Below are positions 1 to 64,000 of a stretch of DNA of 64,000 bases, piece after piece (within the stretch, counting starts at the first letter, position 1; each line of letters begins with the position of its first letter). Source of the stretch: Ophelia neglecta (lineage: Eukaryota). Made by a program: the position numbers and the translations under genes. The notes under the pieces are model-generated. The model ran no database searches. It saw only the letters and a program-made list of their open reading frames with translations, and was not told where the DNA came from. The stretch covers positions 141,608,001 through 141,672,000 of the forward strand of contig OZ260661.1 in the NCBI GenBank assembly GCA_965285935.1, in the 5' to 3' direction.

Positions 1-890
1 CACCGTGACCTTGAAAATTTAAAATGGCTATATTTCGGATGATTATTGAACAATTTCCATAATATTAGGCACGAAAATAGCCAGCTATAAGATCATTTGT
101 CCAATATAATCTGGTTGACTCACTGTAAAATTCAAGGTCACACCATGACCTTGAAAATTTGAAATGGCTATATCTCAGCTGTTTATAGAACGATTAATGT
201 AAAATTTTGCATGAATGTAGCCAGTGATAAGGTCTTTTGATGAAATTATCTGGTTGACCTACTGTGAATAGTCAAGGTCACACTGTGACCTTGAAAATTT
301 TAAATGCCTGTATCTCACCCGTTTATGGAAGGATTTCCGTTAAATTTTGCATGAATGTAGCCAGATAGAAGCCCTTTTGATCAATAATGATCTGTTTCAC
401 CTATTTTCACCAAGGTCACACCATGCCTTGGAAAATTTCAAATGGCTATATCTCTGCCGTTAATTGAACAATTTGAGTAGAATTTGGCACGAATGTAGCC
501 ATTTTGAAAGTCTTCTGACCAAAATTATCTAAGTGACCTTGAAAATTTTAAATTCCTGTATCTCACCCATTTATTGAACGATTTTTATAAAATTTGAATG
601 TAGCCAGTAAGAAGGTCTTGGGACTGATCTTATCTGGTTAATGTATTTCGAAAATCAAGGTCACGCCATGACCTTGAAAAGTTAAAATTGCTGTATCTCA
701 GCTGTTTATTGACAGATTTTTCGTAAAATTCGGCGTGAATGTAGCAAGTTAGAAGCTCTTGATCGAAATACTTTAGTCATCTAGTTTATTTGGTTTTTTT
801 GCTGATCTATATTTTGCAGAACTTTTATTACAATTGAGAAACTATCAAAGGGCAAAGATATCGTATCCGATAGGATGCACCTTTAATTTT
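1..890 (+). mobile_element. 3' part of a HINE/Helentron-like non-autonomous element with an internal ~140-bp tandem array
   Basis: Degenerate monomers start at about 1, 141, 281, 419, 533 and 664. Most carry the palindrome CAAGGTCA-CACCA-TGACCTTG. The array is followed by a short hairpin (GTATCC-GATA-GGATGC, 863-878) and a T-rich end, the layout known for satellite-carrying HINEs. The 5' end lies outside the window. Confidence 0.55.
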
Positions 891-1110
891 ATAGAATTGT
901 GCAAAGAAGACATGATATCAAACACCGGGCGTATTGTTTTTTATAGAATGTATTGTGCAAAGAAGACATGATATCATAAGCCGGGCGTATTGTTTATATA
1001 GAATGTAATGTGCAAAGAAGACGGGTTATCCTTAACCGGGTGTATTATTTTTTATAGAATGTACTGTGCAAAGAAGACATGATATCATACACCAGGCGTT
1101 TTGTTTTTAT
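885..1110. repeat. ~59-bp minisatellite, ~4 copies
   Basis: Repeated TTTTATAGAATGTAxTGTGCAAAGAAGACATGATATC...CCGGGCGTATTG. Confidence 0.9.
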
Positions 1111-1619
1111 AGCACATATTGATAGTCATGAAATCATTTCCCAAATTAATTCTTTTGCTCTACCTAATGTACTATTAATTTCTGATATTGATGACATTTT
1201 ATACAATATTAATTAAAGAAGGAACACTTTTTTCAATTAACATTTCCCTTCAACAAATTTTATTCGCTAGGAAAATAAATTCTCGCCTTTAAACACCGAG
1301 GCCCCACGAGAAGCAGACGTCATGCGTCTTCGACTGCGGTCCTGTTCTGTCGGCAGGTCTCCTCCGGCAATTGTAAAGAACATGTCTTTAAAGGGACAAT
1401 GCCTTTCCGTACACAAATGATTGGAAAGTTAACTCGCTGTTTAAATATAACCAAGTTCATAGGAGCCAACAGTGAAACAAACGGAGCCGACCTTGTGTGT
1501 TTTGTGTTTGGATATAAATGAGATGTCAGTTTAGCAGCTAGGGAACCAGGTACTCGGAGTGAGGCCCAATATTCTAAGTATATTTATATTTATCTTGTGC
1601 ATGGACTGATTAACCTCTG

Positions 1620-1830
1620 ATTGCCTGGCTACGGAGCGGGGTCTTTTAGCATCTTGTCGTCATTCGTGTTTTACCCTTAGTGGCTGGCTACGGAGCTAGG
1701 TCTTTTAACATCTCGCCGCGATTCGTGTTTTACTCTGGCTGGCTGGCTACAGAGTGAGGTCTTTTTAACATATCGCCGCGATTCGTGTTTTAGGAGCTCG
1801 GAGAGCACGTCCCTTCAAGTTGTCGAGAGG
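1620..1830 (-). repeat. ~58-bp tandem repeat (3 copies), possibly the 5' UTR of a retroelement
   Basis: TGGCTACGGAGC...CGCCGCGATTCGTGTTTTA is repeated three times. On the - strand it is preceded by GGACGTGCTCTCCGAGCTCC, which resembles LINE 5' ends. The repeat is directly visible; the LINE origin is inference. Confidence 0.5.
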
Positions 1831-2405
1831 CGCGAGCTGCATGTTGTTTTAATAGGGCCTTGCAAACGGAAATCATCGGTGGAAGGGGATGGAGGGGGTG
1901 GGGGGTTACTTCAGGTAAGATAGGGTAAGAGTGAAACCCAATAGAGTAGGGAAAATGGCGCAGACTAAGGACATGCCAGTGGAAGAATCGATAGTGGTGT
2001 TCTCGTCTGCCGAGTAACAGAAGATGGTTGAGTGAGTAATGAGGTACCAAATCCATGAGAGGCGTTAACGAGAAGGTGTAACTATCCGGTGAAAAGGGAG
2101 GGAGGTTGGGGTGAGAGGGGGTTGTCTGACCCTGAACATAGGTGGGTTTGTTTCACCCAAGGGCCACATATCGCACCTGAGACGTGCTGAGCCGCTCGAC
2201 AACTTTCATACCCAAATAAAGATGAAAATACACGTTACACGAGGGCCAAAAACCACGACTGTTTAAAAAGCAGGACCTTAGAGAAGTGGTTGGCTATAAT
2301 ACAGGGGTCTAAGAGAGCGGAATAACTTCAAAACGGGCTCTTAAAGGGCGGAGCATACCCGTAAGGCAGTATATGCGGGTGGGGGTTAGTTTAATATAAT
2401 TCATA

Positions 2406-2583
2406 CAGTGAAAGCTGGTCTAAAGGGCACCTGGAAATTAGGGGCACCTGATAATTAGGGACAGCTACATTTGGACCCAACATATCGTTTTATATGTTAA
2501 ATAACCTTGAAATTAGGGGCACCCTAGAAAACAGGGCACTTTAACACAGTCCCTTGCCTGTCCCTAATTTCCAGGTTTCACTG
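2406..2583. mobile_element. Tc1/mariner (pogo/Tigger-like) MITE
   Basis: TIRs CAGTGAAAGCTGG / CCAGGTTTCACTG (1 mismatch), with TA on both sides. Confidence 0.85.
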
Positions 2584-3000
2584 TAGTTTGTAGAGTTCAA
2601 CTAAAGAGAAACACAGGTGTATTATTTACTAGATTAGCACAGTGGAATATGATACACATCATTTCCAACACAATAGCCATTATATAAGATCAAAACACAC
2701 CATTGACCGTTCCCGATCCATGTTCATAATGTCGTCATATCTATTATCCGCAATCACCTGCTCTGAGACGCCATCACTGCACATTGTGTATGTTGTTAAC
2801 GAGATGCTAAATGGACTACGTATACCTGATATACTGTACGTGCTGTGCGGCCTTTCTACCTGACACAGGTACAGACAGGCGCCGTCTGACGTGATCACAG
2901 GTGAGTGCCATCTGAGTTAAACAGGTAAGCGCGTATAGGGGGCGTCTCAGCTTCACCTGTTATACCTGCGACGCCTTCATTAATACCCAACTACAGCGAG

Positions 3001-4041
3001 ATGCAATTCAGGTATTTCGGAGTTTTACTCTACACAGGCGCTCTTGTCATCGTAATACAAATTTATAGCCTTCTTAACGGACCTCAATCTATGCGCCGAT
3101 TGGTTCAAGATATTCTGGAGGAGAAAAAGGTGAATCTTGCAGCCTCGGAGGCGGAATTATGTGATTGTGAGGAGAGATCTCTTGGTAGTAGTGGTGCCAT
3201 TTTAACCCTGTTCACTACCATTAAGGATACCCCGGATCGGACAGAAATTCACCTCAATGCGATAAAAAACTGGGGCGCGCTCACCCCTTGGGTACGGCCA
3301 GTCTTGTATATCTCTGAAAATGACAATGAAAAGTGGAGACTCCTGGCTTTAAAACACGGCTGGACCGTGCGCAATGCACCACGGGAAGTGAGAGGTATTC
3401 CGGTCATCAAGGAACTTTTTCAGGATGCCATGGAAAACTTGGATTTTAAGACCCCATTTTACGGTTTAGCCAATTCTGATAATTTATTTGATCACAGCCT
3501 TAAAGAGACGCTCATGTATTTGCTCAAAATCAAGACAAATTCTTTGTTTTTAGTTGGACGGCGGACTAACGTAGATTCTAAACACATAACAGGAAATGTA
3601 GGTGAATTAAACAATATAAAAAAGTATATTCAAAAGGGCAAACTCTTTAAAACAAACGCTCAGGATTATTTTATCACTGCCCCAAGAAAGTTTCCATGGA
3701 AAAGAGTGCCCGATTTTGTGATGGGGAGGCCGGGATATGACAATTGGTTTGTTGCCAAGTCACTTGATTGGAATATAACAATTATCGATGGAACTCATAC
3801 AATACGCGACCTTCATCAGACCGGAAGTGACGGGAATATGGCAGGATGGAACGCCACGGATCTGTGTATCAATCGAGATATGGTGGGCAAATTCGACTAT
3901 CATCCGGGTCACACTATGTGTACAACGTGGTACACCGACTACACAATAAATGGTGACGTAACCGTGGTAAGTAGGAAAGCGATTTCAAAGGAGTGTGCTA
4001 AAAGACCATACAAACGAAGGACCAATCAGCCATGTGTCTGA
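3001..4041 (+). CDS. Intronless type II membrane protein, putative GT-A-fold glycosyltransferase-like (346 aa)
   Basis: Uninterrupted ATG-to-TGA ORF. It has an N-terminal signal-anchor (VLLYTGALVIVIQIYSLL), a stem, a DxD-like NSD motif (YGLANSDNLF), and the GRRTN, QDYFIT and GRPGYDNW motifs typical of an uncharacterised glycosyltransferase-like family. The product call is tentative. Confidence 0.78.
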   Translation: MQFRYFGVLLYTGALVIVIQIYSLLNGPQSMRRLVQDILEEKKVNLAASEAELCDCEERSLGSSGAILTLFTTIKDTPDRTEIHLNAIKNWGALTPWVRPVLYISENDNEKWRLLALKHGWTVRNAPREVRGIPVIKELFQDAMENLDFKTPFYGLANSDNLFDHSLKETLMYLLKIKTNSLFLVGRRTNVDSKHITGNVGELNNIKKYIQKGKLFKTNAQDYFITAPRKFPWKRVPDFVMGRPGYDNWFVAKSLDWNITIIDGTHTIRDLHQTGSDGNMAGWNATDLCINRDMVGKFDYHPGHTMCTTWYTDYTINGDVTVVSRKAISKECAKRPYKRRTNQPCV

Positions 4042-4329
4042 ACGGCTTATGCTGCCATCATTCGAGCTCAGGGACGTCACCTATAAATGATTTCCTGTTG
4101 ACATTTAAATGAATAGGCTTATAATGTCTTTAAATTCAACTGCCCTCAATGCACCGGTTATAAAGACTAATTTTGACTAAACCAAGGTGCTTCCGGGCAC
4201 ATAAGTAGCACCCACAGCTGATATCATATACGCGCACATGTACCCCACCCCCTCCCATCCCCACAATGCCCCCGGGCAGGTCTTAATTGTAATTTGTATG
4301 TACTTTCAACTGTTATCTCAATGTGTTAC

Positions 4330-4571
4330 CCGGGCCCGGTTTTATGGATGTGGTTATAAGTTTGGCGTTAGATTAGCCTATTTCCGATTAGCTGTGACTG
4401 ATTTAATCCGTGTTTCTATTGACCAGGATTAAATTTAAGAACAAATGGCTAGATTTAAGACCAAATCCAGCATCCAGAAATCCCAATCGGCAAGTTAAGA
4501 CTGATTACGGATTTTAATCCTGATCTTAACCCGAGTTTACAGTTAAGATCGCTTCTAGAAACCGAACCCGG
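4330..4571. mobile_element. PIF/Harbinger-like MITE (degenerate)
   Basis: Inverted ends CCGGGCCCGGTTTT / GAAACCGAACCCGG. The same terminal motif occurs at 50685-50913. Confidence 0.6.
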
Positions 4572-5275
4572 ATGATTTCTGAACAGTTTAGTGGATCATT
4601 TTGATTAAGTAAAGGCCTTGTCTTTACATGTATTTTTTTTTCATATTTGATAATATGAAAACAATACTTTAATATTTACATCATTATATTTATATCAGCG
4701 CTTAAACTTTTAACTCGCAGTCAAACATCTTGGAATGATAGACCCTGTGTGGAAACGTCAGGTGACGGATTTAATCTATGGTTTTAATGTTCTGATGTGA
4801 TCTCTATACCTCACAAGCAATTAATTGAAATAGACCCGATGTACAAACTGTTTGTTTGTTTATTCAAATAAACCCAGAGGTGAAATTCAGTATTGTTTTT
4901 TGCATTGAATATCAGTTATGCTTTAATTCCTTGTGGTTACATTGAGCAGATAATCTCTTCGAATTCGTAAACGAGGCGTATACATCATGTACTCAAGGCG
5001 AGAATGTGATTGCATTTAACAAATTTAACGACCAAGTTTGTTTTCTTTACACGACTAGACAATAGATAAACTTGTAAAACCATGCTCATCACTGCTTCTA
5101 ACTTCCAAAGGATTTTTTCCGGACAGGGAATCTCCCCAAATTATTTAAAATTGTGAATTATCGATGATTAATGCTTCATTGAGCTTCTAATGATATTAAG
5201 GCCACCTAGTGATATCGCATACAGGACAATTGTGCCAGACGAGGATAGTCGGGTGGTTGTTTACAAAATAAATAC

Positions 5276-5480
5276 CAGTTGCGGATTTAGGGGGGGGGGG
5301 GGGGGGTAGGGGGTCCGACCCCCCCCCCCCCCTTAGCCAAAAAGGCGGCTCGGACCAGAGCCTATTTCTGGACCTACGCAAGTGCTTTCAGAGGGTTGGT
5401 ACCGATGACAATCCAATTATTTGCATTGTCAATTTTGGAAAATTTGCCCCCCCCCTGCTGAAATCCTGGATCCGCCACTG
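5276..5480. mobile_element. hAT5-like MITE (CAGTGGCGGAT termini)
   Basis: TIRs CAGTTGCGGATTTAG / CTGGATCCGCCACTG, internal G/C runs, and flanks AATAC / TATAC (5-bp TSD, 1 mismatch). Confidence 0.75.
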
Positions 5481-6425
5481 TATACCGACGGCACTCTATT
5501 GTGAGTGCATGAGGACACTGATTTCTTAACCGCATGGCTTCGGATTTTAATAGTGTAAGTTAGTCTCGAGTTTAATAAGGGGTTCGGCGTGATGAATAAA
5601 CTCTGGCCGATCACAGAAGGACCTTCCATCAATCTGATTACAGAGACTATTTCGCCAACCCTACCACACTCTGCTCGTTCTGATGCATCATGGTCACATT
5701 GACTAGGTTGAGGGGGGGGGGGGGGGCTCGCTCTTGTCACGGCACAGAGTCTCAAAAATAATAGCCCTCTTTAGGGCATTGGCATTAAATTTCTAACCCT
5801 AGTACGGGGGCATTCGTCTGAATTTTTACTATAGGAGGGGCACTTGTAGGTAATACTTATCTTATTATTCAATTTTTACGTGTTAACGAAAGTAAAAAGC
5901 GTGTGAAATTAGGAAAACATAACATAACAGGGCAAGTGAAGGAAATATTAGTATAAATAGTCTGGTGAATCCAACAACGGACGCACATATCTTCAGGCTC
6001 GAATTGGCTAAACACCTCTCTCCAATGTGCCCTAGGTGAAGTCCGGGAGGGCAAAAAGTTAAAGGCTGCTAAAGTTAAGGTTACAAGGATAAAAGCTAAA
6101 GGAATTTGCATTTAAAAATAAAAGTTACAAATCAAAGCTTAAGTTCCCCCGAATATCTCCATCCATGGCCCGCAAGAAGGATACGGAGGGTTTGAGACAG
6201 GGAAGCCATGTTTATATACCTTGGTGGAAGAACGTCGCTGTTCGTTTCGGACTGGGTGAAGACCAAGTTACATGTAGTACGTGTGTACGTGTGTACGGTG
6301 ACGTATCCCAGTCTTCAATTCTGTCTTGTTTACCCCGTTACACATGCGTTCTCGTGCGTTCCTTGTTAGTGAGTCGTCAGCTGAACCTGTGGTCTATGAC
6401 CGGCACATCATCCGGGACAGCTTTT

Positions 6426-9400
6426 TAGATTTAGATTTTTATTCGCTCGTGGCCTCTTTGAGACATGGAGCACAAGCAATTACATAAACGTACATAAAAA
6501 TAGAAACATGAAAATACAGCCTCATGAACGATGAAGTACAAGAATCTTCTTAATGAATAATGTTAACGAGCGGAAGATATTAGTGTTACTGATCAGCTGT
6601 GTGAATTTCAACATGCTTGGTCTACTGCGGTAATATAATGGGAGCATTTGTCTGCGAAGTAGAACAACTCTTTCGTCAGTGCATTCTAACAATGCATGAA
6701 ATTCGTCACCTAGCTTGTTACAACTACATAGAGTACAATAACGTTCCAATCGTGGTACACCAACATATCTACCAGTTTCTATAGGTAACACATGGTTACT
6801 CGTTCTAAACCGACAAAACTCAATAGCTAGTTTGTGCGGGAGACAATCCAGGTAAGCTTCAGATTCAAAAGTATTTTTAAATGATGCGTAGGTTGTGCAC
6901 AGTGTTCGGTTTGCGATATTTTCAGACCACATTTGAATATACTGATCTTGTAATTTTCTGTTGACATGTAGCTTAACCCAAGTGGTGTTTAGGCCAGCGG
7001 CCTGAGACATAAACATGTTAGAGCAACCACAGTTGTCAAGAATAGACTTAATTTGATATAACCACGGCGAGGTGTACATTCCTTTCTGGTGCATTTCATA
7101 AATATATCTATACAATGTGTAACTAAGTTTACATTCTTTACCGCTTACAAGCCTGGCCCAGAAACCAATCATTTTCGTTTTAATATTTACCTCAAGTGGA
7201 TAACGGCCGCACTCACCATACACCATTGAGGAACACGTGGACGATTTTAAACCAAGGACATATTTACAGTATTTGAGGTGAAGCCTCTCCACAACCGTAT
7301 TGTCAGCATATCCCCATACTTCACATCCGTAATTCAATATAGGCAAAATCATGGTGTCAAATAAGTCCAGACGGAGCTTAATTGGTAGAATTAAGATGTT
7401 ACATCTACTCAAGACAGACATCATCGCTCGTTGAGCTTGCTCTACTAAATGTATCTTACACTTTTTGTAACTCCCAGAGCTGCTGAATACAACACCAAGA
7501 TATTTAAATTCCTTTACAACCTCCACTCTTTTGCCGTTGTACATAAAATTGTGTGTAACCCTTCGACCTCTACCAAATATGCAAACCTTAGTTTTATCTG
7601 GATTGACAGTTAGGTGCCACTTACGACAATACTCTGACAGATCGTCCAAACCTTTTTGGAGCTTGAAAGCGGTATTAGCAAGAATAGCGGTATCGTCTGC
7701 ATATAAAATGAGCAGAATTATAATTACGCCTTCGGCATCCACAAATACACCGTCATTCCCTCGATCAAACAGGAATGATTCTAGATCGTTAATAAAGAAG
7801 GAAAATAGGAGTGGCGATAGGTTTTCCCCCTGCCTTACACCGGTTGAACATATAAAATAGTCACTAACTTTACCATTTTTGGCCACGCACGACCTCACAT
7901 TTACATACATATTTTTTACAACACTTACTAATTTACTGTTGAGACTAAGCCCTTGACTGTGTAACTTCCACCAGAGAGCTTGCCGCCAAACCATATCAAA
8001 GGCTTTGTTGTAGTCAACAAAAGCACAAAACAGATTTTCCTTACGAAAAAGCATAATATCTATGATGCATTTAAGTGAAAATATCTGGTCCATTGTGCTG
8101 TAGCCCTTGCGAAACCCAGCTTGATTTTCCTTCAATAGGTTGTTTAATTCACTAAATTGACATAGACGATCATTAATAAGACTTGACGTGAAAAGTTTGC
8201 CCATGCAAGATAAAAGTGTGATACCACGATAATTTGTCGGGTTACATTTGTCCCCCTTTTTAAATATAGGTACAATTATACCAATAGTCCACGATTCGGG
8301 AATTTGGCCGTTGGATAGTATAGTGTTGAACAATGTAACATATAAAGGCAGAAAAATGTCTGTTGTATGTATAATAAACTCGTTAATAATGTGGTCCATA
8401 CCACAGGCTTTGCCACGCTTCAACTTTTTAATTGCACACAGTATTTCGTCAGCAGTAAATGGTTTATCCAACGAGAGGAAGTCGATATTATTATCACAAT
8501 TATCTAAGGAGGGGAGTTCCTCGTTCTCCTCTAAATGCGTCGACTTCCCAAGATCTCTGAAGTGGTCATATAGATCATTCAAGGATGCCTGTATATCAGC
8601 AGTTTTGTTTTTCATGTTAAGTAATCTCCAGTATTCTTTGGAGTTGCTTTTCTTAAGATTGGTCAAATTCTTTCTAAGAAGTTTGTTTGCCGCTGATTCG
8701 GCTTTCTGGCGCTCTCTTTTTAATGCCCTACTATGGCGAACCAGATCCTTCCGAGTTTTAGCCAATCTGAGGCGCTGGTGGGTCCTCTTTGCGTGATTGT
8801 ATCGCGACTTAGCTAGCTTATACTCAGTGCCGGTGAAGTGATATTTATGCTGCCTTTTATTAGTTAGGTCAACATTTGGTCTAGGATGTACAGTCGGACT
8901 CGAAAATGTGCTGATAGCACTGTCCAACATCACACCAGATAATAATTTAACCACATGATCAATATTAGGGTTAACACCGGCTAGTAAATTGTTCAACGAA
9001 TTAATTTTCGCCTTGTCTAGATTATTTACAAAATCTAGTATTTTATCATCGCGCCACCTTTTGTAGGGAACCTTATGACTATTTGCTTGATGGTCCACAT
9101 TAATGGCGGTCTCTGCGCCCTCAGACTCCAGACATGTACTAAAATACACAGAGATGGGCTTGTGGACATCAGACAATAGAGGGTCAAAGTCGAGTACCTC
9201 GAACGAGTTAATTGTTGATGCAATATCAGGAGAACCAATAATATAGTCAACAATAGTACCGTGTGTGGTGGTTGCCGCTCCTTGCTGAGCGTCAACACCT
9301 AACCGACCATTGAATACTATAAGCGAGGTGCTTTTACATAAATCTAATAGACGATTGCCGTAGTACAAATCATTGTTAATGTCTACTGAAACTCTTGTGA

Positions 9401-10470
9401 GTGGAATATCAAAGTTGAATAAAATACTTCCAGTGTCTATAACATTAATATACTCTTCATTCACTCCCACCTCATCAAACAGCCTATGATCAAATAAAGT
9501 TATATCACTCTTCGTCCGTGTATGGGCATTAAAATCCCCAGCTAACAAAAAGTGGTAAGAATCAACACCCTGGGTCACAATGAAGGTTTCCAAGTTGTCA
9601 TAAAATTCTATACTAGAAAATCTTGATTCTTTCGGCGGGATATAAACATTGCCGACAATCGTGTCCTTGTCCAGGCCAAGTATAGATTTGTCAAGTTTAA
9701 ACCACTGACAAAAATGATTGTCCCTGTCAATAATAGTGACAAATTTCTTAAATTTAGACCTTATTGCAATTAATAAGCCCCCGGACCTTCTTATAGCCAA
9801 GCTTGTCCTATTTCTGAAATAGACATAATACCCGTACTTGAGAAATTCGTTCTTAATGTATTCATTACAAGTATCATCCAATTTAGTTTCTTGTGCACAA
9901 ATGATGTCGTAATGACACAATTGATCAAAAACGTCTGGCTTATTCATTAAGCCACATACATTAATAGACAATAGTGAAAGATTGTTGGGTACTCTCTTCT
10001 GAGGTGTGTGATTCGCCTGTGCCCCGTCGCGCCCCTATTCTCCAGCCTGGGACAGCGGTGTGTAGCGATTATAGTTCGGCCCTATGATACCGCCCCCCGC
10101 ACGGCGGTTGCCCCGATACCCGCCTCTTCTGCCCCGCCTCCCCTCCTGACGGCGTGGATTCTGTGTGTCGTAGTTGGCAGGTGGGTCATCTTGTCGCCGA
10201 GCTATGATCACCAAGTTACATATGATTTACCAACATTTGGAATTTAAGTATTTTGATCAGTGGGTGGTGAATATTAGCTTTTAAGAAACACATTGTCATT
10301 TAACAACTTTTGGAAAAAGTGAGAACTTTTCTCTCTTGTTGGTAACTACTTATACTATTCCAGATATTACGGACTTAGTAGAATGATTCCAGTAACACAT
10401 AGACTTATAACACTCATACTTACTATTATAGATTACAGAGAGCTCCATAGCCGCCGTTGCCGTCGAGCGA
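6426..10470 (-). mobile_element. Non-LTR retrotransposon, RTE-X-like, apparently recent
   Basis: Intact ORF2, and a short 3' UTR ending AATAAAAATCTAAATCTAAAAA on the - strand. Upstream are a GC-rich ORF1-like remnant (10035-10200) and a putative 5' end near 10470 (GGCGGCTATGGAGCTCTC). No TSD was identified, so the 5' boundary is approximate. Confidence 0.85.
6522..9971 (-). CDS. LINE ORF2: APE endonuclease + reverse transcriptase + C-terminal CCHC zinc knuckle (1149 aa)
   Basis: EN motifs SINVCG, QETK, GDFNA, VDYII and SDVH. RT motifs QAGFR, FVDYNKAFD, GVRQGENLSP, YADD and YLG. C-terminal CTLC...EFHALLEC. No internal stop codons. Confidence 0.96.
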   Translation of the reverse strand: MSINVCGLMNKPDVFDQLCHYDIICAQETKLDDTCNEYIKNEFLKYGYYVYFRNRTSLAIRRSGGLLIAIRSKFKKFVTIIDRDNHFCQWFKLDKSILGLDKDTIVGNVYIPPKESRFSSIEFYDNLETFIVTQGVDSYHFLLAGDFNAHTRTKSDITLFDHRLFDEVGVNEEYINVIDTGSILFNFDIPLTRVSVDINNDLYYGNRLLDLCKSTSLIVFNGRLGVDAQQGAATTTHGTIVDYIIGSPDIASTINSFEVLDFDPLLSDVHKPISVYFSTCLESEGAETAINVDHQANSHKVPYKRWRDDKILDFVNNLDKAKINSLNNLLAGVNPNIDHVVKLLSGVMLDSAISTFSSPTVHPRPNVDLTNKRQHKYHFTGTEYKLAKSRYNHAKRTHQRLRLAKTRKDLVRHSRALKRERQKAESAANKLLRKNLTNLKKSNSKEYWRLLNMKNKTADIQASLNDLYDHFRDLGKSTHLEENEELPSLDNCDNNIDFLSLDKPFTADEILCAIKKLKRGKACGMDHIINEFIIHTTDIFLPLYVTLFNTILSNGQIPESWTIGIIVPIFKKGDKCNPTNYRGITLLSCMGKLFTSSLINDRLCQFSELNNLLKENQAGFRKGYSTMDQIFSLKCIIDIMLFRKENLFCAFVDYNKAFDMVWRQALWWKLHSQGLSLNSKLVSVVKNMYVNVRSCVAKNGKVSDYFICSTGVRQGENLSPLLFSFFINDLESFLFDRGNDGVFVDAEGVIIILLILYADDTAILANTAFKLQKGLDDLSEYCRKWHLTVNPDKTKVCIFGRGRRVTHNFMYNGKRVEVVKEFKYLGVVFSSSGSYKKCKIHLVEQAQRAMMSVLSRCNILILPIKLRLDLFDTMILPILNYGCEVWGYADNTVVERLHLKYCKYVLGLKSSTCSSMVYGECGRYPLEVNIKTKMIGFWARLVSGKECKLSYTLYRYIYEMHQKGMYTSPWLYQIKSILDNCGCSNMFMSQAAGLNTTWVKLHVNRKLQDQYIQMWSENIANRTLCTTYASFKNTFESEAYLDCLPHKLAIEFCRFRTSNHVLPIETGRYVGVPRLERYCTLCSCNKLGDEFHALLECTDERVVLLRRQMLPLYYRSRPSMLKFTQLISNTNIFRSLTLFIKKILVLHRS

Positions 10471-11247
10471 GCTATCTAGCTAAGATGCGTGTATGTACAC
10501 AGTAAATAGTACAGAATTCAAGTAATACCAGCCGTCCCTGCAAGTTGATTTGGATGGGTTTCCGGTGCGCCCTGTGAATAACCTTCATTATCACTCATAA
10601 GCGTTCGTTACATTCTAGTCCAAAGCTACTAACATTTCGTTTTAGTATTACTAAAATCAATTCGTATACAGTAAACTCTACCAACATCGACCTCGCTCCA
10701 CGGACTAGGGCAGGGTTAGTATCAGTGTCGGGTTTATTATCAAAGTGTTAGTTTTTGTAAGCTTTGGGATAAGGAAAGGGATTGGTAACAATATTTAAAA
10801 CCCCTTTGAGAGAAGGCGATGGGCCAAGGTCTTCAACACTGGTACGAAGAGTCGTGCGCCCATTGTTAATTAAAACGACGCTGGCTTTGCATGATCTCAG
10901 CGCGCGCTGGGCTTGACCTGAATGACGTAAAGGCCTTGCACATGCTGCGTCCTACGTCACGTCGCTCGGCTCCAGTGGCGTCGGTTATACATTGCATTAC
11001 ACAGTAATCAAATTGAGTTGGAAACCAACTCTTGTGCCTAGCATTGTTTCCGCGGGGCTTTCCTATAAATCACAAGTCTTTTAACATACGGAAGGAAAAC
11101 ATATTGATGCCTTTATCGAACAGTACAAATGGCACCCCGAAACCAAACAAGTCATTCTCGTTCGGAGTTGGAACCCACACACCTCTTTTCCCAGGCCGAA
11201 CGTCTCGAACACTAGGCAACGATGTATCTCAAGAAATGGAGCCAAAG

Positions 11248-11578
11248 TCGTTGTTGTTGTTGTTGTTTGGGGTTTTTACGTGGCTTTCAACTCTTATCTG
11301 GTCATATCGCCATGGTGCCTACTTGTTACAGTGGGCTCAATGCCCTCTTTAGAGTGCTGCCTCACTGGAGTACCTGCCATAGACACCAGACAGGGAACCC
11401 CGCCCAGTCACATTATACTGACACCGGGTTGACCAGTCCTGATACTACCCCCGATATACCGGGCGCCTGGCAGGGGAGCTATCAGTACCTATTTCTACGT
11501 CTTAGGTTTGACGCGATCGAGCTTCGAACCCCGATCTCCCACTTGCGAGGCGGACGCCCTAACCACTCGGCCACGCTT
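11248..11578 (-). mobile_element. tRNA-derived SINE (V-SINE-like), full length
   Basis: tRNA-like head with A box (TGGCCGAGTGG) and B box (GTTCGAAGC), central GGACTGGTCAACCCGGTGTCAGTATAATGTGACTGGG block and (CAA)n tail. The 11-bp TSD TGGAGCCAAAG is at 11237-11247 and 11579-11589. A second copy is at 41288. Confidence 0.92.
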
Positions 11579-12148
11579 TGGAGCCAAAGAATTTATGCTA
11601 TAAATGCAGATTGTATCCTATAATTGTGGGTCTCTCACATACAGTTGTTCCTCTTGCATTATTATTCGGGAAGATCACATCGGCCGACTAAAAGTGATTT
11701 ATATACATGTAACCATGATAACACGTTTATTTAATTGCTCAAAACAAAATGAGCCCTTAATCTCGGTTCCACCTATTCATATTACATCTGAAATTGTACA
11801 TCGCTGGATTGTATCGTACTTTGATCAATAAACAGTTTGAAACCTATTGCATTGGTTTTTTTTAAATGCACTAAGAAATAACATAGCATCTCTCGTGCCT
11901 AGACTACATCCCAGTTTTCAGTATAACGAACAATTAAATGTGCCGAAACAAAATAAGTCTAACACACAGTTTAGCGAATGGAGCTATACCACACATGCAC
12001 AATACCTTCCGCCGGCTTGAAGGGACCTGAATGGACCTTGCCCGACAAGGAACGCCAAGTTGTGACAGTACCAATATGGCTGTTCTCGGAAATGTTGTTA
12101 AGCACTTATACGGCTTTGTGCTGCATTGGTAGCAAAATAGTTTACAAT

Positions 12149-12354
12149 CAAGGGCGGTTCCAGCGGGGGGGGGGGGGGGCAGGAGGCCATTTTTTGTTTG
12201 TTTTACTGGCAACAAGTCCATCTAGGCGCCCAAAACTAAGGCAAATAGATGCATGTTTGTACCCACCACATGCAGCTTCTGTGCCCCCCCCCCGCTTTTT
12301 AATTCCTCCCATGGAGTGGGATCCGCTCCCTGGAAATTGCTGGATCCGCCCCTG
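12149..12354. mobile_element. hAT5-like MITE
   Basis: TIRs CAAGGGCGGTTCCAGC / GCTGGATCCGCCCCTG, with a perfect 5-bp TSD ACAAT. Confidence 0.82.
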
Positions 12355-13450
12355 ACAATTACAGTCGTTTTATAACCCATCGCTAAGCCATCCCTCCCAA
12401 ATGTTGTTCTGGATATACATAGGTTTGAGGTTCAGGTTATGTCCGCATTTATATACAGTCTTATGATAGAGAAGTCAATGCTGCGTTCGCCGCAGAATTC
12501 GTCTGATATGTACCACATACTTTTTAAACCATCTCGCTGTTCAAAGAACTGAGATGTAGGATTAGAAGCAGCTAGATAAGAAAACATATCCTTTGGCTAC
12601 ATGATGGCATGTTTAGAGGTAATGCATATAATACCTTCAGAGACCAAAAGATGGCAAAGAGAAAATTTGGACTCATACAGTTCATCGAATTAAAGCAAAA
12701 AGAGCTAGTGCTTTATAAAGGAGTTCGGGGTTAGGGTTAGGGTTAGGGTTATTGCTACCAGACAAACCACATATTGCTACGTTCCTAGGCTGCACTGGGT
12801 AATATAACGTAGTATATTTCACTCTGGCGATGATAAAGCAACTCTTCTAATGCTTGCCGTGGGGGCCTATGGCCATTTATGTAAGACCATGTTTTCATAT
12901 GATTATGTTTGACATCTGAAGAAATAGGAAGCACTTACACTAATGCCGATTTATTTGTTTTGCATTAAATCTATATCGATTATTTTATGTATGTATATAT
13001 ATATGTATGAGTTTGTGTAAACATTTAAATCAATCCATCGATATTCAAATAGACGCGTGGGCTACAACTACTCAGGAGGTTCTATCCTAGGTGGTTCGCT
13101 AAGCAGGCTTATTTTGGTGAATTATTGTAGATATATTCGGCTATTGATCGGATATTGTTGATGTAGAGACGTGTTAGTGGATATACCACTGTCAACTGTA
13201 ACATGAGAAGCATTGTAAAGTGTGATAAGTGAATGGAGCCCATAAGTAAATACTCCCGTGCACTGAGAGCTGCGTTCTATTACGCGAGGAAGCATAATCG
13301 TGCCTTTTTTTTCTGTTTTATTGTATACTTTGCCATTTGTTTATCATTACTATGGCAGCTCAACAACTGTGAGAACAGTATTGCACCGTACATGGTTCCT
13401 ATGTCAAGTAAAGGTTAATGGGAATATCAACAGAACTATTTTAATCCCAG

Positions 13451-13654
13451 GAGATACACAGATACGAAAAAGTAAGAGAGAGTTGGGTTATGACAGGGTT
13501 AGGGGTAGGGTTAAGCTAGCAACCTATCTGAATCATAACTTACTTTATCCTTCACCCTAACCCTAACCTAGTCCATATGGCTACGTTTTAAACACCTCGC
13601 ATCTCGTATCTGCGTCTCGTATCTGGTATTTCGTATCAGCTTTTCCCGTATGCC
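13451..13654 (-). mobile_element. Truncated reverse copy of the 22063-22306 MITE
   Basis: High similarity to the reverse complement of 22063-22265, including the TTAGGG-like internal repeats. One TIR is missing. Confidence 0.85.
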
Positions 13655-15409
13655 CCTAAAATAGCTGTTTACTCGAAAATAACAGTTGTAATTCCCGATT
13701 TGGCGGAAACGTGGGTCGAAAAGAGTGTGTTCTCGAAACAAGGGTACTTAAAAGCCGACTTAGCTTAAAAAGGGAGGCATTTTATAGGGAGTACTCCGTA
13801 CGTATGCTATTTCGCATTCATTACCTCAAAGTTTTGAAAGTGCTACGAATACAAAATCTGTCAAGCTATGTAAGCTAATGTATGTAAGGGGAGACTAAAT
13901 ACATGAGTTTTAATACAAAGAAATCGAAGGGAAAAAAGAAAGTAAAACAAAAATAGAAAACAAAATACAAACAAAACAACAATCGAGTCAAATAGCCAGT
14001 AGTTTACATTCAACCATTTTTGAAAGATGACAATTAATGTTGAGGGCATCGTGAAAGTTATATATGCGGGTACGCGTTGACACTATATTGTTCAAGCCAC
14101 CATAGTTGAACTAAATAGGAGGTAAATGCAAGTCTTCAGCATGTCTTGTTTGGTATAAATGTCCACGATGGAAAGCTGCAGCCCACTGGCCATGAAGATA
14201 TTTACGCATAAAGATTATAACAAAAAACTTAAAAATGTTTAAAGGGCGAGAAGGAAGGCTCTATTATGGAGCATCCTGTTATTTTAAGGAGCATATTTCT
14301 GTACTTATCATAAAGGGGGAAATTTTCTCTTGATTAAGAGAGTCGATTTTTTGGAGAAAAAAATCCTAGATTAGAGAACCCTTTTCCAAAATATCTATAT
14401 TTTTGGGAATTAACCATTTCTACCCTAAGGAAATATCTCAAAGGTTGCTACATGCAGTAATTTAAATGTTTGTATGCAGTGGCACCAAGTGATAAAAGTA
14501 AAAAAACAACAACAATCTCTCCTACATTTAGTCGGGAATATATATGCTTTAGAACGACTGGCGGCATACTCCCGCCAAATCTTGGGGTCAGTTCCCCCCG
14601 CCCCCCATGTGAGTGCCTCTAAAACAGGTAAAGTAACCATACAATCACGCCTTCTGTCGTGATATGCTAGGCCAAATTAGTATTTTGATATAACATCAAC
14701 GGCAAGTGTCCTATAATCAGCCATAGTAGTACTTCTACATAACATACACGACAATATACAGTAATATTCTTGGCCAAACAATGTGAATTATTGTATAAAA
14801 ACTTTAGGAAAGAAAAATAACAATATTTCTAAATTATCAATACACATTGGTTTGTTGAATTAACAATATTAGCATTGTAAATGAAAAAAAAACGCGTGCA
14901 CTGTTAAACCTCCGTGTCATATTGAATGTGAAACAACAAACTGTTATGTTTTGACGTTTAATATTTACATTGATCTCTGGAACTTTTAACTGTTACAGTG
15001 AAACTAACAACAGTAGCGGTTGTATTAATTCTTTGGAATATTAGATGCTCAACAGTTCAGACAGATTCAAAATACAACGTCAAAATTACTATTTGTTCTA
15101 TTGCAAATCGATTGTGTAGGCAGAATTATGGAACACCGAGCGACATTCCGCTTGACCCGTACTTTCAGCTCTATTTGGGTCAGTGTATGTATACCGGTTC
15201 AGCCCTTTCGAGCTGCTCTTTCTAGCCCACATCTAGCCCTTGTTGGAGGGGCATAGCCACAAATGTCTAGGGGTAGTACCCCTCTACTGCCGGGCAACTT
15301 ATACATCACCTATTATAGCTAACTAATGAAGCTTGGCTTTTGATAAAACCTGTGCGAGGGGAAATGTTGCCCGATATACTATAGAAGGATGGAAGGATGG
15401 TTTGGAATA

Positions 15410-15690
15410 ATGCACCTAAACCCCAATCGACGAATGTATGATATGGCCCATAAAGCTCTATAGTCAAATATATATACAATAACAATACGGCATCCAACCC
15501 CCTATAGACCAATATATAATACGGCACCTACACCTCTATAGTCGTATGTATAATATTGCAACAATACCCTATAGACGAATGCACCTTAATCCCTATACAC
15601 GATTGTATAATATGGCACCTAAACCCCTCATGACGAGTGCAATTATAGCATCTGGTAGCCTCATATGAAGCTACACAATTAACACCCAAT
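15410..15690. repeat. Degenerate ~32-bp minisatellite
   Basis: Recurring GCACCTAAACCCCTATAGACGAATGTATAATATG-like units. Confidence 0.65.
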
Positions 15691-16438
15691 GAAAATAGAA
15701 GGTGACAAAAAGAGAATAAAAAAACTGATTCAGGCTTGATAAGCACTTTCTGATATATATTTTCCAGTGAGAGATAACACCTCATTATGTTTCGTCTGTC
15801 AGGTTTCGCTTCCCATTTTTGAAGCAAATTTTGTGTACAAATTATTTTTCATGTGGATTGGATATCTAAATAAAGTTAGATATAAATAAATTTAGATATC
15901 AATAACAAGTCATATTCATAGATTCGATTGTGTTGTGACTGTCGAAAGAGCGTTCCTTGGTTAGTGGCGCCTTCTGTCGTCATTATCAATGATTTATGTC
16001 CTCATTAAGATTGTTGTTCGTGCTAAGTTGATTTCCATCGATCGTATTAAGCATCACAGATTACATTAATAATGTAAAGCTGGTCGACTTGCGTTAATTA
16101 AGTACAAAATCAATTCAACTGTTGGAAGTCAATTTATCTTATAAGACACAATTTCATTTAAGATTTATCCCTTTGACTAGAAGCTAAATCATACGCAAGT
16201 TTAAATGGATACTCTTCAATTTAGCACCAATAATTCATTATCGACAGAGCCCTTATCGAGCAAATGTTTGGGTAGATTTAAAGGGCACATTACAACATTG
16301 ACAATGAGCCGTGCAGGCGCTTACACTACTTGCAATTCAACTTGGCTGCGGCGTTTCGCCCTTAAAGCCACCGTGACTTACACTTGTCTGCATAATAATT
16401 TAGATTTAAGCCCCCTAGCTTCGGAATGTTTTCAAGTA

Positions 16439-16473
<35 letters not shown>
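16439..16473. repeat. (TA)n microsatellite
   Basis: Direct observation. Confidence 0.95.
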
Positions 16474-16474
<1 letters not shown>

Positions 16475-17010
16475 CTCTGACTAGGAATGAAATATGTAAA
16501 ACATTTAATTAATCGGACACAACCTTCAAATATTTCATCTATTTTGAGGTACACCCATGTAAAGGATAAAGAAATAAAACATTATTCATAAAATACAATG
16601 ATGGCTTCAAAATTCATCCTTAGACTAACGGCACGAAAAAAACTATTGGAGTACAATTGCATTAATCATCGGATGAATGCCGGTAGTGGGTTTTTGGCAC
16701 AAATATTCTGATGGGATTGGACAAGGGGTAAATTCTGAACGCCCCATTTTACGTTCATGCGTTCCTTCAGAGAGGAACTCGAGTCACAGGGTGATGATTG
16801 CCTTCACACCAGAAAACCCTCCTCTCAGTTCAAACACGTATATAACACGTATATAACACGCCGTCAATGTCGAAAGCCCCTTGCGAAAGCCGCTGGTGCA
16901 AAAAGTTCCTTAAAAGGAAACTGGATTCCCGGCTAACTAAACAAAGTAATTAATAGGGGAATTTGAATAAATTCGGTCCTAATGCATTAGGAATCGATAG
17001 CTGTAACTAG

Positions 17011-17455
17011 AACAAACATGAATCCCTCAAACAAACATGAATACCTAAAACAAACATGAATCTCTTAAACAAACATGAACAACTAAAACAAACATGAACC
17101 ACTAAAACAAATACGAATCCCTCAAACAAACATGAATCCCTCAAACAAACATGAATACTAATACAAACATGGATCCCTCAAACAAACATGAATCCCTCAT
17201 ACAAACATGAATCCCTCATACAAACATGAATCCCTCAAACAAACATGAATCCCTAAAACAAACATGAATCCCTCAAACAAACATGCATCCCTCAAACAAA
17301 CATGGATCCCTCATACAAACATGAATCACTCAAACAAACATGGATCCCTCAAACACACATGAATCACTCAAACAAACATGGATCCCTCAAACAAACATGA
17401 ATCCCTCAAACAAACTTGAATCCCTCAAACAAACATGAATCCCTCATAAAAACAT
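17011..17455. repeat. 20-bp minisatellite (AACAAACATGAATCCCTCAA)n, ~22 copies
   Basis: Direct observation. Confidence 0.95.
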
Positions 17456-18453
17456 AAGAATCCATTATTCTCTAACGCAAAATAAAGTTGTAATGGAATT
17501 AATATTCAATAATTGACATTCCGCAGTTCATCACCCTGGAAATGAGCAAACAGTTATGTCTTCTCCACAAGCTTTAATATAAGAAACGATTTTGGCAACG
17601 GCCGTAGATTCTTGCATGATAATCGCGCCTTATTCCGAGTTGGAGTTGGACATTTGGGTAGCAGTTCAAAAACAAACACCGGTTCCCATGGCAACCAGGC
17701 TTGAATTAAGCCTGCTCTAAGGCAACTCCATAACTAATTTGGACTAGCGTCTCGGGATATTGATATAACAGTGGCAGCAGTCACGCCAACCCTGCGTGCC
17801 CTTTTCAATTATTCACTCGCAAGCCAGTGGAGAGTATAATTCCTTAGGAAACCAAGCGAATCACTGAGTGTTTAATAAGGTAAATAGGAGTTCTCCCAGA
17901 CAACAGGAATTACCAACGGAGTCTATTTCTAGTATGTTTAGGTAAATAACAACAGGATAGAACGTCTTCAACGTGCTATTGAGATCAGATTGAGATAGTG
18001 TCATGGTGCGCAGTTGCCAGGCCGATTCTTTGACCTGGGCACAGTTTGTGTCTGCGGGATCACGATACGATTAAATCCTGACGACCGCTGAAAGGTAAAA
18101 CTAGCAGCATTTATCAATGTAAGCTGGCTTTTATCTTAGCTATCAAAAACATCCAGGTGCTTTTTTTTATAACAGGAGCCAATAGATCTAGGACTTCAGA
18201 CCGATAGGTCTCAAATATTCATAGATTCACTCGGCAACTTCAGGGAAGAAAACGTATGGTTGAACTGAAAACGTAATCAGCTATGCAATGTGGGAATCTA
18301 AATGCTGAGTATCAAATTAACATAAGATACTGCACAAAGAAATATTATGAATTGTACTGATACTGGTTTCTTACAGGGCTTTCAAGGATCAAGAAGCCGA
18401 TAAACAACTCAGAGAGTGATTTCTTAGTCTGTAGACGAACAATTGATAACAAA

Positions 18454-21400
18454 ATGTCTGCCAATTCAGTGACCAGCCTGAACCCATTGGACAAGAAGGA
18501 CTCCCCACGAAAGGAAAGGGTGGTTCTTGTTGCTTATTTTGTCTACGCAGTGACTTATGTGGCGCTCGTGGCCGCCTTTATCACGTGGTTAATAGACGAG
18601 AGGCAACAAACTAGGGATGAATTCGGGCTAAAGAAAAGGTAGGTTCCCACCGTTAAACGAGACTTGGTATGTATACATTGTATACGAGACCTAGTCGGTT
18701 ACACTTATTTAATAAACATTGTAAGGCTTACTGCGCGGCAATTCACGATAATAAGGCTTACTGCAAAATGATATTGAGGGGGAGACAGTAACATGACAAT
18801 GAGGGGGGAGACAGTCACATGTCAAAGAGTGGGAGATAGTCACATGACAATGAGTGGGAGACAATAACATGATAATGAGGGGGGATAGTCACATGACAAT
18901 GAGGGAGGAGACAGTCACATGACACTGAGGGGGAGACGTCAACATGACAATGAGGGGGAGACGTCAACATGACAATGAGGGGGAGACAGTCACATGACAA
19001 CGAGTGGGAGACAGTAACATGACAATGAGTGGGAGACAGTAACATGATAATGAGTGGGAGACAGTCACATGACAATGAGGAGGAGACAGTAACATTGCAG
19101 AAAGGGTGTCAGAGTAACATGATAATGAGCGGGAGACAGCAAGATGATAATGATGGGATGACAATAAGATGACAACAAGGCAATGGGAAGACAGTAACAT
19201 GGCAAACAGGGGGCAGACAGTTATTTGACTATGAAGGGATGACAATAAGATGGGAGCAAGGGGATGACAATAACATGGCAACGAGGAGGTGACATGACAA
19301 TGAGGGGACGACAGTAACATGACAAAGAAGGGGAGACAGGAGTATAACAGTGAGGGGGTAGGAATTAACATTGGAACCATGAATGAGTTTCATGACAATG
19401 ACGTAGTATGAATTTATAATTTTTTCCTTTTTTCCTTTTATTGAAGTAGTATGCATTAATTATATTTGATCTTTTCCTCTTCCTGTAGTAGTATGTATTT
19501 ATTATATTTGTTCTTCTTCCTTTTATCGTAGTAGTATGTATCTATTATATTTGCTCTTTTCTTTTTATTGTAATAGTATTAACTTATTATATTTGCTCTT
19601 TTTCTTGCATTGTAGTAGTAAGTATTCATAATATTTCCCTTTTCCTTTAATAGTAGTAGTATGTATTTATTATATTTCCCCTTTTCCTTTATTGTAGGAA
19701 TATGTATTTAATATATTAGCTCTTTACTTTTCATTGTAGTAGCGTTTGGGTAGAGACAACTCCAACTTTTTTAGCAACTGGTATCGCTCTGGTGGTGGCG
19801 CCACTGTTTCTCATACTCTCCTGCTTTAAGTCGGATGAAGTATGGCCGACCGGATGTTTCTACACAGAGTTCAGCGATTGGTTTAAATACATTTCCTACT
19901 TCTGGTAAGTCATACTCTATACTAATTGTTTTTCGCAGGCCCAATTTATTTGGGAATGACTACACCACATGTTATGTTCCTTTAATGAACACGCATTGTG
20001 ACAGGAAATGGAATCATATATCACGCGCATTGGGAGAGGGGGGGGGGGTTGATTAAACATTATACTTTATTATGTGAAGTACGACTAGAGACAATACCAC
20101 TTGAGAATCAACGTTCAGTCATTAGAGTCTAAAGTTTGTCCAAGTCCATATTGATATAGTCTTGAAATCGATTTTGCTGTTGCTGTTTATATTGAAAAAC
20201 TACTACATTTCTTCATTTTTATCTAATTATTTGCTATGTAAATAATGAAATCTAACATTAATTGTTCCAGGGGGTTTGTTGGTACATTTTTCGGCATACA
20301 GATCATAGTGTTTATGTGTTTGAGTGCCCAACAGTATCTGGATGTGATGCCCTCCAAAGCCGCCACCTACTGCGTGACCCCTGACCCCGTAACACTCCCG
20401 TGCCCAACTGGCGTCACCTTCTGCAGCCCAGGAGCACTACGATGTCAGTGCAGAGTGCCCTTTTATGACAACAAAATCATTGTGGCCGTCAGCAGTATTG
20501 GCGAGATCAATAAGGTAGTAATGCTATTAGTTCGCATAAATAGATTATTGAGATAAATACGGTAGATTAGTGAGTATAATAAGGTAGATTAGTGAGTATA
20601 ATAAGGTGGATTAGTGAGTATAATAAGGTAGATTAGTGAGTATAATAAGGTAGATTAGTGAGTATAATAAGGTAGATTAGTGAGTATTATAAGGTAGATT
20701 AGTGAGTATAATTAAGTAGATTAGTGGGTGTAATAAGGCAGATTGGTGAGTATAATTAGGTAGATTAGTGAGTATAATAAGGTAGATTAGTGAGTATAAT
20801 TAGGTAGATTAGTGAGTATAATAAGGTAGATTAGTGGGTATAATTAAGTAGATTAGTGAGTATAATTAGGTAGATTAGTGAGTATAATAAGGTAGATTAG
20901 TAAGTATAATAAGGGAGATTAGTGAGTATAATTAGGTAGATTTATGAGTATAATTGGGTAGATTTTTGAGTATAATTAAGTAGATTAGTGAGTATAATTA
21001 GGTAGAATAGTGAGTATAATTAGGTAGATTAGTGAGATAAGTGAGTATAATTAGGTAGAATAGTGAGTATAATAAGGTAGATTAGGTAGATTAGTGAGTT
21101 TAATTAGGTAGATTTATGAGTATAATTGGGTAGATTAGTGAGTATAATTAAGTAGATTAGTGAGTATAAAAAGGTTGATTACTGAGATAAGTAAGGCAGA
21201 TTTGCCATTAGATCTTAGTAAATAAATAGACTGTTGAAATAAAAAGGTTTAGATTTTGATTATTTGTATATTTGTATATGTAAGGTATGATTGAACACAT
21301 AAGATCAATTATTGGTAATAAACAACAGTAAATAATTATCTAGATAAACAAGGTAGGTCACCGGGATAATAATAATAATACAGCAGATTTTGTTTAACAA

Positions 21401-23858
21401 AACCCATAAATACAACTGACCATTGGATTTTATCGGTATATAATTGTGCTATACTTCTTTATTATCATAAATATATTACTGCAGTACCTTTTTATTTAAC
21501 TTTATTTTTGCGTTCTTAACAGGAGCTGTTTACCTACCAGGGCGTTGACTGGTCCGGCCCGATCGACGTGCTGACTAAGACACAAGCCGCCACTGCTGAC
21601 AGTGTGCCTTGGCTTAAAGACTACACTCACCTCAATGTGGTAAGTATCGTTACTGACTGGTTTGTGTGTTGTAACACATGATAAGCCAGGGTGATACACG
21701 GGCTACCGATTAGTGTCTCTTGAATGTTCAAATACAAAATTAATATTCATAATCACATGACACGACAGTCCAAGAAGATGCATGGTCTGAGTCTTATTTC
21801 TAGTGTTAAGTAGCCATGTATTGCTTTTCAGGCCATTTTATCATTCAACAAATCTCAGGGGTCTACAGCGTCTAAACTGTAAAGATATGGCCTAGAAGTC
21901 TGGGAAAAGTAAATTGCCTATTATTTTCGCTCAAAAAAGTTTTGTAGATAACGTTTGTCCGTTATTATCTGCCTGTCAGCTGGCAGTTCTAATAGCAGCC
22001 AGCAGCATACGTCACAGCTCCCGAGAAGCACATATAATACATTTACAGTTACATAGGGTCAGGGCATACTGGAAAAGCTGATACGAAATACCAGATACGA
22101 GACGCAGATACGAGATACGAGGTGTTTAAAACGTAGCCATATGGACTAGGTTAGGGTTAGGGTGAAGGATAAAGTAAGTTATGGTTTAGTTAGGTTGCTA
22201 GCTTAACCCTACCCCTTACCCTGTCATAATCAAACTCAATCTTAATTTTTCGTATCTGTGTACCTCGTATTTCCTTCGTATTTCGTATCAGGTTTTCCAG
22301 TATGCCTAGGGTCAGTACAAGGGTGGTCACCTTTTAGAGTTCATATAATGGTCTCTAGGAGATGATCTGATGCCATTTAACAATTATATATGCTAATTTG
22401 CTATTATGGTGCTATTGTGTCAGCCAAGTGGCATGAGAACAGATCGTTGATGACCACACATTTGAACGGTGTCTGCCACAAAGAAGTCTCAAAACTCTAC
22501 TCAACTCTTAAGGGCATATATTTTCCCGAATTGGCAATATAGCCATTGATAATAGAATAAGACGTTGTTTTGGACTGTTGTGTCACTTTATGGCACTGCA
22601 AACACAAGCGGATCTTAGTTACTGGATTTAAAAAACCGTTGGCAATTTCCGAGGCGTAGAAATTGTCAAATAGTCCATATATGCAGACAATTCAGAAAAA
22701 GTGACCCCTGGCTAGGGAATTTTTGGTGAAAACAGACACTTAGCAATGGAATAATTCACCCAAGACGACCTTTTCTGGCGGCACCTACATAGCATGGATG
22801 GAAATGTCAGTACCACACCCATACCCCCCACCCCACCGCGGTTTGGGACCCCGAAATTTACTCACCATTTAGGTTATTCTAAGTTTCCATTACAGACTCA
22901 CATTTGTTTCAATTACTAGTTTCTGTTTAACTTAACTTATTTAATTTGTGACATTTTTTTACATTTTTTATTTTTTAATGGTTTTTGAATTTTTCTAGAA
23001 AACTAGTCTTTTGAGATATTTTCATTTTGTGAGAGTCTAGATTGTATGCCTACATAGCCTAATTTTATCATATATCTCCGCCCAGATTGTAGGCCAGCAT
23101 ACCCTAATCTTGGGCCCAAGAAATAACGCTTCTTTACAGTATAAATCAGCACGCGAATTCCCTGGTTATCAACTCCATGGTTTCTTTATCAATATAAGAT
23201 TAATTAATAGCTGGCGACTGACATTCCCATGGTAACTGTCAATCTTGACCTATTGAGCTTCCTGGACGGTGTTTCCTTCCTACAGGTGTTCCTGTTGATC
23301 CAGTTGTCCTGGGTGTTAACCACTCTGAGGGTGCCTCTCACCATCGGGACGGCCTACGTACTGGAAAACGGCCAAGTGGAGGGAGCTTCCTTGGTGATGG
23401 AATCGGCCGTCACGTGTCTGTTTATCATCACTGAGAGTTTGGACGCTTTTACCTTACTCGAGGAACTACTTAGCAGCCCGGACTACTTTACTGAAAATGA
23501 TCACCTCACCAACGCCGTGCTAGCATTTGTAAGCCTCGCCATCCTGTTGATGAACACAGTACGTATGCCCAGGGCTATGCAAATGGGTTTTCTTCTGCTG
23601 ATAAACATCGGGTTCCTTGCCATACGAAGCGTCCTCTATGACAGGATGGTCATCAACGCTCCTCCAAGCGGAACAAAATGGCGGCTGCAGATCATCTTGC
23701 TCCTGTTTATCGTCAAAGCTGTCGTAATCATATTGCTGGCGTTTGTTTACCTCGTCTATTCACTCATTAACGCATGCACGCCATGGTTTAGCTTCGGGCA
23801 AACACAGGTCGAACCGGCAAAGGACGCCGGTGTGGATCCTGAAGAGGGAGAAGATTAA
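18454..23858 (+). CDS. Multipass membrane protein (~427 aa, 5 coding exons), distantly TMEM121/TMEM26-like
   Basis: Exons 18454-18638, 19740-19904, 20271-20514, 21523-21639 and 23286-23858 have GT-AG boundaries, matching phases (2,2,0,0) and no stops. There are three N-terminal TM segments, a Cys-rich loop and several C-terminal TMs (SLDAFTLLEELL, INIGFLAIR, LFIVK). The family call is tentative. Confidence 0.82.
18776..19390. repeat. 25-bp minisatellite (GAGGGGGAGACAGTAACATGACAAT)n, decaying to the right
   Basis: Direct observation; lies in intron 1 of the membrane-protein gene. Confidence 0.92.
19400..19745 (+). repeat. ~41-42-bp tandem repeat of a 3' splice-acceptor-like unit, ~8 copies
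   Basis: Unit TATATTTGxTCTTTTCCTTTTATTGTAGTAGTATGTATT. The last copy supplies the acceptor of exon 19740. Confidence 0.88.
20560..21200 (+). repeat. 22-bp minisatellite (AAGGTAGATTAGTGAGTATAAT)n, ~28 copies
   Basis: Direct observation; begins just after the donor at 20514. Confidence 0.95.
22063..22306. mobile_element. MITE with 9-bp TSD (Mutator/Merlin-like) and internal telomere-like repeats
   Basis: ~29-bp TIRs GGCATACTGGAAAAGCTGATACGAAATAC / GTATTTCGTATCAGGTTTTCCAGTATGCC. TSD TAGGGTCAG at 22054-22062 and 22307-22315. Internal GGTTAGGGTTAGGG and AACCCT. Confidence 0.9.
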
Positions 23859-24828
23859 GAAAAAGCCTGAAAATGTGTAAACTCTTTATGTGATATCATG
23901 AGTGTGTCTTTTCCAAAGCTATTGTGTTATCACTGGTTATGAATTATTGCTTTTAACCTTTGAATTGTAAACACCAGTATGGTCTTCATATTGGTGGTCT
24001 GAATTGACAGGTGGGCTTTATTAAGGGCTTTAGGATAGGTGTCACTGTTCTTCTTCAACTTTGATTCTTAAGCAATATGACGATATCAACCTTGAAGTAA
24101 ATGGAATCTCATGGTTGACCGCGGGAGCAGGCCTTTTAAAACCAGTTACAGTACTTTCAAACAGGTTTATCTGATTACGCGTTATAATGATTAGGCCTGG
24201 GGTTATCTCCGGAGCCTGTGATTAACACATTAATAATTCTTGTTTACCGTGACAAGGGGATTTTAGTCACCTTGAATCGTACAAATGTGATTGCCGAAGA
24301 CGTGGAGTACTAACATCTCGTGAATTAGGAAGAGAAACTTATTTCACTTGAATCGTGAATAAGAGTATTGCTTTCCCGTCAATAGTAATCGAAAGCTTCA
24401 TGGATCTGCTCAGAAGAAAGTGGTATTCTTTGCATACCAACTGAAAGGGGCACTTTATTTTATTTTCCGTTCACTGAAATAAAGTACTTTCCTGAGAACT
24501 CGGGTGGGGGGGGGGGGGGCGGGCTCAAGGTGAAACAACCTTTGCCAAGAGAGTTATACGGGTACGGACTCTCTTACCAGTTCCCCTCCCATCTGAAGCC
24601 TCCGGTGGTTAATACATTCCTCAGAACATACCTTGGGGGGGGGGGCACATAAGTGCGGCACGATACTCATGTCAAATCCTTAGTATTATTTTTCTATGTT
24701 CTCTCCATGTGTAATGTAGGAGGCATAACAATAAATTGAAATGTAGTGCTATCTTTTTATGCATACATTACTATGTGATCTACAAGGGTGTGATAAAAAT
24801 AGTTGATGCAAAAATTTCCAAAAAAAAG

Positions 24829-24985
24829 NNNNNNNNNNNNNNNNNNNNNNNNNNNNNNNNNNNNNNNNNNNNNNNNNNNNNNNNNNNNNNNNNNNNNNNN
24901 NNNNNNNNNNNNNNNNNNNNNNNNNNNNNNNNNNNNNNNNNNNNNNNNNNNNNNNNNNNNNNNNNNNNNNNNNNNNNNNNNNNNN
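24829..24985. other. Assembly gap (157 N)
   Basis: Run of N. Confidence 1.
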
Positions 24986-26399
24986 GCAAAATGCCGTACA
25001 TGTGCGATCTTTCCATGGGTATATTAGAATACTAACTCGATGAAGGATAGATATTCAAAAGTGCAATTTAATTCAAAACAGGGAATATGTTTTCAATGTC
25101 ATATATTCTTGTTTTTATTAATTATAGAACTTATCTTTTTACAGACACTTACAAATGTGTTTATGTACGATACTTTCAGTACATGGTTTATTAGAAATTA
25201 ATAAATTATTCTCACAACAAAGATAATGTAGTTACAAGGTATCATTCAATCTAATATAGATGTAGTTTACTAGTCAAACACAACATAATTTATGGGGTCA
25301 ATCTTCATCGAGCCACCATTTTGAATTCTTCATCATATTAAGTCCGGTTGGGAATGTGCCTGGAAGGACAATACGTGACTGTACCAGACAACTTATTACG
25401 TAGCAGACAAACTGACTTCGTGCCATTCAAAATTAACTTGTAACCAACTAAGTAAAATGCTCCCAAACAAACTAACATTTTATCAGACCAACTAACCAAG
25501 CATTGCAGCTGGCGTATATATAAACAACATATCAATCATTTCCAATCATTGCAGCTGGCGTATATATAGATTACATATCAACCATATCCAATCAATGCAG
25601 CTGGCGAATATATAGATTACATATCAACCATTTTGAAGCATTTCAGCTTGCGTATACTGAAAATTAAAATGATTTGTGAAAACAAATGTGAAATGTCTAA
25701 TATAGTAAGCCAACAAGCACACGTCAGCAATATTTCATGCTGTGGCAAGACTCAGGGGGAGCAGTAATAATATGGATACTGTAAAAATCTCTTCACGTAC
25801 ATTTTCAAGACATGTACCAGGTGAAGTCAAATGAAGATTTCAGAAATCAAGAAAATAACAACAACATCATCAAATAGCAGTACCTATGGCCGGACGAGGC
25901 AAACTACAGTATATATCTGACTGGTGCGTAGCCACATTGAAACGTCGCAAAAAACAAGCAGTCATAAGAAGTCTGTTCAATGCAGAGAGATTAGACCTAT
26001 AAGTGCGTGTACTAAGAGAGTTGTTCACACTTGGAAGAGTCACCCATTTTCAAGTGTTTTTCTTTACGTTCTACGGTCTATGTGCGTACCTTTTTTGATG
26101 AAGTTTATGTCACCATCTGGTTTCTCGTTCCTGATACCTGATGTAGCATCACCGGTCGTTCTCAGCACTTGGTTGTTATTTTCGTACTGCGCTTTTGAGT
26201 CCTTTCTTGTTCCATTCGTAGTTTTCAATGGTCACTTTGTTGACTAAATTTTCCATTTGTTTGTTGTTTATTAGAGTCATTTTCTGAATGTCTTCCATGT
26301 GTTTCTGTCAGCCAGGGTGATGATTCAGGAGACTTTTCTGGGGGCAGTAGCCTTGGCCGTAGACATCACTTCGGCCATATTTAGCACGAGATATATCTG

Positions 26400-26905
26400 T
26401 TCAATGTCATCTCCATGTAATCAAAGACATCTCCATGGTATTCTCGGTCACCTCCATGTGACCAAGGTCTTCTCCGCGCTATTCCCGGTCACCTCCATGT
26501 GGTCAAGGTATTCTCCGCGCTATTCCCGGTCACCTCCATGTGATCAAGGTCTTCTCCGCGCTATTCTCGGTCACCTCCTTATGGTCAAGGTCTTCTCCGC
26601 GCTATTCTCGGTCACCTGCATGTGGTCAAGGTCTTCTGAATGGTATTCTCGGTCACCTCCATGTGGTCAAGGTCTTCTGAATGGTATTCTCGGTCACCTC
26701 CATGTGGTCAAGGTCTTCTGAATGGTATTCTCGGTCACCTCCATGTGGTCAAGGTCTTCTCCGCGCTATTCTCGGTCACCTCCATGTGGTCAAGGTCTTC
26801 TGAATGGTATTCTCGGTCACCTCCATATGATCAAGGTCTTCTCCGCGCTATTCTCGGTCACCTCCATATGGTCAAGGTCTTCTCCGTGCTTTTCTTGGTC
26901 ACCTA
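26400..26905. repeat. 41-bp minisatellite (second copy at ~30900-31405)
   Basis: Unit TATTCTCGGTCACCTCCATGTGGTCAAGGTCTTCTCCGCGC, with a variant ending TTCTGAATGG. Confidence 0.93.
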
Positions 26906-27246
26906 CGTGCTTTATTATGTTGTAAATCCGGAAATTTTGTTTAGCAGGAAATGTTCCTGCTTATAACAAAAACATTTCTACTGGCAAAAATGTCCCGTTT
27001 TCGTTTCCCTACTGAAACGCCAATAACAAACCACTCCTTATACATACTCAGAGACTAAACTAACTGTTGTAAAAGTTTGCTGAAATATGACTAGCAAACT
27101 GCTAGTCAAAACTTATTGGCTTACAGTGTCAAGTTCAGGGGTTTTATGGCTTACAGTGTCAATATTTGGGTTTTCTCAACTTATAGTGTCAATTTCCGGG
27201 TTTTTCTTGCCTAAGAGCGTCAAGTTCGGTGTTTTCCAAATAAGTT

Positions 27247-29403
27247 TTAGTTCATCAGTCGACTTCCGAAATAAATGATAAAATATACTAAAGGAGTTAC
27301 AATCCAGAGCATTGGAATCACATATATATTTATAATATACGCGTAATATGTGGGGATGGAGATCTCGAGCAATGACATTAAAGACACTACTGTTATTGGA
27401 GACGATAGAATCACATCGACAGTAGTCTGCCGTACAAAGTTCACGAGAGGATTGGTCGCCTTCTTCGACATTCTCCCGCCAAGAGCCTTAACTGAGGAGG
27501 ACGAAAGAGTCATTATTTTATATATCTTCCACTGCAGTATACAGCATATTAATAGTGATATAAAGTGTATTGCCAGATAGCAGATTAGCAATGCCCTGCC
27601 TTGCAGCTGAGGTGCTGTTGGAGGAAAGAAAAACGAACAGTGCTCATTCAGATCAGAAACGGCCTCTAAAGAAAAGCTCCAAACATGGGTGGCTGCCACG
27701 ATAGCCAATAATGACGTCCACGTGATACCAACGTACACTGTAGTATGACGATCTGCCTTCAGAATGGCTGATTTGAAGAGTTTATTGCGCTGGTACATTG
27801 ATAAGAAGCTTATCGCTTTTGAAACAAATACAGAGCACATGACCAAATACTGGATATAACTGGCTAATACGCATAGCACATGACGGGTACCATAAGGATA
27901 ATAAATAGCTTCAACATCAAATAGCAATTCTCGGAAAGTGATGATTTGAATATACATTCCCAACACAATACCAGATATATTGAGAGACAGAACAGTCCGT
28001 TGCCTACTAAATAGAGGTGCGTCACTTTTCAGTTTTATCACAATAGCATTCAATGCCATAAGACATACAGAAAATACCGTGGCAGCTATAAGCTGGCCAA
28101 CCGTAAGTTCGCCTTCGCATAAGGAGGTAACAAGACATTTACTATTGTCAAACCAACAACAGAAATAGCCCACCTCTGGATAAATGCTGACATTAAACAT
28201 ATATTTAGAATTATATGCTTTTTTTATTGGATTATCCGAGAGGATGATTTTCTCTAAATTTGGAAACGGGATAAAAAGAGAAAAGTCAAAAATGGTCATT
28301 TCATTAAATGAAAGATCAATCAGCTTTACAGACGGCAAATTATGAAACGAATTTCTTTTGAGCTGATGTAAATTCATAGATCGGAAATTAAGACTTGCCA
28401 ACCTTAAAAGATTATTAAGTGCCAAATGCTTTATTTCATTGATTCGATTGCCTTTTAAGATGATTGATCGCAGATTATTAAGACTGTCGAATGCTCCCGT
28501 TCCTACAACTTCAATACTATTGTCCGACAAATCTATGACAGCCACATTTGGAACAGAAGAAAATACATTTGCCGATACATCAACAAATGAATTAGATGAC
28601 AGATCAAGAGACACTACATGGTCACCAAGGATAAATTTTGGAATAATGCGCTGGTTTCCAGAGATACGGACGGCTTTCAACAAATAAACGTTTATTGAGC
28701 CATAAACAGTCGCATTAACACATAGCATAGACATCCATTGGCAATCACAATTTTGGTTACACGTGACATTACAGAAAAACTCATCCTCTCCATATAAAGG
28801 ACACTCGACTTTGCCATCACAAATACTACTCTGTGGCAAACAAAAACCTCCTTTGCATTGAAAAAACCCAGGGCAGTTCAGATGCTGGCCACTAGGTGGA
28901 CACTCGAGCTCATCTTCCCCTTTTAAACAATGGAACTCCCCGTCACAAACAAGAAACAGCGGCAGACAATATGATTGAGGACACTTAAACCGCCCTGGAC
29001 ACTGAAATTTTTGACATTGCTTTAAGTGGTCGCCGTGTCTACAATGCATAATTTTTCCATATGGACCCAACTCATAGACACAGAGTCTGTTCAGCGGAAA
29101 ACACCTAGATGGAGGGTTTGAACATGGTATATATTTGTCAGAACTACAGTTGATTAGTCCCAATGACCGTAAAGGATCCCAAACAAATGTCTCGTCTGAT
29201 ATTCCACTACCTGTACAATCGGGTACTTGGTCGTCAACCCAATCCATTGGTATGCATGTATTGGTAGAACGACACAAAAATGAACCAATGCATAGCGGAT
29301 GGCCTGCGATAATTGAGGCGGGTATTGGATACTGTTGAATCGGCTGTTGCCCATCCATATTAAGAATGGGTAATGGTTCTGTTAGGAGCGGCTGTACACA
29401 GAG

Positions 29404-29405
<2 letters not shown>
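27247..29405 (-). pseudogene. 5'-truncated duplicate of the GRL101-like receptor (LDLa-LRR-7TM part; 703-aa open frame)
   Basis: Matches the C-terminal 703 aa of 31746-35045 except for P/H and P/S substitutions. It is broken mid-exon against a (TA)n tract and has no signal peptide. It may be an assembly or haplotype duplicate. Confidence 0.7.
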
Positions 29406-29447
<42 letters not shown>

Positions 29448-31745
29448 TCATATATCTATATATATACTCAAAATATTTATACGCAAAATGCCGTACAGGT
29501 GCGATCTTTCCATGGGGTATATTAGAATACTAACTCGATGATGGATAGATATTCAAAAGTGCAATTTAATTCAAAACAGGGGAATATGTTTTCAATGTCA
29601 TATATTCTTGTTTTTATTAATTATAGAACTTATCTTTTTACAGACACTTACAAATGTGTTTATGTACGATACTTTCAGTACATGGTTTATTAGAAATTAA
29701 TAAATTATTCTCACAACAAAGATAATGTAGTTACAAGGTATCATTCAATCTAATATAGATGTAGTTTACTAGTCAAACACAACATAATTTATGGGGTCAA
29801 TCTTCATCGAGCCACCATTTTGAATTCTTCATCATATTAAGTCCGGTTGGGAATGTGCCTGGAAGGACAATACGTGACTGTACCAGACAACTTATTACAT
29901 AGCAGACAAACTGACTTCGTGCCATTCAAAATTAACTTGTAACCAACTAAGTAAAATGCTCCCAAACAAACTAACATTTTATCAGACCAACTAACCAAGC
30001 ATTGCAGCTGGCGTATATATAAACAACATATCAATCATTTCCAATCATTGCAGCTGGCGTATATATAGATTACATATCAACCATATCCAATCAATGCAGC
30101 TGGCGAATATATAGATTACATATCAACCATTTCCAAGCATTTCAGCTTGCGTATACTGAAAATTAAAATGATTTGTGAAAACAAATGTGAAACGTCTAAT
30201 ATAGTAAGCCAACAAGCACACGTCAGCATTATTTCATGCAGTGGCAAGACTCAGGGGGAGCAGTGATAATATGGATACTGTAAAAATCTCTTCACGTATA
30301 TTTTCAAGACATGTACCAGGTGAGGTCAAATGAAGATTTCAGAAATCAAGAAAATAACAACAACATCATCAAATAGCAGTACCTATGGCCGGACGAGGCA
30401 AACTACAGTATATATCTGACTGGTGCGTAGCCACATTGAAACGTCGCAAAAAACAAGCAGTCATAAGAAGTCTGTTTAATGCAGAGAGATTAGACCTATA
30501 AGTGCGTGTACTAAAAGAGTTGTTCACACTTGGAAGAGTCACCCATTTTCAAGTGTTTTTCTTTACGTTCTACGGTCTATGTGCGTACCTTTTTTGATGA
30601 AGTTTATGTCGCCATCTGGTTTCTCGTTCCTGATACCTGATGTAGCATCACCGGTCGTTCTCAGCACTTGGTTGTTATTTTCGTACTGCGCTTTTGAGTC
30701 CTTTCTTGTTCCATTCGTAGTTTTCAATGGTCACTTTGTTGACTAAATTTTCCATTTGTTTGTTGTTTATTAGAGTCATTTTCTGAATGTCTTCCATGTG
30801 TTTCTGTCAGCCAGGGTGATGATTCAGGAGACTTTTCTGGGGGCAGTAGCCTTGGCCGTAGACATCACTTCGGCCATATTTAGCACGAGATATATCTGTT
30901 CAATGTCATCTCCATGTAATCAAAGACATCTCCATGGTATTCTCGGTCACCTCCATGTGACCAAGGTCTTCTCCGCGCTATTCCCGGTCACCTCCATGTG
31001 GTCAAGGTCTTCTCCGCGCTATTCCCGGTCACCTCCATGTAATCAAGGTCTTCTCCGCGCTATTCTCGGTCACCTCCTTATGGTCAAGGTCTACTCCGCG
31101 CTATTCTCGGTCACCTCCATGTGGTCAAGGTCTTCTGAATGGTATTCTCGGTCACCTCCATGTGGTCAAGGTCTTCTGAATGGTATTCTCGGTCACCTCC
31201 ATGTGGTCAAGGTCTTCTGAATGGTATTCTCGGTCACCTCCATGTGGTCAAGGTCTTCTCCGCGCTATTCTCGGTCACCTCCATGTGGTCAAGGTCTTCT
31301 GAATGGTATTCTCGGTCACCTCCATATGGTCAAGGTCTTCTCCGCGCTATTCTCGGTCACCTCCATATGGTCAAGGTCTTCTCCGTGCTTTTCTTGGTCA
31401 CCTACGTGCTTTATTATGTTGTAAATCCGGAAATTTTGTTTAGCAGGAAATGTTCCTGCTTATAACAAAAAATTTTCTACTGGCAAAAATGTCCTGTTTT
31501 CGTTTCCCCACTGAAACGCCAATAACAAACCACTCCTTATACATACTCAGAGACTAAACTAACTGTTGTAAAAGTTTGCTGAAATATGACTAGCAAACTG
31601 CTAGTCAAAACTTATTGGCTTACAGTGTCAAGTTCAGGGGTTTTATGGCTTACAGTGTCAATATTTGGGTTTTCTTAACTTATAGTGTCAATTTCCGGGT
31701 TTTTCTTGCCTAAGAGCGTCAAGTTCGGTGTTTTCCAAATAAGTT

Positions 31746-34700
31746 TTAGTTCATCAGTCGACTTCCGAAATAAATGATAAAATATACTAAAGGAGTTACA
31801 ATCCAGAGCATTGGAATCACATATATATTTATAATATACGCGTAATATGTGGGGATGGAGATCTCGAGCAATGACATTAAAGACACTACTGTTATTGGAG
31901 ACGATAGAATCACATCGACAGTAGTCTGCCGTACAAAGTTCACGAGAGGATTGGTCGCCTTCTTCGACATTCTCCCGCCAAGAGCCTTAACTGAGGAGGA
32001 CGAAAGAGTCATTATTTTATATATCTTCCACTGCAGTATACAGCATATTAATAGTGATATAAAGTGTATTGCCAGATAGCAGATTAGCAATGCCCTGCCT
32101 TGCAGCTGAGGTGCTGTTGGAGGAAAGAAAAACGAACAGTGCTCATTCAGATCAGAAACGGCCTCTAAAGAAAAGCTCCAAACATGGGTGGCTGCCACGA
32201 TAGCTAATAATGACGTCCACGTGATACCAACGTACACTGTAGTATGACGATCTGCCTTCAGAATGGCTGATTTGAAGAGTTTATTGCGCTGGTACATTGA
32301 TAAGAAGCTTATCGCTTTTGAAACAAATACAGAGCACATGACCAAATACTGGATATAACTGGCTAATACGCATAGCACATGACGGGTACCATAAGAATAA
32401 TAAATAGCTTCAACATCAAATAGCAATTCTCGGAAAGTGATGATTTGAATATACATTCCCAACACAATACCAGATATATTGAGAGACAGAACAGTCCGTT
32501 GCCTACTAAATAGAGGTGCGTCACTTTTCAGTTTTATCACAATAGCATTCAATGCCATAAGACATACAGAAAATACCGTGGCAGCTATAAGCTGGCCAAC
32601 CGTAAGTTCGCCTTCGCATAAGGAGGTAACAAGACATTTACTATTGTCAAACCAACAACAGAAATAGCCCACCTCTGGATAAATGCTGACATTAAACATA
32701 TATTTAGAATTATATGCTTTTTTTATTGGATTATCCGAGAGGATGATTTTCTCTAAATTTGGAAACGGGATAAAAAGAGAAAAGTCAAAAATGGTCATTT
32801 CATTAAATGAAAGATCAATCAGCTTTACAGACGGCAAATTATGAAACGAATTTCTTTTGAGCTGATGTAAATTCATAGATCGGAAATTAAGACTTGCCAA
32901 CCTTAAAAGATTATTAAGTGCCAAATGCTTTATTTCATTGATTCGATTGCCTTTTAAGATGATTGATCGCAGATTATTAAGACTGTCGAATGCTCCCGTT
33001 CCTACAACTTCAATACTATTGTCCGACAAATCTATGACAGCCACATTTGGAACAGAAGAAAATACATTTGCCGATACATCAACAAACGAATTAGATGACA
33101 GATCAAGAGACACTACATGGTCACCAAGGATAAATTTTGGAATAATGCGCTGGTTTCCAGAGATACGGACGGCTTTCAACAAATAAACGTTTATTGAGCC
33201 ATAAACAGTCGCATTAACACATAGCATAGACATCCATTGGCAATCACAATTTTGGTTACACGTGACATTACAGAAAAACTCATCCTCTCCATATAAAGGA
33301 CACTCGACTTTGCCATCACAAATACTACTCTGTGGCAAACAAAAACCTCCTTTGCATTGAAAAAACCCAGGGCAGTTCAGATGCTGGCCACTAGGTGGAC
33401 ACTCGAGCTCATCTTCCCCTTTTAAACAATGGAACTCCCCGTCACAAACAAGAAACAGCGGCAGACAATATGATTGAGGACACTTAAACCGCCCTGGACA
33501 CTGAAATTTTTGACATTGCTTTAAGTGGTCGCCGTGTCTACAATGCATAATTTTTCCATATGGACCCAACTCATAGACACAGAGTCTGTTCAGCGGAAAA
33601 CACCTAGATGGAGGGTTTGAACATGGTATATATTTGTCAGAACTACAGTTGATTAGTCCCAATGACCGTAAAGGATCCCAAACAAATGTCTCGTCTGATA
33701 TTCCACTACCTGTACAATCGGGTACTTGGTCGTCAACCCAATCCATTGGTATGCATGTATTGGTAGAACGACACAAAAATGAACCAATGCATAGCGGATG
33801 GCCTGCGATAATTGAGGCGTGTATTGGATACTGTTGAATCGGCTGTTGCCCATCCATATTAAGAATGGGTAATGGTTCTGTTAGGAGCGGCTGTACACAG
33901 AGTTCCTCGTCCTCCTGGTCGCGGCAGTCTGGGCGAGTGTCACACACCTTGTACCAAGGCAGACATCGTCCAGACTGACACTGGTAGTAGTGAGGAGCAC
34001 AGGAACACCATGGCTGTGTGCAATTGTCTCTAAAAGCATTAGTCCCATAGGAACCATTTTGAAAACGATATATGGCCATGATCTCGTCTGACTCGTCATC
34101 ACAGTCGTTTTCACCATCCACCATGGCCCATTCAGATACACAAGATCCGTATTTACACTTGAACTGGAAGTTAAAACAGGGCACATTGTTGTTGACGAAG
34201 GGTTCCTTGCTATTGAGGCCCACACGGAGAGCATTTGAACATGTTGTATGTCCGTTTACTTTAATTGCCTGTGACGTTTTGTTGTCAATTATAACCCAGT
34301 CACAAATGCCCAAGTAGTCCATCCGTCGTAAAGACTCACTAATCCCTAAAACATATTTCTCCTTGGAATATTGTGGATTAAATTGTAAAGTGGGAGGTAG
34401 AGCTACGCCTGGAGTTGGCCTGAGACACTTATTATCGTGTGCTAGATAGTTATGTTGACACTCCATAAGAGGCTTAACCAAAGTGCCATTTACAACTCGG
34501 ACAGAAAGCACATCGAGATCGGTAGTGATGTTGTTGACGTTTGTTATATAGTTAAAGCAGATGGGTACCACGGCGTGGGACAAATGGCAGATACTACTAA
34601 GCAAGTGTTGAATGTTTTTGGTTAGCTTGGAGATAGTATGATGATCAAAATGCTTCGGAGCCTCTAAAGTATTTGAAGAGCAATTGTACGAGCCTTTATT

Positions 34701-37700
34701 GGTCCAGCCGAATTTCTGTACACCGTCGTCACAGCTGGGGTCGAGCAATGGGAACGCCATGAACAGAGCGTCAATGTATATCACTAGGTGACCATCATAC
34801 GAAGCTCTTTTGATTGGATAAAAAGAATCATTTGACCATGACTGACAAATCAACTGTTCAGCCCATATTCTGCCTTGGCATGATATCCTGTACCATACCA
34901 AGTTTTTTCTTGTACGTACACCCACTTTATCGACAGTATTAAGCAAACCACAAACATCATCGTCGGCTATGCGATTGCCATGATAAACAAAGCTTTCCGG
35001 TTCAATGCTGTTAATAATGGCCTTTTCTCCAGTCGACCAGTGCATCTGTAAATAAAAACAAAGAAAGTTAAAGAAAACAAAAGCTAGTTTTATCTTCGCG
35101 GTTCAATATACAACCTATTGATTGTTATTTGTCCTTATATTAGCTGAGTACTTTTGACCGCCCTAAAGTTAAAAAAACCGCAAAGTTTTCACGATTATCC
35201 AGTACTACAAATTCATCTAGAAAAGACTGCAAAAGAGGCAGCAGCAAGAAATATCAACGGCGTAGGCACTGAATACAAATACACACATACTAATACATTT
35301 CATACACGATAAGAAATATGGTAATTAAAAGACACATATTTTCATATTAATACGCAAGCATAGTAAAAGAATAACCTGTACACGTGCAATGGCATTGTGG
35401 CAATTTATAGGCACAGTGTAGATTATGATCAAGGTTTACATTGTGATCAAAGCAAAGGCAGCAGGGGCATAACACAAACCTAATAGGGACATAACACAAA
35501 CCTAATAGGGGCATAACATAAACCTAATAGGGGCATAACACAAACCTAATAGGGGCATAACACAAACCTAATAGGGGCATAACACAAACCTAATAGGGTA
35601 TAACATAAACCTAATAGGGGCATAACACAAACCTAATAGGGGCATAACACAAACCTAATAGGGTATAACATAAACCTAATAGGGGCATAACACAAACCTA
35701 ATAGGGGCATAACACAACCTAACAGGGGCATAACACAAACCTAATAGGGGCATAACACAAACCTAATAGGGGCATAACACAAACCTAAAAGGGGCATAAC
35801 ACAAACCTAATAGGGGCATAACATAAACCTAATTGGGGCAAAACACAAACCTAATAGGGGCATAACACAACCTAACAGGGGCATAACACAAACCTAATAG
35901 GGGCATAAGACAAACCTAATAGGGGCATACCACAAACCTAAAAGGGGCATAACACAACCTAACAGGGGCATAACACAAACCTAATAGGGGCATAACATAA
36001 ACCTAATAGGGGCAAAACACAAACCTAAAAGGGGCATAACACAAACCTAATAGGGGCATAACATAAACCTAATAGGGGCAAAACACAAACCTAATAGGGG
36101 CATAACACAACCTAACAGGGGCATAACACAAACCTAAAAGGGGCATAACACAAACCTAAAAGGGGCATAACACAAACCTAATAGGGGCATAACACAAACC
36201 TAATAGGGGCATAACACAAACCTAAAAGGGGCATAACACAAACCTAAAAGGGGCATAACACAACCTAACAGGGGCATAACACAAACCTAATAGGGGCATA
36301 ACACAAACCTAATAGGGGCATAACACAACCTAACAGGGGCATAACACAAACCTAATAGGGGCATAACACAAACCTAATAGGGGCATAACATAAACCTAAT
36401 AGGGGCATAACACAAACCTAATAGGGGCATAACACAACCTAACAGGGGCATAACACAAACCTAATAGGGGCATAACACAAACCTAAAAGGGGCATAACAC
36501 AAACCTAATAGGGGCATAACATAAACCTAATAGGGGCAAAACACAAATGTAATAGGGGCATAACACAAGCTAACAGGGGCATAACACAAACCTAATAGGG
36601 GCATAACACAAACCTAATAGAGGCATAACACAAACCTAAAAGGGGCATAACACAAACCTAAAAGGGGCATAACACAACCTAACAGGGGCATAACACAAAC
36701 CTAATAGGGGCATAACATTAACCTAATAGGGGCATAACACAAACCTAATAGGGGCATAACATAAACCTAATAGGGGCATAACACAAACCTAAAAGGGGCA
36801 TAACACAACCTAACAGGGGCATAACCCAAACCTAATCAGGGGCATAACACAAACCTAATAGGGGCATAACACAAACCTAATAGGGGCATAACACAAACCT
36901 AATAGGGGCATAACACAAACCTAATAGGGGCATAACATAAACCTAATAGGGGCATAACACAACCTAACAGGGGCATAACACAAACCTAATAGGGGCATAA
37001 CATAAACCTAATAGGGGCATAACACAAACCTAATAGGGGCAAAACACAAACCTAATAGGGGCATAACACAAACCTAATAGGGGCAAAACACAAACCTAAT
37101 AGGGGCATAACACAAACCTAATAGGGGCATAACACAAACCTAATAGGGGCATAACACAAACCTAATAGGGGCATAACACAAACTTAATCGGTGAAAATTT
37201 ATTTTACTCCATACACTCACTTCCCACAATTCCACGCGAAACAGAAGTATCCTTCATCAACTGGGTTTATTTTGATGACCGCAAGAAAAGCAGTTTATTA
37301 TGATGCATATCTTGGAATAGGTTGAATGAAAAGGTGTTAATGTAGTCAATATTTGTATTTGTGGGTCAAATTGATGTTTCAACCAAATTCTGACATAATC
37401 GCTAATCGTGTTTAGCTTGTACATTTAGTTTCGTTTTTTGAATTCCTTATTTTTCCATTAACCTGTCTTGTGTTGTACAAGTTGAGCATATTGTGCTCAT
37501 ATTTCTGCTGTAAATTGGACATGTGATTTTATTGATCGATTTAATAATGCTGTTTTACTCTCATGATATTAAATAGACCGACGCATTGGTATGAGTAATC
37601 AAATAAATTATTTCCACCCCCCCCCCCCCCCCTACCCCCCCTCGCATCTCGCATACTTTCAAACGGGCCGCCCAATGTGAGAGGTCATCCAACACCGCTA

Positions 37701-40608
37701 GTTTAACCCTCATCAAATACTAAAGTGGCCTTTTGCAGTCTTTTTAACAAAGTTTTCTTAGAAGGGTTTTCGTATTTGAAATATTACCAAACTATCTTAC
37801 CGATGAAACGTTCAGGCCTAAAAAGGTGCCCATCTTCGGTTGCAGGCGAGATGGACTTGGGAATGGCAATCGATTGGTTGCAAATCTGGCGCCCAGTATG
37901 AGGTTCTCTAGGATGGAGGTCTCTTCGGGGGTCGAAGCAGTCGGCAGATGGCCACCGGCAGATTTACAGCGCTCTTCTGCTTCCACCCATGATAGGCGCA
38001 TCGCCTCCCAGAGCACATAATGGACACTTGTTTTCTCTTTGCAACAATTTTTGTCTACAATTGTGTGATGATTATCGATTAGACCACGCAGAGGCACAAG
38101 AGGGTTAATATCCATGACCACTTTACACGAGGGGTCATAACTACAAGTTCCCTTGTATTTCGGTTCATAGAAGGAACTCGCTACGGTGACCCTGATACCA
38201 TATAAATTTAGAAATCGAAATTTTATGTTGAATGCGCTTTGTTTGTTCAATGAAACGAACCATTGGAAATATGCCGTTCCACCTCGTGTTTCCACCTCGG
38301 AACTATATCTAAATGGATATGTGTGCAACACGGCAAATCTAAGACACATGTTACTACAGTCTCCGGTATGCCTGAAAAAGATCTCGGTAACATTTCTGTA
38401 CATGGTGGCATATGAAAGCAACTCTTCGTTTGAAAGCCCGTCTTGAAGCTTTGACCTATATTGATAGTGAGATACAACTTTAGCCACATTAAAATGGCTC
38501 ATAGTTAAACGATGTTCAAGTTGCTTAAAGTGAAACACTGCATTTATGAATAATTCCTTAAATAATTGTGGATCCGCCATTTGATCTACCCACGATTCGT
38601 CTTCTAAGCTAAATGGGATGAAAAATACTTTTGTTCTGTTTCTTTTGGCGAACAGAGTGAAGGATTGACATCCGGGATGAATAGAGTAATGTTTGTCCTG
38701 ATTAATCTCCCTTGGCGTGTGACCAAAGAGGGCCTGGCATTCAGGAACTCTTTGGGTCCTTAGTTCTACACTTACGTCGACCACCTCGGACATATACCAA
38801 TGTGGGCTTACGCCAAGTTCGCACTCTTCTGTAGTTAGCCATTCGGTGAAAGTTGGTATGTATTGTAAAACCTGACATTCTACACCCGGATACACTTTTC
38901 CTGTATTTGAAGGGTGGTCTCCTTTCATTGTTATACAATTGTAGCCTTGAGAATAATTAATTACCCACCTGTTTTTGACATTTTGCTCTTTGTTACAAAT
39001 GCCATAAAAGAAGTCGCGTGAAAGCTGTATTTTGTCTTGTATATAAGCAACACCTAAGGTTGTCCCCTTCTCATAGCCTCTTACAGGCTTGCAGTAGACA
39101 AATTTGCCTTCACAGCGACTGGGAGTTATGTTGATGACGATATTCAGAAAACTACCAGGAATGGGAAAGAAATAGATGAAAATAGAAACCGCATAGAATG
39201 TACTCCGATACCTAGCCACCATTGGTTGTTTTGTGATTGACTCCCAAGTCCATATAGACTTACAGAACACTGTTGCTGGAAAAGACGATTGGAAAAGTTT
39301 ATTTGATGACCTTTGACCTATCGAGTTGGCCAAAATATATTGCCGCGACCCTTCATATATGGCTACTCCACGGTAACGACAGTCATCTGTATTAGGTCCG
39401 GCCACACCGAATTGCGTTATCTCTAAGTCTAAAAAGCTCCCCATTTCTGTTGGTATGAAATACGTACCGACACAGCATACACCGGGACAGTCTCGTATGC
39501 TGCTATAGTGCATGGCATTACCACTAATATCAAAGCAGGAAGCTGGAACATCAGGTTTGATTCTAACTTGAAATAATAGTTTTAATGTAAAGGGCCACTT
39601 AGAAACTGGACATGAACGTGAATGTTGAATTCCCATGGATATAATGAAGGCCGTTGATAGTCTGTAATGTATTTCATGGGAGGACATTCCTATTTTTCCA
39701 AGTTGTTCGGATACTAACTCCGGTCCATCCAATGCATTACTTTCAAAACAGGTGACATTGCCTATTAGCATTGCCTGAATCTGTTGGCTGTAATCAACTA
39801 GAATTGTAATCACGAAATGAAAATGTCTTTCATAAATTTGAGAATATGGAGCAATGTTATATTCTTGCATCGCTAGAACATCTCCTATTGTTTTGTAGTT
39901 GTTACTGAAGTGTGGTGTTCCGTGTAGTAAGTCATATTTAAGTTGGACATCTGTAACAAAGATCTGATAAACGATGGAGATTCCGCTGGCGATAGCTGTG
40001 GTATTGCCATTTTGCTTATGAATGGGAACAAAATCATTAACGTAGCTTAAATGCAGACGGTCTGTCTTAGTGTAAATGCTCTGTGGTACAAGGTGTCCGC
40101 AGTACACGGTTGTTATGTTATCACCTGATGTCGAAGTCCAATCCACAGTAAGCCTCTCCAGCAGACATCTGTGAACGGAATCCTCGAGTAAGAGGTGTAC
40201 AAATGTCAGGTTGACATTGAACGGTTCAAGGACTTTGATTCCCCAGAATGCTGATCCACCTGATTTCATTTTCTCCAAATGCACCACTCCACACGGCGAG
40301 TAGGGGTATACTCGTGAGACGCCCCCTGACGAGAAAGGGTACACCATAGAGGCGCCCCCTGTCGAGAGGGGGTAAGCTTTAGAGGATCGCCTCTCATAGG
40401 AACCCGTAAGGCAGTGAGATGTCGAACGCCGAATGTTGGATATGGTACGTACAACTGCTTCCGGAACACCAAAATCTGGTCTTAAAGAATAAAATGCCAG
40501 GCGCGAAACGTATTTTTCAACGTTTTTCTCCAAACCATCCACGCTAATATTAATTGTTATAAATAACACAAATCCGCAGCACAGGTTTTTTCCGAACATA
40601 TTGAGCAT
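31746..40608 (-). CDS. Giant GRL101-like LDLa/LRR GPCR with N-terminal CUB and C-type lectin domains (~2035 aa, 2 coding exons)
   Basis: Exon 40608-37801 (donor TCG|GTAAG, phase 0) joins exon 35045-31746 (TTACAG|ATG, phase 0). The join completes a C-type lectin fold (SWVEAEERC...GGHL...FLGLN|..WSTG...C..WYRISC). Other domains: signal peptide, CUB-like (NVNLTF...C..ERL...YCG), ~6 LDLa repeats (CDGxxxCxxGEDExxC), LRRs (LDLSSN, IDLSDN, ILKGN, IDLSFN, ILSDN) and 7 hydrophobic helices. Confidence 0.88.
35461..37185. repeat. 22-bp satellite (TAGGGGCATAACACAAACCTAA)n, ~78 copies
   Basis: Direct observation; fills most of the single intron of the GPCR gene. Confidence 0.97.
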
Positions 40609-41287
40609 TGAGAGTAATACACAACTTGTCTCCGGTGCTTTCTATCTCTAACGGAGAAAGAAGCCCCTGTGAAGACACCGAGAGCCAAAGTTGCCTTATA
40701 TAGGATTTCTTCAAAAACCACCATACTTTATTAAATATCCAGTGGAACCTTTGATTCCTGAGTGTTAGATTCGTCTAATCAATATTTGATCAAATGACTT
40801 TTGAGGCAGTTTAATGTCATTGAGTCGTATTTATTAAAGCTTTCAAACATTTATATTAACTGTAAACAGCATAAGAACTGTTCCAATGAAATTATACTCT
40901 CAATAAATGTCAGTGTGAAACAAAACATCAAGTTACTACATACAATAAAGATCCCTAAATCCAATAATGTGTGATATTGGGTTTAACATCTGACATTCTT
41001 TATGAGAGATGTGGCTATATATTCACCTTGATAAGTATTGCTGAATTACATCCGGAAGGTTTTTGGTCTCAATTTAAAATATCGTGATTCATTTTCAGTG
41101 GCGTCGAATGGTAAAATGTCTTTATAACCAGCAGTCCTGAACGAGTAAACCTTATCTTTGCACTTTTTTTAACTACATAATAATTATCTTGGGAAACTAT
41201 TATTCATAAGCGTTACTTATATATAAGAGTTCTTGTGATCTTAGTGAAATATGCTTGTGTGCTCTTATTACTTCTATTACTACCACC

Positions 41288-41570
41288 AAAGCGTGGCCGA
41301 ATGGTTAGGGCGTCCGCCTCGCAAGTGGGACATCGGGGTTCGAATCCCGGTCGCGTCAAACCCAAGACGTAAAAATAGGTACTGATAGGTCCCCTGCCAG
41401 GCGCCCGGTATTTCGGGGATAGTATCAGGACTGGTCAACCCGGTGTCAGTATAATGTGACTGGGTGGGGTTCCCTGTCTGGTGTCTACGGCAGGTACTCC
41501 AGTGAGGCAGGACTATAAAGAGGGCATTGAGCCCACTGTCACAAGTATGCACTGTGGCGATATGACCGAT
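41288..41570 (+). mobile_element. tRNA-derived SINE (V-SINE-like), 3' tail missing
   Basis: A box TGGCCGAATGG, B box GTTCGAATCC. High similarity to the reverse complement of 11300-11578. Confidence 0.9.
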
Positions 41571-42574
41571 ATGATGACGCACTGCCTAGCAATCTGTTCA
41601 GCCAGTAACATGATCCATATCAACATGCTTCTAATGCAGACTGGAGATTTCTTTAACAAGTTGCCAAACCGCTGCCCGATACTTTTTACTTGAATTATAG
41701 AAATAAAGGGAGCATTTGTTCGCTCTGTTTAGATAATACCATGTCATATACTGATCACATTTTATTAATATCACCTTAATATTTAGTAGCTTCCTATTTC
41801 GTTTTGCTAGCCGACTTCGTATTTCATTTACATACTTTCACTGGTGGAACAATGAAGCAGACTCAAGTGATTTACTAGTTCCTAGTTCCTAGTTCCTATT
41901 TCGAATTAGGAAATGAAACTCAAGCCATTTCCTTATTCCAGTTCCTAGTTCCTTATTCGAAATAAACCTACCAACCTAGATCTAAGCACACAATATCACT
42001 CTTTATGACCCCTAGTGATCATTTCTGCCCAAAAAGAATCAAAATCCGGCGGTTTTTGGCCCTTTTTCGCCCATTGAAAGTTGATGGGAAAGAGGCCGCC
42101 AGCCGAGTTGGCCTACCGGGCGCCGCCGGGAAGGCCTAGAGGTGGGAGGGGGTATAAAATTTGCGGGAAAAATCATGCAAAATTGGCCGTCTAGAAATGA
42201 TCCTGGGAGCGTGAAACGCATATAAAACACAAGTACCCATGGCAAAATTTTCTGGCCCACCATGAATTAGGAAATGGCACTCACCGATTCACTATTCTTT
42301 AATCGCCGAGAGTAAGTAAATATCCATTTTAAGAATTCCAGGCAACTTCCAGTAGCTTCTAATGATGACTTATCTTTCTTGGTGAACCTACCAGGTCATA
42401 TATGGCGATATTTTCACCATTATTTGCACATAGAAAACACAAAGTCGAACTAGGAACTAGGAACTAGGAAATGGCCAGTTCCTAGTTCGAATCGCCAGTT
42501 CCTTATTCAAAAAACGATTTAAAAAAAATCAATCTAAAAGTACCTGAATCAACCATGTTTCATCTCCATAGTAC

Positions 42575-43805
42575 ATTTCCGGCCCAAAAAACTTGAAATT
42601 CGGCGATTTTTGGCCCATTTCCGCCCATTGAAAATCAAAATCGAATAAGGAAATGGCCAAACTACGCGATCCACCCAAGACTTAAGGCCACCATTCAACT
42701 CTTAATTACCTCTAAAACGAATTTCTGACCAAAAAATTACGAAATTCGGCGATTTTTGGCCCGTCTTGCCCATTGAAAATAAAAATCGAATAAGGAAATG
42801 GCCAAACTACGCAGTCCACCCAAAATTTAAGGCCACCATTCAACTCTTAATGACCCCTAAAACGAATTTCCAGCCCAAAAATTACAAAATTCAGCGATTT
42901 TTGGCCCGTTTTTGTCCATTGAAAATCATAATCGAATAAGGAAATGGCCAAACTACGCAATCCACCCAAAATTTAAGGCCACCATTTAACTCTTAATTAC
43001 CTCTAAAACGAATTTCTGAACAAACAATTACAAAATTCAGCGATTTTTGGCCCGCTTTTGTCAATTGAAAATCATAATCGAATAAGAAAATGGCCAAACT
43101 ACGCAATCCTCCCAAAATTTAAGGCCACCATTCAACTCTTAATGACCTCTAAAACGAATTTCTGACCAAAAAATACACAATTCGGCGATTTTTGGCCCGT
43201 TTTTGCCCATTGAAAATCAAAATCGAATAAGGAAATGGCCAAACTACGCAATCCACCCATAATTTAAGGCCACCATTCAACTCTCCATAGCCCCTAGAAC
43301 AAATATCTGACCCAAAAATTACAAAATTCGGCAATTTTTGGGCCTATTTCGCCTATTGAAAATCAAAATCGATTAAAGGAATTGCCAAACTACACAATCC
43401 ACTCAAAATTTAAGGCCACCATTTTACTCTTAATGACCTCTAAAACAAATTTCTGACAAAAATATTACAAAATTCGGCGATTTTGGCCCGTTTTTGCCCA
43501 TTGAAAATCATAATCGAATAAGAAAATGGCCAAACTACGCAGTCCACCCAAAATTTAAGGCCACCATTCAACTCTTAATGACCTCTAAAACGAATTTCCA
43601 GCCCAAAAATTACAAAATTCAGCGATTTTTGGCCGTTTTTGTCCATTGAAAATCAAAATCGAATAAGGAAATGGCCAAACTACGCAATCCACCCAAAATC
43701 TAAGGCCACCATTCATTCAACTCTCCATGGCCCCTAGAACAATTTTCCAGCCCAAAAATTACAAAATTCGGCCAATTTTGGGCCTTTTTCGCCCATTGAA
43801 AGTCA
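42575..43805. repeat. 145-146-bp tandem array (~8.5 copies) in the left arm of the long-TIR element
   Basis: GAATAAGGAAATGGCCAAACT (some copies degenerate) recurs at 42643, 42788, 42934, 43080, 43225, 43371, 43516 and 43661. About 1.4 inverted copies are in the right arm (48996-49195). Confidence 0.95.
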
Positions 43806-45206
43806 TAAAAGTGCTTTAACGGTGGTGGATGCCTTTAGTGTTTAGCATATACCTTTTTGTTTGTTTCTAATTATAATTGAACATTCGTATTTGACCCTAC
43901 GTGTTACTCGAATGAAGGTTAAACATGTATGCGTTAAATCTTTATCAATACAACGACTATTAATTAACAGATCAATATCTTTTTAATACTTCAACATAGC
44001 AAAGCACGCGCCGCTATTAACGTGAACACCTCTATGTATACTGAGTCTAGTATGATTGGTGCCAATACTAATTATATCCTTATTTCTTATATTCTTGTTT
44101 TGTGTGTTTTAGAAAAGTGTGACAATATAGTTTTAAATAACTGGGCAAGTAATGCCGTTCATTGGTTTATGTTGAACACAGCGCAAGATGTTTTATGTGA
44201 CATATACTGTATATGTTTTGAAGCAAAATTAGTATTTACATTTGATAGGAATTTAGTTTTTATTACTGTCCCTATGATCCTTTGACAATGAAAAGTGACG
44301 ATTTCCAGTTACCAATAACTGCTTGAGAAATATTAACTACATTATCTTTACTATTTCTAAGACAAATCGAGACATTATTCTCAATAAAATCGTACGTTAG
44401 GCTATATAATAATGAATCTAAAATGATACAAGGAAATTTATTATGAATCAATGTATTATCCCTGATATAAAGAATGCAAAAATATATGTATTTATTATTA
44501 TGGCTTTTACAATACGCTTTGCTTTATGCAGGTAGTAAAGTGGTCATTTGTTAAAAAGAAGTTAACATATACCAGTTATCTTAATTTTACCGACTTTCAT
44601 TTCCATTTTGAGATAATCAGAATACAAAGGCAATCCACATTTTGTAAATCAAATAGTCCAATAATAAACGCCTTAAAAATTTGGCAATAAAACAGATTAA
44701 GCGTTGTTTTTACATTTACATCAATGACTGTCTGTTAATCTTAAGAGAATACAAGTCTACACAATGCCATTATAATCTGGCGCGATCAATGTTATTTGCA
44801 TCGGATAACAGCTTGAAATGTGTAAATCCATTTCGTGAAATTCTACACAGGCTATGAATACACAAGTACAAACCTTTGGAACTGCCTGGTGATTTGCACT
44901 GTAAGCTCTTGTAAACTAGGCAATGTAGGCGCTTTTATTTAATATGAATATTGGTTTCCTCACGGCAGATATCAGATGAATATTGTATGTTTTTCTTAGA
45001 AAGCAACTCTGGACTAAACAAATAAGTGTCCTATCCTGCTCATTTTACAAGAATGCCATTGACTGGTTTTATATAATAAAAAACCAGGTTCTCTTATAAT
45101 ATCTGTTATTTTGCTTAAATTCTTCTGCACGTGAACGTGAATCCTCGCTGTTCTTCTTTAAACGACAATTAAATCTGCGCACAAATTTCAATACATAATA
45201 TATAAT

Positions 45207-47127
45207 TTAAAGCTTAGCTTTATTTCTGTCCTGCTGCTGTTTCAATACGTGGGAGTAATCTTTGACTCTTTCTGTAGGCAGCACGGAAATAACTACATCA
45301 GTCCAGCCTAGTTTCTGTAGATACATGCTGTTTGGAATTATTCCAAGAGGTACGAAACCTCGCCGATTCTCCATGAGTCTCATCTTGGTATTTTGAATAG
45401 CAGAGTCACCTAGGTGGTATTTGTAACCCGCTTTCTTTGCCATACTTTGCAACACATCCATCATTTCACTGCCTACATGAAGGGATCGGTACTTTGGATT
45501 GACAAGCCCACTGGACTCGTTATACAAACCTTTGCATCCCCTGCTTATCCAGCTATCGCCGAAGGATGCAAACCCCATAATCTCACCTGATTTCACGTCC
45601 TCGATCACCATACAATGGTTGTGAAGCAACTGGAAATATTTGAATGTTTCAAAATTGGGATATTCATCTGTCCCAAAACCTGCATCTTTGCCAAGCAGAG
45701 ATGTAAACATATCAAACACCTTCGTGTCTTCCACTCCATCTTGTTTCAGATATCTCCAGATGCACTGTAGGCCACTTTCTAATGTGTAGTGGAATGGAAG
45801 GAATGGCAGGGTTGGTAACTTTGACATTTCCCTCTGGTTCAACCCTCCAAAGTAATTTTCAGTGTAACTTCGTATCTCTTCCATTGGCCGCAACTAGACA
45901 ATAATGTAATTAATTGAACGGGTTATATTAGTCATAAATAAGATTATCTTTCTTTATCAAATCAAAATAAATCCTTACCATTTTTTCCCCATCAATGTCT
46001 TTAACCAAACACCAAGTATCCACCATACCGTATTTAGTTACTTCGCCAAGATTTGGTAAACAACATACTGGTTGAAAGCCGTCTTTCCTAAGGTCGGCAA
46101 TAATTTCCGCGCATGTCTGAAATTAATTTACACTCAATATGAAACTGTAGTGTCGTTGCAATTTGTGATCCCGCCAGATATATCTTCTACCTTAGAGATG
46201 AGAGCACGAATGAGACAGAAATGATGCATCTAAGAAAGGTACCTTGATGTATTGAATCAAAGCTTGTCCGTTCAGGGTTATGAACACACACAATGCTACT
46301 CAACTATTGACATAAATAAGCACACGCCATTACCTGGAAGACCCAGACTAGGGCCGTAGTATACGCCAGTTGTAAATCTTTGGCATACCGAAGGCCTTGC
46401 CCTATAACCTCTCTGTACATATTCTGTCCAAAGAGGGAATCCGACAGAAAAACGTGCACGTGTGCCACACAGGGGGCAACGGACCTTGCGAGTTGACATG
46501 GCTGTATGAATAATGCGCCGTCTACCATATTAAGTGATAAGTTATTGCCTGACATCTGCCGAATGGAAAATCCCTCCGCCTGTTCCAGTGAGTCCTTGAA
46601 GCTGGGAAGGTCAGGGTATTCGTGAAGACCGACATTCCTACCCGTTCGAGCGGACTCTTGGACAATTGAATAAACATTGATAGCCTCTGCCTCCTTTAGG
46701 TACTCAAATTGCAACACGGCGTCCTTTAATTATTATGAAGTACTGGTCAATCAATGTAAAAAAAGCAACAATTGTGGTTAATGGACATAAACAAAATATA
46801 ATGATGGTATCAGTTTTCTTTATCTGAGCTGAAGGAATTTTCATTGGTGCGAATTCCGTCTTAAGTAAAAGTTCATTCATATCTGCTATAGAATTATTCT
46901 GTGGAAAATCATTGGCATTACTTCTTTCGAGTTTATTTGTGTTAGTAAGTTGGGTTTGATCAAAACCTATTATTATTCCACAATGGTGATCAAGTTATTA
47001 CCAGTAAATATGTTTCGGTGATGCTGGGCTGAGATAGTAACAAATAACCAATACGCACCTTTATATATACCTTCTCTGGGAGGTAGTCCAATCGTTTTGC
47101 CGGATAGTAGTTTGCCGTCCGGTACAT
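45207..47127 (-). CDS. Tandem-GNAT N-acetyltransferase, MPR1-like (~427 aa), C-terminal PTS1 (AKL)
   Basis: Exons 47127-47059, 46723-46334, 46116-45979 and 45893-45207 are all phase 0, GT-AG and stop-free. The two halves are homologous (GxxEYP..F; GFxPxxxxPN...GxxD). The second half has an acetyl-CoA motif A (VNPKYRSLHVG). A possible upstream coding exon 48832-48802 could splice to 47189. Confidence 0.85.
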
Positions 47128-48923
47128 TCTGGCAGGGACAAAACTGTGGGACACACTAAGCCTACTCCTATTCCTGACCAACGCAAAAACTAAGTATTGT
47201 TTACTACACTTGGTATGATCTTGTATTTTACAGGTGACTTTATCGATTGTGCACGGACTTTGCCTAAGGCCGTGCACAATCGAATGTGGAAATCAGTTGA
47301 AGGTGTCTGCCAACATTGATATCTGAAGTACAAGCAGCTACATATATGTATACTTGTACTATCACCCCCTCAAACCTCACACTGATTTAATATGGCTTTA
47401 AAGCACACATATCCTAGTTTAATGGGTCATGTTTAACGTCATGTTGGCTTGAATTGTATAATGTTTGTCACCATATGTATTGTACTGTTAAAAGGTATGT
47501 TTGTTCCTATTAATTCACGAAATGATATATTAGTTCAGCCACAATGACATGGAATGTTCTCAAATGTATACACGACAATTAACATACCACGTTTCAGCTA
47601 TTGGCCGCCTGATAAGGCAAGGATCATTAAGGTTAATGTGTTATCAAGAGATAATAGAAGGTTGCAAACAAAATACGCTTCATTGTTGTTATGAACCAGC
47701 GTGTTTGTTTTCAATATACAATAACCCGGAGGTCACACACCAACCACCTTCGGACTGACACCTCTCGTTAATGGGACAAGTATGATAGAGGTGTATTAAC
47801 TGATAAATACACTGTTTAATTGTACATGGTGCACGGGAACTTTTACGGTAACATTTAATGTTATTTCCTGATTTGAAACAAATGACCAAGAAACCGAGAG
47901 AGTTACCAAATGCCGACGTATATCGAGGTATCCTAAGGTTTCACCTCGGTATCTGGTCGGTTTTCAATTATTTTTATCGCGCACAACGACTGCGGTATTA
48001 CGGCGGAACTTTCACGGCATGTCTACGGTATTTTCTGCCTTATTTTCTAGGTATTACTTCGTAACACACGTAATAACAAGACCCTTAAATCAACCCTTAA
48101 CAAAATTAACACACGTAATGACAAGACCCTTAAATTAACACCAAACAAAATAAAACTCTGCAGTAGTATCATATGACATCACAATACACACTACAGAGAC
48201 AGTTGTCAGCTTAGACACTCTTAACAAGCTCACCCTGTAAGGCTTTTAAGCAAACATTATGACGCGCCACATAGTTCAATGTTGGAATCGGCTGATATAT
48301 CATCTGTGTTTGCAAAAGCTTAATGCTATTCATTTAACAGGGAATAGAACCAACGAATAAAACATGATTATCTATATTCTAACTGCATTTCAGCTGGATG
48401 TTTGGAAGTTACAATACAATGCCAAAGTTTATTTGGCCTCACGATTGCTAGCCTTGAACAAACTTAGTATATGTTTTTCAACACCCATTCCTCTCATTAA
48501 TTAAGTCTGAATCTGACGAATTCAAAACATGACGAATATAATCCACGATTAGTTGTGATAGTATTGGAACTTTTTAGCGTTTACATATGATGATATGATC
48601 AATTTGAATATATTATAGTTAAATATGAAATACACGCCGGAGTATGTTATATATACATAAGTAAATATATAAACACGAGAGAATCCCGGTTATAGATAAG
48701 TGACAGCTGGGAATAGCTTTCAGGAGTGTAACGTGGTGTTCGGGACAAACCTAAAATTACCATTGAGTTGAGTTGATGTGTCATCGAATATACGATCTTA
48801 CCTTGTACAATGTTCCTGCTTTCATTGAACATGTGACATGGTTATATGGGGGATACGTCTGTTTATCTTGTTAATTCCCTTTTAACGCTCATTTGCTTCA
48901 TCGAACGTTCACCATAAGTAAAC

Positions 48924-48980
48924 TGCGCATGTATTATACATCTACGATATAACTGTTTCCCCATTCGAGTGCGCATGCGC
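48924..48980. promoter_or_regulatory. NRF1-type motifs, candidate promoter of the GNAT gene
   Basis: TGCGCATGCGC at 48970-48980 and TGCGCATG at 48924-48931, ~100-150 bp upstream of the candidate first exon (donor CAAG|GTAAG at 48802). Confidence 0.45.
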
Positions 48981-50684
48981 GTGAACGGGTGAGACATTCG
49001 ATTTTGATTTTCAATGGACGGAAATGGGCCAAAAATCGCCGAATTTTGTAATTTTTGGGTCAGATATTTGTTTTAGGGGCCATGGAGAGTTGAATGGTGG
49101 CCTTAAATTTTGGGTGGATTGCGTAGTTTGGCCATTTCCTTATTAGATTTTGATTTTCAATGGGCGGAAATGGGCCAAAAATCGCCGAATTTCTTTTTTT
49201 GCCGGAAATGTACTTTGGAGATGAAACATGGTTGATTCAGGTACTTTTAGAGTGATTTTTTTTAACCGTTTTTTGAATAAGGAACTGGGGATTCGAACTA
49301 GGAACTGACCATTTCCTAGTTCCTAGTTCCTAGTTCGACTTTGTGTTTTCAATGTGCAAATAATGGTGAAAAATCGCGTTGTCTTTGTGTCTAATGACCT
49401 GGTAGGTATACCAGGAAAGATAAGTCATCATTAGAAGCTACTGGAAGTTACCTGGAATTCTTAAAATGGATATTTACTTACTCTCGGCGATTAAAGAATA
49501 GTGAATCGGTGAGTGCCATTTCCTAATTCATGGTGGGCCAGAAAATTTTGCCATGGGTACTTGTGTTTTATAGGCGTTTCACGCTCCCAGGATCATTTCT
49601 AGAAGGCCAATTTTGCATGTTTTTTCCCGCAAATTTTATACCCCCTCCGACCTCTAGTCCTTCCCGGCGGCGCCCGGTAGGCTAACATGGCTGGCGGTCT
49701 CTTTCCCCTCAACTTTCAATGGGCGTAAAAGGGCCAAAAACCGCCGGATTTTGATTCTTGTTGGGCAGAAATGATCACTAGGGGTCATAAAGAGTGATAT
49801 TGTGTGCTTAGATCTAGGTTGGTAGGTTTATTTCGAATAAGGAACTAGGAACTGGAATAAGGAAATGGCTTGAGTTTCATTTCCTAATTCGAAATAGGAA
49901 CTAGGAATTAGGAACTAGTAAATCACTTGAGTCTGCTGAACAAAGCCAGGAAAATGCGTTGTTTACCGCCCTACCGGATAGAATAGATAACCGCTTCCGC
50001 TACCTCCCCCTTCGCCGATTGGTAAAAGCCTATAAAACTTCGGGCAAACAGCGTGTTTCAAGTCTGCCTATGACAAGTTTGCATAGGTTGTCAACTTTTG
50101 GTCCAAACAGACGTTCAAAGCTGCTAAGTGGCATAACAACTGGCCGTGGAAAACGTATGTATTTCTTTATCTTTTTATCCAAGTAGTCGTATCCAGTAAA
50201 ACTAGGTGACCTGACTACGTAGTAAAGTGTGCATCTTATTATTATATGGTCAGATACACACAGTAAACTGCAATCATGATGCTAGCTGGCTAGATCGGGA
50301 ATTTACGTTTAGTTAGGGTTATGTGTTGAAGTGTAAACAACTGAGTCATGTGAATACCAGTTGACATAGAGCTTTGCTGTACCGTTGCGGTTCATGGTAC
50401 GAGCTTGACACAGGGAAGTCTTGGCGCACGGGATTTTTCAATACATTGTGCATTGTGCGGGAGGTTTTTCCTGGGTTCGTGTAGAAGTGCGCCATATTGA
50501 TTACCTGAGATTTACATCAAATTGTCTTTCCTCCTCAGTGTACAAGTACAGTATATTGTTATTTATTGATCATTCTTAGGTGCTTAAGGTCGCCTATATG
50601 AGTTAGAGTATTGAATGTTGATCAGTCCATTTTGTAGCGTTACTGCATGGGAATTTCCCCATACACACATGACAGTTATCAGCT

Positions 50685-50913
50685 GGGCCCGGTTTCTTGA
50701 AGGGGCATTAGGTTTTTTTGGATTAGATTTACCTATTACCGATTAGGTGAGACCAGTCAATCGGTGTTTCCAATGTCCAGGATTAAGTTCGAAATCGAAA
50801 TGTCCAGGTTTCCGACCAAATCATGCTTCCAGACAAATACCGACCAGCAAGTCAACACCGATAAAACATTTAAATCCGATTAAGAATTTAGACTGCTTCG
50901 AGAAACCTGGCCC
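50685..50913. mobile_element. PIF/Harbinger-like MITE
   Basis: TIRs GGGCCCGGTTTCTTGAAG / CTTCGAGAAACCTGGCCC. Confidence 0.65.
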
Positions 50914-50948
50914 TAATGTTCAGGTCAAACCATTAGTTTTGGGATGAG

Positions 50949-51287
50949 CCCCGGGAGGAGGGGGGGGCACTTGGCTACCAAGTTGGGTAAGGATGTGCAG
51001 CCCAGGTCTAGGGGTCATAGTCAACAAGAGAGTAAAATTTAACTTTAAAGGGTCATCGAAAGAGAAATTTGGGGAGGTACTTACCTTACCAAGGCCCAGT
51101 ATCGGGGATAAAAAATTAGGGCCGTGGAATAAGGGTCATTTTGAGAGAAAAAAACAACTTTCAAGCGGTCATCCAGAGAGAAAACGTTGAAAAAAAGGGG
51201 TCATTGAGAGAGAAAATGTAGGGAAAAAAGGGTCATTTGGGCGGCACATACCCGTATACCTATATACAGTAAGTGCCCACCCCGGGG
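50949..51287. mobile_element. MITE with CCCCGGG termini
   Basis: TIRs CCCCGGG...GGGCACTT / AAGTGCCCACCCCGGGG. The direct repeat GATGAG (up to GGGATGAG) flanks both sides. Confidence 0.78.
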
Positions 51288-51693
51288 GATGAGGCTGTTT
51301 TTATTACATTTTCGTTAAAACGGCAGAGGGCAGACGATATTTTCGCCGATGGTTAGCCTCAAGAAAGGCCTCTGCCTAGCCTACACGGACACCTACATAC
51401 CTGGAGTGATTACTTAACTAACAGGCCAGCTATTTGGGTAGGTACGGATGGTTACGGGCCAGAGCTTGTGGCTTCTACTGGTTCTGATAGCTGTGATAAG
51501 ACTTAAAGCAGTTTACTGGTATATTTGACACGAGACGTGCAGTCTTCACTGCATATGCACGTGAGATAATGTCTATTTATATATAACTATTTAAACTCTA
51601 CAAAACTTCTTTATGGCCCAATGGTAGACACACGGAAAGGTGGACACGGAAAACCTTGACGAGGGTTACGTGATGCAAGATAATAATATAAGG

Positions 51694-51882
51694 AGCTGTG
51701 TGTTAACAGCGAAAGCGACAGGTGCGGCGAAAGCAGCATCGGTAGAAGAATAATCTATAATATCCGTCATTTATAACCCACCCTTACCCAAACATCTCGG
51801 ATTTGTTCTTGATACAAGGGGGAAAGGTTGAGGTTATTATTGTGATCATACTAGCTCTCGCTTTCGCCGTTAACACAAAGCT
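51694..51882. mobile_element. MITE with 8-bp TSD
   Basis: 28-bp TIRs AGCTGTGTGTTAACAGCGAAAGCGACAG / CTCTCGCTTTCGCCGTTAACACAAAGCT. TSD ATATAAGG at 51686-51693 and 51883-51890. Confidence 0.87.
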
Positions 51883-52292
51883 ATATAAGGTGTGTTAGCC
51901 AGTGCTGTAGTGGGTAAGGGTAGGTCGAAGTGATAAGTTCGAAATGTAATAGTTAGGAACTATAACTGACTCTTCCGTAACTTAAAAATATAATGGGCGG
52001 ATACCCGACAGACCAATAGTCTTATAGTCCATTAAACGGGGTCAAAATCATCAGGTTCCTCCGGCTGCAGGTCCACGAAAGTTTATCCAACGTTTCCTAT
52101 CTAAATATAATCTAATGAAAATAGTAATTAGAAAAACAAATTGCAATCACTTGCGATGAGAGGTAGTTCAAAGGTTTTCCATGGATGAAGTCAACGCACA
52201 AATTAAACGAGGTATGTTTTACGTAGCATTTAGATGCATTAATAATTTGAGACACCATTCTACAAGATGATACAATAGTTTTCAGGACAAAA

Positions 52293-55200
52293 ATGCTTCG
52301 ACTCTACAACAGTCTTCAATGCAATTTGGGCGATATTAGAATTGCTATAGTGGATGGAGCCCCAGCCAGAGGTGAGACATTTCCCATGAGAAACTTGGTA
52401 TCTGATGGCGTCCCCTCCAGGGATGTGACGAATCCCACCGGAAGAGTAGTATCTGATGGAGTCACATCCAGGGATGTGACGAATCCCACCGGAAGAGTAG
52501 TATCTGATGGAGTCCCATCCAGGGATGTGACCAATCCCACCGGAAGAGTAGTATCTGATGGAGTCCCATCCAGGGATGTGACAAATCCCACCAGAAGAGT
52601 AGTATCTGATGGGGTCCCAGCCAAGGGTTTGACTTATCAAACGCGAACGACGGTATCTGATGGAGCCCAAGCCAATGGTTTGACAAATCCCAGGGAAGGC
52701 ATGGCGCCTGCTGGTAAGCAAAAAATAACTTGTGTACTTTAAGCAGTTGATTGAAGAACAATGCTGTCATGTACAACCTATATACAACATAAAACTAATT
52801 TGCTTTAAAGATATCAATTTTAACATTATGGATTGGAAAAGGGCCAAGGGCTTAAAAAGGCACACTCCAAGAAAATAAAAATAATTTGTCCTGCCAGTCA
52901 ACCAAAACAAAAACGTTTCCTTTTATAATGTTTGATAGGTTAACAAACTCAAAAGTCTTTGGTAACTGTTACCGCATTGTTGCGCAGTTGCTTGTCATAT
53001 ACCACTTTGCCTATTTGTACTATGCAGCTGATTCGGGATGATTTCTGATCGTTTAAATGGACTATGCTTGATTAGTGGTTATGCGGTGTTAAATTTATTT
53101 AAGCGTGGCTCATGTGCCATGCTGAGACACAGGGAAGGCACTGGGTGTAAAAAAACGACTTGATGATGTGTTTCGGTTTGCCTGCAAATATAACTTTAAA
53201 CGTCATGCACGTTTGTACCACACTTTCTTTCATTGTATCATGTCTTTAGAGATTAAGCTACAAGAAATTGAACTTTAATTTTAGTACAGTTATAGTAAGA
53301 GGTGTTACCACGTTAAGCTTATGGTTGACTATATTTGTATAAACAAATTGTACAGTACCTGCGTTGTTTTTGTTTATATGACAAGCAACAAAGTAAGGCT
53401 TCATTTGACACGTGTTATAAGTTAATGCTGAACACTTGACGGTCATACCATTTATGACATTCTACGGACACGTTTACAATTACCTCGAAAAACCTTAAAA
53501 TAAGAATATATTTTTTGATTTTCCAATTGCCCTATAAATTATGCTACTTAACCTAACCTAGAGGTACGCATATATGTTTGCATGCAAGTATGTTGTTTAA
53601 GTGTATATCTGATCATTTTATACTTATGTTTTAATAATTGACAGATCTGATCAGGATCTCACAGGGCTATGGTGTGGGTGATTCAAGGTGCAGTGGGCTA
53701 CACATGACACTGGGATCAATGGAACTTCAGCTGGAGCTTGGTGACATCACAAAGGAAACGACTGATGCTATAGTTAACAGCACAAACCCAACAATAGATC
53801 TCTCCATGGGTAAAGGGTCGTTAATCGATCATTGGCATATTACATTGGCTTCTGGTTACTATTTATATCCAGCACTTCCTTCTCGAATATACACCATTGG
53901 TTGAAGCCAGTGAGATAGTACAGACTCAAATTTGAGCATATTTCGATTCGGATAACTGTACCAAGAAATGTCTTTAAAGAATAATTTTGTTTTTTTATTT
54001 CTGTAACTGATAACAGTGTCACTATATTCCAATTGCATCAGCCAATCTAATTGGAATGACAATAAAGGTGAAAAAGGGCCAAACTATTTCCAATATTTTT
54101 GTTTTTCTGTGTTTTCTATAGGTGGTGTTGCAAACGCCTTAGTTAAAACAGGAGGTACCCAGTTTGTTAACGAATGCAAGAAAGCGGGTAAGAACTTGCC
54201 CCTCGTAAACTAAAGATATGTGTTAATTACTCGGCGTTAAGGTGAAAAAGAAGCTCACCATGGTACAGAATTTGATAAATATATCATTCCTCTATCAATA
54301 TGTTTCTCATTAAAGCGATGGTGGGCAATATTGCAGTCACGAGCGGCGGGAACCTTAGAGCCCAGGTCATCCACATTGCAGCTCCGTCGTGTGCAAATCA
54401 ATGGAAAACGGTGAACAATTTTATATCCAAATGCATATGTATAAAAATATATACGTAGGGAATACCCGGCAGACAAAGGGAGTCATTAATCGAGTATATT
54501 AGATAAGTAATTGATTTTTACTCTTACCAAAAAGTAAAAGTAACAATTCACGTGTGTGCAGTCAATGCGCAGAAGTGAGATATTTCTTAGTATTCTTAGT
54601 ATTCAAAGAACTGTAGTGTTAATAAATATTGGATGTTCAAACTTCAGGGACAAAAAGAACAAACGTAACATGAAGAAGGTTACTTTAATTGCAAAGAAAT
54701 TACTGATTAATTTTTATGAATAATAACTTGAGGGTAATATTTAATAATTTGCATTTATTTAGGTGCTCAAGCAATCATTAAAAGAGGCAGAGCGCTTGGG
54801 GTTTAGGTCTGTCACATTCCCTGCTTTGGGTACAGGTATGTTTGTACAAGCTCTGGCGCTCTTATATAACATGATGTGGGTGTTGCCAGTCCTTATAGTC
54901 TTGTTAGTATACTTTACACCTAGAAACTGATGATAGACTACTATATTTGAAAATGTATTGTTTACAGGGGCGGATCCAAGAATTTCCAAGGGGGGGGGGA
55001 GCATGTGGAGGAATTGAAAAGCGGGGGTGTGTGTGGGGGGTGGTCACCGAAGTTACATACATACGTCTAGTTGCCTATGTTTTGGGCGCCTGTTGGGGGT
55101 GTAGATGGGCTTGTTCAGAGTAAAAAAATGAGGTGGGGGGGGGGGGCAGGATCCGCCCTTGGTTTATTACGATGAGTTCCAACACAATGTGTACCAAAAC

Positions 55201-58200
55201 AATAAAACGAAATGAAATGCTTTCAGGTCAACTCCATGTATCGGGGTCCATAATGGCGAGTATCATGTTGGACTCATTTGCCGACTTCGCCAACAGCAAA
55301 CCTTCCAGCCTGCACCTGATAAGAATTGTTATCTATCCGGGGCAGCCCCACATTTTGGAGCAGTTTAGAATGGAGATCATAAGGAAGGCCGCATATGTCA
55401 AGACAAAATCCGTCTGGAGCTCTTTCAAGGATGCCATGGGTAAATATAAATAGACAATCCAAATACTCATCTAAGAAATAAGCCTAAATTAGCAAATCAA
55501 TCATGGTGTAGTTTATTTATACAATGGAAGTTGATTTCGTTCCGTCAAATATAGCATATAACATTATGTTATAGCCGAGTGATTATGTATAACTAATCCT
55601 CAGCCAGATGGCGCGTGTACTCTCCCCCGCTCAGAAATTTAACTTCAAAAAAGTGTTTGCTTTACTTGACCTTAAGGTTTGTCAGGTGAATCTAAGTGGG
55701 AGATTGATGAAGGGGTACTGGACCTTGTTAATATCATAAGCGAAGTACAAAAAGAAATCAAGGTAAGGTTTATACTGTTTGGTTACACAACTGGTAGAAA
55801 ATTAGATTGCTAATTATCATCCTAAATAATGCTACTTTTTGGTGAATGTAGGCACAAGTAAGTACAGAAATAATAGATCTCATTCATTTGATATTGCTAG
55901 CATTGCAATACGGTCAGGGACAATTTAGTGGCCAACGGAGCTGGGTCTGGGACATCGGAGGTACAAGAAAGTTTAGACTTCTACGAGGATACAATTAAAG
56001 GCTTAACGCAAGAGCTTGACGAAATGACAGGTAGGAGCATTGAGCTTTGGCAAACTGCAAACAATGTATTATGCCAGATTTACATTCAGGTAGAGCATCC
56101 AGCTATTAACCACCGACTTGCTCCACATTGTGGCATATTTTGTTGTTTTGAAGCCGTGTTCAAACAGACTGAGGATGAGCGGAAAAAGATAGAATCTGAA
56201 GCAAAGATCCACGAAGAGATGGTCGCTAAACGTCGACGAACAAGGGCCAAAATAATAGAGGAGATGATACGGACAGAACGAGATTACCTACAAAGTCTCC
56301 AGCTCTGTTGTGACGTCTTCTTGGGAGCAGACGCTGAAAAGGTATATTTTTCTACCGACCTTTTACATCCTTCTTTTTACAATCTTGGATATCCGGCAGA
56401 CAGAACAAAGCCATATACAGTGAAACCTGCCTTTAAGACCACCTCTATATGCAGACCACCTGTCAATTCAGACCACTAATATGTGGACCATGATGTATTC
56501 TTTCAATGTTAAATAACCTGTCTAAACAGACAACCTCAGAAATCAGACCAGTATTTTCCAGTCCCATGGGTAGTCTTTATTCACAGGTTTCACTGTAACA
56601 ATAATATACTACTAAATCGGCCCGAAATAAATAGGCACTGTCGAGCCGAGGCGCACACATATCGACCTAGCTTCCTTTACTTAATAGAAATGTATTTATG
56701 AAGCAGGCATTTATATGTATTACTGTTAGTTGCCATGCGATACATGATTCAGAGTTATAAATGCGAAATGTTAAACAGTAGCATTGGCATCATTTTGTCT
56801 CCTGCTGGTTAAATATGTTCTAAAAAATACATATACAAATGTGTGTTCATAAACTTATGTATATGTATATGTATAGTCTGTTTTAATGGATCAACCATAT
56901 AAATGCTTTTCCATTTCATTGCCAGTGTGATTTGGTGGACCTGGACACACTATTTGGTAACATGGATGAGGTTGTAGAGGTGTCTAAGGCCCTCGTTTAT
57001 TCTTTGGAGTACTGCGCCGAGAATAACGTCTTTGAGGAACAAATTATAGGTAAACGACATACATTTTTTTACATTTCATTATGTATGGATTTTACCATGA
57101 GGTGGAAGGAAGCCTTTGATAGCACATGTCGTTCAAAGCTAGCACACAAATTCATCTAAAACGTCGAAAAGGGACTTAGAGATCACATTTTTTCATTTCA
57201 CATACGAGCTTGCTCTTCAACACTACAAGAAGCTTCCAGCTCTAGGCCATGTAATTGTTTGTCTTGCTTTCATACAATTATAACAACTGGTCGAAGCCTT
57301 TGCCCTTGCAAGAGTCGTAATCAGTTTCTTCTTTATTTGCCCTCACTTGAAGGAAAGTAGTTTACCGGGCAAATCACTTAAACTCACAATTTGGTGGCTA
57401 TGAAATAATGAAGCAACGTTTATAAATAGCGGTACCAGTCCCCATTTCTGACTTTTTTTGTTGCCATTTTTATTTATTGTATTTTTACTTATTTTTAACT
57501 TTCAATTGATATTGGAAATATTTTGGAAATCCATATATTTATATTACTGTCATTTCACGAAAAGATCAATATACAAGGCACAAGCTTCTTGAGAAGCTGG
57601 TTGAGTCTGGAGTGGCATCAAATAGCTGTTCATAGAATGGAGACGCCTTCCAGAAAGAATCAGAGAATGGTCACTTCTTCATGAATGCAATGGACAGATA
57701 AAAATTAATTGAATAATAACTACATTGGCGCTCCTTTATACGTGAGGAAAGGGGGGGAAATAAAAATGTGCTGTACATAAAACCTCAATTGTATGGAGTA
57801 AAGGCGGATTATAAAGATCCATAGTTCATAGAACAAGCAAAGTCAGAGAAGTAGGCAAACTGCTCAGCTTCATCTCCACCTCGCCAAATCGGTTACCTAG
57901 AAATCTTGGTTATCATAAATAGAACGACTGTAACTTATTTGGTCCCGGGATGACTCTCGTGATGACTCACGAATAAGTGAACAATTCCGAAAATAATCAT
58001 CCGGGGTCTACATGTTTGATGTCAATGGCAACAAAATGGTTGGGGCTAGGCAACAGCACGTTGTCGAGACGTTATTGTAAGCTAAATGAGCCTGGCAGTC
58101 CAAAGAGAACATGCGGCACATTAGCTCATTCAGTTGCTAAGAGAAATACGAGTCAAATGAGTCCTGTTTAGTTTTCACATCTGTTGATTGGGTATGTTCT

Positions 58201-61200
58201 GAAAGCAATAACACATTCAGAACAGGACACATTAAGGTGACTGCGCATTAATGATTACAATCATAATATTATTAATAGTATCATTATTTCATTATCCTCA
58301 GGATGTCAAGTACAAAGGCGCCTCACAATAAATTACGAACAAACAGTTATAGATAGAAATAAATAATAAATCATAACAGGAGTCAGCTTTCCTAGAAATG
58401 GATTTAAAAGCGTTATACCTATCGGTGCGATACATCGCTTATGTATTATGTATATTGTACGATATATTCACAGGAACTAGCTTTGTTGCCCTCCAAGAAG
58501 AAATGACCACAGTATATGGTCCATACTGCAGGAATCATGAGCAGGCCACATCGCTTTTAGTAACAGTAAGTCCCGTTTACAACCTCATCAGGTCTGACAT
58601 AAGGTAAATGTGAACCTAGTATTGCATACCTGCCACCGTTCAAAAGGATTTTTCTTTTATAATGTGAGTTAAGAAAAAGCTATTTACTTTTACAATAAAC
58701 TATGTCTTTTGTCGATAAACAAATGTGTTATTTGGTGTGATTGGATTTGAAAACAACGTGCAAATCCTTTTTTATCTAATAATAAGCTTTAGATATTGTA
58801 TTTTTGTAAGCAAATCAATTCAAAATGAATCTTCAGAGAAATTCAATTTACATGGTGTAATTAAATATTTTTAAATCGACATTGAGAAGATAAATATGAA
58901 ATCAGACCAAAAACCACGGTGCACATTTTATATTTAATCTAATGTATCCTCCTGATCAATGTAAAAAAAAAAGAGATTTATAGTTCGATCCGAAAAAACC
59001 TTTCTAGTCTTATCATACAATCCTATTTCAGTATAAGAGTGAGACGGTCACTAGAGAATGGCTGTCCCGTATGTTAGTCAGGTTAGGGGAAATCGCTAAA
59101 CCCTGTCACCTGGAAGACTACCTAATAAAACCGGTCCAAAGGTTTCTCAAATATCCTCTACTGCTTAATGAACTCATCAAAGTAAGTAGAATGCCCTCCT
59201 AAAATTGATCCTGGTCACCGTATAACACTCATCCAAGAGGCAAAGTTCATTCAAATATTTAAATTGATCATATGTTGAAGATCATCCAAATATTTGGACA
59301 TCCTGTTACAATGTATGTGATACTTTTATTGCAAATTTGTAACACACTCGGTCATGGTGTAAACAAAGGCTACTGGCATGATCAAGTTCGCATTTAGGAA
59401 ATTCCTTATAATCCATTCATTATATTAACATTGTGTTTAAAGATATCCAATCTTTTAAGGTTAATTGTTTTGTTAACTTAATTAGTTTTTGATTATTTGA
59501 TGTATTGACGGTGGTCCCCATGATTTGGGCCAATTAAAATGGGTTTTTGTCTGGCGGCGGTCCACGCCCGTTTTTTTACAATATCATTTGCCCTGTACAC
59601 ATTTGTGGCTATTAAACCTGTCTTATTCACATAACCCAAACCATGCTTCTGTCTTGATTCTGACAACTGGCTCTAACTGTAGAACACTGAAGATTACCAC
59701 GAAGACATGCCTCATCTTTCAGCAGCTAACAATGTAATGACTGACATGGCAAATGCCATCAACGAATTCAAGAGAGGAAAAGAACTAGGCAAGTTAAGAA
59801 ATTTGCATTCCAGGAACCTGATATAAAATCCATTATTCATGCATTCAAACAAGTAATAAATATACAATCAGATGTAGTATTACTTGTGTTTGAACAATAC
59901 ATGTATAACGGTTCTGTGATATTTCCAGTTCAGAAATACACTAAGGAGACTGATGGCACGCGCAATAGAAAAAGGGGCAAGTTCACCCTCCATTCAACCA
60001 AGAAGAAGATTTTTCGATTTACCCAGACAATGATCGGCAATAAGGTAAAAAAAACATGTTGCATAATCAGTGCACGAAGAAAACATGACTGAAATTTCCC
60101 TTTTTAAAGCACTGGTATTTGGCTGAAAGAATAATAAAAAGTAAACCAAGTGCAATATAAAAACCTCTATATTTGCGAAAAGCCATTGCTTGATTAAAAA
60201 ATAATTAAAAACTATTGGTAAAATAATTGTAAAAAAATAAATAAATGTAACCTAATCCATTTATCTGCATTTGTTGGCAGACTGTTGATAGAAACTTTGA
60301 CCGGGAGGAAAAGAAGTTTAAAACGCTTGCTCTGGTTGTGACAAACCTTGTTCGGGACATATCTCAGAACCTGGAAGACATGCAGATTTCCATGGAGACC
60401 CAGGAGAAAGTAGCCTATGACATCTCCTGTTTGTTTGACACTTGTACCACTTCGCAGGTTAAAAAGTTCAGCAAGGTGCACATTAAGGTGGCTGAAAATT
60501 TGTTCCACGAATTTGTAAGTTGTAGTTTTAATTAGTATCAAAAATCAGAATTTAGAAAAGGAAAAATATAATAAGAAGGTTCAAGGCAGTTGGTTTTTGA
60601 CTTCTAAACAGTATACGTCTTTTTTCTTTGGAATATGTCGGTTAAATTCGTTATTTTAGAAAGCCAGGATCGAATGTGAGGTACTTCGTCCATTGAACCG
60701 CTTGACCGTCATGCTCCAGGGGCCGCCCAAGGTTATCAGGAAGCGCAACGACAAGTTGCTTGACTACGACAACGCCTCAATCGGATTCAAGCGGTCAAAA
60801 GAAGGTGATGGAAAAGAGAAAACGGTATGATTTTTATGACTCAATGTTATTTGTAAATGTGCGGCCTCAGCAGGATTCCTGTTTACCTTACATTTGGTAC
60901 AAACCTGGTATTTATACCAAATGGAACCCCAAATTGTATTGTACCTTAACTTGTACCTGAGTTCCTTGCCACTTTTCGTCTGTTTTCGTCTGTTTGACTA
61001 GAGAAAACACTTTATAGTTTTTTGTGAACTATATGTCATTTCATAAATATGTAAATTTCATATGAATTGTATGTTTCTATACAGTTTACTGGACAGCTAT
61101 TACATAAGTTTATACTACTTCATTTCTAGTTATTAAATTATAGGTTTTTTTACCCTTCACCTGGGGTGGCTCACACGATAGCGATATTATATATCTTCAG

Positions 61201-63515
61201 TGTAAGTCTCCTCGGCCGCTACTGCATATACAAATGTATCAGTCTCATTTTCTATATCATTTGAAATTATAGTATTTAACTTAATCTAAATTATAGTATT
61301 TAGTTTGCTTGTATTATCTATACGATGTGGTCAAAATAACTACTGTCTGTCTATTTTAATAAAACATGTGACAAGCTTATATCAGTATTCTTTATCAGTA
61401 CTGTCACGAAATCACGATTCTGTGCCAGATTTTCATTCAATGTTTTACCGATTATAGGCCAATGCTGACCTGCAGAAAGCAAGAAAGAACTATGAGGCCA
61501 TGAATGCCCAGCTCCTGGAAGAACTTCCCAGACTGGTGGGGTTATCATTGGACCTTGTTCGGCTTTGTTTAAAACAATGGGTAGAAATGCAGAACGAGTT
61601 TCATAACCAAGCGCAAGAAGAAATGCGCAAATTGCAACATGTACGTTTGCCTCAAACGTATTTATACGGTATATTTTTGTGTTGGTTAATGAGTTGAATT
61701 TGTCTGCCACACCTTTAAAGCAAGGATCGATATATTTTGGTATCACATCGCATGGTTATCACATGGTTAATTCATATAATTGCGTTGACTTTACCTCTTG
61801 TATGATTTATGTTAGTTTTTACATGTACATAGTAGTATATTATCCAGGATGAGAGTGGCCACAGGTCACATGACCACAGGTCACAGTCTGCCAGTCAGAA
61901 GGCGTACTTCCGCCAGAAGTACGTCAGTGATCAACTCTTCTCGGATTACTCATCTAACTCCGGAGGAGACATGAAGGACCTTGTTCTGCCTCCAGGGCCT
62001 AACTCTGGACGACAGATAACGGACCCGGTTCTACCCCAGAGACCTAATGCCGAAGGACAGATGGGGGACTTGGTTATGTCTCAGGGCCCTAATTCCGGAG
62101 GGGAGATGAAGGACCTGGTTCCACCTCAGGGCCCTAACTCTGAACGACAGATCACGGACCTGGTTCCAGCTCAGGGTCCTTTCTTTGATGTCATTAAGGG
62201 TGAGGATGGAGGTAAGTGCCATGTATAAAATCCAATTGAGAAATCCGAGAGAATTCTCCTGTGACAAATAAGCTAACTATGCATTCTTGTATGTTTCCTT
62301 TGGAATGATGGTCAATGTATATAAATCTTAATAAGAACTCGTAATTTGTAAAAAGATTAAGGAATACTGATTGAATGACAAGATTCGTTATGGATTATGT
62401 CTTTTCAGTTACCGATGGAGTTTTCCCTAAGAGGTCACCCATTGTTTCCATTCCGGCTACCCCCTCAAGTATATCGCCTGGCGGAGGCATCAACCCCTCA
62501 TCTCATCCAACGGGTGAACCGTCACATCTGGATGCCTTCTCCAAGAGTCTTGTAGATAACACCACTCAAAGGGGAGAAATGACGTTTGCGGCGAGACAAC
62601 CTTTAAGTTCCACTTATCCTTCATCGGCCCTTACCAGTGGTGACGGTGAAAAAGTGAAGGTACCTGTTTTATGCACATACTCAGAAATTCAATATATCTT
62701 ACCAGTTTTGTTCAAGTGTATCCATGAACTTTCAACTTACTGCTGGGAGATGGGGATTGATGCTTGTTGGCCTGTAGCTGGTGGTTCCCGCTGATATCGG
62801 ACTGGTTTAATGAATTATTCCCGGTTAAATGATTTAGCTTCGTCTGCGTTTAATCCACTCCCGTTTGTCAAGGCCGCAATCGATACAAGCACGTGGTTAC
62901 TAAGCATCAATCACTGCTCCCTCTTTTATGGCTATACCTGGGACAGCTGAGAACAAAAGGGCTCTGGAAATTACCCTTTCGGGGGGGGGGGGTAGTTATT
63001 TGACTTGCTTAACTGGAAAGTGACCTTCCGGCGTCTAAAGATATATAGTACGTTTATAATCATACATGTTAAACTTTTCAGTCTTTGTTTGTTTGATAAA
63101 GAAAAACCCGGCTTAAACACATTGAAGTGAACTACTTTAACATATTAAATAAAACACTCAAAATAACTGAAGCCAATGGTCTCACCAACACGTTTAATAA
63201 AAGGATTGGACAGTACCAAAAACTAAAGAGGATTCTCTTTATTGATTAAAGATGGATGTTCCCCGGATCACGGAATCATTTGGCTCAGACTTACATGACT
63301 CTGGCTGGTCTGAAGATGAGTCTGCACCCCTACCACATGACAGTACGAAAAGAGTCCACTCGGGCACACCAGCTTCTAGGCAGGCGTGGAATATCCCCCT
63401 GACATGTGTAGAGAAAGGGACAGAGGAAGGAAAAGAGGAAGGGACAGAAGACAGAGGTCAAGGATTCCGATTGAATACACACATACTTTTTAAATGCCAC
63501 CATTTTTGTTACTAA
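52293..63515 (+). CDS. Macrodomain-DH(RhoGEF)-BAR protein, Tuba/DNMBP/ARHGEF37-38-derived (~1158 aa, 20 exons)
   Basis: Phase-consistent, stop-free exons: 52293-52713, 53645-53809, 54122-54187, 54316-54410, 54763-54835, 55227-55439, 55686-55762, 55901-56030, 56154-56341, 56926-57049, 58474-58565, 59032-59181, 59683-59788, 59929-60044, 60281-60514, 60660-60824, 61458-61640, 61848-62211, 62409-62659, 63252-63515. Macro motifs GDIT, IVNSTN, GGVANAL, VIH and FPALGTG. DH motifs EMIRTERDY, LFGNM, LIKPVQRFLKYPLLL and INE. DNMBP-type BAR motifs KRNDKLLDYD and YEAMNAQLLEELP. The terminal exon is the least certain. Confidence 0.85.
52380..52700 (+). repeat. Coding 51-bp repeat (17 aa, VVSDGVPSRDVTNPTGR) x ~6
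   Basis: Direct observation in the first coding exon of the Macro-DH-BAR gene. Confidence 0.9.
54965..55161. mobile_element. hAT5-like MITE (intronic)
   Basis: TIRs CAGGGGCGGATCC / GGATCCGCCCTTG, with a perfect 5-bp TSD GTTTA. Confidence 0.85.
56418..56595. mobile_element. Tc1/mariner (pogo/Tigger-like) MITE (intronic)
   Basis: TIRs CAGTGAAACCTG / CAGGTTTCACTG with a TA TSD. Confidence 0.88.
61955..62180 (+). repeat. Coding 45-bp repeat (15 aa, MxDLVxPQGPNSxxQ) x ~5
   Basis: Direct observation in exon 61848-62211. Confidence 0.85.
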
Positions 63516-63683
63516 TTAAGTTTCTGAACCAAAAGAAAACACATTATCTGCATAACATCATAGACGTTATTTATTGATAACGACCTCTTTTGTACAAGTG
63601 TCATATTTATATATCGATATGAAAGTGCGGTGTTAACATATCACATCCTTAATAAAATATTAATATTCTGTGCCCTTTTACAG

Positions 63684-63850
63684 ATATACCAAGCTGCATA
63701 CACCTCCCTCTTTGCATACACCTGTAGAAATTAGCCTGGTGGAAGGCCAAACGGCACGATTTGTTCAACTTCATGATTTGGAAGGCAATCAAGACTGGTG
63801 ACAGGTTTAATATGATGGGCGGCAGGGCTATGCTCCAGTTTCAAGACTAC
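63684..63850 (+). pseudogene. Decayed C-terminal SH3 exon of the DNMBP-derived gene
   Basis: After the acceptor TTTTACAG the sequence reads IYQAAYT, then in the +1 frame PVEISLVEGQTARFVQLHDLEGNQDW*QV*YDGRQGYAP. This is an SH3 consensus with one frameshift, a TGA at 63799 and a TAA at 63808. Confidence 0.8.
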
Positions 63851-64000
63851 AACTACAAGGCCCAATAGTCCATATGTCCATATACATTGTTGATGTGTGT
63901 ATAGAAGTTTGGACAAGGTTTTTACCTCATGAATGTCGCTGGGAGAACTTCGAAAAACTGTTAAAAGTTAAACATATCCTTCATAGTAGCTGTGATATAC

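What the first reader, a model, noticed from the sequence alone, without database searches (positions are those of the whole stretch)
41857..49936. Pack-type long-TIR transposon carrying a complete, spliced MPR1-like acetyltransferase gene
Seen: two ~940-bp arms in inverted orientation end in identical GCAGACTCAAGTGATTTACTAG termini, with the same 4-mer TGAA outside each end. Each arm lacks a terminus at its inner end, so they behave as the two TIRs of one 8080-bp element rather than two separate insertions. Between them there is no transposase, but there is an intact intron-containing tandem-GNAT gene, with candidate promoter motifs abutting the right arm and an AATAAA (- strand, ~44934) downstream of the stop. 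Established: gene capture by TIR elements (Pack-MULEs, Pack-CACTA) is common in plants and sparsely documented in animals, and mostly involves gene fragments. Inference: this may be a DNA-transposon vehicle that mobilises a whole detoxification/metabolic gene. I cannot assign the superfamily; a 4-bp TSD fits Sola, Academ, Chapaev or Ginger.
Basis: partly seen in the sequence, partly recalled or inferred. Interest (0 to 1): 0.88.

Follow-up and report, generated by a model that had tools for sequence, protein, structure and literature searches.

The report
Foldback transposon carrying a whole acetyltransferase gene
A non-autonomous foldback-type Mutator-like DNA transposon in an invertebrate-like genome holds, between its two long inverted arms, a DNA copy of a complete four-exon acetyltransferase gene whose parent lies 14.4 Mb away; this kind of capture is known (Pack-MULE) but rarely involves a whole intact gene in animals.

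Summary
The structure is real. Window 41856-49937 is one 8082-bp element. Its two arms end in the same AGCAGACTC... terminus and belong to a family with about 495 termini in this 762-Mb genome.

The base next to GCAG is A in all 30 loci read, so it belongs to the terminus. In 24 paired copies the target-site duplication (TSD) is 9 bp (sometimes 10); here it is GAACAATGA/GAACAAAGC, 7 of 9. With roughly 740-bp arms plus inner 146-bp tandem arrays, this points to a Foldback/FB4-like Mutator element, not Sola, Academ, Chapaev or Ginger.

The 5187 bp between the arms (43809-48995) duplicates C1:127289678-127294837. The similarity stops exactly at both arm ends, and that locus has no arms.

The cargo holds a complete 427-codon tandem-GNAT gene with four exons and 1.9 kb upstream. 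Both copies are intact (dN/dS 0.38; no indels in coding sequence against 35 outside it).

This is a Pack-MULE-type capture of a whole gene. There is one copy only, so movement with the cargo is not shown. No RNA data exist, and no autonomous partner was linked. It is a new member of a known kind, of moderate interest.

The parts
41847..41855 (.). left copy of the 9-bp target-site duplication, GAACAATGA
   Evidence: 7 of 9 identical to 49938-49946. In mismatched left/right pairs of 24 family copies, 7 or more of 9 occurred in 1 of 552.
41856..42574 (+). left arm, non-repetitive part of the long TIR; the terminus is AGCAGACTCAAGTGATTTACTAG and the subterminal region has GGAACTAGGAA-type short repeats
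   Evidence: It differs from the family consensus by 4.8% and shares 6 private substitutions with the right arm.
42575..43808 (+). left inner array, 8.4 units of a 145-146-bp tandem repeat (part of the arm)
   Evidence: The same repeat lies inside other family copies.
43809..48995 (-). cargo: a 5187-bp DNA-level duplicate of G000:C1:127289678-127294837
   Evidence: blastn identity 91.7% and 89.1% (gaps counted) across the whole segment; similarity ends exactly at both arm boundaries, and junctions are blunt. Only two close copies exist in the genome.
47128..48995 (-). 1.87 kb upstream of the start codon, duplicated with the gene (presumed promoter and 5' UTR; function not shown)
   Evidence: 93.8% identical to the parental locus, with a 119-bp indel after 48627. 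No RNA data.
47059..47127 (-). exon 1, ATG plus 22 codons (MYRTANYYPAKRLDYLPEKVYIK), donor GT at 47058-47057
   Evidence: Residues 2-23 align at 68% to the equivalent exon of a foreign contig, L064, and resemble the N-terminus of own-genome paralogue L033.
46334..46723 (-). exon 2, 130 codons, first (degenerate) GNAT-like domain
   Evidence: AG/GT splice sites are kept in both copies.
45979..46116 (-). exon 3, 46 codons, end of the first domain
   Evidence: Protein sequence is identical in the two copies.
45207..45893 (-). exon 4, 228 codons plus stop; second GNAT domain; C-terminus ...NKAKL
   Evidence: PF00583 at 26.9 bits, cut-off 20.7. Model pLDDT 90.5 with GNAT fold; Mpr1, YncA, PAT and ArsN are the top matches. 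The family consensus ends in SKL.
44935..44943 (-). ATTAAATAAA polyadenylation-signal-like motif, 263 nt after the stop
   Evidence: The parental copy keeps ATTAAA at this position.
48996..49200 (-). right inner array, 1.4 units of the 146-bp repeat in inverted orientation
   Evidence: Its inner end lies within a few bp of the unit position where the family's own 1.2-kb core joins the array.
49201..49937 (-). right arm, non-repetitive part of the long TIR, ending ...CTAGTAAATCACTTGAGTCTGCT
   Evidence: It differs from the consensus by 3.5%.
49938..49946 (.). right copy of the 9-bp target-site duplication, GAACAAAGC

Best explanation
Window 41856-49937 is a single non-autonomous, Foldback/FB4-like member of the Mutator superfamily. 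It has long arms (about 740 bp plus inner 146-bp arrays) and a 9-bp target-site duplication. Its centre holds a DNA-level duplicate of a complete host gene, which makes it a Pack-MULE in the strict sense.

The parental gene lies at C1:127.29 Mb on the same chromosome. The 5187 bp that were copied carry four exons, three introns, 1.9 kb of upstream sequence and 1.4 kb of downstream sequence.

The most likely origin (inferred, not shown) is a break at or near the centre of the palindromic element, repaired by copying an ectopic template. This is the gap-filling route that Tan et al. 2021 infer for single-copy animal Pack-TIRs. Under this route the cargo may never have moved with the arms.

The captured gene encodes a 427-residue tandem GNAT-fold protein with a peroxisomal-type C-terminus (AKL). 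It appears to have stayed functional since the duplication.
For: One element:
- Exactly two outward-facing termini lie in the window.
- The 9-bp flanks match at 7 of 9; the empirical chance is 1 in 552.
- The two arms share 6 substitutions seen in none of 42 other arms.

Family and superfamily:
- 260 forward and 235 reverse termini in the genome, against 0 in the reversed-pattern control.
- TSDs in 24 pairs: 9 bp perfect in 11, 10 bp in 4, 8 of 9 in 2, 7 of 9 in 2.
- FB4 (9-10-bp TSD, about 700-bp TIRs) and Tm1 (FB-like TIRs, 8-10-bp TSD, Phantom MULE transposase) are published precedents (PMC8277862, PMC3169594).
- Genes with FLYWCH and MULE domains in one frame are present in several copies in this genome.

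Capture:
- Cargo similarity to C1:127.29 Mb ends exactly at both arm boundaries.
- That locus has no arms, no inverted repeats and no arm relics.
- It does have a relic of the same gene lineage 635 bp outside the duplicated block, so it is the older home.

Gap filling:
- Single copy on the same chromosome as the parent.
- Both breakpoints lie in the central arrays within about 6 bp of the same unit position, where the family's own core sits.

Gene:
- The four-exon model is confirmed by a foreign contig with the same exon structure.
- Both copies are open with all splice sites kept.
- dN/dS is 0.38, p=0.008.
- There are 0 indels in 1284 coding columns against 35 in 4047 non-coding ones; P is about 0.004 even if only one copy were drifting.
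- GNAT fold.
Against: - No RNA run holds the region, so expression of either copy is unknown.
- Both junctions are blunt, with no microhomology. About a third of published Pack-TIRs are like this, but it gives no positive support for template switching.
- The parent is 14.4 Mb away, not within the 15 kb typical of gap-filled cases.
- The arms differ from each other by 4.4%, against 6.1% for cargo versus parent in non-coding sequence. Taken at face value this would put the insertion after the capture and favour transposition of the composite, but p=0.08 and arm-to-arm conversion could explain it.
- No transposase-bearing copy with these termini was found, so assignment to the Mutator superfamily rests on TSD length and arm architecture alone.
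- No sister species or second haplotype could be examined.
- The read data come from the sample that was assembled, are contigs only, and showed no listed piece bridging an arm-cargo junction.
Confidence: 0.58

Rival explanations
1. Capture happened elsewhere, at or near another copy of the element, and the composite of arms plus gene then transposed as a unit into this site, making the 9-bp duplication. This is a true gene-carrying vehicle, as the first reader proposed and as inferred for Ssk-FB4 in Drosophila.
For: - The family was recently active: some copies have identical arms, perfect TSDs and 0.6-2% divergence from consensus.
- An 8-kb size is within the range of mobile copies with perfect TSDs, up to 9.1 kb.
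- The parent is distal (14.4 Mb), as for multicopy, transposition-derived Pack-TIRs in PMC8277862.
- Arm-to-arm divergence (4.4%) is lower than cargo-to-parent divergence (6.1%), as expected if insertion followed capture.
Against: - Only one copy of arms plus cargo exists, so no second TSD documents a move.
- The divergence contrast is not significant (p=0.08).
- The TSD itself has 2 differences in 9, which suggests an old insertion.
- No intermediate donor site is known.
Confidence: 0.28
2. The direction is reversed. The copy between the arms is the older one, and the armless copy at C1:127.29 Mb was derived from it by an unrelated DNA duplication whose ends happen to coincide with the arm boundaries.
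For: At the three differing residues where outgroups agree (D61, F87 and the C-terminal L of exon 4), the window copy keeps the outgroup state and the other copy is changed. The window copy also keeps the canonical AKL ending, against AKI.
Against: - It needs both ends of an independent duplication to fall exactly on the two arm-cargo junctions.
- The other locus carries an old relic of the same gene lineage just outside the block, which the window locus lacks.
- Retained ancestral residues show constraint, not age.
Confidence: 0.05
3. The structure is not a capture. It is either two independent truncated insertions that happen to bracket a duplicated segment, or a mobile element of another kind (such as a Helitron) nested in a foldback copy, or an assembly chimera.
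For: - Nested insertions are common in this family: a LINE in L044, a Pao LTR element in L062 and a LINE ORF1 in L008.
- Some terminus pairs lack a TSD.
- The only read data are contigs from the assembled sample.
Against: - The TSD matches at 7 of 9, and the arms share 6 private substitutions.
- The cargo has no LTRs or TIRs, no Helitron ends (no 5' TC or 3' CTRR, not between A and T) and no TSD of its own, and it occurs only twice in the genome.
- The cargo is covered at ordinary depth, with no joint skipping it.
Confidence: 0.04

Closest known systems
Ssk-FB4 of Drosophila melanogaster, a Pack-MULE built on the Foldback element FB4 (Tan et al. 2021, PMC8277862)
   Same: Non-autonomous foldback-type element with about 700-bp TIRs and 9-10-bp TSDs. 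Host gene sequence with introns lies between the arms. The captured copy encodes a protein.
   Different: Ssk-FB4 is multicopy and polymorphic, with three distinct TSDs that prove transposition, and it lost the 3' end of the gene. Here there is one fixed-looking copy, and the whole gene with both flanks is present. Movement and expression are not shown.
Single-copy Pack-TIRs of animal reference genomes (370 in 100 species; PMC8277862)
   Same: Single copy, parent on the same chromosome, breakpoints in the interior of the element; best explained by repair synthesis (gap filling) rather than transposition.
   Different: Those are mostly hAT and Tc/mariner elements carrying fragments, and no Pack-MULE was found among them. 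Their parents are usually within 15 kb, and two thirds show microhomology. Here the element is Mutator/Foldback-like, the cargo is a complete gene, the parent is 14.4 Mb away and the junctions are blunt.
Plant Pack-MULEs (rice, maize, Arabidopsis)
   Same: Long TIRs, 9-10-bp TSD, no transposase, host DNA between the TIRs.
   Different: From general knowledge of the field, plant Pack-MULEs are numerous, often multicopy, and mostly carry gene fragments or chimeras of several genes. This one carries a single whole gene and is unique in its genome.
Tm1 Mutator/Foldback family of root-knot nematodes (PMC3169594)
   Same: Composite TIRs of variable length built partly of tandem repeats; 8-10 bp (mostly 9 bp) TSDs; many MITE-like non-autonomous copies; one copy encloses a gene (Cg-1).
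   Different: Tm1 repeats are 13-15 bp units at the TIR and an element encoding a FLYWCH-MULE transposase was identified. Here the units are 146 bp and lie inward of a 720-bp unique arm, and no autonomous copy has been linked.
Yeast Mpr1 and the bacterial PAT / YncA(MnaT) / ArsN amino-acid-analogue N-acetyltransferases
   Same: The second domain of the cargo protein has the same GNAT fold: Foldseek E about 1e-9, TM 0.56-0.63; Mpr1 covers 203-209 of 228 residues. Weak sequence hits to PA4866, YncA and ArsN1.
   Different: Sequence identity is only 15-22%. The protein is a tandem of two GNAT-like domains, the first lacking the acetyl-CoA loop motif (read by eye). The usual RxxGxG/A loop reads RSLHVGS in the second domain. 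The C-terminus is peroxisomal-type. The substrate is unknown.

Membership tests
Pack-MULE / Pack-TIR (transposon-captured host sequence) | Both ends are TIRs of one repeated TIR-transposon family | tested here: met
   The arms match at least 40 scored full-length copies at 92-94%. There are 495 termini genome-wide and exactly two outward-facing termini here.
Pack-MULE / Pack-TIR (transposon-captured host sequence) | Flanked by a target-site duplication of the family's length | tested here: met
   9-bp flanks match at 7 of 9 (GAACAATGA/GAACAAAGC). The family norm is 9-10 bp and the empirical null is 1 in 552. The duplication is degenerate, not perfect.
Pack-MULE / Pack-TIR (transposon-captured host sequence) | The interior is non-transposon DNA with a parental copy elsewhere that lacks the TIRs | tested here: met
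   43809-48995 matches C1:127289678-127294837 at 91.7% and 89.1% (blastn, gaps counted). Boundaries are exact, and no arms or relics occur there.
Pack-MULE / Pack-TIR (transposon-captured host sequence) | No transposase inside | tested here: met
   Of the interior ORFs scanned against Pfam, only GNAT gave a hit.
Pack-MULE / Pack-TIR (transposon-captured host sequence) | The composite has transposed (several copies with different TSDs) | tested here: not met
   Only one copy with arms exists. This is not required for single-copy Pack-TIRs as defined in PMC8277862.
Mutator superfamily, Foldback/FB4/Phantom-like group | TSD of 8-11 bp, typically 9 | tested here: met
   11 perfect 9-bp and 4 perfect 10-bp TSDs among 24 pairs.
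Mutator superfamily, Foldback/FB4/Phantom-like group | Long, composite TIRs containing tandem repeats; variable element length | tested here: met
   A unique arm of about 720 bp plus 146-bp arrays of 1 to more than 20 units. Elements range from 1.85 to 9.1 kb.
Mutator superfamily, Foldback/FB4/Phantom-like group | An autonomous partner with the same termini encodes a MULE-domain (DDE) transposase | tested here: inconclusive
   The genome has 78 MULE-domain hits, and several lie in one frame with a FLYWCH domain. None lies inside the terminus pairs listed for C1 and part of C2. No more genome sequence could be fetched.
   The terminal A/T belongs to the element in all 30 loci, and the family TSD is 9-10 bp. 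TGAA/TGAA arises from overlap of the terminus base with the degenerate 9-mer.
Helitron (alternative gene-capturing element for the 5.2-kb cargo) | 5' TC and 3' CTRR ends with a 3' hairpin; insertion between A and T; no TSD | tested here: not met
   Cargo ends are AAGTGC... and ...GGTGAGAC. Flanks are A|...|A here and C|...|G at the other locus. Only two copies exist.
GNAT acetyltransferase superfamily (cargo protein) | Pfam PF00583 above its cut-off, and a GNAT fold | tested here: met
   Exon 4 scores 26.9 bits against a cut-off of 20.7. The model has pLDDT 90.5, and all 500 counted PDB matches have E <= 0.001, with every listed top match a GNAT-type acetyltransferase. Exon 2 alone gives no Pfam hit; it aligns to the first domains of family members.
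Mpr1 family (yeast azetidine-2-carboxylate / P5C N-acetyltransferase) | Sequence-level family membership and shared substrate-binding residues | tested here: inconclusive
   By fold it is the second-best match, with TM 0.61 over 208 columns at 17% identity. No sequence-level hit to Mpr1 was found. Active-site residues were not compared.

The most novel reading that the evidence does not exclude
A recently active Foldback/Mutator family in an animal genome has picked up a whole, promoter-bearing gene and carried it 14 Mb as a unit. The transposon-borne copy, not the parent, is now the better-kept functional copy: it retains the ancestral residues and the canonical AKL peroxisomal signal, while the parent has AKI. 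This would be functional gene relocation by a DNA transposon in an animal.
Probability: 0.22. Interest if true: 0.72.

Novelty: new member of a known kind. Interest (0 to 1): 0.5.

Why it matters
Capture of host DNA by cut-and-paste transposons is well documented in plants. In animals it is known mainly as small fragments inside hAT and mariner relics. A survey of 100 animal reference genomes found no Pack-MULE at all, and only the polymorphic Ssk-FB4 of flies (PMC8277862).

Here a foldback-type Mutator element holds an entire four-exon gene with its flanks, and both gene copies show purifying selection. That makes it a clean natural case for two questions: can DNA transposons duplicate whole working genes in animals, and by which route (repair at a palindrome centre, or transposition)? 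The family is young and abundant (about 250 elements, some with identical arms), so the genome may hold further captures and an active transposase.

The finding is not a new principle, and expression and mobility are untested.

Tried and rejected
- **4-bp TSD and the Sola/Academ/Chapaev/Ginger shortlist.** Rejected.
- **Helitron or other nested mobile element as the cargo.** Rejected on its ends, copy number and lack of repeats.
- **Autonomous partner.** Large ORFs inside other copies turned out to be a nested LINE (L044), a Pao LTR retrotransposon (L062) and a LINE ORF1-like coiled-coil protein (L008). Only coordinates could then be compared. No MULE hit lies within the terminus pairs listed for C1 and part of C2. 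The pattern listing shows only 100 of 495 termini, and longer exact patterns would not shorten it enough.
- **Naming the organism.** A word-indexed search with exon 4 found nothing. A search with the LDLa-LRR ORF was run at too strict a threshold and found nothing. The only named tandem-GNAT relatives are annelid (Owenia, Capitella), at 25-27% identity, so the phylum is not established.
- **Expression.** No RNA run holds the stretch. The single read-laying run gave only short contigs of the assembled sample. The cargo has ordinary depth and the arms very high depth; no joint skips the cargo and no listed piece bridges a junction. This neither verifies nor questions the assembly.
- **Polarising the 16 amino-acid differences with outgroups.** Most sites are too variable. 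Only three are informative, and all three favour the window copy as conservative.
- **Dating insertion against capture.** Arm-to-arm divergence is 4.4% and cargo-to-parent 6.1%, with p=0.08, which is not decisive.
- **Microhomology at the junctions.** None.
- **Earlier notes of the scan.** Nothing on this place or family.
- **Joined protein left out.** Exons were searched one by one by reference, dN/dS was summed over exon-wise codon pairs in a script, and only the exon-4 domain was folded.

Full report
**Observation**

The inverted arms exist. 41856-42399 pairs with 49394-49937 at 97% over 544 nt, and further arm and array matches continue inward (sequence). The 23-nt terminus AGCAGACTCAAGTGATTTACTAG occurs exactly twice in the 64-kb window, at 41856 (+) and 49937 (-), facing outward; shuffled sequence gives none.

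After about 720 bp of unique arm it carries 8.4 units of a 145-146-bp tandem repeat, up to 43808. The right arm has 1.4 units (48996-49200) and then the unique arm.

**The family and its target-site duplication**

- The arm is a repeat of the window's own genome (762 Mb, 223 contigs; the window is C1:141608001-141672000). A search with 744 bp of arm gave 984 first-look candidates, and the 40 that were scored are 92-94% identical.
- The first 30 nt occur 260 times forward and 235 times reverse with up to 3 mismatches, against 0 for the reversed control. That is about 250 elements.
- In all 30 loci read, the base outside GCAGACTC is A, and T at the other end, so it belongs to the terminus.
- I cut out 20 + / - terminus pairs 1.8-9.1 kb apart and added three seen earlier plus the window. 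The flanks are a perfect 9-bp duplication in 11, a perfect 10-bp one in 4, 8 of 9 in 2, 7 of 9 in 2 (one of them the window: GAACAATGA at 41847-41855, GAACAAAGC at 49938-49946), and unrelated or poor in 5.
- Among 552 deliberately mismatched left/right flank pairs, only one reached 7 of 9.

A 9-10-bp duplication with long composite arms containing tandem repeats is the pattern of Drosophila FB4. Tan et al. state that FB4, with 9 to 10-bp TSDs and about 700-bp TIRs, more likely belongs to MULE (PMC8277862). It is also the pattern of the nematode Tm1 family, which has FB-like TIRs, 8-10-bp TSDs and a Phantom-type FLYWCH-MULE transposase (PMC3169594).

**One element, not two**

- The flanks match as described above.
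- The two arms share 13 differences from the family consensus, and 6 of these are found in none of the other 42 arms sampled. WIN_R is the nearest relative of WIN_L.
- Neither arm has an inner terminus.

**What other copies contain**

- Most of the sampled copies are arm, array, a 1.2-kb non-coding core, array, arm. The core alone has 208 first-look candidates in the genome.
- The short copies (1.85-2.05 kb) are little more than two arms.
- Large ORFs in other copies are nested retroelements: a LINE in L044, a Pao LTR element in L062 and a LINE ORF1-like protein in L008.
- None of the 22 interiors examined holds a transposase, and none but the window holds a host gene.
- Typical arms differ from the consensus by 0.6-2.4%, and some copies have identical arms. 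The window's arms differ by 3.5% and 4.8%, so this is an older member of a family that was active recently.

**The cargo**

- A protein search of the genome with the last exon found one close relative (96% identical, open) at C1:127291111-127291794, 14.4 Mb away on the same chromosome, and about 20 distant family members at 22-31%.
- Over 20 kb around that copy, similarity to window 36000-56000 covers exactly 43809-48995 and nothing else, at 91.7% over 4957 columns and 89.1% over the last 258 (blastn, gaps counted).
- At both ends the similarity stops at the very base where arm sequence starts. There is no shared base across either junction.
- The other locus has no inverted repeats around the segment and no arm or array relic above chance.
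- It does have a 57-residue relic of this same gene lineage 635 bp beyond the end of the shared block, in the opposite orientation (45.6% identity, E=6e-9; other family members do not hit it). The window locus has nothing like it outside its arms.

I therefore take C1:127.29 Mb as the parental locus and the window copy as the derived one.

The cargo has no LTRs, TIRs or Helitron ends.

**The gene (- strand)**

| Exon | Coordinates | Content |
|---|---|---|
| 1 | 47127-47059 | ATG plus 22 codons |
| 2 | 46723-46334 | 130 codons |
| 3 | 46116-45979 | 46 codons |
| 4 | 45893-45207 | 228 codons plus stop |

- This gives 427 codons with GT/AG at all three introns.
- The short first exon was found by likeness to the N-terminus of an own-genome paralogue.
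- The whole model was then confirmed independently. A foreign contig (L064, ENA) carries two tandem copies of a gene whose four exons match at 68%, 48%, 63% and 44% identity in the same order.
- Named relatives with the same two-domain length (406-445 residues) come from the annelids Owenia and Capitella, at 25-27% identity. The host phylum is otherwise not established.
- Exon 4 passes the Pfam GNAT cut-off.
- Its predicted structure (pLDDT 90.5) is a GNAT fold. The best solved matches are a Kribbella GNAT, yeast Mpr1 (TM 0.61 over 208 columns) and the YncA / PA4866 / PAT / ArsN group that acetylates amino acids and their analogues. Weak sequence hits agree.
- The first domain lacks the acetyl-CoA loop motif, in this gene and in its paralogue (read from the sequences).
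- The protein ends in AKL and the family consensus ends in SKL. From established knowledge this is a type-1 peroxisomal targeting signal. The parental copy ends in AKI.

**State of the two copies**

- All four exons are open in both, and all six splice dinucleotides are kept.
- Counting substitutions only, identity is 97.8% in coding sequence, 93.2-93.8% in the flanks and 94.6-98.8% in the introns.
- Summed over exon-wise codon pairs, dN is 0.0166, dS is 0.0433 and dN/dS is 0.38, with fewer replacement changes than neutral expectation (p=0.008).
- There are 35 indel events in 4047 non-coding columns and none in 1284 coding columns. If even one copy were drifting, about 5.5 would be expected (P about 0.004).

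So both copies seem to have been kept. At the three differing residues where outgroups agree, the window copy has the outgroup state.

No RNA run holds the region, so expression is untested.

**How it arose**

The two arm-cargo breakpoints lie in the inner arrays at nearly the same position of the 146-bp unit (...GAAAGTCATAA| on the left...GAAAATCAAAATCGAAT| on the right, read inward). This is within a few bases of where the family's own core meets the array in canonical copies (...GAAAATCAAAATCAAA|). The cargo therefore sits at the centre of the palindrome, in the place of the core.

Tan et al. found that single-copy animal Pack-TIRs are best explained by a break inside a resident element filled from an ectopic template. 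Such cases have breakpoints biased to the interior, and the parent is usually on the same chromosome. A single copy, a same-chromosome parent and central breakpoints fit that route here. From established knowledge, a palindrome centre is also a natural break site.

Three things weigh against that route or leave it open:
- The junctions are blunt.
- The parent is far away.
- The arms differ from each other a little less (4.4%) than cargo from parent (6.1%; p=0.08). If real, that would mean the insertion came after the capture, so the composite moved.

I rate in-situ filling somewhat above transposition of the composite. Only an outgroup or a population sample can decide.

**Partner transposase**

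The genome holds 78 MULE-domain matches. At many of them a FLYWCH domain lies 0.4-0.7 kb upstream on the same strand, several in one open frame of 420-613 codons and in near-identical copies. So Phantom-type Mutator transposases are present. None could be tied to these termini, because no further genome sequence could be fetched.

**Read data**

The three runs that hold the stretch are contigs from one sample, probably the assembled one. The cargo has ordinary depth and the arms very high depth. No joint skips the cargo, and no listed piece bridges a junction. This is no independent check of the assembly.

**Verdict**

This is a real Pack-type element. The phenomenon is known. The case is unusual for animals in its superfamily and in the completeness of the gene. 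Mobility of the composite, expression and the autonomous partner remain open.

Noticed in passing
window 45207-45221 (C-terminus of exon 4); L042 111-794: The cargo protein ends in AKL and the family consensus ends in SKL, a peroxisomal targeting signal type 1 pattern. The parental copy ends in AKI. This suggests a peroxisomal tandem-GNAT family in which the transposon-borne copy has the better signal.
   Followed up: partly
L064 1793-3503 and 5224-6612 (ENA contig ctg21764_3x_l of ERZ25069296): A foreign contig carries two tandem copies of the same four-exon tandem-GNAT gene (37-68% identity per exon) next to a LINE. It has no similarity to the transposon arms. It confirms the exon model and shows that the family duplicates in tandem elsewhere.
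   Followed up: partly
G000 C1:56051209-56063033; C5:8175494-8255118; C2:47736439-47759840: Distant members of the same GNAT family (25-31% identity) sit in tandem clusters of three or four genes, each with two large exons. This is a lineage-specific expansion.
   Followed up: no
L041+L042 joined 14472-14642 (G000 C1:127295472-127295642, + strand): A relic of the last 57 residues of this same gene lineage (45.6% identity, with stops) lies 635 bp upstream of the parental copy in the opposite orientation.
   Followed up: yes
L041 6714-8041: About three units of a tandem repeat with a period of roughly 450 bp lie 640 bp beyond the 3' end of the parental block.
   Followed up: no
window 27247-29358 and 31746-35045 (- strand): Two neighbouring long single-exon ORFs (703 and 1099 aa) have LDL-receptor class A and leucine-rich repeat domains. 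They look like tandem paralogues resembling the ectodomains of LGR/relaxin-receptor-type proteins.
   Followed up: no
window 37792-40608 (- strand); 55928-56479 (+ strand): The nearest long ORFs either side of the element are a 938-aa ORF with a CUB domain on the left and an ORF with a weak RhoGEF match on the right. The element lies between them.
   Followed up: no
window 6522-9971 (- strand): A 1149-aa ORF with endonuclease and reverse-transcriptase domains: an apparently intact LINE.
   Followed up: no
L062 511-6408; L044 4229-7361; L008 2426-3721: Other copies of the foldback family carry nested retroelements: a 1966-aa open Pao/BEL polyprotein, a LINE, and a LINE ORF1-like protein. In L062 the insertion lies 88 bp inside the terminus, yet the host element keeps a perfect 9-bp TSD.
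   Followed up: partly
G000 C3:495833-496684, C7:22041804-22042655, C8:45474014-45474865, C1:78550693-78551544, C7:97123425-97124240: FLYWCH and MULE domains lie in one open frame of 420-613 codons, some in near-identical copies. These are candidate active Phantom-type Mutator transposases.
   Followed up: partly
L043 (G000 C1:132679860-132685291): A young copy has 99% identical arms but only 5 of 9 matching flank bases (GTATTGTAT / GTATTAGCA). Four other terminus pairs have no TSD. These may reflect recombination between copies or flank deletions.
   Followed up: no
window 48062-48151; 51163-51237: There is a 45-bp tandem duplication inside the cargo's upstream region and a 32-bp tandem repeat (2.3 copies) outside the element.
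   Followed up: no

What the first reader, a model, noticed from the sequence alone, without database searches (positions are those of the whole stretch)
52293..63515. Macrodomain fused to a Tuba/DNMBP-type DH-BAR module: a possible ADP-ribose-sensing Rho GEF
Seen: five macrodomain exons (53645-55439) continue in matching splice phase through two linker exons (55686-55762, 55901-56030) into the DH domain, with no stop codon and only short introns (246, 138 and 123 bp) between. The ADP-ribose pocket motifs (GDIT, NSTN, GGVA, FPALGTG) look intact. Established: DH followed directly by BAR defines the DNMBP/Tuba-ARHGEF37/38 family; Tuba has four N-terminal and two C-terminal SH3 domains and activates Cdc42, and this macro type occurs in PARP9/14/15. 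Inference: exon shuffling replaced SH3-based targeting with a macrodomain, which could couple ADP-ribosylation to membrane curvature and Rho signalling. I know of no described Macro-DH-BAR protein.
Basis: partly seen in the sequence, partly recalled or inferred. Interest (0 to 1): 0.86.

Follow-up and report, generated by a model that had tools for sequence, protein, structure and literature searches.

The report
Macrodomain fused to Tuba-type RhoGEF
In this invertebrate (probably annelid) genome, a copy of the dynamin-binding-protein (Tuba) Rho-activator gene has swapped its SH3 targeting domains for an ADP-ribose-binding macrodomain taken from a PARP14-like gene. The same fusion recurs in at least four other genes on the chromosome, so the link between the two parts looks real and selected, though no transcript data exist yet.

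Summary
On the + strand, 52293-63515 can be read as 20 exons and 1,158 codons. All 19 acceptors are AG, 18 donors are GT and one is a conserved GC, every splice phase matches, and there is no internal stop. Exon-level searches find Macro (e2-e6), RhoGEF/DH (e9-e13) and BAR (e15-e17).

- A canonical SH3-DH-BAR-SH3 DNMBP gene lies on another chromosome. It shares exon boundaries with the window gene from linker exon e7 onward.
- The macro block is a phase 1-1 exon set, also found in a macro-PARP cluster 3 Mb upstream.
- A decayed C-terminal SH3 exon (63684-63868: 2 stops, at least 2 frameshifts) sits behind the gene.
- About 0.7 Mb upstream lie a second Macro-DH-BAR-SH3 gene and three apparent (Macro-DH)n-SH3 genes, in which only about 190-nt in-frame introns separate a DH from the next macro.
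- dN/dS is 0.15-0.3 for all modules, and allelic differences in the DH/BAR exons are 5 synonymous to 1 conservative.
- None of the best 120 DNMBP homologues in the protein database carries a Macro domain, and no paper was found.

Limits: there are no RNA runs for this organism, the first and last exons are unsupported, and the function (an ADP-ribose-guided or ADP-ribosyl-Rho-sensing GEF) is inferred.

The parts
52293..52713 (+). Putative first coding exon e1. It has an ATG and in-frame 51-nt tandem repeats (x4.4-5.8), and leaves in phase 1.
   Evidence: Open frame and GTAAGC donor; TRF period 51. No homologue at any paralogue. Its status as an exon is unsupported.
53645..55439 (+). Macrodomain module of five exons: e2 53645-53809, e3 54122-54187, e4 54316-54410, e5 54763-54835, e6 55227-55439. 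It enters and leaves in phase 1.
   Evidence: Collinear Pfam Macro hits. PARP14/15/9 macro hits in the PDB. It is 60-66% identical to seven further macro modules at C1:140.86-140.98 Mb. dN/dS is about 0.2.
55686..56030 (+). Linker exons e7 (55686-55762, phase 1 to 0) and e8 (55901-56030, phase 0 to 1). They are inherited from the DNMBP parent, not from the macro donor.
   Evidence: e7- and e8-like exons with the same phases lie upstream of the DH in the canonical C9 gene, in copy A and in the arrays.
56154..59788 (+). DH (RhoGEF) domain: e9 56154-56341, e10 56926-57049, e11 58474-58565, e12 59032-59181, e13 59683-59788. e13 ends at a GC donor.
   Evidence: Pfam RhoGEF hits in e9, e11 and e12. 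PDB DH-domain hits. The IIEEMIRTERDYLQSL and LIKPVQRFLKYPLLLNELIK motifs match the DNMBP consensus. The GC donor is conserved in the paralogues.
59929..61640 (+). DH-BAR connector e14 (59929-60044) and BAR domain: e15 60281-60514, e16 60660-60824, e17 61458-61640.
   Evidence: Pfam BAR hits in e16 (28 bits) and e17 (41.6 bits). Identity to the canonical C9 DNMBP BAR exons is 62%. Only three e15 homologues exist in the genome.
61848..62659 (+). Low-complexity tail exons e18 (61848-62211, 45-nt repeats x5) and e19 (62409-62659).
   Evidence: Open frames with matching phases. The start of e18 is homologous to the C9 gene and copy A; e19 has no homologue. TRF.
63252..63515 (+). Uncertain.
   Evidence: AG acceptor, phase 0, open to the stop. 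No homology support. The alternative is splicing of e19 to the relic acceptor at 63684, which gives 16 codons and a TAG at 63732-63734 (and direct reading of the sequence).
63684..63868 (+). Relic of the ancestral C-terminal SH3 exon. It has in-frame stops (TGA 63799-63801, TAA 63808-63810) and at least two frameshifts, and still ends in the ancestral YKAQ* stop.
   Evidence: Alignment by eye to the terminal SH3 exons of the C9 gene, copy A and the arrays. Not found by the SH3_9 scan. Contigs of three DNA runs agree with the assembly here apart from one SNP at 63672, upstream of the relic.

Best explanation
This is a real, intact, lineage-specific gene that encodes an N-terminal PARP14/15-type macrodomain, a short coiled linker, a Tuba/DNMBP-type DH (Rho-family GEF) domain and a BAR domain.

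Origin (shown by comparison within the genome). A duplicate of the canonical DNMBP gene lost its N-terminal SH3 exons. In the phase-1 intron just upstream of linker exon e7 it acquired a five-exon, phase 1-1 macro module from the macro-PARP gene cluster 3 Mb away on the same chromosome. Its C-terminal SH3 exon later decayed.

Function (inferred). The macrodomain replaces SH3-mediated targeting, so the GEF is recruited to, or gated by, mono-ADP-ribosylated partners. In the sister genes the unit that was repeatedly duplicated is Macro+DH, without BAR. The two domains therefore probably act on the same partner, and the most obvious candidate is a Rho-family GTPase.
For: - Gene model: 20 exons, 1,158 codons, all acceptors AG, donors GT plus one conserved GC, phases chain, no stop.
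- Domains: confirmed exon by exon.
- Parent gene: the canonical paralogue C9:41.457-41.477 Mb is SH3 x4-5, then e7, e8, DH, BAR, SH3, with identical boundaries. Its large SH3 exon ends ...TTC G|gtaagc and its e7 starts cag|GT GAG, the same split Gly codon as the window's e6|e7.
- Macro donor: the macro module has the same phase-1 end in a macro-PARP cluster copy, and PARP exons follow the macro-only copies.
- Recurrence: copy A (C1:140856569-140869598) is Macro-e7-e8-DH-BAR-SH3 with the same splice sites. Three minus-strand arrays carry 7 more intact macro and 8 more DH modules with 0 stops. Gaps of only 181-212 nt separate e13 from the next e2-like match, and the phases are compatible (1 to 1), which leaves no room for a terminator plus promoter.
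- Selection: window versus paralogues gives dN/dS of about 0.15-0.3 at dS of about 1 for macro, DH and BAR. Alleles in DH/BAR exons e11-e15 are 5 synonymous and 1 V>I. The disabling lesions are confined to the SH3 relic, with none in the other roughly 1,150 codons.
- Catalytic motifs: the DH signature motifs match the DNMBP consensus.
Against: - There is no transcript evidence. The only runs holding the stretch look like DNA from one sample, and no protein from this species is in the searched libraries.
- The first and last exons have no homology support.
- Each macro exon is below Pfam's cut-off on its own.
- An in-frame ATG at the end of e8 could start a DH-BAR-only product from an internal promoter.
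- Copy A may have a frameshift or a weak acceptor at the 5' end of its e9.
- The polymorphism argument rests on 6 sites from one sample.
- Ligand binding and GEF activity are untested.
Confidence: 0.72

Rival explanations
1. These are two adjacent genes, or alternative transcripts. A macro-only gene (e1-e6) ends at the read-through stop after e6, and an N-terminally truncated DNMBP paralogue starts at e7 or e8. The matching phases are then only a legacy of shared exon structure.
For: Read-through of the e6 donor reaches TAG after 4 codons. e8 ends with an in-frame ATG just before the DH. No RNA data exclude this.
Against: - The e6-e7 gap is only 246 nt, with no AATAAA or ATTAAA seen on the + strand (the listing was cut short at 55512).
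- e7 has no ATG yet is conserved as a coding exon downstream of macro or DH modules in the paralogues.
- The same Macro-then-DH order recurs in 7 or more diverged units. These include internal units where about 190 nt separate a DH from the next macro, in frame.
Confidence: 0.15
2. The gene is decaying or unexpressed. It is a dead duplicate of a Macro-DH-BAR-SH3 gene, and the SH3 exon shows the first lesions.
For: The SH3 relic has 2 stops and at least 2 frameshifts. The macro-fused copies evolve faster than the canonical gene (45-52% versus 51-62% identity to outgroup DH domains). No expression data exist.
Against: - There are about 4 lesions in about 62 relic codons, against 0 in about 1,150 other codons.
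- dS of about 1 to every paralogue with dN/dS of 0.15-0.3 means long survival under constraint.
- Segregating differences in the DH/BAR exons are 5 synonymous to 1 conservative.
- All 19 splice-site pairs are intact.
Confidence: 0.08
3. The macrodomain is catalytic. It would be a mono-ADP-ribosyl hydrolase, as reported for some macro-PARP macro 1 domains, rather than a reader, and the protein would erase ADP-ribose at sites where the DH docks.
For: The NSTN and GGV motifs and the FPALGTG loop are kept in all 9 modules. MacroD-type hydrolases also appear among the e2 PDB hits, at E of about 0.01.
Against: The best PDB matches for e2 and e6 are PARP14 (4abk/7d2c), PARP15 (3v2b) and PARP9 macro chains. 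From memory these are binding modules (4abk is PARP14 macro 3 with ADP-ribose). This cannot be decided from sequence alone.
Confidence: 0.2

Closest known systems
DNMBP / Tuba, with its short relatives ARHGEF37 and ARHGEF38 (DH followed directly by BAR)
   Same: The DH is followed by a BAR domain instead of a PH domain. Exon boundaries and phases from e7 to e18 are shared with the genome's own canonical DNMBP gene. Identity to that gene is 68% (DH) and 62% (BAR), and 52% (DH) and 46% (BAR) to Capitella DNMBP. The signature motifs are conserved.
   Different: There are no N-terminal SH3 domains (from memory, these are the dynamin-binding part), and the C-terminal SH3 is reduced to a relic with stops. 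A macrodomain sits in their place. The gene evolves faster than the canonical copy.
Macro-PARPs (PARP9, PARP14, PARP15)
   Same: The macrodomain is of the same subtype: the best PDB hits are 4abk/7d2c, 3v2b and 5ail. Its closest genomic relatives are macro modules that sit upstream of PARP catalytic exons on the same chromosome, with the same five-exon, phase 1-1 structure.
   Different: The gene has no PARP catalytic domain, WWE domain or RRM. It carries a single macro module joined to a RhoGEF.
The sister genes in this genome at C1:140.86-140.98 Mb (Macro-DH-BAR-SH3 and (Macro-DH)n-SH3)
   Same: They have the same Macro-then-DH order, the same splice sites and the same GC donor after e13. 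Identity is 53-59% (DH) and 60-66% (macro).
   Different: They keep an intact C-terminal SH3. The three minus-strand genes lack BAR exons and repeat the Macro-DH unit two to three times. The window gene has the most DNMBP-like DH (PYCRNH is kept).

Membership tests
DNMBP/Tuba-ARHGEF37/38 (DH-BAR RhoGEFs) | DH domain followed directly by a BAR domain (no PH) | tested here: met
   RhoGEF hits in e9, e11 and e12, and BAR hits in e16 and e17, with only e14 and e15 between them. The exons are homologous to the genome's canonical DNMBP gene and to named DNMBP proteins.
DNMBP/Tuba-ARHGEF37/38 (DH-BAR RhoGEFs) | N-terminal SH3 domains (full-length Tuba type) | tested here: not met
   The genome-wide SH3_9 scan finds SH3 exons in the C9 gene but none in the window. 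No coding-like ORFs lie at 46.8-52.3 kb.
DNMBP/Tuba-ARHGEF37/38 (DH-BAR RhoGEFs) | C-terminal SH3 domain | tested here: not met
   Only a relic is present at 63684-63868, with 2 stops and at least 2 frameshifts.
DNMBP/Tuba-ARHGEF37/38 (DH-BAR RhoGEFs) | Cdc42-directed exchange activity | not testable with these tools
   Only the conservation of the DH CR1 and CR3 motifs was seen.
Macro domain (PF01661), macro-PARP subtype | Sequence match to the Macro profile over the whole domain | tested here: inconclusive
Exons e3, e4 and e5 match collinear profile positions at 14, 16.1 and 17.1 bits, each under the 22-bit cut-off. e2 and the e6 profile match the PARP14/15/9 macro chains at their N- and C-terminal ends.
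Macro domain (PF01661), macro-PARP subtype | ADP-ribose pocket motifs (Asp before I-T, N-x-x-N, GGV loop, P-A-L-G-T-G loop) | tested here: met
   GDIT, NSTN, G|GVA and FPALGT|G are present in the window gene. They are conserved in the seven paralogous modules, with ADIT in six of them and ANIT/NSTD in copy A.
Macro domain (PF01661), macro-PARP subtype | Binding or hydrolysis of ADP-ribose | not testable with these tools
   This needs a binding or enzyme assay. No fold was made because the exons were not joined.
Macro-PARP (PARP9/14/15) | C-terminal PARP catalytic domain | tested here: not met
   The PF00644 scan of the genome gives no hit in the window. The gene continues into DH-BAR instead.

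The most novel reading that the evidence does not exclude
The Macro+DH pair is a functional unit that recognises, and perhaps repairs, ADP-ribosylated Rho-family GTPases. The DH docks the GTPase and the macrodomain reads or removes an ADP-ribose placed on it, for example by bacterial ADP-ribosylating toxins or by the neighbouring macro-PARP/DTX-type immune genes. The gene family would then be an invertebrate innate-immune guard of Rho GTPases, and the tandem (Macro-DH)n genes would be avidity or multi-specificity versions.
Probability: 0.15. Interest if true: 0.9.

Novelty: new variant of a known kind. Interest (0 to 1): 0.66.

Why it matters
ADP-ribosylation and Rho-GTPase signalling are already known to meet in one setting: many bacterial toxins ADP-ribosylate Rho proteins. 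No host protein is known that joins an ADP-ribose reader to a Rho GEF.

Here such a fusion arose by clean exon shuffling and was kept under purifying selection. It was also amplified as a Macro+DH unit next to a macro-PARP cluster. This gives a concrete, clonable candidate for a direct link between the two systems, and a clear example of phase-1 module exchange.

If only the architecture holds, and not the proposed function, it is still a new domain combination for both families.

Tried and rejected
- RNA evidence: the look-up of sequencing runs found only three DNA-like runs from one sample, so no junction test was possible.
- Library search: a search of 1.84 billion representative proteins with macro exon e6 gave 9 weak hits. 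The top one is a spurious bacterial SPOR-repeat protein. The best real hits are a Glandiceps PARP15-like protein and exon-sized fragments. There was no Macro-DH protein and nothing from this species.
- Best fragment: the contig of hit P0002 carries tandem macro exons but no DH exon in the 3 kb downstream, so it is uninformative.
- PDB with single exons: e6 alone found nothing and needed a profile. The BAR exon gave only amphiphysin, at E 0.029.
- Papers: four searches found nothing relevant.
- Poly(A) signals: the listing was cut short at 55512, before the end of the e6-e7 intron, so that point rests on reading the sequence.
- First exon: e1 homologues were sought genome-wide, and only weak repeat-like matches were found.
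No whole-domain Pfam score, AlphaFold model or fold search exists for this gene. Distances and dN/dS were summed over exon-wise alignments.
- Rejected explanation: an assembly chimera. Contigs of the runs cover the region, and diverged paralogues show the same order.


Full report
**Scope and rules.** All searches were made exon by exon, by reference. Scripts translated each exon in its own frame and checked phases arithmetically. The N run at 24829-24985 was left alone.

**1. The observation.**
- The region was read directly and each candidate exon was translated in three frames.
- The final model has 20 exons, 3,477 nt and 1,158 codons plus a stop. All 19 acceptors are AG. There are 18 GT donors and one GC donor (GCAAGT after e13). 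Every outgoing phase equals the next incoming phase, and there are no internal stops.
- By exon, Pfam finds Macro at collinear profile positions in e3, e4 and e5. Each score is below the cut-off: 14, 16.1 and 17.1 bits against 22.
- Pfam finds RhoGEF in e9, e11 and e12 (35 bits for e12) and BAR in e16 and e17 (28 and 41.6 bits).
- e2 matches human PARP14 macro chains 4abk/7d2c at E 2.4e-5. A profile of e6 homologues matches the C-terminal ends of PARP15 (3v2b), PARP9 and PARP14 macro chains. e12 matches many solved DH domains.

**2. What the genome adds.** The window is G000:C1:141608001-141672000.

- *Co-occurrence of the two parts.* Searching the genome with DH exon e12 and macro exon e6 showed that the two co-occur 4-5 kb apart, on the same strand, at C1:140.86-140.98 Mb. 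I fetched 130 kb there and 40 kb at C9:41.45-41.49 Mb and mapped all window exon peptides onto them. I also scanned the genome for SH3_9 and PARP.
- *(a) The canonical DNMBP gene.* C9 carries the canonical gene. It has a first SH3 exon with a start Met, a 774-codon exon with further SH3 domains, then e7-like, e8-like, DH, e14, BAR and tail exons and a C-terminal SH3. No macro exons lie within 18 kb upstream.
  - It is the slow-evolving copy, with 62% DH identity to Capitella DNMBP.
  - The closest named relatives of its SH3 exon are annelid proteins (Capitella, Owenia). The organism is therefore probably an annelid, or at least a lophotrochozoan.
- *(b) The junction.* The junction is exact. 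The C9 SH3 exon ends ...TTC G|gtaagc (phase 1) and its e7 begins cag|GT GAG. The window's e6 ends ...ATG G|gtaaat and its e7 begins cag|GT GAA.
  - e7 and e8 therefore belong to the DNMBP parent.
  - The macro block e2-e6, which enters and leaves in phase 1, took the place of the SH3 exons in that phase-1 intron.
- *(c) The macro donor.* The macro-only copies at C1:138.3-138.9 Mb are followed 5-6 kb downstream by PARP catalytic exons. One of them ends e6 at the same phase-1 donor. The donor family is thus a macro-PARP cluster on the same chromosome. Earlier first-stage notes on that region (macro-RING-DTC, PARP14-like variants) describe the same cluster. I treated them as leads only.
- *(d) The lost SH3.* Behind the window gene, 63684-63868 is a clear relic of the terminal SH3 exon.
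  - It aligns to the intact terminal SH3 exons of C9, copy A and the arrays, down to the ancestral YKAQ* stop.
  - It carries TGA in place of the second Trp, TAA in place of a Glu, and at least two frameshifts.
  - Contigs of three DNA runs agree with the assembly there.
- *(e) Copy A.* Copy A (C1:140856569-140869598, + strand) is Macro-e7-e8-DH-e14-BAR-tail-SH3, with the same splice sites and the same GC donor. Its e9 5' end may carry a frameshift or use a weak acceptor.
- *(f) The minus-strand arrays.* Three runs on the minus strand read as follows:
  - Macro-DH-e7/e8-DH-SH3
  - Macro-DH-Macro-DH-Macro-e8-DH-SH3
  - Macro-(10 kb)-DH-Macro-DH-e14-SH3
  
  They have no BAR exons. No exon match contains a stop, and AG/GT sit at the predicted homologous boundary in most exons. 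Internal e13 exons end at the GC donor, and 181-212 nt later the next e2-like match begins, at an AG acceptor in phase 1. The Macro-DH block is therefore itself a 1-1 module that was duplicated within genes.
- *Copy count.* Only three e15 (BAR) homologues exist in the genome: the window gene, the C9 gene and copy A.

**3. Is the window gene alive?**
- Against each paralogue, summed exon-wise Nei-Gojobori counts give dS of 0.8-1.4. dN/dS is about 0.15-0.3 for macro, DH and BAR, and 0.26-0.46 for linker e8.
- At that divergence a dead gene would be full of stops. Here the lesions are confined to the SH3 relic.
- In contigs from the sequenced sample, differences within DH/BAR exons e11-e15 are 5 synonymous and one Val>Ile. 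The tail exon e18 has two non-synonymous differences. The numbers are small, but they apply to this copy itself.
- The DH keeps the DNMBP signature: IIEEMIRTERDYLQSL, PYCRNH and LIKPVQRFLKYPLLLNELIK. The BAR keeps FQGP..VI.KR.DKLLDYDN and NYEAMNAQLLEELP.
- What is missing is any transcript. No RNA run exists for the organism, and no protein of this species or a close relative is in the 1.84-billion-protein library.
- e1 has in-frame 51-nt repeats but no paralogous counterpart. Splicing e19 to the relic's acceptor is equally possible, and would add 16 codons and a TAG at 63732-63734.

**4. How it most likely works.**
- Shown: the architecture, its origin by exon shuffling, its recurrence, and constraint on all three modules.
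- Inferred: the macrodomain binds mono-ADP-ribose, since the pocket motifs are kept in all nine modules (with ADIT or ANIT for GDIT in the paralogues) and the subtype is that of macro-PARP domains. It would thereby target or gate the GEF in place of the SH3 interactions. From memory, Tuba's N-terminal SH3s bind dynamin, its C-terminal SH3 binds actin regulators, and its DH acts on Cdc42.
- Evolution amplified Macro+DH without BAR. The coupling is therefore more likely between the macro and the DH's GTPase partner than between the macro and membrane curvature.
- The boldest reading is a sensor or eraser of ADP-ribosylated Rho GTPases, set in an immune-type gene neighbourhood. It is stated as the novel case at low probability.

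**5. Comparison and novelty.**
- The DH-BAR part is homologous to DNMBP, but the gene fails the SH3 features of full-length Tuba. In that respect it resembles the short ARHGEF37/38 forms.
- The macro part belongs to the macro-PARP subtype, but the gene has no PARP domain.
- Among the best 120 of 1,477 database homologues of the Capitella DH-BAR region (annelids, molluscs, brachiopod, nemerteans, arthropods, cnidarians, chordates), all are SH3/RhoGEF/BAR and none lists PF01661. Only the top 120 could be inspected.
- Four literature searches found nothing.
- I rate it a new variant of a known kind: a new domain combination that looks lineage-restricted among the annotated genomes searched and is expanded here.

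**6. Verdict.**
- Confidence that this is one intact Macro-DH-BAR gene: about 0.72.
- Interest: 0.66.

Noticed in passing
G000:C1:140892018-140977894 (loci L020-L029), minus strand: Three apparent genes are built of repeated Macro-DH units ending in an SH3 exon and lacking BAR exons. About 190-nt in-frame GC-AG introns separate each DH from the next macro. All exon matches are intact, and AG/GT sit at most homologous boundaries.
   Followed up: partly
G000:C1:140856569-140869598 (L017-L018), plus strand: A second Macro-DH-BAR gene still has an intact C-terminal SH3. The 5' end of its first DH exon shows a possible 1-nt frameshift near an A6 run, or else use of a weak downstream acceptor.
   Followed up: partly
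G000:C1:138.27-139.11 Mb: This is a cluster of macro modules, each followed 5-6 kb downstream by PARP catalytic exons. It is the likely donor of the macro block. First-stage notes s1-734160, s1-734184 and s1-734197 describe odd macro/PARP/DTX architectures in the same stretch.
   Followed up: partly
window 59789-59928: A GC-AG intron (donor GCAAGT) follows DH exon e13. It is conserved in copy A and in the internal units of the arrays, while the terminal units of the arrays use GT at that site.
   Followed up: yes
window 26299-35045, minus strand: Two near-identical intronless ORFs (703 and 1,099 aa) encode LDLa-repeat, leucine-rich-repeat and 7TM proteins, which look like LGR/relaxin-receptor relatives. 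Identical 140-aa ORFs lie beside them, so this is a tandem duplication of about 4.5 kb. The shorter copy lies downstream of the N gap at 24829-24985.
   Followed up: no
window 6522-9971, minus strand: A 1,149-aa ORF of a non-LTR retrotransposon, with endonuclease-like and reverse-transcriptase-like sequence.
   Followed up: no
window 60800-61400: The intron between BAR exons e16 and e17 holds a high-copy repeat. Summed contig depth is 300-1,000 there, against about 20 elsewhere.
   Followed up: no
window 52398-52692 and 61954-62180: In-frame tandem repeats (51-nt units in e1, 45-nt units in e18) encode 17-aa and 15-aa peptide repeats at the two ends of the protein.
   Followed up: partly
window 56031-56153: The 123-nt intron between e8 and e9 is a multiple of three and has no stop, so retaining it would keep the frame (ORF 55928-56479).
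   Followed up: no
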